The notes under the pieces are model-generated. The model saw only the letters and a list, made by a program, of their open reading frames with translations. It searched no databases and was not told where the DNA came from. The position numbers and the translations under genes were made by a program. Of a stretch of 64,000 nucleotides of DNA, positions 1 through 64,000 are shown one piece after another. Each line of letters opens with the position of its first letter. Position 1 is the first letter of the stretch. Source of the DNA: Coriobacteriales bacterium (GTDB lineage: Bacteria; Actinomycetota; Coriobacteriia; Coriobacteriales; UBA8131); assembly GCA_031282405.1 (NCBI GenBank), contig JAITDU010000033.1:5857-69856 (forward strand), given 5' to 3'.

Positions 1-1506
1 TTTGAGGATCAAAGTCATGTCTGGCGCAAAAAGGACATAGTCAAAAGAAGTGAGAGTACTGGGCGCTTTTAAGATGACGTCTTCTTTGACCTCATTGCCA
101 TAAACGCTATAGCTTATGTCAATACCCTCTGAAGCGTTGTTGTACAGCACGGCATTTTCTTTGGCTACCGCGTCTTTGAGTGTGGCAAAAAGCGGGGTGG
201 ACATGAGCGTATACCCGTCTTTTTCTATAGTAAGGCCACTCCCCTCTTTGGGAAGTGTGACGCTGTAGGCGTTAGCTTTGTTTGTAAAGCCTGAGGCAGT
301 AGAGATAAGAGTGTTGTCAATGTCGCGTTCTTTACCTGAATCGTCGCTATAGGTAAGAGGCTCATTTTGGATGCGCGTGGTGTAGGTACCGTCAAAGTTT
401 AGGTAGGTGCGACTGAACCTGTCGTGCGAAACTTCGTAGAGGGCACCTTCGGGCTTTTTAGGTTCAGGGTCTATTTGAGGGGCCTTAAGAGGGGCTTTGG
501 GCACAGGTGTTGGCGCAAGTGAGTTGTCAATATTTTGTGGGTCTGTTTTTTGGATAGGCGTAAAGGAGGTATCTTGGGCACCCTTTGATGTTTGTCCCTG
601 TGCGTCTTGGTTTGTTGTGTTTTGCTCCTGTGGCGTGTCGGTATCGGTAGCAGCACCTGTATCAGAGTTTGTCTCGGTGCTTTCAAGTGCCCAGGCAGGT
701 GAGGTATCACTTAAAAAATAAAGCCATATCGAGGGTACCGAGCCTAAAAATACTAAGGTGGCAAGGGTGGTTCGTGCTATCTTAGACAGAGGGCTTAGAG
801 GTTTGTTCAGGTAAGTTTGGCTGTTTTGGGTACGTGATGGTGAGGGCATGGGACTTACGGTGTTGTTTTGTTCCGGGTACTCAAAAGGTATGTTTGGCGC
901 ATGAGGCGCACAGCTGTGTGTTTGGATCTTGGGGCGCACTAAAGAAGAGAGCGGGCCTTTTTTAGGAGTGTTTCTTCGACGGGGCCCTCCGTAGGATATA
1001 CCGTGTTTTTTGGGGATATAAAGACGATATATCAGGTACAAAAACACTGCACCCAAAACCAAAAGCAGCGCACACTCAACTATCCAAGCCACCAAAGTAT
1101 GCACGATGAATCTGTCAAAGACTACCGAGATGATAAAGCCTAAGACCGTACATAAAGCCACGTAGGCCAAGAGGCTGAGGTAATAGTGCTTACATGAGCT
1201 TTTGGCTGTCTGAAACCACGGGCGCAAAGACTCAGGGTGTGTACTGAGCGAAAAAGCAGCATGTAAGACGACAGGAGCAAGCGTCACTGCGAAAAGAAGC
1301 GAGAGGGCTCCGGCAAAACCTTGGATATGAGCTACCGTGATGGGCAAAAACGTAAGGTGCGCAACTACCGTAGTGACAAAGCCCACGATCATCGCCACGA
1401 CAAGGGCCGCACACGCGCCTGCTAAAACCACCAAAGCGATGACGGAGAAAAAAAGCGCAGGTTTGGCCTTAGATACACGAGAGGTGTTGTTAGATAAAGT
1501 AGACAT
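1..1506 (-). CDS. Partial CDS (3' end runs off the left edge): polytopic membrane protein with a large extracytoplasmic C-terminal region, function unknown
   Basis: Not in the supplied ORF track. Read by hand: plus-strand triplets at 1,4,7... contain no tta/cta/tca from nt 1 up to tca at 1564-1566, which is the stop of the upstream MORN gene in the same frame. The first in-frame ATG is cat at 1504-1506. Translation starts MSTLSNNTSRVSKAKPALFFSVIALVVLAGACAALVVAMIVGF... It has about 5 hydrophobic segments, then a Thr/Gln/Asp/Pro-rich linker (TETNSDTGAATDTDTPQEQNTTNQ...) and a beta-rich-looking domain. Confidence 0.6.
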   Translation of the reverse strand, partial: MSTLSNNTSRVSKAKPALFFSVIALVVLAGACAALVVAMIVGFVTTVVAHLTFLPITVAHIQGFAGALSLLFAVTLAPVVLHAAFSLSTHPESLRPWFQTAKSSCKHYYLSLLAYVALCTVLGFIISVVFDRFIVHTLVAWIVECALLLVLGAVFLYLIYRLYIPKKHGISYGGPRRRNTPKKGPLSSLVRPKIQTHSCAPHAPNIPFEYPEQNNTVSPMPSPSRTQNSQTYLNKPLSPLSKIARTTLATLVFLGSVPSIWLYFLSDTSPAWALESTETNSDTGAATDTDTPQEQNTTNQDAQGQTSKGAQDTSFTPIQKTDPQNIDNSLAPTPVPKAPLKAPQIDPEPKKPEGALYEVSHDRFSRTYLNFDGTYTTRIQNEPLTYSDDSGKERDIDNTLISTASGFTNKANAYSVTLPKEGSGLTIEKDGYTLMSTPLFATLKDAVAKENAVLYNNASEGIDISYSVYGNEVKEDVILKAPSTLTSFDYVLFAPDMTLILK

Positions 1507-1528
1507 CACACATGACCTGCTATTGCGA

Positions 1529-1539
1529 GGGGGGGGGGG
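1529..1539. repeat. G11 homopolymer (C11 on the coding strand) in the 57-nt spacer between the MORN gene stop and the ATG of the left-edge membrane protein
   Basis: Counted directly: g at 1529-1530 plus 1531-1539. It lies 23 nt upstream of the ATG at 1506. Confidence 0.9.
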
Positions 1540-1563
1540 TGTTATAAAAAGCGGACATATACC

Positions 1564-2931
1564 TCAGCCTACAAAACTATCCTGGCGCCACGGGCCCGAT
1601 ATTATCTCGCCGGAGGCATAAATAAAGGTTCCTTGGCCGGTGCGCTTATCGGCATAAAAAGCCCCTCGATAGGTGCCAAAGTAAACGCCAAGGGCATCTG
1701 TGTAGGTTTGAGTACCCTCGCCATGCCTTAAGTTATCTTGAAAATCCCCTTCATAAACAGAACCATCGGCATAATACAGTGTGCCTATGCCATGAAAAAG
1801 GCCTCGCTGCCACTCACCTTTATATGACCAGCCCTCATGTGAGTTAAAGCTGCCCCACCCCTCCTCTACGTCATTTTGCCACTCACCGGTATACACAGAG
1901 CCGTCAGCATAGGTATAGGTGCCCTCGCCAGACTTAAGGCCTGCTTTCCACATGCCACTGTAACGAAAACCCAGAGCACTTATGAGTGTGCCTGTGCCCT
2001 CTTGGCGGTCGTGTTTCCACTCACCTTCATATACCGAACCGTCAGCGTAGGTAAGGATGCCCTGACCACTTTTAAGCCCACCGGAAAACAATCCCACATA
2101 CACCCAGCCAACAGCAGAGCGTGTCGTGCCGTGTCCTTCTGGCACATCGGCTACAAACTGACCTGTGTAAGTAGTAGTATCGGGAAAGGTAAGCTGCCCT
2201 TCGCCTTGCCGTATACCTAACTCCCATGTGCCATTTGAGGCAGCCTTAAGGGCCGATGCGGGAGTAAAAGAACCTTGAGAAGAAGGCAGGTTGTCTTTGA
2301 AGGTGCCGGTGTACACCGAGCCGTCCGGATAGGTAAGCGTGCCTTCTCCTTGTCTGATACCTTGATAAAACGTACCTTCGTATACCCAGCCGCCAGAGCT
2401 TTTTGACGTGCCCAAGCCCTGCCAAAGCCCTTCTTGCCACTCGCCTTCATAAAAAGAGCCATCGAGGTAGTAATAAGTACCCTTTCCATTGATGTTGTCG
2501 TTTTGCCATTGGCCTTGATAGCGCTCGGTATTTTTAAGAGTTAAGGTGCCTTCGCCTTCGCGCTTGCCGTGCAAAAACGAACCTGCATACACCGAGCTGT
2601 CTTTATAGGTAAGCGTGCCCTCGCCCTCATAGTAGCCGTCTTTGAAATAGCCGGTATAGATACCACCTGCAACGTTGGGACGGTTTTCGTAGTAGCCATT
2701 TAGGCTGGGATCAAAATAGGGATCTGGCTCAGGGATAAATAACATACCGGTAGCAGCACCAATAGATATAAAGGTAAGAGAGGCTATAGCTACAGCAGAA
2801 GTAGAAACGAGGGTGATTTTTTGCCACAGAGGATAAGGGCGCAGTTTACCCGCGCGGATAATGATGACTACTCCGGCCAGTATCGCTACAGCCAAAAGAG
2901 CCAAGGCGACTATGTAAGTCACATCTAACAC
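1564..2931 (-). CDS. MORN-repeat membrane protein
   Basis: 455-aa ORF. It has two N-terminal hydrophobic helices, then about 14 tandem MORN-type units (Y-x-G-x-F/W-x-x-x-x-x-x-G-x-G-T-x-x-Y-x-D-G-S-V, e.g. YEGEWKHDRQEGTGTL, YTGEWQNDVEEGWGSF). GTG start (cac 2929-2931). Confidence 0.85.
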   Translation of the reverse strand: MLDVTYIVALALLAVAILAGVVIIIRAGKLRPYPLWQKITLVSTSAVAIASLTFISIGAATGMLFIPEPDPYFDPSLNGYYENRPNVAGGIYTGYFKDGYYEGEGTLTYKDSSVYAGSFLHGKREGEGTLTLKNTERYQGQWQNDNINGKGTYYYLDGSFYEGEWQEGLWQGLGTSKSSGGWVYEGTFYQGIRQGEGTLTYPDGSVYTGTFKDNLPSSQGSFTPASALKAASNGTWELGIRQGEGQLTFPDTTTYTGQFVADVPEGHGTTRSAVGWVYVGLFSGGLKSGQGILTYADGSVYEGEWKHDRQEGTGTLISALGFRYSGMWKAGLKSGEGTYTYADGSVYTGEWQNDVEEGWGSFNSHEGWSYKGEWQRGLFHGIGTLYYADGSVYEGDFQDNLRHGEGTQTYTDALGVYFGTYRGAFYADKRTGQGTFIYASGEIISGPWRQDSFVG

Positions 2932-3102
2932 TTTGTCCCCACAACCATCGAAACCCGTGCGCGCTCTTCGTTTTGCCTAACAACAAATCCCGCGCCTTTT
3001 TTGGTGGTCCTTAGAGGATTTTAAGACTTCAGAAAGGGCGCTTAACCTCACAACTTGGCCTAGCTTCACATCTGAATATCAATCCCAAAACCGGTCGTAC
3101 AC

Positions 3103-3126
3103 CTATACTTGATACTATACTTGATA
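3103..3126. repeat. Perfect 12-bp tandem direct repeat (ctatacttgata x2) in the gene-free 509-bp region upstream of the MORN gene
   Basis: Read directly: 3103-3114 and 3115-3126 are identical. Confidence 0.9.
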
Positions 3127-3440
3127 CCCATTGGTTTTCCGGGCATTTTTATCTTACGCTCTTTATTGTAGACAAGGCGCACTTGAAAGAAGATCGGCCT
3201 AATGGACCGGCGAACGTACCAATATAGACTGTAAACGGTCAACGAAACCTACTGAGACCATAAGCGACCAATGGAGCGCTTTAGCATTCTTGGTCAGCTC
3301 GGCGTTGGTCGTTGGTAGTTTTGCAGCTGCAATGCTGTCAGAGCACTGCGGGTGCGAAGCCATGAGCCTTACGGGCTTGCGTCAGCCAGATACGGGTTTA
3401 AGTGAGTCGGGTACGAGCTTAAGCCCGTAAGATGATAAGT

Positions 3441-5219
3441 CTACGGGGCTTTGACGGCCGAGACGGCTAAACAGAAGCGATCGGCAAAACGCGACAGAGT
3501 CTCGGAGTCGTTGCCGGCCAGATGTACCTGGACAGCGCGACGACCACGGGCGGCCAGCGCATCAAAATCTCCCTGGGCTTGAATAGCAGCCAGATCTCCC
3601 AGAGAAAGGCCCTCGCCGGGAATTATGATGTCATTATCCTCATCGGCCGACAAAAACAAAAATACGCCGGTATTGGGGCCGCCTTTGTGCAACTGCCCTG
3701 TAGAATGTAGATAGCGCGGGCCAATTTCCAAACAGGATGCCACACCCAAGCGACTGGCCACACGATTGCGCATACGTTCCAAAGCCTCGCGACGGCCATA
3801 GCCCCTAAAAGGCAAAAAGGCATTGAGCGAGAAATAATCGCGCTGCTCAAGCGAGCCCAGCAAGGCACGCAGGACATGATCAACCGTGACTTCTCCCCAT
3901 GCCAAATCCGTCGCATCCAAAAGCCCCTGGCTGATGCGTACAGCCCGGACGTAATCCAATTGCGAAAAGTCTATTTGCACGCAGCTATGAGCCGTTGGAC
4001 TATGCGCTGCATCAGAGCAATCGCGCACACTCACACCGTCCTGGGATCGTCCGGTGCCAAGCAGGGCTTTGACCCGTTGTTTGGTGTCCTCAACATCTGG
4101 CTGGTCAAAGGGATTGACCCCCATGAGCAGACCCACCATAGCCACAGCATACTCCCAAACCACAAAGCGGCCAAACAGCTCCTCGACAGAATCAAGTGAA
4201 TAGTGTCGGGCGGGAATAGACGGGTCAAAGTTTTGAATCGACTCGGCAAAGCCTTCCGGATGACCAACTTCGTAACTTATGGCACAGCGGTCGACACGGG
4301 CTACACTTAAAATGGAAGCATCTACCTCAACGTTAGGCAGTATGCCCTTGTTTTGCTTGCCCAACGACTCGGCAATAAGCTGCTCCAACCAAAGCCCAAA
4401 CACCTGGCCGGATGGCGGCATGACCAACGACATCTTGTCGCGCCCCGCAAGGTAGTTGTCATAGATAAAGCAGGCCAGATCCACCGCCGGGTTATCGTCT
4501 GTGTCCTGTGCACAGCGCTGTTCTACCTGGGCGGCAGCATGTACCACATCGGCGATGTCGATACCGATACAGGCCGCGGGAAACAGGGCGAATACCGAAA
4601 GTGCAGAAAAACGCCCACCCACATCGGGCGGAGAGGAGAGCACGAAGCGGTAGTTTTTGGTCTGAGCCAGATGCTCCAGTTGGCTGCCAGGGTCGGTAAT
4701 GGCCACGAAACGCTTGGCCGCACCCGAGGTACCCAGATGGCCGGTAACGTAGTGCCACGCCACACGCTCAAGCATCAAGGGCTCAATGGTCGAGCCAGAC
4801 TTGCTGGAGACGATATAAAGGGTCTTGGCAGGGTCAGACGAACCGAGAATATGGTTGACAAAGACCGGCGAGAGCGAATCCATCGTCCTGAAGGCCACAG
4901 AGCCCTCGGGGCTACCCATGCGCACTTCATGCAACTTCGTTATTGTCATCGCCGCCTGCGAGGAGCCTCCCTGGCCGATAAGCACAACGGCTTCCAGCCC
5001 TTCAAGGCGGATGCCCGACGCAATGGCCGCAAGTTCCTCAACACTCATAGGTGGGTTTGAACTAAGATGCAGCCAGCCCAAAGACCCTAAAACCCGATTC
5101 TGATCAGGTTCAACACCGGCAAAAAGCGACGCGTCTTTGGCATACAGTCGCGAAGGCACCTTATGCGCCAGCAGGTAGGGCATACACTCGCGGGAGGTGG
5201 TAGGAACAATATCGCTCAC
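3441..5219 (-). CDS. pgi: Glucose-6-phosphate isomerase (PGI/SIS family)
   Basis: 592 aa. PGI hallmarks YIVSSKSGSTIEP and DVGGRFSALSVFAL are present. GTG start (cac 5217-5219) preceded by GAAGG. Confidence 0.8.
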   Translation of the reverse strand: MSDIVPTTSRECMPYLLAHKVPSRLYAKDASLFAGVEPDQNRVLGSLGWLHLSSNPPMSVEELAAIASGIRLEGLEAVVLIGQGGSSQAAMTITKLHEVRMGSPEGSVAFRTMDSLSPVFVNHILGSSDPAKTLYIVSSKSGSTIEPLMLERVAWHYVTGHLGTSGAAKRFVAITDPGSQLEHLAQTKNYRFVLSSPPDVGGRFSALSVFALFPAACIGIDIADVVHAAAQVEQRCAQDTDDNPAVDLACFIYDNYLAGRDKMSLVMPPSGQVFGLWLEQLIAESLGKQNKGILPNVEVDASILSVARVDRCAISYEVGHPEGFAESIQNFDPSIPARHYSLDSVEELFGRFVVWEYAVAMVGLLMGVNPFDQPDVEDTKQRVKALLGTGRSQDGVSVRDCSDAAHSPTAHSCVQIDFSQLDYVRAVRISQGLLDATDLAWGEVTVDHVLRALLGSLEQRDYFSLNAFLPFRGYGRREALERMRNRVASRLGVASCLEIGPRYLHSTGQLHKGGPNTGVFLFLSADEDNDIIIPGEGLSLGDLAAIQAQGDFDALAARGRRAVQVHLAGNDSETLSRFADRFCLAVSAVKAP

Positions 5220-5294
5220 ATGACCTTCAATCTGAGAGAAGGAATTAGGGAGAAATGCTTTCGTTCAGCTTGTTCGTCCAGCTATAGTGCTAAA

Positions 5295-6179
5295 TTATTT
5301 AGCACTTTTTTGGTCATCGGCCGTCGCTTTCACTGTTGAATCCTCGCCCTCAGAGTCCTTCGCAACGATATCCTCAGAGTTCTCATGAGCGGTATCTTCA
5401 GAATTCTCAGTATCACTATCAGCAGTATCCGCCTTGTCAGCAGTATCCGCACCAGCGTCTGCGGCCTCGGCGGCTTCGGCGGCCTCGGCGGCTTCGGCGG
5501 CACTATCCTGTTCAAGAGGCTCGTCCTTGTCAGCAGACTTGTCTAAAGAGTCGGCATCATCATCCTTGACACCATCCTTGGACGCGTCCTTATCCAAAGA
5601 ATCTACATCAACGTCCTTGTCACTTGCCTTGTTATCCGCTTTGGCACTTGCTTCGTCACTTGCCTTGTCATCCGCTTGAACGTCGGCTTTGTCGCCCGCT
5701 TGAGCTCCGGCTTTAGTGCCCGCCTTGGCCCCCCTCTTGGACGCACTCTTGCCAGGTGCCGCTGTCGTTGTGGCTTTTTTGCCGGTGTCCTGGCTTGAAG
5801 ATTTACCCTTGGCATGGTACGGCTCTTGCACCAGCTCCATGATGACAATGATGGCGCCATCGCCGCGACGCTTGCCTATCTTAAAAATGCGGCTGTAGCC
5901 ACCGGGTCGGTCCTTGAACAGGCCCTGCTCAACCTTGGCAAACAGCTCACCTACCAGGGATTGATCGCCGAGTTTGGCGATGGCCAGACGGCGAGCGTGC
6001 ACATCGCCGCGCTTGGCCCAGGTAATCAACTTATCCACATCGCCGCGAATCTCTTTGGCGCGCTCCAACGTGGTCTTGATGCGATCATTGGCAAACAAGT
6101 TCACACAGAGGTTCTTTTTGATGGCAGCGCTGTGGCTGGCATCAGTGCCCAGCTTGCGCCCTTTTTTATAATGTCTCAT
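5295..6179 (-). CDS. rplQ: 50S ribosomal protein L17 with a ~175-aa low-complexity acidic/Lys/Ala C-terminal extension
   Basis: The N-terminal ~118 aa are typical L17 (MRHYKKGRKLGTDASHSAAIKKNL...GGYSRIFKIGKRRGDGA). The rest is K/A/D/S/E-rich, including AEAAEAAEAAEAA. It sits directly downstream of rpoA. Confidence 0.9.
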   Translation of the reverse strand: MRHYKKGRKLGTDASHSAAIKKNLCVNLFANDRIKTTLERAKEIRGDVDKLITWAKRGDVHARRLAIAKLGDQSLVGELFAKVEQGLFKDRPGGYSRIFKIGKRRGDGAIIVIMELVQEPYHAKGKSSSQDTGKKATTTAAPGKSASKRGAKAGTKAGAQAGDKADVQADDKASDEASAKADNKASDKDVDVDSLDKDASKDGVKDDDADSLDKSADKDEPLEQDSAAEAAEAAEAAEAADAGADTADKADTADSDTENSEDTAHENSEDIVAKDSEGEDSTVKATADDQKSAK

Positions 6180-6256
6180 TTAATCTCTCCCAAATCATCG
6201 GATAGTGCGCTGAGTCCAGCAGCGAACCGGCAACATACCCGGCCACACGCCCGTAC

Positions 6257-7207
6257 TTATGGTTTGAGCCCAAGGCCCATGGCCTGTAACTTGTCTTTGA
6301 CCTCTTCGATGGACTTCGCGCCAAAGTTACGGATGTTCAAAAGATCGTTTTCTGAAAAGTCGACCAATTGCCGCACGCTATGGATACCGGCGCGCTTCAA
6401 GCAATTGTAGGAACGGACGCTCAGGTCCAGTTCCTCGACCTGTCGGTCAAGCTCGGTGCTGGAAATGATGTCCTCACGGGCAAAAATCGATGGCGCATCG
6501 CTCTCGAATTCGTCTGAGTCCAAGACCATGAACGCATCGGTATGCTGTTTAATAATGTCGGCGGCACGCATGACAGCATCGGTAGGAGTCGTCGCCCCGT
6601 TGGTCTCGACCTCCAAGACCAGCCTGTCATAATCAGTGCGCTGCCCTACGCGCGTGTCGGTTACACTCATCGTACAGCGCCGAACCGGCGAGAACAGCGA
6701 ATCCACCGGAATATACCCTATGGGATCAGTAGCAAGTTTGTTGCGCTCGGCCGATATATAGCCACGGCCCACACCGATGCGCAAGGTCATATCTAACTTC
6801 CCGCCCTTGGCGAGGGTAGCCACAATATGATTTGGATTGATCAACTCGAATTCGGAGGGCACCTCAATATCCGCTCCGGTAATGATGGTCTCGTCTTGGG
6901 TGCCTTCAACGTTGACGCGGGCCAGAGCCTCGCGGGCAGAGGTTAATGAACTGAACACCAGGCCCTTGATGTTGAGGATGATGTCTGTAACATCCTCAAT
7001 AACACCATCGGCAACCGAGAATTCGTGCTGCACTCCCTCTATCTTGATTGCGGTAACCGCAGCGCCATCCAAAGACGATAGCAGCACGCGGCGCAGACTG
7101 TTACCCAGCGTCTGACCGTAGCCACGCTCCAGGGGTTCTGCTATAAAACGGGCCAGTGAATTATTGACATTCTCCACGGTTACCTGTGGTCTCATAAACT
7201 CTGTCAT
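6257..7207 (-). CDS. rpoA: DNA-directed RNA polymerase subunit alpha
   Basis: The track ORF 6257..7300 is trimmed to the internal ATG (cat 7205-7207), which is preceded by AAGGAGAGG. The MTEFMRPQVTVENV...GYGQTLGNSLRRVLLSSL N-terminal domain and the C-terminal LDLSVRSYNCLKRAGI helix-hairpin-helix are present. Confidence 0.9.
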   Translation of the reverse strand: MTEFMRPQVTVENVNNSLARFIAEPLERGYGQTLGNSLRRVLLSSLDGAAVTAIKIEGVQHEFSVADGVIEDVTDIILNIKGLVFSSLTSAREALARVNVEGTQDETIITGADIEVPSEFELINPNHIVATLAKGGKLDMTLRIGVGRGYISAERNKLATDPIGYIPVDSLFSPVRRCTMSVTDTRVGQRTDYDRLVLEVETNGATTPTDAVMRAADIIKQHTDAFMVLDSDEFESDAPSIFAREDIISSTELDRQVEELDLSVRSYNCLKRAGIHSVRQLVDFSENDLLNIRNFGAKSIEEVKDKLQAMGLGLKP

Positions 7208-7241
7208 CGAAACCTCTCCTTTTGGTTTTACCTGAGCCGAC

Positions 7242-7868
7242 TTACTTGGAGTACAACTCAACAATGAGTTGCTCGCGGATATCCAGGTCGATCTGCTCAC
7301 GTGATGGCAGGTCCAGCACCGAGCCCTGGAGTTTCTCGATATCTACTTCCAGCCACTGCGGCACCTCGGTGCGCTCGCTGGAAATCAAAGACGACTTGAT
7401 GACCAGCATCTCGCGGGCTTTGGGCAGCACCGCCACAAGATCCCCGGCTTTAACGCGGTAAGACGGAATGTCCACTCGGCGTCCGTTGACGGAGATATGA
7501 CCGTGAAGCACCTGCTGGCGAGCCTCGTCGCGCGACTTGGCAAAGCCCAACCGATAGACAACGTTGTCCAGGCGGGATTCCAGGATGCGCAGCAGATTCT
7601 CGCCGGTAACCCCGGCTTGACGGTTGGCCAATTCATAGTAGTTCCTGAACTGCTTTTCCAAGAGCCCATAAATACGCTTGGTTTTTTGCTTCTCGCGCAG
7701 CTGCATACGATATTCGGATTCCTTGATGCGTTTCCTGCCGGCATCGCCGGGGGGATAATCGCGGCGCTCCATAGCACATTTGCTCGTATAGCAACGGTCG
7801 CCTTTCAAAAAGAGCTTAGCCCCTTCGCGTCGGCAAAGTCGGCAGTCAGCCCCGGTATATCTTGCCAT
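7242..7868 (-). CDS. rpsD: 30S ribosomal protein S4
   Basis: [26 protein letters not shown]... is a typical S4, in conserved position between rpsK and rpoA. Confidence 0.95.
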
Positions 7869-8072
7869 TAGCTTTCCTCTCGTAATGTCATTTTACGCCC
7901 TAGCTGGGGAGAAATACAGGCCGCGCGAGTCATACTGTCCCGCCCGTTGTCGCCACCAACGTTCGCCTTACCACCAGCGTTTGCTTGCGCTACCTCGTTG
8001 CAACACCGCGCTGACACACTCGTCTTAGAAGTGTCCGCCTTGAGTGCTGCTCGGCACTGCGGTCTTTGCGGT

Positions 8073-8471
8073 CTAAACGCGCCGGCGTTTGCGCTGCCGC
8101 ACGCCATTGTGCGGAATCGGTGTGCAGTCCTGGATACTGGCAATCTCCAAACCGTTGGCCTGCAAAGTGCGGATAGCGGTCTCTCTGCCCGAGCCTGGGC
8201 CCTTCACAAAGACGGAGACCTTGCGTACACCATGCTCCGATGCCACTTTTGCCACAGCCTCGGCGGCCATCTGCGCGGCAAACGGCGTAGACTTACGCGA
8301 ACCCTTAAAGCCCACTTTGCCAGCGCTTTGCCAGGCTATCGTGTTGCCTTGCGGGTCGGTAATCGTGATGATGGTGTTGTTGAACGTGGATTTGATATGC
8401 GCTTGCCCGACGGCAATGTTCTTGCGCTCGGAGCGCTTGATGCGCGTACGAGCCTGCTTTTTTGCAGCCAT
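8073..8471 (-). CDS. rpsK: 30S ribosomal protein S11
   Basis: 132 aa. ...[46 protein letters not shown]... is a typical S11. Confidence 0.95.
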
Positions 8472-8839
8472 TATTTCTTCTTACCTCCGATCTGCTTGCG
8501 GGGGCCTTTGCGTGTGCGGGCGTTAGTGTGCGTTCTTTGACCACGCACCGGCAGCCCACGACGATGACGAAGCCCTCGGTAGCAGCCGATCTCCATCAGG
8601 CGTTTGATGTTCGTTGACACCTCGCGGCGCAAATCGCCTTCGATCGTGAGGTTCTTATCGATATATTCGCGAAGTCGTACCGTCTCTTCTTCGGACAGGT
8701 CTTTTACTCGAGTATCTGGGTTCACGTCAGTTCCGGCCAAAATCTGCTTGGCGGTGGTGAGCCCAATGCCGTAGATATAGGTCAACCCGATCTCAACGCG
8801 TTTCTCGCGCGGCAGGTCAACACCGGCAATACGAGCCAT
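8471..8839 (-). CDS. rpsM: 30S ribosomal protein S13
   Basis: [26 protein letters not shown]... is a typical S13. Its stop overlaps the rpsK start by 1 nt. Confidence 0.95.
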
Positions 8840-8854
8840 ACAACAGCTCCCTTC

Positions 8855-8968
8855 CTAGCCCTGACGCTGCTTATGGCGAGGGTTGGCACAAATCACCAAA
8901 ACCCTGCCGTGGCGTCGGATAACTTTGCACTTATCACACATCTTTTTTACAGAGGGACGCACTTTCAT
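8855..8968 (-). CDS. rpmJ: 50S ribosomal protein L36
   Basis: Below the ORF-track size cutoff. Hand translation of the minus strand from ATG (cat 8966-8968) gives [37 protein letters not shown], with stop at 8855-8857. It lies in the expected position between infA and rpsM. Confidence 0.9.
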
Positions 8969-9081
8969 CGTCTCTTTCCTCTCGATTCTCTCTACTCTCT
9001 TATATCTTCACGCCGCAGCCGCAGGCGTTATTTTCCGCTTGTATTCAGGCTTTTAACCAAGGCGCTTTGGCCTGCTATGGC

Positions 9082-9300
9082 TCACTTGAATCGGTAGATT
9101 ATACGCCCCCGACTAAGGTCGTAAGGCGAGAGTTCCACTGTCACCTTGTCACCAGGAAGGATGCGGATGTAGTGCATGCGCATCTTGCCAGAGATATGGG
9201 CCAACACAACATGCCCGTTTTCCAGTTCGACCTTGAACATAGCGTTGGGCAGCGGCTCTACGACCGTACCCTCAAGTTCGATTGCTTCCTCTTTAGTCAA
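9082..9300 (-). CDS. infA: Translation initiation factor IF-1
   Basis: 72 aa. ...[62 protein letters not shown] is canonical IF-1. Confidence 0.95.
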
Positions 9301-9714
9301 GACTCTCCATTGCTAGGTAACAAAAAATAACAGCCGAAAAACAACAGCCGCTTATAATACCGTAAAACTCCTATCTTTAACAAGTGAGAATTACAACAAT
9401 CTCCTAACAAATCCGGCCAATTACGCATCCGGGCGGTAAATACGCACATACATGCCCGGCCGGTGTGTGGCCGGTACTGCCTGACTTACCGCGCCAGGCT
9501 CATGACTTTGCACCCGCATTGTCAGAGAGGCGCCACGTAAGCGAGGACTATTTGAGGGTAGCACTTACTTTGGCGCAAATAAGACAAAAGTATTCGTCTG
9601 TCGAGGGTGCGGACAAAATAAATTGACCGTTCTTTTTGTCTTTGCAAAAGTGAGTGCTACCCTCAAGCTAATCAACAATTCCATTACAGGCACCGGCGAT
9701 TGTCTCTGTCAGAC

Positions 9715-9742
9715 TTGCAAGCCGCGTTTTTTCGAGTATCAT
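9715..9742 (+). promoter_or_regulatory. Candidate sigma-A-type promoter of groES-groEL
   Basis: TTGCAA (9715-9720), a 16-nt spacer, then TATCAT (9737-9742). CIRCE starts 10 nt downstream, the usual arrangement for HrcA-controlled promoters. Confidence 0.4.
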
Positions 9743-9751
9743 TTGTAGTTA

Positions 9752-9778
9752 TTAGCACTCTAAGGCTTTGAGTGCTAA
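9752..9778 (+). promoter_or_regulatory. CIRCE operator (HrcA binding site)
   Basis: Perfect match to the consensus: TTAGCACTC (9752-9760), N9 (taaggcttt), GAGTGCTAA (9770-9778), about 190 nt upstream of groES. Confidence 0.95.
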
Positions 9779-9965
9779 TTTCGTCTGGATCGCTGCTCTG
9801 CGTTTAGCCTATTGGGCCTGACCTACGTTCGTTGTCACACGCGGTTGAGTACCTAGCGTGTGCGGTGAGCATCTAAGCAGACAAACGGCTGACGTAAGAG
9901 AGTGCACAGAGCAAGCTGATGTAAAGCTACCTCACGTAGCAACCCGAGAAAAGGAGGCAAGACTG

Positions 9966-10274
9966 ATGAGTGCCAAAAAAGCCAAGCTGAACCTCAAGCC
10001 CTTAGGCGACAGGATCATCCTCAAGCAGGACGAGGCCGAAACCGCTACCGCGTCTGGTATTCTGATTGCCAGCACGGCACAGGAAAAGCCCCAGCGCGGC
10101 GTGGTCATCGCCGTGGGCGAAGGCAAGATCGACAACAACGGCAACCTGGTCAAACCCGGTGTCAAACCCGGCGACAGTGTCATCTACAGCAAATACGGCG
10201 GCACCGATGTCACTGTGGACGGCGAAGAATATCAGATACTTCGCGCTGACGACATCTATGCCATCTACAGCTGA
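9966..10274 (+). CDS. groES: Co-chaperonin GroES
   Basis: The track ORF 9858..10274 is trimmed to the ATG at 9966, preceded by AAGGAGG. MSAKKAKLNLKPLGDRIILKQDEAETATASGILIA...VIYSKYGGTDV... is a typical Cpn10. Confidence 0.95.
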   Translation: MSAKKAKLNLKPLGDRIILKQDEAETATASGILIASTAQEKPQRGVVIAVGEGKIDNNGNLVKPGVKPGDSVIYSKYGGTDVTVDGEEYQILRADDIYAIYS

Positions 10275-10339
10275 TCGACACCCCCTCAGACAACAAGCGC
10301 TTCTGAAGCACGAGGGGTGTCATCAGAGCACACACATGA

Positions 10340-12007
<1,668 letters not shown>

Positions 12008-12083
12008 ACTGCAAGACTATGCGTGCTCAATACTAATATTAGTATATACGAGTATATACGTGCCGCACGGTGCGCAGTAGATG

Positions 12084-12122
12084 AGACGGCTGCCTTCAAG
12101 GTGGCCGTCTTGTTTTGTGTTT
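12084..12122 (+). terminator. Rho-independent terminator of groESL
   Basis: The stem agacggc (12084-12090) pairs with gccgtct (12104-12110) and is followed by tgttttgtgttt. Confidence 0.7.
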
Positions 12123-12209
12123 ACGATCTTCGTTCAATGGTATAAAATGGGGCCACAGTGGCCGTAAGACCACTCAGGAATAAGGCCCGCATACAGAGAG
12201 GATTGTGCC

Positions 12210-12914
12210 ATGTTCAAAATGCTGTCGTATAAGATACTGCAAAAATCCACACGAACTTCTCCCCCATCAGACCACATAAACACTCGTTTTGTTACACCAG
12301 AATCAAGCTCAGCGAGAAATGCCCGAGCGCAAGACCAATCGCAAGGTCGCTTTACCCTTGCCCTGACCGTATGCGTAGTATCGGCGCTGTTGTTGGTCTT
12401 AGGTGCGGGGCTGGCCGGCTGCGGCAACAATACAGGACAACAGAACTCCACAAGTGGCCAGTCAGCCTCAGGTTCAACCTCGTCTGCGAGCGGCTCGTCT
12501 GACTCGTCTGCGGCTACGGGCCTGCCCAATCCTGTTGTCCAAGTGAACGGTGCCGGCGACATCGAAGGACGTTTGGGTTTTAGATTACAGGCACCGGGCT
12601 CCGCAACCACTGCCACTTACTCTATCATTGACAACAGCCTGGGCCAGGTACAGTTTTCGTTAGATGACACCTTTACCTATCGCGGCCAAAAAACCGACGC
12701 ACTCACCGACATCAGCGGTATGTACTACGACTTTGCCACGCGGACAACCGCCAGCATTGCCAACACGGAATGCACGGTCGAATACAATGAGGGCGCCCAG
12801 GGTGTCTGTTATTGGTATGATGCGAGTGCCAAAGCCAGCTATTCGGTCTCGGTGGAATATAACGCCTCTTTTGACCTGCTCACAACGATAGCTCAGATCC
12901 TGCTCACCGAGTGA
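12210..12914 (+). CDS. Putative lipoprotein, function unknown
   Basis: 234 aa. ATG preceded by GAGAGGA. Hydrophobic stretch ending in the lipobox-like LAGC (…LLVLGAGLAGCGNN), followed by a Ser/Gly-rich linker. The long N-terminal region before the signal leaves the exact start uncertain. Confidence 0.6.
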   Translation: MFKMLSYKILQKSTRTSPPSDHINTRFVTPESSSARNARAQDQSQGRFTLALTVCVVSALLLVLGAGLAGCGNNTGQQNSTSGQSASGSTSSASGSSDSSAATGLPNPVVQVNGAGDIEGRLGFRLQAPGSATTATYSIIDNSLGQVQFSLDDTFTYRGQKTDALTDISGMYYDFATRTTASIANTECTVEYNEGAQGVCYWYDASAKASYSVSVEYNASFDLLTTIAQILLTE

Positions 12915-12932
12915 GCACCAGCGGTCTGGCAC

Positions 12933-13091
12933 GAGGCCCGCAGGGCCTGAAGAGTCAGGGCTTGGGCGGCAAGCAGCGCTCTACTTGAGACTGTGCCTCT
13001 TGCCTGCATAAAGCGCGAGGGCCGAGCGTAGCGTACTCGGTTACATAAGCGAGGCCCGCAGGGCCTGAAGAGTCAGAGCTTGGGCGGCAAG
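12933..13091. repeat. Two copies of a 41-bp direct repeat (12933-12973, 13051-13091; 1 mismatch), each containing the hairpin ggcccgcagggcc, plus a flanking inverted repeat
   Basis: gaggcccgcagggcctgaagagtcagRgcttgggcggcaag was read twice. agactgtgcctcttgcc (12988-13004) is the near reverse complement of ggcaagaggcacggtct (13086-13102). The element lies in the convergent gap between the lipoprotein gene and mobB. Confidence 0.85.
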
Positions 13092-13100
13092 AGGCACGGT

Positions 13101-13655
13101 CTAACGGATGATGCCCTTAAGAAAGCCAGCCAGTTCATCAATGTCGTCAAAACCAAAGCAAGGGAGGGGCGGAGAAGCTGCCGCGGCGGCGGCGACAATG
13201 CGCTCGATATCGGTGATTACGGCGATGACATCGTTGTCCTCACTGCCCAGTTCGCGCTCGGCATCGTTGGGATTGGCTGCCCGGAACAATTCAATTGTTG
13301 GCAGTCCGGCATGTCGGTAGCCCTCCACCAGAATGATATCCAGACGCTGGGTGTTCGTATCGGCTACCGAGAGCGCAATCATCGCCGCTATGGTTTCATC
13401 AGCAGGTAGCGGCGCGTCTAAAAGCCGCACCATGGCAATCTTATCCGGCGCGTTTATCACACTGAAGCGGCTGCCGGCCTGGGCGTGGCGCCAGGAGTCT
13501 TTGCCCTCGACATCAAAATTAAAACCGGCATGTGAGTGATGCTTGAGCGTACCTACCTTGATATCATCGGCGCTGAGGGCAGCAATCAGCTTCTCTAAGA
13601 GCACAGTCTTACCGGAGTTTTGTTTGCCCACAAAAGCAATGGCAGGAATATTCAT
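13101..13655 (-). CDS. mobB: Molybdopterin-guanine dinucleotide biosynthesis adapter protein MobB-like P-loop protein
   Basis: 184 aa. The N-terminus IAFVGKQNSGKTVLLEKLIAALSADDIKVGTLKHHSH matches the MobB Walker-A plus KHH pattern. Confidence 0.75.
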   Translation of the reverse strand: MNIPAIAFVGKQNSGKTVLLEKLIAALSADDIKVGTLKHHSHAGFNFDVEGKDSWRHAQAGSRFSVINAPDKIAMVRLLDAPLPADETIAAMIALSVADTNTQRLDIILVEGYRHAGLPTIELFRAANPNDAERELGSEDNDVIAVITDIERIVAAAAAASPPLPCFGFDDIDELAGFLKGIIR

Positions 13656-13688
13656 AGATGCTCTCCGGTCTTTTAAAGGGACAAGGAC

Positions 13689-13748
13689 ACAGCGTACGAG
13701 CCGGCTTTACTCCAGCATACAGCGTACGAGCCGGCTTTACTCCAGCAC
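13689..13748. repeat. 30-bp perfect-but-one tandem duplication spanning the nrdG stop codon
   Basis: acagcgtacgagccggctttactccagcaY occurs at 13689-13718 and 13719-13748. The second copy holds the last codons and stop of nrdG. Confidence 0.9.
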
Positions 13749-14351
13749 CAGCTCGACTGCTCTGCCTGCGGTCAGCGAGGCTTCTACGTCAATGATTCTT
13801 TGATTGGCTGAGCCACGCCAGCGCAGGTCATACGAGGCCTGTTCGACCAGGTAGCGTCCATCGACCAAAACATCACAGGCCACCAGAAGTTCACGCGCCG
13901 CGACACAGGGCATGCCCGCTGCCAGTTGCTCATAGGTGTAGCCGCTATAAGCCCAGACGCTCAGTCTGGCTGCCTGAGCCCGTCTGACCAGCTCCAACAG
14001 TGGCTCAGGTTGCTCAAAAGGCTCACCGCCGCTCAAGGTGATGCCACACAGCAAGGGATTAGCCTCAATCTGCTCCCAGAGCTCATCAATCGTTGCCCAT
14101 CTGCCGCCGCTACGAGACAGGGCCTGAGGATTATGGCAGCCCGGGCAGCAATGGCTGCAACCTTGGACAAAGACCGCATAGCGGATGCCCGGGCCGTCTA
14201 CAATGGAATCATCGGCAACGCCAAACAGACGTACGGGCGTAATCTCTGTAACCGATGTTGAATTCTGCGTTGGCTCTAAGAGCGCTGTCGCTGTCGCCTG
14301 CGCCGTGGATGCCGGCGCCGTCAGAGGCAAAACCTGGTAATACTCAGCCAT
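13737..14351 (-). CDS. nrdG: Anaerobic ribonucleoside-triphosphate reductase activating protein (radical SAM)
   Basis: VDGPGIRYAVFVQGCSHCCPGCHNPQ is the NrdG cluster motif. The start is moved to the internal ATG (cat 14349-14351), 2 nt after the nrdD stop. Confidence 0.9.
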   Translation of the reverse strand: MAEYYQVLPLTAPASTAQATATALLEPTQNSTSVTEITPVRLFGVADDSIVDGPGIRYAVFVQGCSHCCPGCHNPQALSRSGGRWATIDELWEQIEANPLLCGITLSGGEPFEQPEPLLELVRRAQAARLSVWAYSGYTYEQLAAGMPCVAARELLVACDVLVDGRYLVEQASYDLRWRGSANQRIIDVEASLTAGRAVELVLE

Positions 14352-16734
14352 TGAGTGCTTCTCCCGCCTCTGTGTCAGGATGGCCGGCGCTATTCTCCGC
14401 AACTATCTCGGTCGTGGAAATACCGTGCTTGACGCGCTCGGATTCCTCCTGGCGCTTAGCATTGTTGAAGCGGTCCAGCGTGCCTACAAGATAGCCCGTG
14501 ATGCGACGGATGCGCTCAAAGGGGATGTCTCCCTCCTCACGACCGCACCGCGGGCAACGGTCGCCGATGATACCGTTATAACCACACACCGGGTCGCGGT
14601 CCACCGGATGGTTAATCGAGCCATAACCCACGCCACTTTCTTTCATGTGGCGGATGATGGCCTCAAAGGCTTCCAGGTTGTCGCTGGGATCACCGTCCAG
14701 CTCTACATAGGAAATATGGCCGGCGTTGGTCAGCGCGTGGTAAGGCGCCTCCAGTTCAATTTTCTTAAAAGCATTGATGTCGTAGTAAACCGGAATATGG
14801 AAGCTATTGGTGTAGTAGTCTCGGTCGGTTACACCAGGGATGGAGCCAAAGCGCTCGCGGTCAAGCTGTACAAAGCGTCCACTGAGCCCCTCGGCCGGCG
14901 TGGCCAGTAGCGAGAAGTTAAGCTGGGTCTTGGCGGCACGGTCGTCCAGGTAGCCGCGCATAAAACCGATTATCTGCAACCCAAGGTTTTGGGCTTTCTC
15001 GCTTTGACCGTGATGCTCACCCGTCAGCGCCACGAGTGTCTCGGCCAGACCGATGAAACCCAGCGAGAGCGTTCCATTTTTAAGGACTTCTCCTACTTCT
15101 TCGTTCCACTTGAGTTTATCAGAACCAACCCAAACGCCCTGACCCATCAAAAACGGCATGTTGTAGACCTTCTTACGCTTTTGTATCTCAAAACGGGCCA
15201 GCAGTTGTTCGCAGACAAGGTCGAGCCTGGCCTCTAAAAGCTCAAAGAACAATTCCATGTCTCTGTTGGCCTTAATTGCCAGCCTGGGCAGATTGATAGA
15301 GGTGAACGAGAGGTTACCGCGCCCGGGCGTAACCTCCAGGTCCTGATCGTGAACATTGGCAATGACGCGCGTACGACAACCCATGTAGGCCACCTCAGTC
15401 TCGGGTGTGCCTTTGTAATACGGGGCGTTAAACGATGCGTCGAGAAACGAGAAATTAGGAAACAAGCGTTTGGACGAGACCGCACAGGCTTGCTTGAACA
15501 GATCGTAGTTGGGGTCGGCAGCATTATAGCTTACGCCCTCCTTAACCCTGAATATTTGGATGGGGAAGATCGGCGTTTCTCCTGAACCTAAGCCCTCTTC
15601 GGTGGCTCTGAGGATGTTTTTGATGACCATGCGCCCTTCTGCCGAAGTGTCCATACCGTAATTGATTGACGAGAACGGCGTTTGGGCACCGGCACGCGAA
15701 TGCATGGTGTTGAGATTATGGATAAAGGCCTCCATGGCTTGGTGGGTGGCTTTGTCGGTGTCGGCCGCGGACTGACGAGAAGCATAACTTTGGGCAGCCT
15801 GGGCGGTATCAGTGTCGATATCCAACTCGGCCATCAAGGCATGGCGTTCCTCGTTGAGGTAGTTGACATCCATGACCAGGCTGGGAACAGCGCCGGTCTC
15901 GGCCTCTACCCGCGCAGTCAAAGCATCCACTTTTTCTTTTGCGCCATCGACATTGGCCAGCAGGTCAAGCGCCGCCGCGAGGTTCTTCTTGTAAAAACTC
16001 CGATAAGTCTTGCGCACACCCTGAGCCATGCCGTAATCAAAATTCGAGATGGACTGACCACCGTGCTGGTCGTTTTGATTGGACTGGATGGCAATACAGG
16101 CCAAGGCCGAATAGCTGGTGATACCCGAGGGCTCGCGCAACACCCCATGTCCGGTCGAAAAGCCGCCTTCGAACAGCTTGCAGATATCTATCTGGCAACA
16201 GGTGGTGGTAAGGGTATAGAAATCCAGGTCATGGATATGAATATCGCCCTCGCGGTGGGCCTTGGAGTGGACAGGGTCCAACACGCGCAGATTGTAATAC
16301 TGCTTAGCGGTCTCCGAGCCGTATTTGAGCATCGTGCCCATGGCAGTGTCGGCATCGATATTGGCGTTCTCGCGGGCGACATCGAAGTCTTTGGCATCAG
16401 CGTGGGTGAGCTTATCGATTTTCTGCATCAGCTGGGTGTTGATTTCGCGAGCACGAGCGCGGTCGTCGCGATAACGAATATAAGAACGGGCTATGTGAAA
16501 AAAGCCATTCTCGTACAACACCTCTTCGACCAAGTCCTGTACACCTTCCACGGTGGGGGCACCCTCTATAGCCCCCTCCTCAATCTTGGTCAGGACAGCT
16601 TTGGCCAGTTTGGTATAGGTGGCCTCGTTGCTGATATTGCCATTGGCGGTAAAAGCCTTTTCGATGGCATCGCTGATTTTGTCAAGATCAAACTCTACTG
16701 CGCGGCCATCACGTTTGATGATACTCGTAACCAT
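14344..16734 (-). CDS. nrdD: Anaerobic ribonucleoside-triphosphate reductase, class III
   Basis: 796 aa. N-terminal ATP-cone (IIKRDGRAVEFDLDKI), a C-terminal Cys cluster (CGYNG...CPRCG) and the glycyl-radical region RRITGYLVG. Confidence 0.95.
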   Translation of the reverse strand: MVTSIIKRDGRAVEFDLDKISDAIEKAFTANGNISNEATYTKLAKAVLTKIEEGAIEGAPTVEGVQDLVEEVLYENGFFHIARSYIRYRDDRARAREINTQLMQKIDKLTHADAKDFDVARENANIDADTAMGTMLKYGSETAKQYYNLRVLDPVHSKAHREGDIHIHDLDFYTLTTTCCQIDICKLFEGGFSTGHGVLREPSGITSYSALACIAIQSNQNDQHGGQSISNFDYGMAQGVRKTYRSFYKKNLAAALDLLANVDGAKEKVDALTARVEAETGAVPSLVMDVNYLNEERHALMAELDIDTDTAQAAQSYASRQSAADTDKATHQAMEAFIHNLNTMHSRAGAQTPFSSINYGMDTSAEGRMVIKNILRATEEGLGSGETPIFPIQIFRVKEGVSYNAADPNYDLFKQACAVSSKRLFPNFSFLDASFNAPYYKGTPETEVAYMGCRTRVIANVHDQDLEVTPGRGNLSFTSINLPRLAIKANRDMELFFELLEARLDLVCEQLLARFEIQKRKKVYNMPFLMGQGVWVGSDKLKWNEEVGEVLKNGTLSLGFIGLAETLVALTGEHHGQSEKAQNLGLQIIGFMRGYLDDRAAKTQLNFSLLATPAEGLSGRFVQLDRERFGSIPGVTDRDYYTNSFHIPVYYDINAFKKIELEAPYHALTNAGHISYVELDGDPSDNLEAFEAIIRHMKESGVGYGSINHPVDRDPVCGYNGIIGDRCPRCGREEGDIPFERIRRITGYLVGTLDRFNNAKRQEESERVKHGISTTEIVAENSAGHPDTEAGEALNG

Positions 16735-17028
16735 GTTGTAGTCCTTTCTGTGCTGCGTTTTACTGCTACGTTTATGTGGTGCCTGGGTCGTGCCTGAATG
16801 GTGCCTGAGGTGAGCTTTGGCGGTACTTGGGCTGTGCTTGACCGATCGTATTTTAGTCAGACACGGTTCGCCCCTCAGCGGTCGAGTTTCAGCGATACGT
16901 GGCCTTTTATACTTCGATCATGCTTTGGCGGTACCGGTTTGACAGCCGCGACCTTGCCAAGAAAACCACAACTGCTCGACTCATTGAGAGTGTTTTCACA
17001 GGTATCCCACAGCTATACTACAGTTAAT

Positions 17029-17044
17029 CCACAATATGTTGTGG
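17029..17044 (-). promoter_or_regulatory. Candidate NrdR box upstream of nrdDG
   Basis: CCACAATATGTTGTGG has perfect CCACAA/TTGTGG arms. The minus-strand reading CCACAACATATTGTGG matches the NrdR consensus acacaatatattgtgt at 13 of 16 positions. A much weaker second site (cacagctatactacag, 17008-17023) lies 21 bp centre to centre. Confidence 0.55.
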
Positions 17045-17168
17045 GTATGACGTTTTACCTGCTTATATATGGTATTGCTGTTTCACTTTTGATGCAATAC
17101 CTAAATGAAAAAAATTTAAAATTTTCTGGGAATTGGGGCTATCAGCGCATTGATCAGACAACGCGCCG

Positions 17169-18248
17169 CTAAGGAAGTGTGTCGAGGACTTTAGCTATCA
17201 CAGTGTTGGAATAGGCAGGGTCTTTATACAGATCGAAGAATACCTGCTGCTGGCATTTGCCGTCATAAACCTCCAGCAGGGGTCGCCTGGGTGCCTCGGG
17301 ATAATTGAGTACCACAATGCAGATCTCGCCACTTTTGAGCTTGACTAAACACCCTATAGGATATGGTGCTACTATACTATCTAATGCTTCAACGACATCG
17401 GGGTCGAACTTACGATCACTTTGCTGTTGCAAAATATCCAAAGCCGCCACAGGATACATGGCCGGCCGGAAAGCCCGTTTGGATACCAGGGCATCATAGA
17501 CATCGCACACCGCAATGATACGCCCGTTGAGCGAGATATTCTTGCGCCGCAAACCATTGGGATAACCGGTACCGTCAAAGTTTTCGTGATGCTGCAATAC
17601 GCCTTGTATCATGCTCGGTGTAAGCGAAAAATTGCTCTTAAGGTACTCGGCTCCTTTCTTTACATGATCCTTGACTACCTCAAACTCCTCGTCAGTGAGC
17701 CTGCCCGGGCGATTTAAAACATCTTCGGGCAAGAACAGGGAGCCTACATCGTGGAAGAGCGCGGATATCGCCAGATCAGTCAACTGCTCGCGCGTCATCT
17801 CAAGTTTCATACCGATACGCAAAGCCAGGACCGTAGCCATAACCGCATGAAAATCCTCATAGCCGATATAAGGCCTGGTATCGAGATAGTCTATCAATGC
17901 ACCCTGACGCTCAAACAGAGCATCCAGTATCGGCTCTACTATGCCTAACTGTTCAGTACGAGACACACAGTAGTGCAAGGAGGAATCATTGCGAACATTT
18001 TGCAGAATGCGAGCAACCTCACTCGCGGTGTTATAGTAGAGTTGCTCGCTTATCGCTGGCTCAGCCACTATCTCGTCGGTGCAAGGATCAAGGATATACG
18101 CTCCGGGATACCCCGCCTTCTTGATTCTTTCCACGTCACGATGAGACAGTTTGTGTCCATCCACGAAAACCTTATTACAATGCTCATCATAGAGATTGCG
18201 CGCCAGCAGCATTCCCTTGCTTAACTCCGTTTGGACTACATACCTCAT
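17169..18248 (-). CDS. HD-GYP domain cyclic-dinucleotide phosphodiesterase
   Basis: 359 aa. It has HDVGSLFLP (HD) and LQHHENFDGTGYPNGL (HHExxDGxGYP), with a ~150-aa N-terminal domain of unknown type. ATG preceded by GAGGAG. Confidence 0.85.
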   Translation of the reverse strand: MRYVVQTELSKGMLLARNLYDEHCNKVFVDGHKLSHRDVERIKKAGYPGAYILDPCTDEIVAEPAISEQLYYNTASEVARILQNVRNDSSLHYCVSRTEQLGIVEPILDALFERQGALIDYLDTRPYIGYEDFHAVMATVLALRIGMKLEMTREQLTDLAISALFHDVGSLFLPEDVLNRPGRLTDEEFEVVKDHVKKGAEYLKSNFSLTPSMIQGVLQHHENFDGTGYPNGLRRKNISLNGRIIAVCDVYDALVSKRAFRPAMYPVAALDILQQQSDRKFDPDVVEALDSIVAPYPIGCLVKLKSGEICIVVLNYPEAPRRPLLEVYDGKCQQQVFFDLYKDPAYSNTVIAKVLDTLP

Positions 18249-18460
18249 TGAGCTGTTTAATCTCCTCTATCTAACGACAATCTTGTGTACCGGGCATCCT
18301 CGCGCAAACCACATGCGTAAAGCAAATAAAGATACCTAACAATCGGCCAGCTGGATGGTGCTGTAAGTGGTGCCATAGATCATTTCTGGTGTCTCACGTG
18401 CCCGATGCGACCACCGCGCTCCTTATCTGTAGAGAGAAGAAGCAGCGGTAGCCGCACATT

Positions 18461-21400
18461 TTACTTTTTGCTGAGTCGGGTGCGTCGTACGAATAACAAC
18501 ACCAACAATGCACCGATTGCCACCAATACACTGGCCAAAATCGGTATACCGGATTTTATCGCGGAGCTCAGTATATCCGATGACGCGTTACCGGCGGCAC
18601 TCTCGCCTGCTCTGATCTGGTTCAACGTATCGATACTGTCGCTATCCATAACCGCCAACGGTCCTGCCTCGTCTCCGCCCAGAAGTTTATTCTGGTCATA
18701 AAGTTCATAAAGGCCGGTAGCATAATTGAACAGGGCCACGGTCTTGGCACCTGCTGGTGGTTTGGCCAAATCGCCCGTACGAGCCAAACCGCCACCCGGT
18801 CCGCCTGCCGGTTCTTCGACCGATGTACTGCCCCTGTCGCTACCGCCCGTTCCCCCACCACCTTCGGGGCCACCGCTCGCGTCGCCACCACCTGTAGCCG
18901 AACCACCGCCCGTAGCACCCTCGGTTTTCTCGAGTACATCGCCACCAACAACAGGCAGATCATGAGCAGCAGCACCGCTGTCGGGCGAAATGGCGCTGCC
19001 TAGATTAGGACCGATAATGCCTTCGCTGAGCTTACCTTGCTCAACAGCTTCTTTGAAGAGAGACAGGCGTTGGTAACCCGTTGCCAGACCGGCGAGTTTA
19101 CTCACCACCTTATCACGGAAAAAGCGGCTGGCATAGTCGGCAAACGACTCATTGCCCGCAGCGTCGATCAGTTCAATCGTCGTTCCGGTAAGGTAATCAA
19201 AGGCTACGACTTTGCCGGTGACATAGCGCACCATCATTACGGTCTGGTTGGTAGAGAGGTTATTAGACATCTCGGCAATACCACTTCGGTCAAAATTCTC
19301 GGGATAAACCAGGGCGTCTTGGGTATCCACCACTGTACCGTCTGCGTCCAGCACCGTCATATAGGTACTGCCATCATGCGCGCCCACTACGATGCCATCA
19401 AAAACCACCGGCAGCTCCGGATCAACCGAGAATAGCGAACCGTCGGCGGCAAAAATTCGCATTGGTCGCACAGTGCCGTCAGCGACCACCGAATAGTTCT
19501 TGAACGTCTGTATGCGCGTGCCATCAAAAGAGGAATCCACCAGTGGAAGGGGGCTGTTATCAGCCAGCTTGAATTCGCCTACATGACGGGCAATGCTACC
19601 CGATGCCAGGGTGAATACCACGCCTCCTTCGGCCAGCGCCTCGCCCTTTTGCACATGGAGATAAGTGCCGGGCAAGAGACCATGAGTAGAGCTTTGGACC
19701 CCCGACGCGGTGATGTGAAGGATGTCGTCATCAAAGACCATGACGCTACGACGCATTGGCACGGGGTCCACCTCAAAGCTGGTTGTGACACCACTGGTGT
19801 TAACCAGAACTGTCAACGGCGTAGCAAAGTCGTAGGTAAAGGTGTAGGTTCTGTGTTCCAAAACAGAGTTGAACAGAACCGTGTCGCCAGACAGTATGGC
19901 AAACTCGGTATTCGGGGTTATCCGGGGAAACTCCACATTGAGTTTATCGGCACCTACAGCATAAGCATCAAGGTCGGCATCGCCGGCAACTGACAAAAGA
20001 CTCAGGCCGAGAGGACCCAGTGTCTGCGTCTGCGGAATCGCTATACCGCCGCTGTAAACTCCGTCGGTGGTAGAGTAATACGTACCGGCACCGTCGTCTC
20101 CTTCAGAATAGAAACTTTGGACAAGAGAACCGGCCAGACCAGCATACGAGGACGCATAGGGCAGATAACCGGCCGAGAAAGGACTCGCCGCACTACCGTT
20201 GGCGAATGTGCCCAAAGGACCGTAGATATAATTACCCAGATTGCCATAATAGGAGTTAGTCGCATTGCCACCCAGGCGGTAGACCCAGTACAAGCGCTGG
20301 GCTGTATAGTTGGTGGAACCATCGGCCCGGTCATAACTCAGCTTGTAGTGGTTGGTGTTATAGAGAAGGGTCTGGGACAATTCCGTATTGTAGCCCAGAT
20401 ATGAGTCGATCGCAGGTGAGTTGACATCGAAGGGTACGCGATACGAAGTACTGCCGGGATCGGTTGAACCTACATCGGTGGGACCGTCATAGTACTTGGC
20501 CTTCTTGTACGGATAGGTTATGGGGTCTGAAGCTGCCAACTGCTCGGCGGTTTGTACCACGCCATTTCGCGTGAGCGTCGCCGAACCCAATATACGCGTA
20601 AAGTACGGACGGATGACATCAGAACCGGAGGAGTAGGCTAGATCCAGGTTGATAATCAGATCGGCGCGGCCAGTTCCGGTAGCTACTACCGTACCCAGCA
20701 TATGATTACGTGAGTTTTGAACGTTATTGCCACGCTTATCACCCGTGATAAAGGGATAAAGTTCTCCTTGGACATAACCGACAATGCCTGCCACATTGGC
20801 CGCGCCGGTCACACTACCGGCAAACATATTCTGAGTCACACTACCGGCACGCGTACCATAGAGTGGCTGACTGCTTACCATGTAGCCAACGATGCCACCG
20901 ACATACTGACCGGTGCCAACCACCGTGGCATTCGTAACATTGTAGGACTCAGATTCAAGAGTATGTCGACCAACGATGCCGCCAATCTGATCCTTACCCC
21001 AGACATTGGTATTCAAAACGTAATTGCCGTAGGTGCTGTAGTTTTCCTGACGTCCCAGAATGCCTCCCACCTCAGTAGCACCGATGCCGCCCACGTCAGA
21101 GTTGACGACACCGGCGAACATCATGCGGGCCCGCCCGGCAATACCGCCTATAAAGGTGTTGCGTCCGGCCGGCACGGTAATGACCTTGTCCTGCATGCCG
21201 GTAAGCTGTACATAGAGATCATCATAGACAGTAGAAACGGTAGTATCGCGCGTAAAGAGGTAGTAGCCACCGCTTCCCATGGCACCGGCGATACCGCCGA
21301 TATCATAGGTGCCAAAGATGAGCGAATTACGGGTCTCGCAATGGCGCCAATAGGTCGAGCCCGAGCCGGCGATGCCACCGGCGTAACGGTTCTTGGCAAT

Positions 21401-24400
21401 GACCGTGACCTTGTCGACCCTGGTTACATCAGCATCATTTTGCGACAGGTTGGTGGAATGGTAGGCATAGCCAAAGATACCACCCACATTTTGCTGGCCA
21501 TAGGCCACACTGTTCGTAACCTGCAAATGATAATTATTGCCAATGTTGGCATTGACTATCTGATAGATTGAATAACCGCAAAGTATGCCGGTATAGTTCT
21601 GAGAGCCAGAGGCTGGCGTATAGACGGTGGTATATTCGGCCGAGCAATGAGCCAGCGTCCCGCGCTCGGCACGCCCAACGATGCCACCTACCATATAGGT
21701 GCCCGTTACATAGTTAGGGTTGGCAGTGTGGGTAGCATCCACCAAGCCGGTCAAATCATTATCCTGGGTATCGTCTTGACCGGGCCAGTCGCTGGGATAG
21801 GTGTTGGCGGGGAGCTTGATGTGTACATCTTCAAAGGTGGCATCCAGGGCATAGCCCACCAGACCGCCCACATGCTGCCCTGTGGTCTTGACATAGATCC
21901 TCTGCATCTGCACATGAGCCACATTACCCTTTAGGAAGCCTATCGGTGCCACATAGTTGGCACTGTTGCCCTCAATACGCACATTATCCAGACTCAGATA
22001 GCTGGCATTGCCCTGCAATACACCGACGAAGCCCACATAGTTGCCACCAGTCGGAGTTTGCCTGATAGTTATGTTTTGCAGGCGCAGATTTCCCAGGGAG
22101 CCGGATACCTGCTTAATAAAGCTGTGACCGGCCTGACTAAAGGTCAGATCGAGATTCTTGAAAGTATACAGGCCGTCTGTATCGGCAGCATTGCTCCCAC
22201 CCATCAGACGGTTGATTTTCAAATCGTACATCAAAGTAGGAGTAGAGGCGCTTAGACCCGTAAAATCAATATCGCCAACGATTCGGAAATTCTCTAATGT
22301 ATCGCCGTGCCCACCGTTGGTTTCCGGCTTCATCAAATTCAACCACTGTTGGATATTGCTGATGGGACGATACGGCACCTCTTCTGGCCTGAAGACTATC
22401 TGACCATCCACGGGAACCTCGGTACCATCTTGGAGTACCAAAGAGGAGATCCGGTAGCTATCCAGATAGCGCTCCAGATCTTCATCAGGATTAAACGTGA
22501 AGATGATCAGCGATTCTTCATCGCTCACAACAGACGATGGCCCTACTTGGAAGTATGAGGCAAAACTCGTACCGAGCTTTCCGGGAAAGACCGTCGTATA
22601 TTCAACCCGTACACCTTGAAGAGTTGAACGAACTCCCGCCGGGTGTTTGACTATGATGTCAATCTGATAGAGGCTACCTACCAGGCCGGCCTCTCCCACA
22701 TCAATGGAATAAGCTGGGGTGTCCAACTCCACCGGTGTCTGGTAAGGCAAAAGGCCACCATGTGTGGAATAGAGCAGCGGCAGATAGCCGTTGGACACAC
22801 CAGATGCGCCCATCGACTCCACCGGCTCGTATTCAAACTCATCACCCATATGAATCTGCATCATCCAGGTCTGGCGCTGCTTCAAATCATCGGTAGAGAA
22901 CAGGGCAGTGCCGTCGTTTAAAGCTATGTTACCAGTGGTATCGGCCGGGTTATAGAGCTTTCCATTGACTTTTTGCTGGTCCCAACTAAAGGCCATAGGA
23001 AAACGACTGTTGGTGCTGGTGGCATCGGTCCCGCCTCTAAATCCATTAAAACGGCGTACGGGTCTGTCGGGATCCACATTGTTGTACTGCTGGGAGCTGG
23101 CCACATTGCCAACAGCAATACCGTAAAACGGCACATGGCTTGAAGCTGTCGTAGCGCCAGCCGACCCAATGACCTCGCCAACGCCATTGGCATCAGAGAA
23201 GATTTCGACATCGGCCCAGAAATGCTGCAGGGTCAGCGCGCCACTCATGAAACCGACAATACCGCCGATATAAAAGTTCTGAGTGGAAGAGATTTTGCCC
23301 TGTGCGTAGACATTTTGGACCTCGCCGGAAGTAAAGCGCCCAATGAGGCCACCGGCGCCTTGGCCGTTGTTGGAAGTAGTCAGCTTGATATCCACACCGT
23401 AGGCATAGCTGTTATAGACCGAAGAACCAGCCTCGAGGAGGCCCACCAGCCCACCGCCGGCAAAATTCATCGAACTATCTTCTATCTGAATAGTGTTGAC
23501 CGAGCAATTCATGATATTTGAGTACTGCATCTGAGCAATGGCTGCACCCATGTATTGTGAACCTTTGAGGTAAGCATTACTGAAGTGCACATTATCCATA
23601 ATGCCGCCGGCTACACTCAGGCGCACAAAGCCGGCATTAGCCTCCGATGGTGCCGATATATGCAGGCCGTCGACCTGCATATTGGTAACCCGCCCAGCCA
23701 AGCGCGGTATGACAGCGCCCTGGCCATTTGATACATTGTTAAAGGCCGGCAGAGTGATTTGATAAAAACCCTGTAACTCATAGTCGGCATTGTAGTAGCC
23801 ACCGTCCAAGTGTCCGGCAAACTGCTTGGCTTGAGAGGTATCTCCCAGGCGTATTTCTCCCAGACCCAGCTCACGCAAATCGATATCGTTCTTTAAACGA
23901 TAGTTCTGACTGAGGTCGTTATTGATGGCTTTCCAATCCTGGGGGGTAACCACCGGTTTGTAGAACTCGGCATTAACTGAACTGATAACATTGACCGTAT
24001 AATCATTCAGACTGTTGAGCGAACGGTACCGAAAGTTCACCACCGGATAAGATGACTTGAAAACTGTAGGGTTATCCAGACGAAAACGCTTATAGGTAAT
24101 GCCCTCGTTGATGATGTCGGTCTGGGTGTAATCTGCCTGCACCGCCGAAAGACCGCTGGTAGTAAGGCCGGTAATAGTGTAGAAATTAGGATTCTTGAAC
24201 GTAGCCAGTGCGATAGCATACGTCTCAAACTGCTCCTCAATCATAATGGAAGAGAGCGCAATTGTAGAAGAACTCGTGAGCCCCGGCAGTGCCAGATAAG
24301 GCTGATTGGGCATACTGTAGGGCCAGTTGAGTTGGGGATAAAAACCGCCGACCACTTGTTTTTCGGTAGCAAAGGCGCTGCCTAAGACATTAGCCTGCCA

Positions 24401-27400
24401 GAGGTAATCGCGCAGCGACTCTATACCGACTGGCGCGTTATAGGAATTGGTATAGTTGGTCTCATTGCTGTAGTAGGCCAAGGTGCGAGCACTGGCGCTC
24501 TGGCCGCCAACACCGGGACCATAGGCCGTGTTCTTGGAATTGTCAAAAGACACCTGACCGCCACGCTGCGTAGTCCCAACTACGGTAGAGGCCGCGTAAC
24601 TGTCGCTGATCTGCCCGTTGTCGTTGTATCCTACGATAGCACCGATAGTGGCTTGATTGATACTGCGGTTGGTGGCGCCATCTTTTGTAATGGCAATATC
24701 CACATCAACCAACGAAAAAACACTATTTATTCGTCCGGTAGAACGGTTGATGCCGACTAAGCCACCAATATAGTTGGTAGAAAAAGTCTCGGCCTCGGCA
24801 TTGAGGATAACCGGTACTTTTATCTTAGAATTATTCTGACTATAGATATATCCGTTTCGCACAACACCATCGTTATAGCGCGTGGCCGCACCAAAACCAT
24901 CCCGCACGGATATGTCATCTTCAAGGTTGATGACAAAGCTATCGATGACCCCGGTGGTCAGATTGTTGTAGCAGATAAGCGACGTGTTCCAGTTGTAACA
25001 CTGATTCCAGCTCGTAACGTTGACCATAATATTGGAGATGAGACCACTGTTGTTGCGGACTAAGCCAAATGCCTCTCGGGGGTTGTTGCCCGTCAAGTCG
25101 AGGTTGAACACTATATTCCTCAAGATGCCCCGGGCACCGATATTATGGATCCACAGATCGCGCAGACCACTGTTAAGGCCACCAGTCGAGGTGTCCTTCG
25201 TGTACTGAAAACTATGTCCCTGGAAGTCAATGGTGCCTTCGAATGATCTGCCGTCGCCGGAATAGTTATAGTTATAGTTATTGTCGTAAATCAAGTCCTC
25301 GATAACCAGATATCTGGCCTCCGGACCTCCAATCAACGAACCGCCCGGACCCCACGGCTGGGGAGTTTCCAGCATCCTTAGATCGTTCGCATAATTAGGT
25401 GAACCATCGCTCCGTTTGGCGTTAGCATAGTTAGGGCCGATGAGGATCATCGGGCCATCGGTGTCGAATTCCAATTGATCCAGCAAGATCGCATTGCCAG
25501 CCACGTTCACCCAGAGTTCCACGCGGTATTCAAAGTAGTATGAGAGTGGACGGCTTTGAGTATCTGCATACTGCAAGGCTATCGGAGAAAGACCGACGGT
25601 TAAGCTACCACCAGAAAAATTATCGGTATCGGGATAGTAATCGCCATAACCCGGCCGTTTAAAGAATTTGAGTGTATAGGCTGGGTTGGGTACCAGCTTC
25701 TGTGGAGCGAGATCGGTGATTTCGGTTTTAATACTTGTGAGCAGATAATCGGGATCGTTGGCTATAGAGTCCATTCCTACCAGCGATAATCTGCCACTGA
25801 GGGAGTCTGTCGTGTCAACATAATAACACCGGTCGTCAATCTCGTTGCGATTGGGTTCGGTGCTGCGCCAATCGCCAAAAGTATCAAGGGCGATGTTAGT
25901 ACGATAAGAAGTAAAGTCATAACCATTGTTATACTCAGCCGCCAGGTATTCTACCTTATAGCGATGGCCGGTCTGCAAACCCCTCAATACGAAGTCCTTG
26001 CCCGGCTCGTTATTTTCGCTTGTGCGCGCAATTAACGGTTCCAAAGCCACCACAGCATTGGTGCCTCCGGTAACGCTACCGTCTAACTGGATCACACCCA
26101 CATCGGTAACTTTCATGGTTACCCGACCATTGACCACTGAGCCGTCAGGATCGTCCACATAAGTGCCGAAGATATAAATGCTGTCGGTAAAGCCAATCAG
26201 GCTACCCCAGGAAATGACACCCACAGGGGTCTTGCGCAGGGTTTTGAAGCCGGTTACGGTGTTAGAGACCCTTACCTCGTAATAATCATCGATAACGCGA
26301 ATCTGAGCGTGGGTGTCCAAGACGTATTCGGTCATAGATGGCAGATATAAATACTCCAGTAACGCTGGGTCATTCAAGTCGCCGGCCAACAGTTTTGCAA
26401 ACATTGCAGCGCTGTTGGCATCATTTTGATCCTCGCGCTGGAACACCGCCGAGCGCTGTACGGTCGTATCTGGATCATCGGCCCTGTAAATGTTAAAGGC
26501 AACAACTTCCAGAAGGTCTAAGAGTGTAGGGTTGGTAAGGACTCGATTGGCAAACGTGTCGATCTTGACGGCGCTGTCGGTGGGATAACCATCTTGGATC
26601 TTTGAATCCAGGACCAGAGAGCCTAAGGTGAGCACCGACGGTGTGGTAAAGACGCTGGAACCGATGACCATACTCTGTTGCATACCACGGCCATCGGCAA
26701 TGTTGTAATCAGCCACGATAGTAATACGATAGGTCGTGGACAGTCTAAGACCGGCAATGTCTACAGCACCACCGCTATTGTCAAGTGGGCTGGAGTTTAC
26801 CGTGGTACTGGTAGCGCGCACAAAGGGATAAGAATACCAGTCAACCAGGTTCCCCTCAAGATCGTAGAGCATAAAGGCCACATTACCGCTGGGCTGAGCA
26901 AGCGCAGTGTGGATGTCGGCCACGCTGACGTTGAATGCCGCATGTCCTACCACATTTGTAGTGGTTTTAATCGTAGCCGAGGGCAAGGCCTTGCACGTGT
27001 GGGTCTGACCGGTTGTGGGTGGGGCAATAGGCAGTGGATTGCCAAAGGGATCGGCAGCCGAGAAGCTATAGTCATAGGTAGTGTTGGGATTCAAATTATT
27101 GGCGGTTTGCAGCGTGTGCGGCTCGCCATTCTTCAAAGCGCTGACAATGGTGCCGGCCAGACGGGTATTTGTAGACCCTGCGTTGGGGCTCACGGCGTTG
27201 GTCTGCAAGTCAACTCGGCTCACTATCTCCAAAGTATCGGGAGAGACTGTCGTATCAAAGTAGACATCATCCAAAGATACCTTGTTGCTGTAGAGCTGAC
27301 CGTTGATGAAATTGAGCTTAATGGGCGTGAGCAGATCCAGGCCCTTGGTAGATATGTCCTGCTCAAATAACTCCTCGGTGATTTCTTCGTTATAGGCATC

Positions 27401-28774
27401 GCGGTAAATGAAATAGGCGCGCACATGATAATCCTCGCTGGGAGGCAACGGACCCAGGCGAAAAGCCCCCGAGCCACCTACGTATTTGCGCGCGTAGAGT
27501 TGTGCGTCGTTCGTAAGCGGATCGCCGTCAGGATTCAGGCGGATGATATCATAGCGCACACCGCCTATAACGCGCGAGGCCGGGTCTTTGACCTGTTGTG
27601 TCGAAGTAATAAAATAGGTCGTGGAGTCAAACGGGTCGCACGTTACGGTAGGTTTGACATACTCTTGCACCTTGGTTGGCCTGTCGCTCGGCTCAAAACG
27701 GAATGTCTGGTCGCCAAAGCGCACATACTGCTGATTACCCTCGACGTCTGTGTAGGTGTACTCGCCATAGACCTCATAAACACTGCCTATTATCAGGCCA
27801 AAAAAGTCGACATCGACGCTGAGCGTCTGTCTGCCGCTGAACTGTGCCCATGGCAATGTGAATATATTCGTATAGTCGTGAGTGATACCGTTGATGTAGA
27901 CGACAATATCAGAATTGATAGCCGCGGAACTATCCGAGACATGCAGGCGCCCGCGCGCAAAACCTTCGACCGCAAAGGACCTCATTGAGGATAGAGAAAC
28001 CTGAGGGGCCTCATAGGGGTTGTTCGAGATAGCCGGCATGACGTCATTCGCGACCGGTTCCCTCGCTGCTTCCACAGGCGGTGCGTCAGGTGTCGGCTGG
28101 CTCGGCGCATCGCGCAAGATACCCAGTTTCCGGAGAAACTCGTGATAGTTCATATCCAAACTACCTATCCGGATGGTGGAGTTCTCGTCCAGATTGGTTA
28201 TCCTGTTATAGAAGAAACTGCCGTTTGACATCTCGTAGTAGGCTATCACGTCTTTTGAGAAGCGTATGACGCTGTTCATGGCTACATCGGTGTCGCCGGC
28301 AGTCATATCCATGGCATTGGCGTACAAACCACCTGATAAGGCCACAAGCGTGATAGTGTTAGGGTCAGAACGGCTGCGATCGGGATTATAGGCCGCTCCA
28401 TTACTCACGAACTGACCACGAAAGGTATCCAGGCGGTTAAAGTCAGTATCGATCAACTTGGCCTGAGAATTGATGAGCATGAGTGCGCTGCCATCATTGG
28501 CAAAGATCGGCAAGGCTGGATTTGGCTTGGATTTGCCCTCGCCAATGAACAGATCCCCGGCAAGCTCATAGAGCGGGCTGAATATATCAAACCTGCTGGC
28601 ATCTACCTGCTGCGCATCATCTGCGGCTGTCTGAGAGTTCAGGTTCTGAGGAACTGTATTATCCTCAAGTACATAGGCATTGAAGTCCAGTTGCCCTATA
28701 GGTCTGAATTGATAGAACAGCGCAAACAACACTACAGCGACCAGCACGCTGGCCAGTACCAATACTTTTTTCAT
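18461..28774 (-). CDS. Giant (3437 aa) surface protein: N-terminal TM/signal anchor, Ig/FN3-like repeats, long GLUG-motif beta-helix-like core, Gly-rich segment, C-terminal TM tail anchor
   Basis: Single uninterrupted ORF. N-terminus MKKVLVLASVLVAVVLFALF. There are dozens of G-G-(I/L)-(V/A)-G units (IGGLVGINRS, VGGIVGRAERG, IGGIAGAMGSGG, VGGIFGYAYH, AGIVGYVQGE) of the GLUG kind. L-x-P-x-T-x-Y strand motifs occur in the first ~1100 aa. The C-terminus is IPILASVLVAIGALLVLLFVRRTRLSKK. Confidence 0.85.
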   Translation of the reverse strand: MKKVLVLASVLVAVVLFALFYQFRPIGQLDFNAYVLEDNTVPQNLNSQTAADDAQQVDASRFDIFSPLYELAGDLFIGEGKSKPNPALPIFANDGSALMLINSQAKLIDTDFNRLDTFRGQFVSNGAAYNPDRSRSDPNTITLVALSGGLYANAMDMTAGDTDVAMNSVIRFSKDVIAYYEMSNGSFFYNRITNLDENSTIRIGSLDMNYHEFLRKLGILRDAPSQPTPDAPPVEAAREPVANDVMPAISNNPYEAPQVSLSSMRSFAVEGFARGRLHVSDSSAAINSDIVVYINGITHDYTNIFTLPWAQFSGRQTLSVDVDFFGLIIGSVYEVYGEYTYTDVEGNQQYVRFGDQTFRFEPSDRPTKVQEYVKPTVTCDPFDSTTYFITSTQQVKDPASRVIGGVRYDIIRLNPDGDPLTNDAQLYARKYVGGSGAFRLGPLPPSEDYHVRAYFIYRDAYNEEITEELFEQDISTKGLDLLTPIKLNFINGQLYSNKVSLDDVYFDTTVSPDTLEIVSRVDLQTNAVSPNAGSTNTRLAGTIVSALKNGEPHTLQTANNLNPNTTYDYSFSAADPFGNPLPIAPPTTGQTHTCKALPSATIKTTTNVVGHAAFNVSVADIHTALAQPSGNVAFMLYDLEGNLVDWYSYPFVRATSTTVNSSPLDNSGGAVDIAGLRLSTTYRITIVADYNIADGRGMQQSMVIGSSVFTTPSVLTLGSLVLDSKIQDGYPTDSAVKIDTFANRVLTNPTLLDLLEVVAFNIYRADDPDTTVQRSAVFQREDQNDANSAAMFAKLLAGDLNDPALLEYLYLPSMTEYVLDTHAQIRVIDDYYEVRVSNTVTGFKTLRKTPVGVISWGSLIGFTDSIYIFGTYVDDPDGSVVNGRVTMKVTDVGVIQLDGSVTGGTNAVVALEPLIARTSENNEPGKDFVLRGLQTGHRYKVEYLAAEYNNGYDFTSYRTNIALDTFGDWRSTEPNRNEIDDRCYYVDTTDSLSGRLSLVGMDSIANDPDYLLTSIKTEITDLAPQKLVPNPAYTLKFFKRPGYGDYYPDTDNFSGGSLTVGLSPIALQYADTQSRPLSYYFEYRVELWVNVAGNAILLDQLEFDTDGPMILIGPNYANAKRSDGSPNYANDLRMLETPQPWGPGGSLIGGPEARYLVIEDLIYDNNYNYNYSGDGRSFEGTIDFQGHSFQYTKDTSTGGLNSGLRDLWIHNIGARGILRNIVFNLDLTGNNPREAFGLVRNNSGLISNIMVNVTSWNQCYNWNTSLICYNNLTTGVIDSFVINLEDDISVRDGFGAATRYNDGVVRNGYIYSQNNSKIKVPVILNAEAETFSTNYIGGLVGINRSTGRINSVFSLVDVDIAITKDGATNRSINQATIGAIVGYNDNGQISDSYAASTVVGTTQRGGQVSFDNSKNTAYGPGVGGQSASARTLAYYSNETNYTNSYNAPVGIESLRDYLWQANVLGSAFATEKQVVGGFYPQLNWPYSMPNQPYLALPGLTSSSTIALSSIMIEEQFETYAIALATFKNPNFYTITGLTTSGLSAVQADYTQTDIINEGITYKRFRLDNPTVFKSSYPVVNFRYRSLNSLNDYTVNVISSVNAEFYKPVVTPQDWKAINNDLSQNYRLKNDIDLRELGLGEIRLGDTSQAKQFAGHLDGGYYNADYELQGFYQITLPAFNNVSNGQGAVIPRLAGRVTNMQVDGLHISAPSEANAGFVRLSVAGGIMDNVHFSNAYLKGSQYMGAAIAQMQYSNIMNCSVNTIQIEDSSMNFAGGGLVGLLEAGSSVYNSYAYGVDIKLTTSNNGQGAGGLIGRFTSGEVQNVYAQGKISSTQNFYIGGIVGFMSGALTLQHFWADVEIFSDANGVGEVIGSAGATTASSHVPFYGIAVGNVASSQQYNNVDPDRPVRRFNGFRGGTDATSTNSRFPMAFSWDQQKVNGKLYNPADTTGNIALNDGTALFSTDDLKQRQTWMMQIHMGDEFEYEPVESMGASGVSNGYLPLLYSTHGGLLPYQTPVELDTPAYSIDVGEAGLVGSLYQIDIIVKHPAGVRSTLQGVRVEYTTVFPGKLGTSFASYFQVGPSSVVSDEESLIIFTFNPDEDLERYLDSYRISSLVLQDGTEVPVDGQIVFRPEEVPYRPISNIQQWLNLMKPETNGGHGDTLENFRIVGDIDFTGLSASTPTLMYDLKINRLMGGSNAADTDGLYTFKNLDLTFSQAGHSFIKQVSGSLGNLRLQNITIRQTPTGGNYVGFVGVLQGNASYLSLDNVRIEGNSANYVAPIGFLKGNVAHVQMQRIYVKTTGQHVGGLVGYALDATFEDVHIKLPANTYPSDWPGQDDTQDNDLTGLVDATHTANPNYVTGTYMVGGIVGRAERGTLAHCSAEYTTVYTPASGSQNYTGILCGYSIYQIVNANIGNNYHLQVTNSVAYGQQNVGGIFGYAYHSTNLSQNDADVTRVDKVTVIAKNRYAGGIAGSGSTYWRHCETRNSLIFGTYDIGGIAGAMGSGGYYLFTRDTTVSTVYDDLYVQLTGMQDKVITVPAGRNTFIGGIAGRARMMFAGVVNSDVGGIGATEVGGILGRQENYSTYGNYVLNTNVWGKDQIGGIVGRHTLESESYNVTNATVVGTGQYVGGIVGYMVSSQPLYGTRAGSVTQNMFAGSVTGAANVAGIVGYVQGELYPFITGDKRGNNVQNSRNHMLGTVVATGTGRADLIINLDLAYSSGSDVIRPYFTRILGSATLTRNGVVQTAEQLAASDPITYPYKKAKYYDGPTDVGSTDPGSTSYRVPFDVNSPAIDSYLGYNTELSQTLLYNTNHYKLSYDRADGSTNYTAQRLYWVYRLGGNATNSYYGNLGNYIYGPLGTFANGSAASPFSAGYLPYASSYAGLAGSLVQSFYSEGDDGAGTYYSTTDGVYSGGIAIPQTQTLGPLGLSLLSVAGDADLDAYAVGADKLNVEFPRITPNTEFAILSGDTVLFNSVLEHRTYTFTYDFATPLTVLVNTSGVTTSFEVDPVPMRRSVMVFDDDILHITASGVQSSTHGLLPGTYLHVQKGEALAEGGVVFTLASGSIARHVGEFKLADNSPLPLVDSSFDGTRIQTFKNYSVVADGTVRPMRIFAADGSLFSVDPELPVVFDGIVVGAHDGSTYMTVLDADGTVVDTQDALVYPENFDRSGIAEMSNNLSTNQTVMMVRYVTGKVVAFDYLTGTTIELIDAAGNESFADYASRFFRDKVVSKLAGLATGYQRLSLFKEAVEQGKLSEGIIGPNLGSAISPDSGAAAHDLPVVGGDVLEKTEGATGGGSATGGGDASGGPEGGGGTGGSDRGSTSVEEPAGGPGGGLARTGDLAKPPAGAKTVALFNYATGLYELYDQNKLLGGDEAGPLAVMDSDSIDTLNQIRAGESAAGNASSDILSSAIKSGIPILASVLVAIGALLVLLFVRRTRLSKK

Positions 28775-28940
28775 AGTAACCCCACATTCATACTAGTGTG
28801 CCCCTTATCTTGAAGCATCGCCGAGTAGACGACATCTTGGATGATGCTCAACACCATAACCGTGTGCCTTTTGACTCGTACCTTCTCGGACAAAACTCCC
28901 CGACTAATCTGCCGTATCGTCAATTTCCTGTGGGCCTTGA

Positions 28941-29786
28941 TCACGATGGCATCACATCCAGAATCGACGGAGTGGTAAACAGCAATATCTGTTCGCTACC
29001 GGTTTGCAAGACATCATTAACCATATCTATGGCATAGCCATTGCCTATCGCAGATACCGAGACCATACCGGTTTGTTCCACGATGGGTTCGCCACCGTAA
29101 GGATAGAGTTCCAGACGAAGCCCCGGCACAATAATTGCGTAAGACATCGCCGGCATCTTCACAACTTGACCAACCAAACTGATGGTAACGTCGTCCAAAA
29201 AGACATAGACGCTTTGCCCGTCAAAGAGAAATCCTTCGTCCAGGCGGACCGCACGATTGTCTATCGTGGCCACAAAACCGTCCTTGTCCCTATAAAGCTC
29301 GGTATAATATCCCGTTCGATACGATACGGCACCCTGTGAAGGACGCATGATACTCATCATGGCAGGGACAAACATCCGCTCTTCTTCCTGCCAGTACAAA
29401 GGCGAAGTCGCCAACGAGCGTGGCTCGGTGAGTTGATAGACCGCGCCTTGGTTATGAAGGGTGAAGTTGACAAGGGCGCCCATCTCGGAACGAAATACCT
29501 TGCTCTCACCCTCCAGATTGGTCTTGATGCCGGTATCGTAGCGATAGATGGGGGCAGAGACGGTATAGGTGCCTATCTGCATGACCAGATAGATAACTAC
29601 GGCGATAAGAGCAACGAACAGCACAAGGAGCCCTACCGTAAAGCCAGGATGTGCCGGTTTGAATATCCGTTTACCCAGGCGCCTCAGACGCAACGCAAGA
29701 TCATTTCGAGAGTGCTTTGGCTCCTTGGTTTTTTGGGCATCGTTGGGGTACGCGCGATCAGTCACCTTTGGCACCCTCTTTCGCAT
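28941..29786 (-). CDS. N-terminally anchored membrane protein (~281 aa), function unknown
   Basis: The track ORF 28941..29891 is trimmed to the ATG at 29786 (MRKRVPKV...). GTG at 29765, preceded by AAGAGGG, is an alternative start. It has a basic cytoplasmic head, one TM (FTVGLLVLFVALIAVVIYLVMQI) and a ~200-aa ectodomain. It overlaps the end of the upstream 192-aa ORF. Confidence 0.6.
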   Translation of the reverse strand: MRKRVPKVTDRAYPNDAQKTKEPKHSRNDLALRLRRLGKRIFKPAHPGFTVGLLVLFVALIAVVIYLVMQIGTYTVSAPIYRYDTGIKTNLEGESKVFRSEMGALVNFTLHNQGAVYQLTEPRSLATSPLYWQEEERMFVPAMMSIMRPSQGAVSYRTGYYTELYRDKDGFVATIDNRAVRLDEGFLFDGQSVYVFLDDVTISLVGQVVKMPAMSYAIIVPGLRLELYPYGGEPIVEQTGMVSVSAIGNGYAIDMVNDVLQTGSEQILLFTTPSILDVMPS

Positions 29787-30336
29787 GCTCGGCCTGCGGC
29801 ACAAGATTCGTAGCCTGAACATTGACCTGCTTATATTCCAAAATATCGCAAGTATCCTTGAAGTAGAAATAGAGGGTATACATCGTAACAAACAGCGCCA
29901 ACAATACGCATACCGTCATGATCATTGCGTCGCCCGAGACATCCCAGTAATAACCAGAAACCAAATTCGAGACCACCATAGCTACAAAGATGGCCGCTGT
30001 GTTAATGGTGTCCATCAAAAAGCGCCGGACCTTGAACATTAAGATGTTGGCGAGCACATAAAGTGCGCCGTAAAAGCAGATATGATGTATCGTAAGTTCC
30101 ACCCAGAAGAACATGACAGAAGCCACAAACAAAACTTTGACGATGCCGACGGCCAGCCAGAGCTGTTCACGGGCTTTGAGGTTATAGAAGATGCCCAGAA
30201 ACTTAAGGCGTCGACGGGTCCAGGTGATGTTAGCGCTCAACAGCATACTGACCAGCAAAAACAACAGACCCAGGGGTACTGCCAAGATGACCAACCAGAA
30301 GAAATCCGCATATCCTTGGAGCATTAATTCAGACAT
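29758..30336 (-). CDS. Polytopic (about 5 TM) membrane protein, function unknown
   Basis: 192 aa, with five hydrophobic stretches. The ATG overlaps the stop of the 158-aa ORF by 8 nt. No a-subunit signature was recognisable by eye. Confidence 0.7.
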   Translation of the reverse strand: MSELMLQGYADFFWLVILAVPLGLLFLLVSMLLSANITWTRRRLKFLGIFYNLKAREQLWLAVGIVKVLFVASVMFFWVELTIHHICFYGALYVLANILMFKVRRFLMDTINTAAIFVAMVVSNLVSGYYWDVSGDAMIMTVCVLLALFVTMYTLYFYFKDTCDILEYKQVNVQATNLVPQAEHAKEGAKGD

Positions 30337-30805
30337 TGGTCACTACTCTTCCGGCATCCCGTTCGACTTTGGTCGCAGAGGCTATCGGTACACCGCTGAC
30401 GATGTCTGGGTTATCCCATGGGGTTTCATCGGTTGCATCGGTCGTTGTATTGACCTTTTCGCGTACGCTTCTTTCATCATCCTGCTTTGCGTGGCTATCC
30501 TTGAGTAACAGAAAAAATACGTTGCGGTCATGACAATAAAAGCCACGCACATTTTCCAGAGTATGAAAAAAGTCTTTTCCTATGAAGTCCACATCGCCAT
30601 CCAACTCGCCGATGATCGACATATAGTCCTCCATGATCAGCAAATTTGCCTGACGCGAGCGGATGCGAATGATGCTGATTTTGCTATATATTTGCAAACC
30701 ATTCTTGAAGCTAGAAACCTGAGCTTGGATGCGACCGCTGGAACGATTGGCAAACTCGCTCAGCTGCGCACTCAATACCACCTGTTCCTTTTCTTCTGTT
30801 GCCAT
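30329..30805 (-). CDS. Soluble 158-aa protein in the epsilon position of the ATPase module, function unknown
   Basis: The ATG is preceded by AGGAAG, 42 nt after the beta-like gene. There is no TM segment. I cannot recognise epsilon motifs by eye. Confidence 0.6.
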   Translation of the reverse strand: MATEEKEQVVLSAQLSEFANRSSGRIQAQVSSFKNGLQIYSKISIIRIRSRQANLLIMEDYMSIIGELDGDVDFIGKDFFHTLENVRGFYCHDRNVFFLLLKDSHAKQDDERSVREKVNTTTDATDETPWDNPDIVSGVPIASATKVERDAGRVVTNV

Positions 30806-30847
30806 GCTTCCTGCTTCCTACAATCTGGGCTTTTCTGCTGATCTGCA

Positions 30848-32988
<2,141 letters not shown>

Positions 32989-32993
32989 GGCCT

Positions 32994-34310
32994 CTACTCC
33001 TCGGACTCTTCAAAACGAGTCTTGATCTCGCTTGGCGAGAGGGGCGAATATTTGTACTGGCTCATCTTGCCCAATAACTGGCGCCCCCGGATAATCCGAG
33101 AACGCATCTCCTCGTTCATCTCATCAATATTGGCCAGTTCAAAGACTTCTCGGGTTTCGAGAAAGCTTAAAAGCTCGCGTCTGACCTCCGCACCCAATTG
33201 ACGCAGCACATCGGTTTGCACAACACCGCCCAGACGCGAGACCGAAAGACCAAAGTTTACGGCCGGTTTTTGGCCTTGTTCAAATGCCTTGGCGCTCAGT
33301 ACAATCTGGCCGTCGGTGATGGAGATGATGTTCGTGGTGATGTAATCGGTAATATCGCCGCCGCGGGTCTCAACGATTGGCAAAATGGTAATGGAACCGC
33401 CGTTATGATACTGGCACCCCTGCTCCAAAAGACTGGCATGGGCAAAGAAGATATCCGGAGGATAGGCATCGCGGCCCGGTACTTTATCGGCCAGGAGGCT
33501 GATTTCGCGATAGATATTGGCATGCAGGGTAAGGTCGTCTATTACGACCAGCACGTCTTTGCCTTCTTGCATAAAGCGGTTAGCTATCGTCAAAGCAACA
33601 TCCGGAGTCCGATATAAAGCCGGCGCGCCGTCATCTTGAAAAGCTACCAGAATAAGCGTGTAGGGCATGGCTCCACGCTGCAAAAGTTCGCTGTATATCT
33701 CTTTGACGCCCTTTTTGGTCTTGCCCAAAGCCACATAGATGCAGATGGTGTCAGAATCACGTTGGTTGACGATGGTATCCAGTCCAATTTGGGTCTTGCC
33801 GGTTTTCTTGTCGCCTAAAATAAGCTGACGCTGGCCACAACCAATCGGATAGAGTAAATCGATGGCGGCCAGGCCGGTATACAGAGGCCGAGAAACCGCG
33901 CTGCGGTCCATAATCGGAATGGGTTGTACCACGGCACTGATGGGTTCTCGATCCTTGAATACCGAACCAACCAGCTTGTCTTCAGCGAACATGTCTACGA
34001 CATGGCCAAGAGAACTTGGAGAGAAGTAAGCTCCAAACGGCTGTTTGGTAGCGGTAATCTCGTCGCCAACATGGATAGGCTCTATTACGCGCACCAACTC
34101 GACAGTCACGTGGTTGCGGCCAATGCGACTCACATACCCCTCGGCCTTATCCCCTACAATGACCCGCTCAAAAAAGCCAACACCCTCCAGACCGCTGACT
34201 TCGATAATGTAATTGCGGATACGAGCGACACGACCCATACTATAAACATTGTCCGCAGTCTTGATAGCCGCTATTTTGTCCTTGATTGAATCGCTTAGTT
34301 GATTATTCAT
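32994..34310 (-). CDS. F1 ATPase alpha-subunit-like protein (438 aa, short C-terminal domain)
   Basis: P-loop LILGDKKTGKTQ. DDLTLHANIYREISLLADKVPGRDAYPPDIFFAHASLLEQG. GGDITDYITTNIISITDGQIVL. KPAVNFGLSVSRLGG, so the Arg-finger context SVSR is retained. The ATG overlaps the b-like stop (ATGA). Confidence 0.9.
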   Translation of the reverse strand: MNNQLSDSIKDKIAAIKTADNVYSMGRVARIRNYIIEVSGLEGVGFFERVIVGDKAEGYVSRIGRNHVTVELVRVIEPIHVGDEITATKQPFGAYFSPSSLGHVVDMFAEDKLVGSVFKDREPISAVVQPIPIMDRSAVSRPLYTGLAAIDLLYPIGCGQRQLILGDKKTGKTQIGLDTIVNQRDSDTICIYVALGKTKKGVKEIYSELLQRGAMPYTLILVAFQDDGAPALYRTPDVALTIANRFMQEGKDVLVVIDDLTLHANIYREISLLADKVPGRDAYPPDIFFAHASLLEQGCQYHNGGSITILPIVETRGGDITDYITTNIISITDGQIVLSAKAFEQGQKPAVNFGLSVSRLGGVVQTDVLRQLGAEVRRELLSFLETREVFELANIDEMNEEMRSRIIRGRQLLGKMSQYKYSPLSPSEIKTRFEESEE

Positions 34311-35074
34311 CCAATAATCTCCCGGTTCCTGATAGAATAGTCGAACTTCCTGCCCTTGGAGAGCACATAGATACCTTCGCAGATACTATCGTCGCGTAGC
34401 GTGGTGATACGCTCGTCAAGATAGTCAAAACTCTTGTCTTCAGAGGCGGTACATACCGTCACCTGATCAGCGTTAAGAAACACGTAGTCCTTAAGCCAAA
34501 ACAGAAATTGATAACTTTGGAACTCATCAGTGGTGTCTTGGTACGTGCGCAACAACTGTACCTGCTCAGGTTTGAACATCTCTTCCAGGATGTCGAGTTG
34601 AACCTGAGAAGAAAGGGTGGAAAGCTCATAGGCGCTGTCCAAGGTGAGTTCGCTGAGGATACTGTGGGCGGCCCGAGCGCTGTCGCCGTTGCCGGTAGGC
34701 ATCTTGGCTAATGATTCCTGAACGCAGGCTGCCTCATCTCGCTGGAAGTTGTCGCGGATTATCTGATAGGCGCTGGCAAAATAGTCGCTGGCATAAGGTC
34801 CCTGGTGGATCTCAAGATAATCAGGAGCAGGCTTGTCCAGTGCCCTGTCTGCATCATTGACCATAAGCTGCGATTCCTGAGAAGCCGCGATTTGGGCGTT
34901 CAGTGTTGTTAATTGCTCTTGCTTCCTGCGAATCAGATTGTCAAAAACGCCGGCCTGTCTGAGCACATTCATCTGGGCAAACTTGCCTAAGCGCACAGTG
35001 ATGCCACGCACTATCAAAAAGAAGAAGGCGTTCATTGCCACCAATACAACTATGACCGCGATAAAGAACTCCAC
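34307..35074 (-). CDS. Single-TM plus coiled-coil protein in the b/delta position (255 aa); putative peripheral-stalk analogue
   Basis: N-terminal TM MEFFIAVIVVLVAMNAFFFLIV, then a helical heptad-like stretch (LRQAGVFDNLIRRKQEQLTTLNAQIAASQESQ) and a ~150-aa C-terminal domain. GTG start (cac 35072-35074) preceded by GAGGT, 10 nt after the c-like stop. Confidence 0.6.
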   Translation of the reverse strand: MEFFIAVIVVLVAMNAFFFLIVRGITVRLGKFAQMNVLRQAGVFDNLIRRKQEQLTTLNAQIAASQESQLMVNDADRALDKPAPDYLEIHQGPYASDYFASAYQIIRDNFQRDEAACVQESLAKMPTGNGDSARAAHSILSELTLDSAYELSTLSSQVQLDILEEMFKPEQVQLLRTYQDTTDEFQSYQFLFWLKDYVFLNADQVTVCTASEDKSFDYLDERITTLRDDSICEGIYVLSKGRKFDYSIRNREIIG

Positions 35075-35084
35075 GTCTACCTCA

Positions 35085-35381
<297 letters not shown>

Positions 35382-35457
35382 TTAGATACTCCAGGCGACT
35401 TTAGGGCGACACACCAAACCTTGGCGACTGCTAGCCCCAGACGCTGGAATTGACTTG

Positions 35458-35493
35458 AATAATAGCTAATATAATAGTAAATTAGCTATTATT
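35458..35493 (-). promoter_or_regulatory. Perfect 13-bp AT-rich inverted repeat with a 10-nt spacer, overlapping the stop of the 555-aa gene and upstream of the c-like gene
   Basis: AATAATAGCTAAT (35458-35470), ataatagtaa, ATTAGCTATTATT (35481-35493). The spacer and arms contain TATAAT-like hexamers. It could be an operator/promoter or an RNA hairpin. Confidence 0.5.
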
Positions 35494-37156
35494 CACGGCT
35501 CCCCGGATTGACTGCTTCGCTGCCGCTACTGGTACTCGTAGATCTGTCGGGAGCAGCAGGAGGAGCTGGCGCAGAGGCATCTGCCTCAGGGGTAGAATTG
35601 CTGTTGGTGTTTGTATTTTGCGGACTGACCGGCGGCACAAAGTCGCTGGGAATCTCCACATTAAAAGTCCTGGCCACATTAAAGGTCGTGCCCTCAGCAG
35701 CATACACTCCGCTTTGCAAGGATACCAACCTTCCCTGATAGTAGGTATGTTCTAACTTGATAGAGAAGTTGCTGTACAGGTCGCGGATGACACCCGGGTC
35801 AAAATTGATCTGTGAACTCCATCCGCCCGACTGAATGGCAGCCGCAATATCGATGGGCATCTCCCCAACTTTATGATCGCCACTGCCGTCCTTGCCATAG
35901 AGAACAGCCATGGGCTGACTTGTCAAAGCGCTACCGGGATTGTTCTGGTCCAACACATAATTGGAATCCAGTTTGAGCGTAAAATGCACAGAGTCCAGAG
36001 CGACCCGTGTAACGTTGACGTTGTAGTTAATGGCCGGCGTGGTAACTTTGATGATGTCCACAATCGTATCGCGACCGGTCTCATAGTCTTTGCAACCCAA
36101 GGCCACGGTGTACATGGTGCCGGGATTGATGTCGTATATGGTTGTCTTGTACTGCTCGATATTCAACTCATTACGCATGCTCGGCAGGGGTGAACCACTA
36201 CTGGTATCCGAGACCGTAGGAGTGGTTATCAAGAACACTGAGCCCAGCAGCATAGCCGGATCCATGACAGCATAATCCACGTCCAGGGCATTGACGCGTG
36301 GTTCTACGCCCATCAGACTGAGCGCACTGCGCATCTTAAAGTTGTAGCCGCCGCCACCGGCCCCGCCAACACCACCCGTGCCGCCACTGCCGCCGCTGCC
36401 GCCATTGCCGCCATTGCCGGCCTGGATGACGATCTCGGAGGGATTATCACCAATTTTATTTCCGTTGGCGTCAGTGTTGCCGTAAAGCGAGGAGGAGCCG
36501 GATATCTTAGTAAGATCAAGGGTGAGCCCGTTTTCCAGCTTTAAGGATTCTCTGTTGACATCGAATACCACAGAATTGCACGACAGAGTAACCTGGTCGA
36601 GAATTTTGGTATTGTACTTATCATTGAGCACGGTTACATTACCCAGTTTATCCAAGACGACATAGAGAAAATTCGATGCCGAGATAAGGCCGGTCTGATC
36701 GGTGATACGAGGACCGGCAAACAGATAATGACGGTCTGCCAGCTTATAGAAAGACGCGCTTTCGATATGTGTAACGCTGGTCTGCTGGTTCATCTGGCGC
36801 ACCGATCCATCGTTGAATACCTGGTACATACGATGTCCTCGGGAACCGAACATGTTAACCTCGGTGCTATTGGCATTGTAGGCTACCGGGTTGTAACCCA
36901 AGGGCAGCATCTCCTCAGAATCGCCCGGCTTGAGATAATAATCCGAACCATTGCGCAGTTCGATAGTGCTCTCCTGCACCGTTATGATAGGCTGATCGTT
37001 GCTGTCGTAAACGATTGATGCCGCCGGTACAGGATAAGAGCCAACACTGGAGGCATAGACAGAAGCAGCATTGAACACAAACATACCGGCTATCAGCACT
37101 ATCACAAGGCCAAAGATACCGGCCGATGTGAGAACTTTCCTACTGAGCTTTCTCAT
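35489..37156 (-). CDS. N-terminally anchored 555-aa surface protein with a Gly-triplet tract and FN3/Ig-like domains
   Basis: ATG preceded by GGAAGGGA. TM/signal GIFGLVIVLIAGMFVFNAASVYA. GNGGNGGSGGSGGTGGVGGAGGGG at residues 247-270. It also has INPGTMYTVALGC strand motifs and a low-complexity Pro/Ser/Thr/Asn tail. Confidence 0.8.
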   Translation of the reverse strand: MRKLSRKVLTSAGIFGLVIVLIAGMFVFNAASVYASSVGSYPVPAASIVYDSNDQPIITVQESTIELRNGSDYYLKPGDSEEMLPLGYNPVAYNANSTEVNMFGSRGHRMYQVFNDGSVRQMNQQTSVTHIESASFYKLADRHYLFAGPRITDQTGLISASNFLYVVLDKLGNVTVLNDKYNTKILDQVTLSCNSVVFDVNRESLKLENGLTLDLTKISGSSSLYGNTDANGNKIGDNPSEIVIQAGNGGNGGSGGSGGTGGVGGAGGGGYNFKMRSALSLMGVEPRVNALDVDYAVMDPAMLLGSVFLITTPTVSDTSSGSPLPSMRNELNIEQYKTTIYDINPGTMYTVALGCKDYETGRDTIVDIIKVTTPAINYNVNVTRVALDSVHFTLKLDSNYVLDQNNPGSALTSQPMAVLYGKDGSGDHKVGEMPIDIAAAIQSGGWSSQINFDPGVIRDLYSNFSIKLEHTYYQGRLVSLQSGVYAAEGTTFNVARTFNVEIPSDFVPPVSPQNTNTNSNSTPEADASAPAPPAAPDRSTSTSSGSEAVNPGSRE

Positions 37157-37188
37157 GAAATCATCCCTTCCTATTCTTCGCTATTTAA

Positions 37189-40100
37189 CTATTTAATTAC
37201 CATAATAGTGCCACTGCAACCCGTGCCGGGCAGTACGTTATATGATGAATCCAGCAGCCGGTATTCAATGAAGTACTTACCGCTGAGCGTAATCTGTGAT
37301 CCAGGTAGATCGAAGGTCTTATAGGCGGCGGCACCGCTGCCCACCTCGACAGGATTAAAGGCGGTCGTGCGCGTGGAAAGCACCGTTCCATTCGTAATGG
37401 AAGTTATGGAATACTGGATGTAGGGTGCTGTTCCGTTATTGAGATTGATGCTGTTGTCAAAGGTAAGTTGGGTGGTGCCATTGGTGAGAATACGCGCATT
37501 GATATCGCCGGCCGAGACCGTGTTGGCATCAACCGCGATAACATTGACGGCCCGCTGCAAGAAGCTGGGTAGCGCTGGATCATCAACATTATTGGGCATG
37601 ACCAATGCGGGGGGCGTTGGGAAGACATTTTGGAGATTGACACCCGCATAGACCGATACGTTATACACACTGTTGGGCACAATATTTGAAGCCTCAATAT
37701 AGGTGCCGACTGCGGGTGTTGTCTGTTTGAGCGAAAAGTCCGTTGGCAGCGTGCTGTTTTGCTGTACGACTCCAAGATAGTAGTTGGAGTTTATTATCGT
37801 CCAATCCGGGTCGTTGACAGCAACCGTTATCGCAATTTCAGAGCGGGGATCAGGCGTTGCGTCTTTGTTCCACGACGGAGTGGCAGTAACGATAAAGGTG
37901 GGTTCTACCAAGGTGCGCAGGGTAAAATTCACCGGTCCCAAAGAACCCAACTGGGTGCTACCGGTGTTTGACACCGCATTGATGGTGACCGTGTAATTAT
38001 GAGAAGGTACAAAAAAGTCATGGTAGCTTCCGGATTGTCCTCCGATGGGGATGTTGTCCTCCATATTGAGGGTGTAGTACCCGGCCGGACTGTTGATAAC
38101 AAGTGTCTGGCCACCATTGGTGTTATCCACAAATGTGTACGCTATCTTAAATCCGCGCGTACTGGAAAGCGAGTACTTAAGCTGCAGGAACTTATTGGAA
38201 TAGCTCTGTGCCCAAAAATCTGCCGAGAAAGCCAGGGCGTTATCACCACCAATGATGATATTGGCGACTGTGGTAAATGTGTATTCACGACCGGCTGCTT
38301 TTTGAGCGGTATCATAAAAATAGTATGCCTGAGTATTGGGCAGCGCCGGTGTTACCGAAGCGTCCAAGGCCGTAGTAAAGTGACCATAGACTTGGAACTT
38401 ATAGGTGCTATTTGGCTCCAGGCCGGTAAAGGTAAAGCTGTTGGTACTTTGATCATCGGCAGGAAAACCGCCACCCCAGTCATCGCTAACCAGTACGTCT
38501 GGATTGCCGGGACTGCCCGCCTTATAGAGTTTGATGTGATAGTTTTGGGGAGTGTCCAGCACACCGGCTGCGCCTTCCAGGTAGAAATTGATGTCGGCAC
38601 CATCGGCTGTGGCCGAAGCGCTGTAGCTACTGATCTGAGGGATAATAGACGGCATAGTGCTCGCCATACTCTCGCGTGTAGTCACAAGCAGTTCTTTGGC
38701 GGTGATGTAGTTGTTGGTGTCGGCGATCCGCGAACCCAAAGAAGTAAAGTCCAAAGCCAAATCGCCATGGAACGCCGGGCGAATGATGCTCTCGTAGTTG
38801 AGCTTACCGTTATAGGGCATACCAATATCCAGAGTCAGAATACCACTGGAATTGCCACCGGTTGAGTCGGCCTGCAAAAAATAAGCGCCGCCAGAAGCTA
38901 CAGAAGAAGCGGCAAAGCTGCCAACAACACTGCCGGGTGTCTGATAGGTGCCCGCGGCAGAGGCATTGGGGCCTTGGCTTTGCAGGGCAAAACCACCCTC
39001 TGTGGCCGTACTCAGAATATCAAAACCGCTTTTGCCCGAGTCGAAAAGAACCTGTGTAGAAACTTCAATGTTCTCGCCGGCTACAAAATTATGCGCACTG
39101 AGAGTCGCCATGGGAATCTCGACAGATGCGTATTGGGTGACCGAATCATTCGGATCAGGTGTATCCAATTTGATATCGAGTAATCCTGCCCAGGCCGTAG
39201 CCTGAGAATTAATGTTCGTAGGCTCAACACTTACCCAGATACCGGCAACGCTGCCCATCTCGGTACCAGACATCTGTTGATATGCCACAAACAGCGAATT
39301 GCGGGCTGGGTTTGAATACAACGTGGCACCGCCATACTGGGACTCGACATCTGCAACCGTAAGGAGACTACGATGGTATTGATTGAGCAAGGTCTGCTCG
39401 TAGCGGGACGGATCCGCCCCAATATCGGTGTATTGATAGAGCTTTTGGTAATACTTGAGAGTAAAGGTGGTGTTGGCATAAAGCGGCGATATGATGAGCG
39501 GTTGGTAATCGAGCCCCGTAGCGTTTGGGGTCACGGTCAGATCAGCGGTATATGGACTGCCGGCACCAGAAGGTGGATTGTTCAACCGTACTTGACCAGC
39601 GGCAAGCGGATCTCCGTTGGAGTCGACAAACACACCATCATCCAAAACATTGAGACGGTAGTTCCAGATCTCCTGGCTCGTATCGCTGGTGGCCGGATAG
39701 AATTTGAACTGTGGAATCTGACGTGGCGCGCTCAATCGTTTGGAGGTGAGCTGGACGCCCGAGTAGTTCGTGGACGTACCATCGCTGTAATCATTGGGAT
39801 ATATGTAAGAAACACCACTGTTGGGATCGGCCAGCTTGGACAGGTCTGCTGTATACGTAAAATAGTAGTGATAACCACGGCCATCATCTTCGGAATCATA
39901 ACCGGCAATCTGATTTTGTCCCACATCAGTTCCAGAGCCGATGCTCGCCAGATAGACCGTATAGGCGGCGGAATTGTTGTTTTGCATATCGCCGTTTTGG
40001 TTACCGCTGGGTAAAACGTTGGTACCTTGACCAAAACCCACATTAAGCAGGGGCGCCTGATACACATTGCCATTCTTATAGACCGGTAGCTTAACATCAA

Positions 40101-43100
40101 GCACTTTTTCTCGATTGGTACTATCGGTTTCATCCAGGTACGACGCGTTGGCCTCTCGGAAAATGAGGGCATCGTTGTAATCGGTCTTGGTGCGCCAGAG
40201 CGTATAGGTAAACGTATCAGCCAGCTCCGGAGCAGAGAATGTGGACTGGGCGCTAAGCCCGACTGCCGTCTGCGGATCATACATCGGGCGTGGCGTAGAG
40301 GGCAGACTCGTGTTGCCGGGGCCGACCATAGTGTTGAGAATACCGCTCCGATCAACCTCATGGATAATGTTTGTAGTAAAGGCGGCACCGTTATCAGGTA
40401 TCGGCGGCGCCGTCTGAGCAGTACGGATATCTACACCGTGAGGCTTTGAGGATGTGCTCGGACGCATGATCGGATCCGGCTCTCCATTAACGATAGCAAA
40501 GGTATTGACGAACAGATACGACGTGGGGGCGTTGGCCGTGTAATCGGCTATCGACTTGACCAAAAGAGTCAAAGTGGTAGCAGCCGCAGCCTGGGACCCC
40601 GTAAGACCAAAGGTTCCCTCGGTAATCAGCACACCTCCGGTGGGGGTACCACTGGGTGTGGCTCCGCCAGACAGGTCGACAAAAGACGGGGGTGTGCCAT
40701 CGGGACTATAGGCATACCCCTGGCCACTGTAACTCATGTCGTCAGCTCGGTTTGGCCCCAGGGTAGACTTACCGGGAATCAGACTGGTTGAGTTGATCTT
40801 TGCGGTGGCGTTGGGGGCGCGGGTGTCGCCATCCTGCAAACGGCCAAAATACAGCTCAAGTTCGATGTAGGCCATATTGGAAGCCTCGTATTGGAAGGTA
40901 TCGGTATAATCCTCAAGCCATAGTTGTACGGCAAAAGCATGCCCCGCCGGAGGTTGGCCCGAGTCGGCGGCAGTGTCTCGCATATGTAGTTCGACAACAT
41001 TTGGTATTCCCGTATGAATCGAGAAGGTATCCATGGCTATTTTTACAGGCGGCGTCGTAGATAGAGCATCGGTGTCCACGAAGCCATAGATGGTTACACG
41101 GTAAGCAGTGTTCTCCTGAAGGTAATTTTGGTTAAGGGGCAACACAAAGGGGTTGCGACGATCAGTCGCTGTGTCAATACCCTGAGGCGGTGCCAGAGTG
41201 GACAAGTCGCTAAAGGGCACCGTAATTTTGTGCTGCGATGTGGTGGACTCAAAGACCATATCCAGCTGATGGGTAGAATCAACGGTGATAGTACCGCCAT
41301 TAGGATCAATACTAACCACACCCAGGGCCCAGTCATATTGAGTCGTGAGCGGTGAACTTTGGTCATTAGGGACATAGGTAACTATAGGATAGTGATTACC
41401 AAACAGACCCACAGCATCAGAATAATCGCTGGCATACTCTACGACCTTCTCGTTGTCGTTGACCTCGACTATCAAACGCACCTTGTAGATGGTACCCCAG
41501 TTGAGCAAAGAGGGGTTGACATTGTTGGACAGAGGCGAAACATTGGCCAATACAGGCGCGTTCAAAGAAGAATTCAAAATCAGGTCGGGCTTGGTCTGCA
41601 CAGCATCTGCCCGCCAAAATTCGTAACGGTAGTTGACGATAGAGTTTGCCAAGATGGCAGTGATTGCGCCCGGCTGTGCCGAGATTGTCATGTTGGGATT
41701 GCTTCCAAAGACCTTGGGAGCGGCAACGGTGGCTCCTGCAAGATTTTGCAGCGTGGCTATGCTCAGTTGGTCGCCGTAGTTTGCTATTGTGGTATTGGTC
41801 GATGTGGAACCATCGCTGTACGTTACCGTGACCTGCTCAACAGCAACCCGATAGACACTGTTGGGATCAAGGTTGTTGAACTGCACGAAGTTGTCGCCGG
41901 CTTGGGGCTGCACGATCTGATCATCCACAAGTAGCCCGTTTTCATCATAAAGGACAATATGCGCCGAAGTAGCACCCGAGAAGTCCTCCTTGCGTAGATT
42001 CACGGCGATGCTATCTGAGGTGATCGTCTCTTTGACCAGCGAAAGCCCTACGTCATCGGCGATTATGGTTTTGGAGATAAAATCGGCTGTATAGATCTCG
42101 TCGGAGCCGGAACTGTTCGGCACCCGGTATTGGGCCGATATAGTGAGCTTGTAGGCCTTGTTGGGAACCAACGGCTCATAACCGAACGGCCAGGGATTAC
42201 CTTCTCCCACCATGCCGGCATTAACATTGGGGGTCTCTATCAAAGTGATGCCGGTCTGGGCATCTACAAGACGCATGATTACCGAACCGTCTACCAACAC
42301 GCCTTCGTCATCGAGAATCACAACGTATCCCTGCACCGACACCGAGTTGTAAGAAAAGCTCTGCAATTCAAAGACAGGCTTTATGAACTGCTCGACTTTG
42401 GTTTGACTACCGCCTGCTCCATTCTCATCAACATCGCTGCCCACACCAGAGGAGCCGGATGCACCCTCGGAGCCCGAAGCACCGTTGTCTCCGCTGGAAC
42501 CGCGCTCTCCGCCAACACCCGGTGTACCCGACTGACCATCAACGCCCTGGATCACGGTAAAGGTGGGGATAGTAACAGCTGATAGGGCCTCGCGCTCTAC
42601 TTGGGTGATGTCGGTATTATCGGAGTTTCCAACCAGGAGATTGCTCAAGGGCAACTGAGCTTGGTCGTTGACAGCCACACCGTTGTAGAGATCGACGACA
42701 GGGCCGTTGTTGACCGACAGTTGTGCTATGGGAGAGATAGTTAATATTGTAGTATTAGAATCGCTTATTTGCATAACACCGTCATCGATATAATCGACCT
42801 CGACAAAATCGTTGAAATTATACGGGGCACCCTCTGACAGTTGCAAACTGAGGTCTTGTCCCATGATCATCATCTTGCTGGCACTGAGCTTCCACAGGAC
42901 GCTATCCAGCAAAATAGTCTCACCCATATGGTCAATACCAAAGCCGGAGCCACTGTTGGATAGGTGGGTTCCCGTTTCAATATTAAAGGCCGACATGTCG
43001 TTGGGCTGGAGCTTGCTCAAATCAAGCAACACGCCTGGCTTCAGGGCCGCCACCGAGCCGTCGGCGTAATGTACAAAGCCGTAGTTTTCAACAGTGGCCT

Positions 43101-43356
43101 TCTCATTGGTCGCCGAGTCCACAAAAGTGAGTTTGTCGTTTTGATAATTGGTTTGATAATTAACCCCGGCATCAAACGTGGCCTGCACACTGTCATAGCC
43201 GCTCTCATCATTTTCGACCTTATCGGCGATAACATATCCACTTTGCTCAAAAGCCTTACCCTGGGTTAGATTTGTTGTGACCAGAAAGGCACCTCCACCA
43301 ACACACACTACAGCGAGCGCAAGCAATATGAACAGTGCTCTACTCTTCCATACCAT
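37189..43356 (-). CDS. N-terminally anchored 2055-aa surface protein with a collagen-like G-X-Y tract and many FN3/Ig-like repeats
   Basis: N-terminus MVWKSRALFILLALAVVCVGGGAFLV. There are 12 consecutive G-X-Y triplets at residues 271-306. The motifs LVPNKAYKLTISAQY, LDPNSVYRVAVEQV, LEPNSTYKFQVYGHF and IVPNSVYNVSVYAGV recur. No C-terminal anchor. Confidence 0.85.
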   Translation of the reverse strand: MVWKSRALFILLALAVVCVGGGAFLVTTNLTQGKAFEQSGYVIADKVENDESGYDSVQATFDAGVNYQTNYQNDKLTFVDSATNEKATVENYGFVHYADGSVAALKPGVLLDLSKLQPNDMSAFNIETGTHLSNSGSGFGIDHMGETILLDSVLWKLSASKMMIMGQDLSLQLSEGAPYNFNDFVEVDYIDDGVMQISDSNTTILTISPIAQLSVNNGPVVDLYNGVAVNDQAQLPLSNLLVGNSDNTDITQVEREALSAVTIPTFTVIQGVDGQSGTPGVGGERGSSGDNGASGSEGASGSSGVGSDVDENGAGGSQTKVEQFIKPVFELQSFSYNSVSVQGYVVILDDEGVLVDGSVIMRLVDAQTGITLIETPNVNAGMVGEGNPWPFGYEPLVPNKAYKLTISAQYRVPNSSGSDEIYTADFISKTIIADDVGLSLVKETITSDSIAVNLRKEDFSGATSAHIVLYDENGLLVDDQIVQPQAGDNFVQFNNLDPNSVYRVAVEQVTVTYSDGSTSTNTTIANYGDQLSIATLQNLAGATVAAPKVFGSNPNMTISAQPGAITAILANSIVNYRYEFWRADAVQTKPDLILNSSLNAPVLANVSPLSNNVNPSLLNWGTIYKVRLIVEVNDNEKVVEYASDYSDAVGLFGNHYPIVTYVPNDQSSPLTTQYDWALGVVSIDPNGGTITVDSTHQLDMVFESTTSQHKITVPFSDLSTLAPPQGIDTATDRRNPFVLPLNQNYLQENTAYRVTIYGFVDTDALSTTPPVKIAMDTFSIHTGIPNVVELHMRDTAADSGQPPAGHAFAVQLWLEDYTDTFQYEASNMAYIELELYFGRLQDGDTRAPNATAKINSTSLIPGKSTLGPNRADDMSYSGQGYAYSPDGTPPSFVDLSGGATPSGTPTGGVLITEGTFGLTGSQAAAATTLTLLVKSIADYTANAPTSYLFVNTFAIVNGEPDPIMRPSTSSKPHGVDIRTAQTAPPIPDNGAAFTTNIIHEVDRSGILNTMVGPGNTSLPSTPRPMYDPQTAVGLSAQSTFSAPELADTFTYTLWRTKTDYNDALIFREANASYLDETDSTNREKVLDVKLPVYKNGNVYQAPLLNVGFGQGTNVLPSGNQNGDMQNNNSAAYTVYLASIGSGTDVGQNQIAGYDSEDDGRGYHYYFTYTADLSKLADPNSGVSYIYPNDYSDGTSTNYSGVQLTSKRLSAPRQIPQFKFYPATSDTSQEIWNYRLNVLDDGVFVDSNGDPLAAGQVRLNNPPSGAGSPYTADLTVTPNATGLDYQPLIISPLYANTTFTLKYYQKLYQYTDIGADPSRYEQTLLNQYHRSLLTVADVESQYGGATLYSNPARNSLFVAYQQMSGTEMGSVAGIWVSVEPTNINSQATAWAGLLDIKLDTPDPNDSVTQYASVEIPMATLSAHNFVAGENIEVSTQVLFDSGKSGFDILSTATEGGFALQSQGPNASAAGTYQTPGSVVGSFAASSVASGGAYFLQADSTGGNSSGILTLDIGMPYNGKLNYESIIRPAFHGDLALDFTSLGSRIADTNNYITAKELLVTTRESMASTMPSIIPQISSYSASATADGADINFYLEGAAGVLDTPQNYHIKLYKAGSPGNPDVLVSDDWGGGFPADDQSTNSFTFTGLEPNSTYKFQVYGHFTTALDASVTPALPNTQAYYFYDTAQKAAGREYTFTTVANIIIGGDNALAFSADFWAQSYSNKFLQLKYSLSSTRGFKIAYTFVDNTNGGQTLVINSPAGYYTLNMEDNIPIGGQSGSYHDFFVPSHNYTVTINAVSNTGSTQLGSLGPVNFTLRTLVEPTFIVTATPSWNKDATPDPRSEIAITVAVNDPDWTIINSNYYLGVVQQNSTLPTDFSLKQTTPAVGTYIEASNIVPNSVYNVSVYAGVNLQNVFPTPPALVMPNNVDDPALPSFLQRAVNVIAVDANTVSAGDINARILTNGTTQLTFDNSINLNNGTAPYIQYSITSITNGTVLSTRTTAFNPVEVGSGAAAYKTFDLPGSQITLSGKYFIEYRLLDSSYNVLPGTGCSGTIMVIK

Positions 43357-43470
43357 AGTTACCGACTCCCCTCAGATGTCGATGATCCTGATGATTTCCC
43401 GTTCATCGTTGTTGTCTCCCACATATCCGTCAACTTCCTCCTCGTATGTCTTTATCTATCATGCTGTGTG

Positions 43471-44106
43471 TCAAATCTCTTCGATGTCCCCGTCATCGTG
43501 TTCAGCCACAGGGCTGGCCAATATGTCAGTCCGCAAATCTTCAGGAGCATTCTCTCCAAGAAGCGGGTCGTCCTCTGGCAGACTGTTCGAATCATCAGTA
43601 GGTTCTCCAAGTTGCTTATCCAGTTCTTCGATATAGCCTTCGAGCTTAGCGATGTCTGCCTTCAGCTTCTCGATTTTGGCGTTTGTCTGTTCCACCAGTT
43701 TTTCATAGGTAGCTATCAGCTTTTCATCTGGATGGGCTTTATCCCAAAGGGCCGACAGCATACCCTGAGCACTTTGCAACTCCAGTTCAGCTTGCGCCAA
43801 CTCAGTCTTTTTAAGCTCCCATTGTTCCTGCAACAGGAGCTTTTCGGCCGCGGCTTTAGCGTGGATATCGTCTGCGACCTCTTCGGATTCGCCAGCAGCA
43901 ACGCTGTGTGTACAGCCGGGCAATACCAGAGCAGAACACACTACCATTGCAAAAATAAGCAGCGAGATGACCAGGACATTTGACGTCTTTCCCCTATCGA
44001 CAGCTAAGAGCGCCTTTGCAGAGACATAACCACCCAGTTCTTTGTTTTGTATTTCAAAGAACAGACTATCACTGCTGCAACGCGCTGCCTTTTGATTGGA
44101 AAACAT
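43471..44106 (-). CDS. Putative coiled-coil lipoprotein (211 aa) with an acidic tail
   Basis: ATG preceded by GGAGG. Hydrophobic segment ending LVLPGC (lipobox-like, with Pro at -2 atypical). Long heptad-like segment (EKLLLQEQWELKKTELAQAELELQSAQ...KIEKLKADIAKLEGYIEELDKQL). Asp/Glu-rich C-terminus. Confidence 0.65.
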   Translation of the reverse strand: MFSNQKAARCSSDSLFFEIQNKELGGYVSAKALLAVDRGKTSNVLVISLLIFAMVVCSALVLPGCTHSVAAGESEEVADDIHAKAAAEKLLLQEQWELKKTELAQAELELQSAQGMLSALWDKAHPDEKLIATYEKLVEQTNAKIEKLKADIAKLEGYIEELDKQLGEPTDDSNSLPEDDPLLGENAPEDLRTDILASPVAEHDDGDIEEI

Positions 44107-44582
44107 AAAGCCTCCACAAAAAGGAACGGATTACCTACCTATTTATTTTTTTGTGCGAGAAGTCTAGTAACAGACCCCATAAACACCCCCCCTCCCTCTC
44201 AAAAATTATCGTACTTCCGTGTACCGGACTCACGACCATTCTTTGAGGGAAGGACACAATTTGTTACGTGAACACTATAACATATTGATTTGTGGAGGCT
44301 GTACAGTTTTATATGATTTTTGCCCATCAACACAAAAACGTGCACAGTTTAAGCGTAGCGCGTGTCCTGCGTGGAGCGCTTGAAAACCGTTGGGATTCAT
44401 TTATGGACCGTTTGTGGAGCTTCTGTGGAATACAAACACCGTTCCGCCATTGCGAGGCGGCAAGCCAGTCTGATAAAGAAAAGTCGCTACCTCGTTAAAG
44501 CCCAGTGTAAAGTTGTAAGAGTTTGCAACTCCAGTACAAAAGTAATGGTTTATAGCGACACCTGGATTGCCGCGCCCCCTAA

Positions 44583-44614
44583 GAGGGCTCAGGATGACAG
44601 TATGCTGAGCCCTC
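44583..44614 (-). terminator. Stem-loop immediately downstream of the 4726-aa gene (possible terminator without a U-tract)
   Basis: gagggctcag (44583-44592) and ctgagccctc (44605-44614) form a perfect 10-bp stem with a 12-nt loop, 14 nt after the stop codon. There is no T-run on the minus strand. Confidence 0.45.
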
Positions 44615-44627
44615 GCAACACGTTTCC

Positions 44628-47600
44628 TTAAAGCCCTCGGGCTTTTTTGCGCCGAATCGTAACTACCGCCACTGTTGCAGCTATGAGTCCTGCCGCGAGC
44701 AAAATGACAACGGCAATAAGCAGAGGATTTAAGGTGCCTACACCGTTTATATCCTCACTTGGTGCGCTCGTAGTCACCTCGGGCGTTGTTTGTGTAGCTT
44801 TGTCGACAGAAGCGACAGTTTCGATGGCACTTGCGTCCGTAGTACTGCTACCACCGGCGGCTGGGCCGGTGCCGTGCGGTCGATTAATCGTGAAAACGGC
44901 AGCGCCTTGGCCAACACTGTAGCCGTCATCAAAGTGTACGACTAGTTCATGAGTGTCATTACCCAAGGTATCTACAAACTCCGGCGTTAAAACAATGAGT
45001 GCGCTCCCTTTAGCGAGGGTGCCTGCGTCCTTATCTTGATAGACCATCTCACGTGGATTTGTACCGCTTAGAGCACTGAGGCTAAAGTCCTGACCATTGA
45101 GTTCCACACGAGAGATAGTAGTATATTCGCCTTTTACCCTTATCAAAACGCCTATACCAGTCGTGTATATGCCGCCTTCGGCAGAGTTTTCCTGCAGAGG
45201 GTGATCGGACACAAGTGCCAGCGTCGACGCATCGAGTTCAGCCAAAAGAGACTCGGCCACACCTTGCGAAAGAGGCGGAGCACCAAGGGCAAGTGCTTTT
45301 CTTGCCGCCTCAAAAGCTGCTTCAAAGCGAGATAAGGCCACAGCGTCGTAGTTTTCAGGCGCTATGTTCACGCGTTGTAAAACGGGCCGTTTGGAAGATA
45401 TATCGTTTTCAAGTTCTTCTGTGGCCTTTTCTGTAGCTGTCACAACAAACTTAACCAAAAGCGGAAGGGGCACATAGGCATTGTCATATGAGGCGTCTGG
45501 CGTAAATAAAGCGGGCGCATAAAATACCCCATCATCAAATACGCTCCATACCTTGCCTGTCTCATCGGTGCTTGTCTCATAATCCTGAGCACCGGGCACA
45601 ACATGAGCGGGGTCTACGCCTACTCCAAAGTCCCAATCAAGGTTTCCGTAAAGACTCATGCCGTCCAGATCCGTAACACCTTCAAACACATAGTTGTCTG
45701 GCCCCTGCAAAAGCGCATCGGGGTCTTTTGTTACAGCGTCGCCAAAGGCCAGAGTAGCTGTATGCAAAGGATAAGAGGTCACCGTTATCACTGCCGGGGT
45801 GATATCAATAGCAAGTTCTATCTCCAGGGGCACATAAAGGCCCGTAGGAGGCGAAACGCTAAAGTCTACAATGTACTCCGGATACGGCGTAAATACCGCT
45901 GTTGCAGTTTGAATACCCGTCTTTGAGGTAAGGATTTGGTCAGGGTCTTTCCACGACCAGGAGCCCTTATCAGTGATGTCAGTCGCAGAGCTTTTATCTG
46001 TCGGCTCGGCAATCACACAACCGTTGTCTAAAAACTCTACCTCAGACACCTCGCCGCCATAGACACCGGTGCTGAGCGAGGGTTTGGTGTCTACTTCTGT
46101 CTTAGGCGACCACACACTAAAGAATGCCGGGGTTATAAAGGTATCCACACGTTTATCGCCGGGGATAAACTGGGCGTTGCGTTGGTATACGCCCTCTGTT
46201 GCAAACGCTTCGTTGGGATCTTCGTCAGGTGCCCATAACCACACGCCTTCAAGCGCCTCAGGTGTATCTCCCAGCGTATAGACCACATCGCCGGTTATCT
46301 CAGAAGTGCTAAGAGTGTCTTGCCCCGGCGGGTTGGAGAATAGTGTTGAGCCTTGGGGGTATTCGGTGTACTCAACAGTGGTACCTGCCATCCTCGGCAG
46401 TGCCTTAAGCACCACTATTGCTGCGGTACCGCTGAGCGTGGTGTAGTTTTTGGCCACCGCATAATATGGGTTGGCGGGGTCATCCACCGGGGTGAACTCA
46501 ACCGTATATGAATAACTGAGAGCCAACTCTGCGTCTTCGTTGCCGGGAATAGTTTGGTTTACGTTCGCGTCCCATGCCAGCGTGCCGGCCGAGGTAATAT
46601 CTACACCGCCTGCGCCTAAGACCTGTGTACCACCGAGCAAAGATGCCTCTACATACTCGCCAAAGTGGATGGATGAGGCTTGAGGCGAGCCGGTAGCCCA
46701 CAGGGGAGTAGCCTTGGTCACAAGAGCGCTAACGTTGGTGGGAAAAGGCGTGTCGCTCAGTTTATAACAATTAGCCTTACCACCATTCAGTTTAATGCCA
46801 AAAAACTCTACCGGCTTGGGCTGGGCTGTGCCACTGGCATCTAACACCACATCAGGCCCGTCGGTAAACGATGCACTCGCGGCACTGATATCTACGCCCA
46901 CTGAATTTTTATCGCTCCACTCGGCGTCATCTTTTACTCCTACCACTTCAAAATGGCCGTTTAAGACTTTGTTGGTGCCCACAAGGGCCACATCCGCAGT
47001 AGCGTCATAGACGCGCGTATCGGGCAAAAGCTCATTGGGTATATAGGCAATGCTTACCGGCTTGGGCAAGATTACTACGTGCACCGATACCTCTGTAGCC
47101 GCGTTATAGTTTGCGTCGCCTGCTTTGGCGAGATAAATATTGACCTCTCCTGTTGTGATGGGCGAGAAGGTGCACGTCGCATTGCCTGCGCTGGTCTGTG
47201 CGCTCAAAACAGCGGTGTTGTAGGTCCATACATAATCACTCGTAGATTCTGCTTCACCAGAAGCGCTGAGGGCAAAGCTCGTACCATAGATAACATCAGG
47301 CAGGGTATCTCCGGTGTAATCAGTGCCGTTTAACGAGATATGCAGTGCGCTTTGTGCGGCTTTTGATACGGAATATGCTGGTAAGAGCGCGCCTTCATCA
47401 TCGAGGTAGTTACCGTCCCCTGAATAGACAGCGCTCAGGCTGTGTGGGCCCACGCTTAAAATGGAGGTTTTGAGAAGGGCCGTGCCGTTACTATCTACGT
47501 TGACGGGATCTCCTAATGAAGCCTCCCCGTCAAAGAACTCGACGGTGCCCTGGGGCACAGCTTTGCCAGCAACACCGGTAACCGTGGCCGTAAGCGTGAC

Positions 47601-50600
47601 CTCATCACCATAATCAGAGCCTGCTGGAGGCGCGGCGGTAAGTGCAAGCGTGCTTGTGGCCTTGTTTACGGTCAGGGCCAGAGCGGGGCTTTGCGGCGCG
47701 TCGTTGCCTGTTGTGCCAGCCGTATAGCTCACACCTTGGGGGTTTACGGTCATAGTGAGGATATAGGGTGTCTCGCTGGGAGTAAGACGCTCCAGGAATG
47801 CAGACGTGAGGGTAAGGGTGCCGGGGGTGCCGGGGGTGCCGGGGGTAGTGTTGTAGTCGGTGCCAAGCGCAAGCGTGTAGCTCGTGTCTATAGCACCCGA
47901 AGGGGCCGGCACGCAGACAAGTTGGGAGATGGTGTTCTGGTTATCTGTGTAGGCAACCGTAACCGCTGTGCCGCCAAAGCGTGTGTAGCCGGCGGTCGCA
48001 TCCAGTGAGCTGTCCGCGTAAAAAACGATACCCTCACTTGCAATGGCGTGTGCGTTTTCTACCGCATCACGCGCGCGTACATAGACGTAGTATTTGCCTG
48101 TGCTTGGCAGCGCGGCGTTTAGAGGAGAACCCTCAGTGATTGCAACCCAAGTCTGTGTGGTGTCTTCCAGGGCTGCGGCTTCGTCTGCAAACAACGGGCC
48201 TGTACCGGTATCGGTATAGATCAGATACTCAAGCCCGTTTGCACTAGCCAGGCCGCTGCCGTTGTCTGTGGCACGTATCGCAAGCGTGGGCGCTATGCCT
48301 TTGTAAAAGTGCGTGTAGCCTGAATCAGGACTGCTAAAGCTGTCGTAGCTGGTAGAACGAATGGTCAGCTCTAACTCAGGAGACGTGGTATCAAGCCCTA
48401 TGGTGGCCGTATGTTGTGCCTCGGTGTTGTTGTAGATATCCACCGACCAGTAGGTAATCGTATGCGAACCGTCCTGGCCGCTTAAGGCAAACGGGGCGCT
48501 GTAGGTCTGCTGCACACCACCGTCAAGTGTGTAGTAGGTCGTGGGAGAAGCACTACCGTCTGTGGCGTTTAGGGTTATGGTGCCGCTGGCATTGACCCAT
48601 CCGCCCGTGGGATCGATTGTTGTTACCGGAGCCGTGGATTCTACGTAGTGTGCCTGAATAGCAATCGGAGTATCTCCCGGTGTAGCAGGCATCGTGATAG
48701 TAGCCGGGCTGGTCGTGGCAATCGTACCTACATCTACGCCTGCAGTTTGTTCCCACGACCAGAATTTATAGCCTGAAGGTGCCGTAGCTGCGGTAAGAGT
48801 AACCGCGCGTGAAGCTTCATAGTAACCCACATTGGCAGTAGCGCCACTTCCGTTTATACCGTATTCTCCAAATGGCGTGGGTGCCTGAACATCTGGGGTC
48901 GTATCTGCACTCAACTCGACTTTATAGGTAGGAATAATGTCTGAGACACTAAAGGTACCTTGGGCCTCCGATAGATAAGGAGTGCCGCTTGGGTCATGTT
49001 CAAACACAACGGCTATGGTGTAGGTGCCATTTATCCGTGTCCAGTCCTCGTTGAGCACTACGATAAGTTGGTTTTTTAGCTCGGTAGGCGGCTCACCAGG
49101 AGGAGCATCGGTAAAATGAAATACCTGGTTTGCATCCCAGGTTGTGCTGTAGGCATCGGCATCAAGGACAAAAAACGTGCTCTCGCCGGGGCGCTTTATC
49201 CTGACCTCTTTGACTATTGCATCAGGTAACGTAGCGGGGTCATCTCCCATATCGACGCTGGTACGAAGCGAAAGCGCGGCGGCTTTGTACGCCTCACCTG
49301 AAATACCAGGCAGCGTCTGATAACCGTCTATGTCGGTGAGGTAGTTATAGCCTAAAGGACCTAAGAAGTATATGGCATCGGTGAAGGTTTCCTCGCTTTT
49401 TACTATAGTGCCGTCTACCTCGATTTTTTCAGGAGCAAAGTTGTCGATGGAAAGGAACACACCACCGTCAGGCTCCACAAAGTCCTCATCGAGTATAAAA
49501 AGTGCTCTCCAGGTAAGCGCGTACTTCTTTTTATCCGCGCCTTCTGAAGGATAGTAGTAAGCATCGGCATCTGCATAGGCCACCTGGATAATATCAAGGC
49601 CGTCTACAGGATCGCCGCTTGCATCTGTTATCTTTACAGGGCCGGGATAAGGGACGCCGCCGTCAGGCAGGTATTGAATACCGCTTTGCCACGCGCTGAG
49701 ATTATGAGGGTCTGTTAGAGAATCAGATGCAACAGCAGGTCCGGCTACTATGGCGTGGTAGTCCAGGCCATCCGCTACAGGCTCAGCCAACGTGAACTGG
49801 ATATAGCTGGTAGAGTAGCCATTTAGGATAGTAACGGCCTTGGCGCTTTCAATCTTTCTGGCTACCTCTACTTTTGGATAGGCATAGAGATTAGGGTCAT
49901 TACTCATCTGACTTAACTGGAACCAATAAATATCCTCTTTACCATTTTTGTCAGAGCGTATCTTTACCTGGGTCGTATCGTTTGTCTTAGCGCTCATATG
50001 CGGGGTTATGGCAAGCTCATAGACTTTGTAATCGTCATTTTCTGGGTCATTGATAAAGTCTGTAGAGCCAGGCGTTTTTTCTACAGCGCCATATAACACC
50101 ACCTCATCAAAGCGCAGGCCCGGGGCATCAAGTGTGCCCACAATGGGATATACAAAGGTCAAGGTCAGCCTGTCAGAAACACCGTCGCCATCGCTGTCTG
50201 ACAAAACTGCTCCTGCGGTATCTACCGGCTCTGCAAACGTGGCGTAAGGATGTACGGTAAAGCTGACGTCTTGGGTCTCGTCCGGAATACCATTGTCGTA
50301 GCTTATCTTCAGTTTTGCCGTATAGGTGCCCGGGTCAAGGCCAGAAGCAGGTTGGACCGTCCAAGAGGTCTGTGCCTCTGAGGGTGGGATCAACATAAAG
50401 TCATCTGTACTCATGTCCCACTCAACATCGCTTACTGTTCCACTTGCATCCGTGTTAACCACACGCGTCAAATCTGTGTCGCTTGACACATCATAGCCTT
50501 GCAACTTGTCATTGAAGATGACGCTTTCGTAGTTGTGGATGAAGAAGTCTGTAGGCACAGAGGTAAAGCGGCTGCCTTCTACCACTTTAACGCGAATCTG

Positions 50601-53600
50601 GTATGTGCCGGGCTCAAAGCTAAGAGACGTTTCTGAACTTGATACTGTCACATCAGCCCACGCGCCCCACACAAGCGGAGATATTGCGGTGGCCTTTCTG
50701 GATTCATAGGTGTATTCTGAATTGTAATTAGTAAGTGTCACCGTGCCGTCAGAGCTTTGAGCCGTAGGCTGCACTACGTTAAGGGTAGGCTGCACCGGAC
50801 GGACAGGCACGTTGAGTTCTTGGGGCAAAGAATCAATGTACTCATCGCCAGATGTAGCATGGCGCACTATGGATACCGTAGTACCATACCAATCTCCTGG
50901 GATTTGCCAGGTACCATCTGATGACGCAACTACCTTATCTCCTCCACTGAATGAGTAGGTCGCGCCTGGAGTAAGGCCCGTAATGTAGCGTGTTACGTAG
51001 TTTATCTGTGCGCTTGGCGTCTCATAGCGCACGGTCTTATAAAATGTAACCGGCAGGCTTGTGGAGTCAGAAGCTATCTTATAGGAGTGCGTTATATCCA
51101 CGTTTTCCCGGTAGGTCCAGTTTTGCAAAGTGAGGTTAAGAGTAGCGCCGTTTGCTACAGTGCCGTCCAGCGTAACGTGTATCAGCCACTGGGTATTGTC
51201 GGTACCAGCGACAGGGGTACTGGAAGATCTGATATCAACGCCATCTGGCAAGACAAAAGACGTAAGAGCTTTTGAAAACGCCAGTACGGGGGCAGAGAAA
51301 GTAACCAGTATGTCTGTGGTTATAGCCGTGCCGCTTGCGCCGCCTTGCTGAAGTGCAGTTGCGCTTACGGTTATGGGTGTCATGGCAGGTTTGGCCTCAT
51401 AGGCAGCGGCGTTTTTGGCCTCGTCTATAACCACGACGTTAAACCAGTAGTGTTTATCGGGCACAAGGGCGGAGTTGTCTGTGCCCGTACCTGTATCTAT
51501 CCCACCTGCGCCTACCGTAAAGGTAAACGTGCCCTCAACAGCATCAGTGCCCGCACGTATACCTACCAGCGTGCCGTGCTCTTCGCAGTCCTCGGGCGTT
51601 ATCATGTCGTCGGTGCCTATCTGGTGGGCATAGACCTTATAGATAAGGTCGTCAGCGTCGGTGAAGTTATCTTCAGCTGCTTGCCAGGTAAGCGTGACGG
51701 TGGTGTCGGTGATGGTCTCTGGAGCTATGGTAATAGCACCATCCGCTCCCGGGTCGGGTGGCGTGGTCTCTTGCTTTACGGTGAGGGTAAAGGACACGGA
51801 GGCCTCGCTGTAGTTGGTGCTTTCGGGCTTGGTGAGGGTGATGGTTGTGGTACCGGGGGCAACAAAGGTGATGGAGGCAAGAGCGGGGTCGGCATCAGGG
51901 GCGATGGTAGCCACGTCGGGCACAGAGCTTTGCCATGAGTAGCCCTCTGGGCTCTGGCCGCCTGTGGCGCTTACGTCAAGGCTGCGCACCTCGCGGGCAA
52001 GCTCAAGAGTTGTGCCCGTAATGTCTGCATCGCTCTCATCAGCGTTAAGGATTGAAAGGCCGGTCTGGGTAGCTTTGTTTACCGTATAGCTGTCCAGTAT
52101 GCCTGAGCCGGCGTTGTAGTTTTCATCGGCACCTGCCGGTGTGTACGCAGCATAGATATAAGGGAAGTAGCCCGACTGTCCGGGATTATCAGGATCATCC
52201 ACAAAGCTGTACTCAGCAGCATCCAACACGACATCTACACTGGCCACGCCATCGGAAAGCTGTTGAGGTGTTCCGAGCGCCACCGCTGTGCTCGCATCTG
52301 TTTGCTTGTAGAAGGTGACCGTGCCTGTAGGATGTGCGGCATCTTGGGCCACCTCTTCTCCGGCAACCGTAGCGGTAAGCGTGGTGGTCGCGCCATAGGT
52401 TATAGGCGAGGCGGGAGTCGCTACAAGGCTTACGGTTACGTCTGATTTTACAACATGCAAAGTAACCGTCGTCGTAGACGGAGCGGCGTTAAGGTTTGCG
52501 TCCTGCACACCACGATCATCATCTACATAGGTCTTGCCACGTGGATCGTACGAAAAGGTCAGCGTGTAGTCGTCGGCCTCCAGGGTGTCCAGATAGGTAG
52601 CCAAAAACGTAACCGTAGCGCCACTTTCATCAAGCGTGTACTCATAGCCTTTGGTAAGCTCTGTGTTGTCGATTTTAATGGTGCTGATGCCGTTGCCGTT
52701 AAGTTTTACGGTAGCCGTAACATCTTCGCCGGAGGCCTTTGCAAAGGTGATCTCTGCGGTGTCTTGTTCAGAGTTCGTATAGATAACAATGCCGTCTTCG
52801 TAGTACGTAGCGTTACCGGCCTTATCGGTCACTTTGGTATAGAGGAAAAACGTATCGTTTTCAGCCTGTTCAAACGTGGTGCCTTCTGTCCAGGAAGCAC
52901 CAGGCAAATCGTCCGGACTGATGACCTCTGCGGATTTCAAATAGTAGGTCTTGTCCACACCATCACCACCGGTGTCATAAGGCGTGATGGTAGCTTTAAC
53001 GGTTTCGGTAAAAAACAGCCCAAAGGTAAGGTCGTTTAAGAAGTCCAGCAAGGGCCGTGAATTATACTTCACCTGGGCAGTAGGCGGTGTTTTATCTTGA
53101 TAGACCGTTATCACACGTGATATTTCTGGCTCACCGGGCATGGGCGTTGTGGTGTTTTCTACCACATAGCCCGCCCAGGCAGGAATGATAACGCGCACCT
53201 GACCAGAAAGCACGTCGCTTACTTCCAAAGAGTACGTGGAATTAGAGACATGGGTAAGAGCTCCTTTGGTGGCATGGCCGGTGGCATCTGCGCTTATGAG
53301 CGTGATGTTCTCTGCGGTAAGACAGCTTACGTCAGCGTCGCCGCCAGACCCATCGCCAAAAACAATTTTGATGCCGGTTGTGGTCTTGAGGTCGGTCGTA
53401 TCCGAGCCGGGGCCTGCACCGCCTTCTTGAGTCGCTTCAAACGACACCACACGCGTGGCGTAGACATCAAGGGCGTAATAGACCTCCGTGCTTGCATCAT
53501 CTGCTGAGGTAGTACGCAGATAAAGCCTTGTGGGCGCAGCTCCCCAAGCGATGGTGGCACTCCCGACAATCTCGGAGGTAAAGTCGGCATCAGAAAACAG

Positions 53601-56600
53601 CTTGGCTTCTTTGCCCGCCGTACCGCTTTGTCCCTCAAGCGTGATGTTGTTAAGCGCCAGTACAGCCCCGCTATCACTGGCAGAGGCTTCAGTAGCCAGA
53701 CGCACACCTAACACCACAGGGTCTGAGGGCAAAAGCCCCTTGGTAGCCGAGGTGGCGTCGGGCACCAAGGTGGCTTGTTTTCCTGCAGTCGTAACAGAGG
53801 CAACCGTAGGCCGAACCGCCCATTTGGCAAAGTATTCTTCAGGAAGTGCGGGAGGATTGTTCACCTCATCTGTTTGAGTAACGGGCCCTTCTTCAAAGTC
53901 AATATCTTTGTACCAACCTAAAAACACATGACTGGTGGAGGTAACCACAGAGGGAAGTGTGAGCGGGCTTGAGGTATAGGAGTGGTTAAACTCGCCGGGC
54001 TCGGCTAGATCGGTAGAGCGTATCCAGCCTGAGGGCAAACTGACAAAGGTGGGCTCAATGCGCGCTTCTGCATCACCTGTACCTGCCGTTTTTGTCTGAA
54101 CAGTAACTTGAGGGGTGGCCGAGGCTACCGTAACAGGGCTTATCTGAGAGCCAAAGGTAGCATCTGTCGGTGACAGTCTTACCTCATATCTACCGGCGGT
54201 GACAGAGGCGACATCTGTCGCTTGCTCCCAATCTTGGGTAATATCAGCTCCGTTTTTGCTGGCGCGGTACTGGAAGATGCCGCTATAGAGAATCTGTCCG
54301 TCGGTGGAGGTATCACTTGAGGCGCGTTGGGTGCTTACCCCTGTTGGAGCATCTGGTCTTTGGGGCAACACAAGCGGCGTACTCGGATCAGAGGCCGGAT
54401 GTGTGCCGTCTGTTTTGTGTTGCAACACTACGGCGACACTGCCCGCCGTTACGGCACCGGAGAGCGAATAGGGCAAACTCGCCAGTGTGCCTCCCACGCG
54501 TACCTCATAGGCTGAAGGTGTCACACCGGGAGCAAACGAGAGGGTCTCGGTGGTGTAGTTTATGCTCAGTATCTGTGCGGTATCGGGTTGTCCAAAGGCC
54601 GTAGATACCGTAGCTACAAGCTTTGCAGGCGACTGGTTGTGATTGTTATCAAGTGCAGCCCGTACATAGACCGGATAGGTGCTTTCAGGCTCAAGGCCAC
54701 TCAGTACCAAAGAAGATGTGCCTGGAGTCCATGCACCCGAGTTGCTCAGGCGATAGAGCAGACTTGAGCCGACAGGCATACCGGACACGTTTACGCTAAA
54801 GCCTGTTGCGCTTATGCTTTCAGGAGGAACTACGGCGCTTACCGCCTCGATATCCCAGGTGGCTTTATCTACCACGAGATAGACATTGGCATAGGTGTCG
54901 TATCCTTTTTCAACATCATCGGTCGTTATCGTGTAGTAAAGGTGCAGGCGTACCTGATAAGAGCCGGCGTTAATAGGAGATGTTGGCGTTATCGTCCAGG
55001 CAGTGTCTGAGCTATTGCCCGGTACTGTCTTTGAACCGGGAGTATTGAGCGTAAAGTAATTCACGTCGCTTTCGTGGCCAGAAGCAGTGGAAGCTTCAAT
55101 TGTTAGGGCATTTGCGCCGATTTCGATATCGTCGCTCATGATATTGTTGATGGAGATAGGATGTGCCGGTACTGTCTGGCCATAGGTGTAGGTGCCAAAG
55201 TTTACGGCAGAGACATTTAGGGGAGATGACACAGTGGCAAACAGTGAGGCGGGTTTTGCGTCCGGGCCCGTTGTGACAGCTGCAAAGCGGATATCGTAGT
55301 CGGGAGAAGCGGCGGTAAAGGAAAGCGTAATGGCGCCGTCTTCGTCAGGGTGTTCTGAGTCTATCTCAGCGGTAAAGGTCATCCACGTAGCTCCCTCACC
55401 CGCGCGGTATTGATAGACGGTGCCCACGTCAAGATTATAAAGGGTAATGTGCTGTGGGCTTGTGGGGTCATCCAGCCTGGCTTTTATCCCTATGGGGGCA
55501 TCGGTGCGAGCGGGCAGCACAAGCTTGGTAAGCGCAGAGGCAAAGGATGTGTTTTCCACATAACAGTAGCGTACATCGGTGGTAAGGGCAGAGGCTCCTG
55601 TCCAGCCCAGCGAGGCAAAGCTTAACGCAGTGCCACCGGCAGGTGTCCACGTATCTTGTCCAATGTAGGACCACTCCAGCGCACGCGCAGCACTGAAAGT
55701 TACCGTCTCTGCAACGTAGTCAAACGTCCAGCTTTCCGAGGTGGGAGCAGACGGGCGGGCGTCGATGGAAAGCGCAGAAGCGGGGCGCACGGCAGGACCT
55801 GAATAGTTCGCGTCCTGGCCGATGCGATAAAGAAGCGAGGCTGCTGTAGGGCCGGTTACCTGTAGAGTATCCAAGGCAGCAAAGATGCTCATAGCGGGGC
55901 TTTCCGGCGCGAGCTTGCCTGCGGCCACCACACTTGCATCGCTAAGATCCAGGCGCTCGGTACCTAAAAACTGTGCCCAATCTGTGGAATCGCCCGTGTC
56001 TGAGCCTACCAACCAGGTGTTATTGTTATCGGCAGCGCGCACGCGGTATTGAATACCTGCCGGTATCACCTGAGCGCCATCGCTACCGGCACCGATCTCT
56101 GAGGTGGCGTAGTCGCGCCCTAAGACGGTTTGCGGATACGGATAGACGCGCACACCATACATCCAACTTTTACCGGCGGGACGACAGACTACCTGGTAGG
56201 TCGCACTTGAGACAAGGTTGCTCAAAGTAAGGGTATTGCCCGTATAAGCAGAACTTGCTTCTATGGCACCGGTGGAGACATTAACGGCTGCATAGGTATA
56301 GCCATCCCGTGTGCCATCACCGGCAATCGTGATGGCAGTGCCGTTTGACTCACGGGTTAGATAGGCGGCATCTACGTCTACGTCATCTTGCGAAGGGGTG
56401 TGTATGGTAAGCGCGCTGAGAGTACCGGCGGCATCATAGGCAGCACTTGCGTAATCTACCTCCGTCCAGCCTGAGGGCCTGGCTACAAGATAGTAGGTGG
56501 TATTCAGCAAAAGCCCCTCAAAGACAAGACGCGTGCCACTGCCGGTGCCTGTTGTCCAGTCGGTAGCAGGCAAGGCCGGCGCTGTCGTATCAGGCTTGCC

Positions 56601-58808
56601 GGTGCCATCGTCTGCCAGCAAAGCGTATTCTACGCCGGTATTGGTGTTGAGAAGGGACAGGCGCACGTGCTTGTTTACGCCTTGGCCATAGACTTCCATC
56701 TCATAAGCAGGTACAGAGGCCTCGCCACTGCCGCCTTCGCTTCCTCCTGAGGCAGGAAGTAACTTGATATCTGCGTAGAAGCTATTATCCAGTACCGCGC
56801 CGGGGCTTTCGTTGGTGTGCAGGCCTGAGTTTATGGCAAGCAAGGGAATACCGATAACCCGATAGGTCTTGCCCGGCGTGAGGTTATGAAAGGTCAGTTC
56901 GCCGCCGGTTGCAAAGCCCGTGCCATTTGCATCTTTGGTATACCAGTAGCTGCCACTCCCCAGGTTAGGGGTAGGACTTATGGGAGATGCGGTGCCACCG
57001 GATGAAGGAGCAGGGTTATAGGTGGCAGAAGGACTGGTAAGATCGGTGACCGACGAGCCGCGCACCTCGGCTAAGGCGTAGGCGTAGCCTGCCTTGGTTT
57101 GTGCAGACAGCGAGCTTTCGCCTGAGTAGCTGGCTTCTTGTTCCGGTGCGATGCCGGTGCCGGGGGCAAAGACGATGTTGTCGACGATATTGCCGTCATG
57201 TTGAGAGATATCAAGCCACCCATAAACCGTTGTGCCCTGGCCGGCTGGGACGGTGTAGGCACCGGATTTGGTTTTCCATGCTTCGCTGAAGATTGTTGAT
57301 GCAATATATACATAATAGTTTTTGCCATAATAGGTTGTGGCGAATCCCTCGCTGTTATTTGCAACTGAAGGCAGTTGAGACGTCTTCAGACCATAGTCTT
57401 TCATCATCTGGTTGAGGATGGCCAGAAAATACGTGTCGTTGTTGCTATTGATTCCCGCTGCATTGCTATGATTATTTATTCCATAAGGGTAGTCGCCGTC
57501 TGCCGGGTACGGGGGAGTAAACTGCGTCGGAGTAGTAGACGCTTTAAGTGTGTTCCAGTAGTCCGGCTCATTACTGACGTATTTGCCGTATTCGTTTTTA
57601 TCGTTGACCGCCGGTCCGATGATCAATGCCATAACGTCGGGGCTTTTTGCACTGTAACGACATGCGTGGTCGAAGCTCCATTCATAGATCTTGCCGGGAA
57701 CAGTCGCAATCTCCTGATAGGCCGAGGCGGCGTAAAACGGGGCGATTTCGATGCTGTAAGTTCCATGTTTGCCATCTTCCAGCCCAGTTCTCCAGGTACC
57801 GTGAGGGTTAATGTCAAATACTTTTCCGATACCATTGTTGTTTGAGCGATTACCCCCGTGATTTTCATTAACCGTAGAATTCCAAGCAAAAGGATAGGTG
57901 CTAGAAGGCCAATAGTCAACAATTGGCCTTACGCCTACGCCAATGTTAGCAAAACTCTCAAAGTCCCCCAGAACCAAGGAAGGGGAAAGGGTCTTATTCA
58001 CCACCTTAACCTCAGCAATACCACTGTCCAGATAGTTCGTCTCGCCGGGGTCGGTAGTTGTGTCATTGCCGTTTGAGTCCACATGGTTGGTAACGGTAGT
58101 CCAGTAATAGTAGTAGGTCGTGGCCTCTACCGTAGGAGTGGTAAAGTCCAGTGTGGATTTTGTACCGTCAGCTTTAAGGATCGGATCTGGATTGTCGGCC
58201 GTAAAAGCAGTACCCGTCGCCTTGATAGCATCGGCGTTTTGTGTCTTGTTTTGAGGGGCATCGTAGGCTTGGCTTCGATACCACTGATAGCTAAGATATC
58301 CCCCGTCAATAGAAGAGGCCCGTACATAAAAGCGTCCCGAGGCAGCCTCAGAATAGACCGAGTCGGCAGGATTGTGAGTAAACTGGGGTGCGGCAGCAGG
58401 CTGGCCTGTCGCCAGCGTCCCTATCCCTGCCGCCAATGCCTGAAGTGCCGCCAGGGGCATAAGCGTAAAGGCTAACAGAAAGGCCAGTACAAAAGAGAGT
58501 ACCCTGCGTCCCCTTTTCGCACGCTGTATTCGACTCCCGTCACTCAAAACCCGTGACAAAGAGATGCATGATCGCTCACGCTTCTTGTCACTTTGAGTCT
58601 TTGTGTAGTTTTGCTTAGAGGTTTTACTTAGGAAAGAAGAGCTAAGTGAGGCCCCCCCCCCTGGGCCTATATCGGTAGTGTTGCCCATGTGTGCATCCCT
58701 TCCCCGGAGTGTTCCTACCCTATCTTTTAGTTGTGTGTGTGCATACTGAACAGATGGCGTGTTAGGCCTTTTAGTGTGATTCGATTTCATCGAAGTACAC
58801 CCCCGCAT
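44628..58808 (-). CDS. Giant (up to 4726 aa) surface protein: signal peptide, lectin/jelly-roll-like N-terminal domain, long arrays of Ig/FN3-like domains, C-terminal TM tail anchor
   Basis: Single uninterrupted ORF. The signal-like segment RRVLSFVLAFLLAFTLMPLAALQALAAG begins near residue 92 of the longest ORF. Better-supported starts are the ATG at 58790 (preceded by GGGGGTG) or the ATG at 58688 (preceded by GGGGAAGGGA). Bacterial Ig-like group-3-type units are present (TLTATVTGVAGKAVPQGTVEFFDGEASLGDPVNVDSNGTA...). There are repeated L-x-P-x-T-Y-x-V motifs and FLGWYKD-type repeats. The C-terminus is LLIAVVILLAAGLIAATVAVVTIRRKKARGL. Confidence 0.85.
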   Translation of the reverse strand: MRGCTSMKSNHTKRPNTPSVQYAHTQLKDRVGTLRGRDAHMGNTTDIGPGGGASLSSSFLSKTSKQNYTKTQSDKKRERSCISLSRVLSDGSRIQRAKRGRRVLSFVLAFLLAFTLMPLAALQALAAGIGTLATGQPAAAPQFTHNPADSVYSEAASGRFYVRASSIDGGYLSYQWYRSQAYDAPQNKTQNADAIKATGTAFTADNPDPILKADGTKSTLDFTTPTVEATTYYYYWTTVTNHVDSNGNDTTTDPGETNYLDSGIAEVKVVNKTLSPSLVLGDFESFANIGVGVRPIVDYWPSSTYPFAWNSTVNENHGGNRSNNNGIGKVFDINPHGTWRTGLEDGKHGTYSIEIAPFYAASAYQEIATVPGKIYEWSFDHACRYSAKSPDVMALIIGPAVNDKNEYGKYVSNEPDYWNTLKASTTPTQFTPPYPADGDYPYGINNHSNAAGINSNNDTYFLAILNQMMKDYGLKTSQLPSVANNSEGFATTYYGKNYYVYIASTIFSEAWKTKSGAYTVPAGQGTTVYGWLDISQHDGNIVDNIVFAPGTGIAPEQEASYSGESSLSAQTKAGYAYALAEVRGSSVTDLTSPSATYNPAPSSGGTASPISPTPNLGSGSYWYTKDANGTGFATGGELTFHNLTPGKTYRVIGIPLLAINSGLHTNESPGAVLDNSFYADIKLLPASGGSEGGSGEASVPAYEMEVYGQGVNKHVRLSLLNTNTGVEYALLADDGTGKPDTTAPALPATDWTTGTGSGTRLVFEGLLLNTTYYLVARPSGWTEVDYASAAYDAAGTLSALTIHTPSQDDVDVDAAYLTRESNGTAITIAGDGTRDGYTYAAVNVSTGAIEASSAYTGNTLTLSNLVSSATYQVVCRPAGKSWMYGVRVYPYPQTVLGRDYATSEIGAGSDGAQVIPAGIQYRVRAADNNNTWLVGSDTGDSTDWAQFLGTERLDLSDASVVAAGKLAPESPAMSIFAALDTLQVTGPTAASLLYRIGQDANYSGPAVRPASALSIDARPSAPTSESWTFDYVAETVTFSAARALEWSYIGQDTWTPAGGTALSFASLGWTGASALTTDVRYCYVENTSFASALTKLVLPARTDAPIGIKARLDDPTSPQHITLYNLDVGTVYQYRAGEGATWMTFTAEIDSEHPDEDGAITLSFTAASPDYDIRFAAVTTGPDAKPASLFATVSSPLNVSAVNFGTYTYGQTVPAHPISINNIMSDDIEIGANALTIEASTASGHESDVNYFTLNTPGSKTVPGNSSDTAWTITPTSPINAGSYQVRLHLYYTITTDDVEKGYDTYANVYLVVDKATWDIEAVSAVVPPESISATGFSVNVSGMPVGSSLLYRLSNSGAWTPGTSSLVLSGLEPESTYPVYVRAALDNNHNQSPAKLVATVSTAFGQPDTAQILSINYTTETLSFAPGVTPSAYEVRVGGTLASLPYSLSGAVTAGSVAVVLQHKTDGTHPASDPSTPLVLPQRPDAPTGVSTQRASSDTSTDGQILYSGIFQYRASKNGADITQDWEQATDVASVTAGRYEVRLSPTDATFGSQISPVTVASATPQVTVQTKTAGTGDAEARIEPTFVSLPSGWIRSTDLAEPGEFNHSYTSSPLTLPSVVTSTSHVFLGWYKDIDFEEGPVTQTDEVNNPPALPEEYFAKWAVRPTVASVTTAGKQATLVPDATSATKGLLPSDPVVLGVRLATEASASDSGAVLALNNITLEGQSGTAGKEAKLFSDADFTSEIVGSATIAWGAAPTRLYLRTTSADDASTEVYYALDVYATRVVSFEATQEGGAGPGSDTTDLKTTTGIKIVFGDGSGGDADVSCLTAENITLISADATGHATKGALTHVSNSTYSLEVSDVLSGQVRVIIPAWAGYVVENTTTPMPGEPEISRVITVYQDKTPPTAQVKYNSRPLLDFLNDLTFGLFFTETVKATITPYDTGGDGVDKTYYLKSAEVISPDDLPGASWTEGTTFEQAENDTFFLYTKVTDKAGNATYYEDGIVIYTNSEQDTAEITFAKASGEDVTATVKLNGNGISTIKIDNTELTKGYEYTLDESGATVTFLATYLDTLEADDYTLTFSYDPRGKTYVDDDRGVQDANLNAAPSTTTVTLHVVKSDVTVSLVATPASPITYGATTTLTATVAGEEVAQDAAHPTGTVTFYKQTDASTAVALGTPQQLSDGVASVDVVLDAAEYSFVDDPDNPGQSGYFPYIYAAYTPAGADENYNAGSGILDSYTVNKATQTGLSILNADESDADITGTTLELAREVRSLDVSATGGQSPEGYSWQSSVPDVATIAPDADPALASITFVAPGTTTITLTKPESTNYSEASVSFTLTVKQETTPPDPGADGAITIAPETITDTTVTLTWQAAEDNFTDADDLIYKVYAHQIGTDDMITPEDCEEHGTLVGIRAGTDAVEGTFTFTVGAGGIDTGTGTDNSALVPDKHYWFNVVVIDEAKNAAAYEAKPAMTPITVSATALQQGGASGTAITTDILVTFSAPVLAFSKALTSFVLPDGVDIRSSSTPVAGTDNTQWLIHVTLDGTVANGATLNLTLQNWTYRENVDITHSYKIASDSTSLPVTFYKTVRYETPSAQINYVTRYITGLTPGATYSFSGGDKVVASSDGTWQIPGDWYGTTVSIVRHATSGDEYIDSLPQELNVPVRPVQPTLNVVQPTAQSSDGTVTLTNYNSEYTYESRKATAISPLVWGAWADVTVSSSETSLSFEPGTYQIRVKVVEGSRFTSVPTDFFIHNYESVIFNDKLQGYDVSSDTDLTRVVNTDASGTVSDVEWDMSTDDFMLIPPSEAQTSWTVQPASGLDPGTYTAKLKISYDNGIPDETQDVSFTVHPYATFAEPVDTAGAVLSDSDGDGVSDRLTLTFVYPIVGTLDAPGLRFDEVVLYGAVEKTPGSTDFINDPENDDYKVYELAITPHMSAKTNDTTQVKIRSDKNGKEDIYWFQLSQMSNDPNLYAYPKVEVARKIESAKAVTILNGYSTSYIQFTLAEPVADGLDYHAIVAGPAVASDSLTDPHNLSAWQSGIQYLPDGGVPYPGPVKITDASGDPVDGLDIIQVAYADADAYYYPSEGADKKKYALTWRALFILDEDFVEPDGGVFLSIDNFAPEKIEVDGTIVKSEETFTDAIYFLGPLGYNYLTDIDGYQTLPGISGEAYKAAALSLRTSVDMGDDPATLPDAIVKEVRIKRPGESTFFVLDADAYSTTWDANQVFHFTDAPPGEPPTELKNQLIVVLNEDWTRINGTYTIAVVFEHDPSGTPYLSEAQGTFSVSDIIPTYKVELSADTTPDVQAPTPFGEYGINGSGATANVGYYEASRAVTLTAATAPSGYKFWSWEQTAGVDVGTIATTSPATITMPATPGDTPIAIQAHYVESTAPVTTIDPTGGWVNASGTITLNATDGSASPTTYYTLDGGVQQTYSAPFALSGQDGSHTITYWSVDIYNNTEAQHTATIGLDTTSPELELTIRSTSYDSFSSPDSGYTHFYKGIAPTLAIRATDNGSGLASANGLEYLIYTDTGTGPLFADEAAALEDTTQTWVAITEGSPLNAALPSTGKYYVYVRARDAVENAHAIASEGIVFYADSSLDATAGYTRFGGTAVTVAYTDNQNTISQLVCVPAPSGAIDTSYTLALGTDYNTTPGTPGTPGTLTLTSAFLERLTPSETPYILTMTVNPQGVSYTAGTTGNDAPQSPALALTVNKATSTLALTAAPPAGSDYGDEVTLTATVTGVAGKAVPQGTVEFFDGEASLGDPVNVDSNGTALLKTSILSVGPHSLSAVYSGDGNYLDDEGALLPAYSVSKAAQSALHISLNGTDYTGDTLPDVIYGTSFALSASGEAESTSDYVWTYNTAVLSAQTSAGNATCTFSPITTGEVNIYLAKAGDANYNAATEVSVHVVILPKPVSIAYIPNELLPDTRVYDATADVALVGTNKVLNGHFEVVGVKDDAEWSDKNSVGVDISAASASFTDGPDVVLDASGTAQPKPVEFFGIKLNGGKANCYKLSDTPFPTNVSALVTKATPLWATGSPQASSIHFGEYVEASLLGGTQVLGAGGVDITSAGTLAWDANVNQTIPGNEDAELALSYSYTVEFTPVDDPANPYYAVAKNYTTLSGTAAIVVLKALPRMAGTTVEYTEYPQGSTLFSNPPGQDTLSTSEITGDVVYTLGDTPEALEGVWLWAPDEDPNEAFATEGVYQRNAQFIPGDKRVDTFITPAFFSVWSPKTEVDTKPSLSTGVYGGEVSEVEFLDNGCVIAEPTDKSSATDITDKGSWSWKDPDQILTSKTGIQTATAVFTPYPEYIVDFSVSPPTGLYVPLEIELAIDITPAVITVTSYPLHTATLAFGDAVTKDPDALLQGPDNYVFEGVTDLDGMSLYGNLDWDFGVGVDPAHVVPGAQDYETSTDETGKVWSVFDDGVFYAPALFTPDASYDNAYVPLPLLVKFVVTATEKATEELENDISSKRPVLQRVNIAPENYDAVALSRFEAAFEAARKALALGAPPLSQGVAESLLAELDASTLALVSDHPLQENSAEGGIYTTGIGVLIRVKGEYTTISRVELNGQDFSLSALSGTNPREMVYQDKDAGTLAKGSALIVLTPEFVDTLGNDTHELVVHFDDGYSVGQGAAVFTINRPHGTGPAAGGSSTTDASAIETVASVDKATQTTPEVTTSAPSEDINGVGTLNPLLIAVVILLAAGLIAATVAVVTIRRKKARGL
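58652..58661 (-). repeat. G10 homopolymer on the coding strand inside the 5' end of the 4726-aa gene (encodes GPGGGA)
   Basis: Counted directly as c at 58652-58661 on the plus strand. It lies 27 nt after the ATG at 58688 and upstream of the signal peptide. Confidence 0.95.
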
Positions 58809-58860
58809 CTCTTTTGCTTAGTTACTAACCTTTAGTCTTGTATTGCCCTTACAAATTACC

Positions 58861-58878
58861 TGTGTTATGTATAACACA
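58861..58878. promoter_or_regulatory. 18-bp palindrome TGTGTTAT-GT-ATAACACA upstream of the 4726-aa gene (candidate operator); half-site repeated at 58900-58907
   Basis: Read directly; the 8-bp arms are perfect. It lies 53-70 nt upstream of the longest-ORF ATG. taacacaa recurs about 30 nt further upstream. Confidence 0.45.
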
Positions 58879-59246
58879 AAAAGGATACTACCACTTTTGA
58901 TAACACAATGCAAAGTCACACAGATATATTGCACCCAATTGTAACCAAAATCACACAAAATCTTCACAAATAGGGCACGAATTGTGCCTAAGTAGGCTCA
59001 TTTTATGCTACACTACCCCTTAAGAAGTGCAGGGCCCTTTTGTCGGGGCGACGCTTCTAGGTTATTTCGAAGAGGGCTATCGCTTTTGCGATGGCCTTTT
59101 CGTTTTACTGGACTTTCGGCTTGGCTTTGACTTTCGTCTTAGCTTTAATAAAGCCTCTCGTCGCTGCTTTCGCAACGAAGCAACTCTGATTGCTGTTTCA
59201 ATTATTGAGACAACAATACGGACTATGGTAAGACCACATCAAAACT

Positions 59247-59255
59247 GGGGGGGGG
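59247..59255. repeat. G9 homopolymer in the ddl / giant-gene intergenic region
   Basis: Counted directly as g at 59247-59255. Confidence 0.9.
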
Positions 59256-59367
59256 CAATGACGGGATGCGATTGCCTACTCTGGCCGACGTAAGTCAGAC
59301 AGGTACGGACGCAAGTCAGTTAGGTACGGACGTGAGGCAGTTGGGGTGTATCAGAAGAGGGAGACAC

Positions 59368-60420
59368 TTACGCCTGGTATCTCGCGTGGGAGTCCATGGC
59401 ATCGCGAAGCAATTGTTCTATGAACACTCCAAAGGGAGTGTGAGCGGTTGCGCAGGCCATCGGAATAAGAGAATGTTCTGTCATACCGGGCGAGACGCTG
59501 ACGTCCAGTATCTGGGGCTTTGTGCCGTCCCATATCAAATCGACGCGGCTGATGTCGCGGCAATCCAAAGCCCTGTGTACTTCAAGCGCCGCCTGCTCGA
59601 TGAGTTCGCGCGCCTGGGCAGCCTTGGCCGGGTCTGCGTTAAGCGACGCGGGTCGCACCGGACAATAGTAATCGACCAGATCGGTGTCCTGGCGGGCCTC
59701 AATGTCAAAGAACCCCTGTTTGGGCACTATCTCTACAGGTGGCAGTACCCGAGCACCTGGGCCGGTGCCGACGACTCCCACGGCCAGTTCCACCCCTTTT
59801 ATCCACTGCTCGATGATGACAGCGGTGTCATAAGACAGGGCATCAATGATAGCCGGGCCCAGGTCGTCGAACTTTTCGACTTTGGTTACGCCCATGGCCG
59901 AGCCGCCCCGAGCCGGCTTGACAGCCAGGGGATAACCATCGGGCAGGCGCTGTGCCACCAGATCGAGGGCGGTCGCAGCACCCATATCCTTGAAGGAAAT
60001 TGATGCCAGCGAGATGGCCTTGGGCCAGGAGGCCGGACCGTCGGGCGCGTTGGTGTTGACGTCAGCCCTTGCATCGAGCAGGCGACGATAGGTGCTCAGC
60101 GCATGTGGTAGGCTGGACTTGTTCCAGGCAATACGGCAGACAGCCGATGTGGACCCCACATAGGGGATATCCAGATACTCCAAGAGCGCTTGGATCGTGC
60201 CGTCCTCGCCGCCTTTGCCGTGCAGGGCAATGTAGACCGCATCGATGTTTTGTGTCCGCAGCGTCTCTACCAGGCTGGATTCAGTGTCCAGATGCAGGAC
60301 TTCGTGCCCTCTTTCCTTGAGTGCATTCGTAATGTTCTGACCGCTTTCCAAGGAGAACTCCCGCTCATGCGAGCTGCCGCCCATCAAAACTGCTATTTTA
60401 TATGACACTTTTTTGCTCAT
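59368..60420 (-). CDS. ddl: D-alanine--D-alanine ligase
   Basis: 350 aa. KIAVLMGGSSHEREFSLESGQNI...ALHGKGGEDGTIQALLEYLDIPYVGS... is a typical Ddl ATP-grasp protein. Confidence 0.9.
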   Translation of the reverse strand: MSKKVSYKIAVLMGGSSHEREFSLESGQNITNALKERGHEVLHLDTESSLVETLRTQNIDAVYIALHGKGGEDGTIQALLEYLDIPYVGSTSAVCRIAWNKSSLPHALSTYRRLLDARADVNTNAPDGPASWPKAISLASISFKDMGAATALDLVAQRLPDGYPLAVKPARGGSAMGVTKVEKFDDLGPAIIDALSYDTAVIIEQWIKGVELAVGVVGTGPGARVLPPVEIVPKQGFFDIEARQDTDLVDYYCPVRPASLNADPAKAAQARELIEQAALEVHRALDCRDISRVDLIWDGTKPQILDVSVSPGMTEHSLIPMACATAHTPFGVFIEQLLRDAMDSHARYQA

Positions 60421-60550
60421 GGCGCTTCTCCCTCGGCTCTTCTCCTTCGGCGCTTTTTTGGAGTATCGTATTCAGTGGTTGTTGCGCGGTGCACCTTTTG
60501 CGGGGCCTTTTTCTGCGGAGACTTTGCCTGCGTCATCCTTATCATCATGA

Positions 60551-61819
60551 TCATCTTTTGAGCACACCGGCGGCGATAAATGCCCGGTACAGTTTCAGGC
60601 GATCCTCAATGACCTCGGCCAGGCGTACGATGGCCTCGCGGAGCTTGGCGGGCTCTTCGTAACAAAAGGCGATGCGCATGGCGTTTTTGCCCAGGCCACT
60701 ACCCGCCGGATAACAACCGTCGCCAGGTACGAAGGTAACGCCGCGATCCAGCGCGGTGGGCAACATCTGAGTGGTGTCCATATAAGGAGGCAACGTGACC
60801 CAGACAAAAAATCCGCCCGTGGGGTGCGTCCACATGGCCTCGGGCGGGAACAACTCCTCAAGTGCTGCTAACATGGCATCGCGACGGGCGTGATAGTGTC
60901 TGGCCAACATTGCCAGATTACCGCGCCAGTCGACGTCTTTGAAGTAATGCTCAACGATGACCTGGTTCAGCGCTGAACCGCACAGGTCGCTGCCTTGTTT
61001 GACCATGTTCAACTTGGCCAGCACCGGATGGGGTGCTATGACCCAACCCGTACGCAGGCCCGGCGCAAAGATCTTGGACACCGTACCCAGGTAGACCACT
61101 TTGGCATCGAGCGACCGCAAGCAGGGTACCGACTCGCCGCTGTAGCGCAGCCGCCCATAGGGGTCGTCCTCAATGACAAGTATCTCATATTCGTTAGCTA
61201 ACTCCAGAAGCTGCCTACGGCGCTCAAGGCTCATCGTGACTCCGCCGGGGTTGTGAAAGTTGGGGATGGTGTAGATGAATTTGGGCTTGATGTGGTTTTG
61301 GGCCAGCCGTTTGAGCTCTGTGGCCAGGGTGCTCGTAAGCATGCCATCTTCGTCGAAGGGAATGGTTACCACCCGGGGTTCGTAGGCCGAGAACGCCTGG
61401 AGAGCACCCAGATAGGTGGGGCCTTCGGTTATGATGACGTCACCTTTGTTGATGAACACCTTGCCCAGCAGGTCTAAAGCCTGTTGAGCTCCGGTGGTGA
61501 TCGTAATATCGTCGGTGTTGATGTGGATATCGAAGTCGTGCATCAGGGTGGCTACCACCTCTTTGGTCTGAACACGCCCGGTCGTGTCGCCATACTGCAG
61601 CGCCGAAACCCCTTCTTTGAGCACAGCGTCTGCCGCGACCTGGCTCACGAGGTCGAGAGGCAGGCTGTTAATATTGGGCATGCCGCCAGAAAGCGAGATG
61701 ATGTCGGTGCGCGAGGCTGCCGCGAACAGATCGCGCACAGCACTGGTGCGCATCGATTCTACGCGTTGGGCATAGCCATCCTGCCACTCGTCAAACTGTA
61801 TCAAGCCGGGTACATTCAT
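60551..61819 (-). CDS. PLP-dependent aminotransferase, class I/II fold
   Basis: 422 aa. ...IYTIPNFHNPGGVTMS...LVIEDDPYGRLRY...YLGTVSKIFAPGLRTGW... (Schiff-base Lys in SKIF) matches the aminotransferase pattern. Substrate not assignable. Confidence 0.8.
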   Translation of the reverse strand: MNVPGLIQFDEWQDGYAQRVESMRTSAVRDLFAAASRTDIISLSGGMPNINSLPLDLVSQVAADAVLKEGVSALQYGDTTGRVQTKEVVATLMHDFDIHINTDDITITTGAQQALDLLGKVFINKGDVIITEGPTYLGALQAFSAYEPRVVTIPFDEDGMLTSTLATELKRLAQNHIKPKFIYTIPNFHNPGGVTMSLERRRQLLELANEYEILVIEDDPYGRLRYSGESVPCLRSLDAKVVYLGTVSKIFAPGLRTGWVIAPHPVLAKLNMVKQGSDLCGSALNQVIVEHYFKDVDWRGNLAMLARHYHARRDAMLAALEELFPPEAMWTHPTGGFFVWVTLPPYMDTTQMLPTALDRGVTFVPGDGCYPAGSGLGKNAMRIAFCYEEPAKLREAIVRLAEVIEDRLKLYRAFIAAGVLKR

Positions 61820-61833
61820 GTTTCTATTGTAGT

Positions 61834-62298
61834 CTATGCCAGCGCTACCAGTCTGTTTATCTGCTCAACTGCTTGTTTTATCGCCGTCAGTGTATCGCTG
61901 CCGCTTTGACGAGAGACCCGCACTCGCATAACCTGTCGCCTACGGCTGAGCCAGGTTGTGTTGCCGGCAAAGACCTGGCCTGGGTTAGCTTGCACGAGCA
62001 ATTCTATGGCCAGATGCTCTACGGCATGTGGCAGTAAGGCACCGGTGATCCGGCTACCAAAGCGCTCCTCAGGTCGACCGTTGGGGTGTCTTGCGACGTG
62101 GCCGCTGGGGTGCCCCGCGGTTTGGACGTTGGGGTGCTTCGCGGTTTGGTTGTCAGGGTGTCTTGCGACGTGGCCGCTGGCCGTGTTGCCGCTCTTGCAG
62201 GCATGGTCGGCGAGAGCCGGGTAGTGCCCAAGCAACCGGGCTGCCAGGCCCGACGAGACCGTGAGTGTGCTGCCTGTTATTTGAATATCCACACGCAC
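61834..62298 (-). CDS. Hypothetical 154-aa protein with a central His/Pro-rich repeat insert
   Basis: GTG start. The stop lies 14 nt before the aminotransferase ATG. The centre reads SGHVARHPDNQTAKHPNVQTAGHPSGHVARHPNG and is encoded by DNA direct repeats. Coding status is uncertain. Confidence 0.4.
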   Translation of the reverse strand: MRVDIQITGSTLTVSSGLAARLLGHYPALADHACKSGNTASGHVARHPDNQTAKHPNVQTAGHPSGHVARHPNGRPEERFGSRITGALLPHAVEHLAIELLVQANPGQVFAGNTTWLSRRRQVMRVRVSRQSGSDTLTAIKQAVEQINRLVALA

Positions 62299-62481
62299 AG
62301 ACCGTGCGGTGCTTGTTGTAGAGATGATCTGTAGAGATGGGTGTTTAATGGTGACTCGATGGGTCTTGGTGAGAACTGGAGGCAGGAACAGAAGCAGAAC
62401 TCATAGGAGCATGGTCAGGGCCTGGTCACAGCGCGACCAGATTGCCACGTAGCCCATAGTGTGGGTAGATTCGCCCTCGGT

Positions 62482-63150
62482 TTAATCGACAAAGCGCCAC
62501 TGGATCGTGCGCACTCCCCAACCAAACTCGGGCGTAGGCGCGCCGAACGCCGTACACAGGCCGGGTTGGAGATCGAACAGGCGCTCCGGGTCGGTGATGT
62601 TGCCTACATCGACTATCCTGGTACGCACTACGGTACCGTTATACCTGATCTCTATCGTACGCCCGAGCAGATCGGCATAGTCGATGTCGATGCCAATGTC
62701 GGTGCTGGTCAAGGTGAGTTCGGTACCCAAGGCCGTCCATTGTCCGGCGCTGCTGGGGCCATAGGCCGAAGCTTTAGTAGTAAACCAGCCGGCAGCGTCC
62801 GGCTCGCCAAAACGCTTGATATCGTTGGCGATGGCCGCGGTTTTCTCGGCATCCTCCAAGGTGCGTTCAAGTGGTTGGGCCAACTTGTTGACATTGGCCT
62901 GTTCGTCAGCGCTGCTCAGTTTTGGAGCGGCAAAGCGACTCGTGGGACTGGCCGGCGGCGCAGTGGTAGGAGTTGATTGGATGCGCCCGACACCTATGAT
63001 CTTCTCGGCAGACTCCGTGCTGAACGCCGCAAAAGCCTGCGGATAAAGGCCGATAAGGCCAAGACAGAGCACGGCTGCCAGTATGGCTGCCATTATCAGA
63101 CTCAGAGGACGCGTAAACCCGCGAGACTCCTTAGTCTTTGTTTCCGGCAT
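62482..63150 (-). CDS. Secreted RlpA-like (double-psi beta-barrel) cell-wall protein
   Basis: The track ORF (TTG start at 63180) is trimmed to the ATG at 63150, preceded by AAGGA. Signal/TM LSLIMAAILAAVLCLGLIGLYPQAFA. The C-terminus ASAYGPSSAGQWTALGTEL...LLGRTIEIRYNGTVVRTRIVDVGN...RLFDLQPGLCTAFG resembles the RlpA/DPBB pattern. Confidence 0.6.
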   Translation of the reverse strand: MPETKTKESRGFTRPLSLIMAAILAAVLCLGLIGLYPQAFAAFSTESAEKIIGVGRIQSTPTTAPPASPTSRFAAPKLSSADEQANVNKLAQPLERTLEDAEKTAAIANDIKRFGEPDAAGWFTTKASAYGPSSAGQWTALGTELTLTSTDIGIDIDYADLLGRTIEIRYNGTVVRTRIVDVGNITDPERLFDLQPGLCTAFGAPTPEFGWGVRTIQWRFVD

Positions 63151-63383
63151 CAAACACCCTATCCTTGTATAGTCCAACAAAGGTCCAACAAAGCCGCAGC
63201 CCTAAAATCAAGGCCACCTGGCACCCGCCGTGTTTAGAGTGTGTTTACAGTGCCGGGTCAACAATAATCTCTTTAACCGATAGCCGCTCTGCTTTAGACG
63301 TTAGATCACAGTCGTTCTACCGCCTATTTGCTAAAAAATATAGCTGCTATCAAAAATACCAATTTTGCCGCAAAGACAAAACC

Positions 63384-63403
63384 AGCCGCTTTCTCAAGCG
63401 GCC
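63384..63403. terminator. Orphan terminator-like hairpin in a divergent intergenic region
   Basis: gccgctt (63385-63391), tctc, aagcggc (63396-63402). An A-rich run lies upstream and cttgttt downstream, so it reads as a terminator on either strand. No gene ends here. Confidence 0.3.
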
Positions 63404-63616
63404 TTGTTTAGTGTAGCGCAGTCTTCATAAAAAGCCAAGAGATAATTTTGCGAATGGCCACCCGGCGCACATGGCCACCCGAGGCTCCTCGGGCCGATAG
63501 TGCTATCATAGCATTGGTAAGCCGTGTGCCCTTAACTACGTTTGGCTTGCCTGGCCTGCCAGGCTTACCTGATCCGTCTGGCTTGGCTTGCTATGCTGGT
63601 TATCCAAGGAGCTTAG

Positions 63617-64000
63617 ATGAACCCGGTCATAATTCTCCCCACTTATGTGGGCAGCAAACGATATCGCCCCACGGTAGACATCCTCTCCACCTACGACCAT
63701 GTCACGCCACTCACCCATCAGGGGGAACTTCCGCGCTGTCTGCAAAGTCTCATCGATGTATCTGTTGACGTGCCTATCTATGTGCTCGTAGTTGCCGAGG
63801 CCGGCCTGGAGTCTCAGGCCGCGCACAAGATTGCCGATGTCCTCGACACCTATGCCAATGACCTGGACCTGCACCTGGTAGACTCCGAGGTTTTGGAGCG
63901 GTTTTACGTCCGTGCCGACGCTCTGGGTCTTGGCAACATCAAAGAGGGGGTTGCCTTGGGGGGCTATGGCGCAATCCGCAATCTGGGGCTGATGATAGCG
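63617..64000 (+). CDS. Partial CDS (5' part, runs off the right edge), function unknown, possibly glycosyltransferase-like
   Basis: Not in the ORF track. The ATG at 63617 is preceded by AAGGAG, and hand translation is open for all 128 codons to nt 64000: MNPVIILPTYVGSKRYRPTVDILSTYDHVTPLTHQGELPRCLQSLIDVSVDVPIYVLVVAEAGL... The IILPTY beginning is reminiscent of GT-A folds, but this is weak. Confidence 0.55.
   Translation, partial: MNPVIILPTYVGSKRYRPTVDILSTYDHVTPLTHQGELPRCLQSLIDVSVDVPIYVLVVAEAGLESQAAHKIADVLDTYANDLDLHLVDSEVLERFYVRADALGLGNIKEGVALGGYGAIRNLGLMIA

Follow-up and report, generated by a model that had tools for sequence, protein, structure and literature searches.

Slippage-driven variation of surface-protein genes is in itself a well-known mechanism in bacteria. 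In promoter-spacer homopolymers, such as the C-tract of Bordetella fim and those of Neisseria opc/porA, the -35/-10 spacing is altered and graded transcription results, while the opa genes of Neisseria carry CTCTT repeats in the region coding for the leader peptide. The known system closest to the tract described here belongs to the same phylum, in which pilus genes of Bifidobacterium breve were found to be switched by replication slippage in a G-tract (Penno et al. 2022, PMC9187656). In the sortase-dependent pilus loci of B. breve UCC2003 (bbr_0113, bbr_1889) the first gene carries the tract, of G11-G12, in its 5' part; the phase of the reference genome is OFF, and related species have G-tracts at the corresponding position (PMC9187656). 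Similarly, poly-G/C contingency loci of Campylobacter jejuni and Helicobacter consist of runs of about 8-13 nt in surface-related coding sequences, with multiple such loci per genome and both ON and OFF states among the sequenced genomes (see PMC8437040, PMC2823697).

Here we describe a G10 tract in a 64-kb window, the whole stretch of DNA analysed, which probably represents a slippage-driven translational phase-variation (contingency) switch of a giant surface-protein gene from an uncultured member of the Coriobacteriales living in the termite gut. As in B. breve UCC2003, the tract belongs to a surface-structure locus of a gut member of the Actinomycetota, and its length determines whether the N-terminal ORF and the rest of the protein are joined. 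However, the B. breve tract is located between the Sec signal and the LPXTG part of a pilin, whereas the window tract lies within a long N-terminal leader ahead of the signal-peptide core, and the 4.7-kaa product combines Ig-like and carbohydrate-binding (CBM) domains with a membrane anchor at its C-terminus. Moreover, slippage was measured in B. breve, while it is predicted for the window tract. Promoter-spacer homopolymers likewise make the expression of surface proteins dependent on homopolymer length, but the window tract lies downstream of a Shine-Dalgarno (SD)-backed ATG and alters the reading frame. The opa repeats resemble it in their position in the signal/leader-peptide part of a surface adhesin gene (see also PMC5320596), where a frame change eliminates the protein entirely with a minimum of wasted translation; in contrast to the window homopolymer, they are pentanucleotide repeats in genes for small outer-membrane proteins of a Gram-negative pathogen. 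Finally, the C. jejuni and Helicobacter loci share all the traits given above with the system described here, but their genomes are AT-rich and devoid of mismatch repair, whereas the Coriobacteriales genome of the window has a GC content of about 52%.

Results

The preliminary description of this DNA had placed a G10 run near the 5' end of the gene and had claimed that the 14-kb frame is open with G10 and terminated early with G11 or G9. Our analysis reproduced the run on the minus strand, and simulation of different tract lengths matched the claimed outcomes exactly. The coding (minus) strand reads ATG GGC AAC ACT ACC GAT ATA GGC CCA GGG GGG GGG GCC TCA CTT AGC, and the run lies inside an ORF of 4726 aa (44628..58808, minus strand; Table 1). 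With simulated lengths of G10 or G13 the product from ATG 58688 comprises 4686/4687 aa, while the peptides end in ...GGGGLT or ...GGGLT with G11 or G8 and in ...PHLALLS with G9 or G12.

Table 1. Positions of the G-tract and associated features in the window
Feature	Position	Strand	Remark
Two more in-frame ATGs upstream of the tract	58808-58806, 58790-58788	-	
Shine-Dalgarno-like GGGGAAGGGA, 7 nt before ATG 58688	58696..58705	-	Duplex dG -7.7 kcal/mol
ATG start, 27 nt 5' of the tract	58686..58688	-	Mature-protein frame (ON phase with G10)
G10 homopolymer, proposed slippage site	58652..58661	-	Reads GGG GGG GGG G.. (Gly-Gly-Gly)
TAG, terminator for G11 or G8, 7 nt past the tract	58642..58644	-	Simulated lengths, frame scan
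TAA, terminator for G9 or G12, 21 nt past the tract	58628..58630	-	Simulated lengths, frame scan
Polar, basic leader, tract to signal-peptide core	58503..58651	-	ASLSSSFLSKTSKQ...RIQRAKRGRR
Signal-peptide hydrophobic core, then AGIG	58431..58502	-	VLSFVLAFLLAFTLMPLAALQALA; hydropathy scan
Giant surface protein CDS	44628..58688	-	4686 aa from ATG 58688
C-terminal membrane anchor and basic tail	44631..44735	-	LNPLLIAVVILLAAGLIAATVAVVTI; tail RRKKARGL

The location of the tract after an SD-supported ATG and before a signal peptide was also found as previously claimed, the SD being confirmed as GGGGAAGGGA, for which the duplex dG was computed against the anti-SD ACCUCCUUA. GGGGAAG-like motifs are also present 5' of the leader ATGs of two homologs (L011 and L015). 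Of the further in-frame ATGs, that at 58790 is accompanied by the SD-like GCGGGGGTG (dG -9.9), and since all three candidate ATGs are upstream of the tract, the tract falls within the coding sequence whichever of them is used. About 48 codons separate G10 from the signal-peptide core, and the scan of this leader for in-frame starts revealed no ATG and no GTG, only two TTGs without SD. The giant protein contains a conserved N-terminal module (PQFTHNPADS..YYYYW..NGDF..ATVPGKIYEWS..) as well as Big_3_5, CBM_X2 and OmpL47-type barrel domains, and this secreted, membrane-anchored surface protein is most likely an adhesin or a glycan binder. Approximately 64 residues precede the hydrophobic core, an unusually long leader for a Sec signal peptide, and this counts against the switch reading.

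Three outliers aside, the longest G/C homopolymers of the window measure 6-7 nt, the outliers being G11 at 1529-1539, G10 at 58652-58661 and G9 at 59247-59255. G8 words occur nine times, compared to 2.2 +/- 1.8 expected from 100 dinucleotide shuffles, none of which (0/100) reached nine. The locus was found in a single public run, a termite gut metagenome with a depth of about 11.6, and in the independent Logan assembly of this run a unitig spanning 58300-58940 carries G10 with zero differences; Logan contigs are, however, assembled sequences from which minor variants have been dropped.

Comparison of the tract length in related genomes, which had been proposed as a check, demonstrated runs of G9-G13 at the equivalent site in eleven homologous genes, with all three phases represented. 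The homologs belong to MAGs of termite-gut Coriobacteriales and 'Family XIII', to a contig of a JGI metagenome and to one isolate, Gordonibacter sp. Marseille-P2775, and their tracts measure G9 (L009, L010, L083 and L011, which equals L001), G10 (L007, L015, L026 and L064), G11 (L029, the Gordonibacter isolate) or G13 (L006 and L008). The run always consists of G on the coding strand and is always situated between the leader ATG and the signal peptide, although identity in the adjacent domain among tract-bearing homologs is only 31-64%. Across 30 homolog loci (150.9 kb), 13 G/C runs measure at least 9 nt, and 11 of these fall within the leader windows, the 300 nt that precede the conserved N-terminal domain and account for 6% of the sequence (binomial P = 2.4e-12). 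Each of the 12 loci, the window included, possesses an SD-backed ATG (dG -5.7 or better) from which an ORF extends up to the tract, an arrangement that arose in about 21% of shuffles per locus (product of the fractions, 4e-9). Between tract and hydrophobic core, no in-frame ATG, GTG or TTG was found in L009, L010, L011, L029 and L064, and only TTG or GTG without SD in the window, L006, L008 and L026. In L015, in turn, the tract is followed by a good SD-ATG (MKKRALSYF, dG -9.9), so that expression of this gene does not necessarily depend on the tract.

The leader ORF shares the frame of the mature protein in three of the 12 loci (the window, L008 and L010) and out of frame in the other nine, six of which need one additional G and three one G less. 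Such mixed phases are expected for a free-running switch and not for a fixed recoding signal. An OFF share of 9/12 corresponds to the random expectation and would equally result if a tract without function drifted neutrally. In eight of the nine OFF genes the frame stays open over all available sequence (263-1440 codons). The SD, the ATG (MIF..), G13 and the peptide GGGGL(T/A)A(S/F)L after the tract are common to L006 and L008, but a 1-nt difference beside the tract places only one of them in frame. Likewise, L064 and L083 agree in their leader peptide, MK(E/Q)F..DA(L/R)RV, in the ATG frame. The OFF state of L011 (G9) was seen again in an independent assembly (depth 35). The annotated starts of the OFF genes P0002, P0003 and P0004 are truncated and lie inside the signal peptide, and the L083 leader ORF (41 aa) constitutes a separate gene in the JGI annotation. 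In addition to its OFF phase, L083 contains an in-frame TGA within a conserved motif, indicating that some OFF copies may simply be decaying.

Discussion

From the anatomy of the tract and the comparison with its homologs we infer a switch in which an SD-backed ATG 5' of the tract, at 58688 or alternatively at 58790/58808, would serve as the translation start, and the tract would be translated as Gly-Gly-Gly, followed by a polar leader of roughly 48 residues and the signal peptide. Slipped-strand mispairing during replication would add or remove one G, so that G10, likewise G7 or G13, would leave the 14-kb frame open (ON), while G9 or G11 would cause termination 15-19 codons past the ATG. Because this stop precedes the signal peptide, the protein would not be made (OFF). 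We further infer that tract length may fluctuate within a lineage and that flips would be reversible and subject to selection.

It is rather unlikely that the tract instead belongs to a 5' untranslated region or promoter-proximal leader, with the giant protein starting downstream, e.g. at a TTG in ..RV-L-SDGS.., and that its length only tunes transcription, mRNA structure or upstream-ORF coupling. The downstream TTG start, already named as a fallback in the preliminary description, proved weak: the two in-frame post-tract TTGs of the window, which precede the hydrophobic core by 14 and 18 codons, lack an SD (dG -2.2 and -1.1). The strong ATG downstream of the L015 tract is consistent with such an arrangement, as are a G7 run in L013 that itself occupies the expected SD site, the GGGGGTGGGGG immediately before an internal ATG in L012, and the leader ORF and G11 that precede the real start by about 400 nt in L022 and L084. 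However, five homologs are without a canonical in-frame start from tract to core, each locus possesses an SD-backed ATG whose ORF enters the tract, and the post-tract peptide of L006 and L008 is conserved in the mature frame. Alternatively, the tracts might be mutational hotspots without adaptive role, the out-of-frame homologs being decaying pseudogenes and the window gene one not yet hit. The out-of-frame share, which equals a random two-thirds, and the additional TGA in L083 fit this explanation, but long G runs that are not maintained decay fast by point mutation, whereas G9-G13 persists across homologs with 31-64% identity. The long open frames of eight of nine OFF genes, and the restriction of G to the coding strand at a start-to-signal-peptide site that is the cheapest place for a frameshift, also argue against it and make it unlikely.

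A further explanation for the many homologs that are out of frame in the DNA is slippage of RNA polymerase or frameshifting of the ribosome at the G run. Full-length protein would then be produced whatever the length of the template, and the DNA phase would matter little. Transcriptional slippage in bacteria is possible at homopolymers of at least 9 nt, which counts in favor of this explanation, and has been demonstrated mainly for A/T runs. However, programmed recoding implies one fixed phase, while six loci require +1, three require -1 and three require no correction, and the effect of the Bifidobacterium G-tract was traced to DNA replication slippage (PMC9187656), so that recoding at the RNA or ribosome level appears very unlikely. 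An artefact of assembly or sequencing in a G-rich stretch is hardly credible as the source of the tract length, even though G tracts are a known difficulty for Illumina sequencing (PMC9187656), homopolymer length in Illumina-based MAGs may be off by one base, and the G13 tracts of L006 and L008 are the exact break points of Logan unitigs. Two assemblies agree on each of the window G10 and the L011 G9, and a long run at the same position appears in thirteen or more independent assemblies, including one isolate chromosome; an error of one base would change the phase call, while the tract itself would still exist.

In summary, the tract is, unlike the C. jejuni and Helicobacter loci, linked to a single protein family in several phyla, with runs at the same site in about a dozen other gut bacteria, mostly in the "off" frame. 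If the window G10 indeed acts as a switch, cells that display a very large surface structure would coexist reversibly in the population with cells that lack it.

The G10 tract and the start of the giant gene

Changing the tract length in silico reproduced the arithmetic of the preliminary description, according to which G10 leaves the frame open and both G11 and G9 lead to a stop: G10 (as well as G7 and G13) gave a 4686-aa product from the ATG at 58688, G11 and G8 terminated at a TAG (58644-58642) 7 nt past the tract, and G9 and G12 at a TAA (58630-58628) 21 nt past it. The Shine-Dalgarno (SD) sequence ascribed earlier to this ATG, which lies 27 nt upstream of the tract, was recovered as well, and so was the position of the tract before the signal peptide (Table of features). 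The ATGs at 58688 and 58790 are both located 5' of the tract and in the frame of the mature protein. Between the tract and the hydrophobic core of the signal peptide no in-frame ATG or GTG was present, the two TTGs in this interval are without an SD (dG -2.2 and -1.1), and no SD-backed start was found downstream of the tract in the window. Since SD-backed ATGs in the mature frame lie upstream and only SD-less TTGs downstream, the G10 tract is most probably translated.

Across the 64-kb window G/C runs do not exceed 6-7 nt, apart from three outliers of 9, 10 and 11 nt, and the count of G8 words was higher than in all of 100 dinucleotide shuffles. The G10 run is a feature other than chance. When G/C runs of about 8 nt or more that are exceptional for their genome are taken as hypermutable repeats, the G10 run is one of them, and with the start codon proposed here it would lie inside the coding sequence, where gain or loss of one unit leads to early stops. 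No Rfam family or tRNA was found in the window, including 58400-59450, and 58300-59500 held no match to a sigma-70-like promoter. A GGCCC/GGGCC hairpin around the tract was considered as a general feature and rejected because the flanks differ in the homologs.

Coordinates and sequences of the features (window positions; the last two rows are homologous loci)
Feature	Position	Strand	Details
ORF of giant gene	44628..58808	minus	4726 aa; in-frame ATGs 58808, 58790, 58688
G10 homopolymer	58661..58652	minus	reads ATG GGC AAC ACT ACC GAT ATA GGC CCA G10 CC TCA CTT AGC
SD before ATG 58688	58705-58696	minus	GGGGAAGGGA, duplex dG -7.7
SD before ATG 58790		minus	GCGGGGGTG, dG -9.9
Signal-peptide core	58502-58431	minus	VLSFVLAFLLAFTLMPLAALQALA; classical hydrophobic, polar leader before it
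Second outlier homopolymer	1529-1539		G11 on plus, C11 on minus
Interrupted runs, L012			GGAGGAGGA and GGGGGTGGGGG
Interrupted run, L084			CACCCCCGCCACCACCCC

The second outlier homopolymer sits between a MORN-repeat gene (1564-2931, minus) and the gene of a large membrane or surface protein (ATG 1506, minus), which extends beyond the left end of the window. A short leader ORF from ATG 1558 (MSAFYNTPPPSQ, then a stop) would be fused in frame to the ATG-1506 protein at C10 or C13, and the tract may be a second switch that is currently out of frame; a search for homologs of the gene behind it found essentially none. A G9 run (59247-59255, plus) is located in the intergenic region between ddl and the giant gene. 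Within this region, 59003-59260 reached a depth of 70-310x in run X1, compared to 11.6x on either side, and variant joints were seen at 59060>59123 and 59252>59294, which points to a sequence common to more abundant community members or to a multi-copy element; this segment has no second copy in the window and no Rfam match. Tandem repeats at 59287-59342 (21-nt unit GACGTAAGTCAGTTAGGTACG, 2.7 copies) and 59111-59146 (18-nt unit, two copies) were also observed, and one metagenome variant skips 41 nt at the former array.

Source organism and predicted product

The locus was found in a single public run, the termite-gut metagenome SRR14710905, whose independent Logan assembly contains a unitig with G10 at a depth of ~11.6. 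The window encodes an anaerobic ribonucleotide reductase that shares 84-86% identity with proteins from Coriobacteriales metagenome-assembled genomes (MAGs) and ~70% with those of Eggerthellaceae, which identifies the host as an uncultured member of the Coriobacteriales, with a GC content of ~52%.

The predicted product is a giant cell-surface protein: its surface exposure is indicated by the signal peptide, Big_3_5 and CBM_X2 domains, an OmpL47-type barrel domain and a C-terminal membrane anchor, which is followed by a basic tail. The protein is plausibly an adhesin or glycan binder. Its conserved N-terminal module had no matches in relaxed Pfam and PDB sequence searches, and the AlphaFold model of the module (pLDDT 40.6) was too poor for use. 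Two more giant surface-protein genes lie on the same strand (18461-28774, 3437 aa, GLUG motif; 37189-43356, 2055 aa, fn3), both with ordinary short N-terminal signal or anchor sequences and no homopolymer tract. Genes for very large surface proteins thus form an island in this region.

The tract in homologous loci

With the conserved N-terminal domain and subsequently the ATVPGKIYEW motif as queries, a scan limited to one genome per species yielded ~50 distinct homologous loci, nearly all of them from termite-gut MAGs, and two further loci were obtained via homologous proteins. The preliminary description had proposed a comparison of the tract in related genomes, and 11 homologs indeed carry a G9-G13 run on the coding strand at the same spot, directly 5' of the signal peptide, in all three phases (Table of homologs). 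In the Gordonibacter isolate (LT827128) the G11 of L029, an OFF length, is located at about 473,348-473,358. In most tract-bearing loci it is the sole long G/C run within 4-6 kb. Among 30 loci (150.9 kb), 11 of 13 G/C runs of at least 9 nt fell inside the 300 nt preceding the conserved domain, stretches that make up 6% of this sequence (binomial P = 2.4e-12). Moreover, an ATG with an SD of dG -5.7 or better and an ORF reaching the tract was present in all 12 loci including the window. Per locus, ~21% of shuffled upstream sequences contained such an ATG-ORF; multiplied together, the fractions give 4e-9, a figure that is somewhat generous because the threshold was set at the weakest value observed.

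Length and phase of the leader tract in the window and its homologs
Locus	Tract	Mature frame relative to leader ATG
Window	G10	in frame
L006	G13	needs +1 G
L007	G10	needs -1 G
L008	G13	in frame
L009	G9	needs +1 G
L010	G9	in frame
L011 (= L001)	G9	needs +1 G
L015	G10	needs +1 G
L026	G10	needs +1 G
L029 (Gordonibacter sp. Marseille-P2775, isolate chromosome)	G11	needs +1 G
L064	G10	needs -1 G
L083	G9	needs -1 G

The upstream region of the window had no nucleotide similarity to the homologous loci or to the rest of the window. A metagenome scan added one distant, uninformative locus (L005), and a Gordonibacter-specific genome scan recovered the gene itself only. By record titles (L006-L082) the family is nearly confined to termite-gut MAGs labelled as many phyla, including Coriobacteriales, Family XIII, Oscillospiraceae, Prevotellaceae, Tannerella, Bifidobacteriaceae, Treponema and others. 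So many labels within one habitat suggest horizontal spread there, or binning errors; likewise, the Coriobacteriales and Family XIII labels of genes that are 50-64% identical may reflect either.

Tract phases and their interpretation

Relative to the mature protein, the leader ORF was in frame (ON) in three of the 12 loci and out of frame (OFF) in the others, six of which would require an additional G and three the loss of one. From the sequences compared, this spread of phases fits a free-running +/-1 switch and is unlike a fixed-phase recoding site; programmed recoding by transcriptional slippage or ribosomal frameshifting, for which one fixed phase is expected, was rejected on these counts. 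The lengths of G9-G13 and the 3:9 division were seen in a comparison between 12 homologous genes, and neutral drift would likewise give such a ratio of in-frame to out-of-frame genes. Several observations bear on whether the OFF genes are reversibly silent. Eight of the nine are open to the end of the available sequence (263-1440 codons), the OFF length of L011 was reproduced in an independent assembly (depth 35), a canonical in-frame start between tract and core is absent in five loci, with only SD-less candidates in four more, and the annotated N-termini of OFF genes (P0002-P0004) are truncated inside the signal peptide; for L083, the 41-aa leader ORF was called by JGI as a separate gene. 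The absent starts, open OFF genes, reproduced length and truncated annotations fit reversible OFF states. In L015, however, a good start is available downstream of the tract. Some OFF copies may be decaying, since L083, the closest homolog (JGI metagenome 3300042612), has an extra in-frame TGA in the conserved GNxLDNxxF motif (L083:2960-2965), beside its out-of-frame G9; the same frame continues beyond it, and the TGA could represent a pseudogene, a sequencing error or read-through.

Comparisons of pairs of loci point the same way as the spread of phases. L006 and L008 have in common the SD, the ATG (MIF..), the G13 tract and the post-tract peptide GGGGL(T/A)A(S/F)L, and one base beside the tract places L006 out of frame and L008 in frame, the other indels being 9 and 21 nt long. 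The leader peptide MK(E/Q)F..DA(L/R)RV is common to L064 and L083 in the ATG frame, with the mature protein in another frame, and L011 and L015 have the same start (MSR..) and are identical over the 16 nt preceding the tract. Among tract-less homologs, L014, L016, L018, L019, L025, L027 and L067/L069 possess a conventional ATG or TTG located 5-25 residues upstream of the hydrophobic core. In others (L012, L084) the leader is long and in frame, and at the position corresponding to the tract it contains a G- or C-rich run with interruptions, which looks like a locked version of the tract.

Termite runs were read as assembled contigs, which drop minor variants, and these contained no length variant at the window locus (one run, ~12x) or at L011 (35x). 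Unitigs end at both G13 tracts (L006 and L008), as either heterogeneity or sequencing error would cause. The gene of the window is represented by one sample only, and the runs holding parts of the Gordonibacter locus are shallow and barely cover it.

Discussion

The anatomy of the locus and the related genomes support a translational contingency switch as the best reading of the G10 tract, with switching itself inferred from these two sources. Replication slippage at the G run would switch the reading frame back and forth in the stretch from the initiation codon to the signal peptide, and OFF cells would make only a 15-19-residue peptide and be spared the expense of an exported protein of 4.7 kaa. 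In pathogens, slippage at homopolymers is a textbook route to phase variation. In general terms, the placement of the repeat in the leader-peptide region resembles Neisseria opa, and the use of G runs resembles the contingency genes of Campylobacter and Helicobacter. Closer in kind is the G-tract of Bifidobacterium pili, in which slippage during replication has been measured and the reference genome carries the OFF phase (PMC9187656). However, the gene family here is a different one, the tract precedes the signal peptide rather than following it, and the sortase and LPXTG motif of the pilus switch are not involved. A Bifidobacterium-type switch in the first gene of a sortase-dependent pilus cluster was thus rejected: the C-terminus of the giant protein has no LPXTG motif, and neither the giant gene nor its neighbours have pilin or sortase Pfam matches. 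No report of such switches in Coriobacteriia or termite-gut symbionts was found in the literature searched, which does not prove their absence.

Members of the family are present in Coriobacteriales, 'Family XIII' Clostridia and Gordonibacter. It is conceivable, if on balance doubtful, that a leader-peptide homopolymer cassette (SD-ATG, short variable leader, G9-G13, polar linker, signal peptide) travels with giant surface proteins across gut-symbiont phyla. Leader runs of C15/C10 were also observed in paralogs of Tannerella (Bacteroidota) MAGs (L033:2803-2817, L034:2717-2731, L073:1607-1616), with a conserved leader peptide MRV(G/E)LLN(C/S)YS and post-tract peptide KWLNN(S/R)WL; of the three, L034 alone is in frame, the other two being out of frame. 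At L022:469-479 (MMVANRPKGDWKKVVTGGGG..) and L084:2360-2370 (MSRGTMGAEARTATQKLASSNIAGGG..), a leader ORF with G11 lies ~400 nt upstream of the gene's own SD-ATG, and the spacer contains a long near-perfect inverted repeat (arms ~30-34 nt). An insertion may have uncoupled the switch, or the repeat may be an invertible element or form an attenuator hairpin; the arrangement could either add a second layer of regulation or free the gene from the switch. In a Dysgonomonadaceae locus (L030:3468-3476), an in-frame G9 is located in the gene body (..EVGQGGGAAGY..), outside the leader.

The family-wide, cross-taxon recurrence and the cultured carrier make the finding more notable, and the textbook mechanism makes it less so. 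For MAG annotation it means that nine of the 12 genes are now read as truncated or split, and the isolate that carries L029 offers a tractable test case. If the cassette reading is true, a whole guild of termite-gut and other gut bacteria would keep most copies of its largest surface proteins silent, with stochastic ON expression. If the switch is real, uncultured symbionts and the cultured human-gut Gordonibacter would gamble on expressing adhesin-like proteins of 1,000-4,700 residues, with a bearing on how they attach to host, protists or fibre and how they escape phage or immunity.
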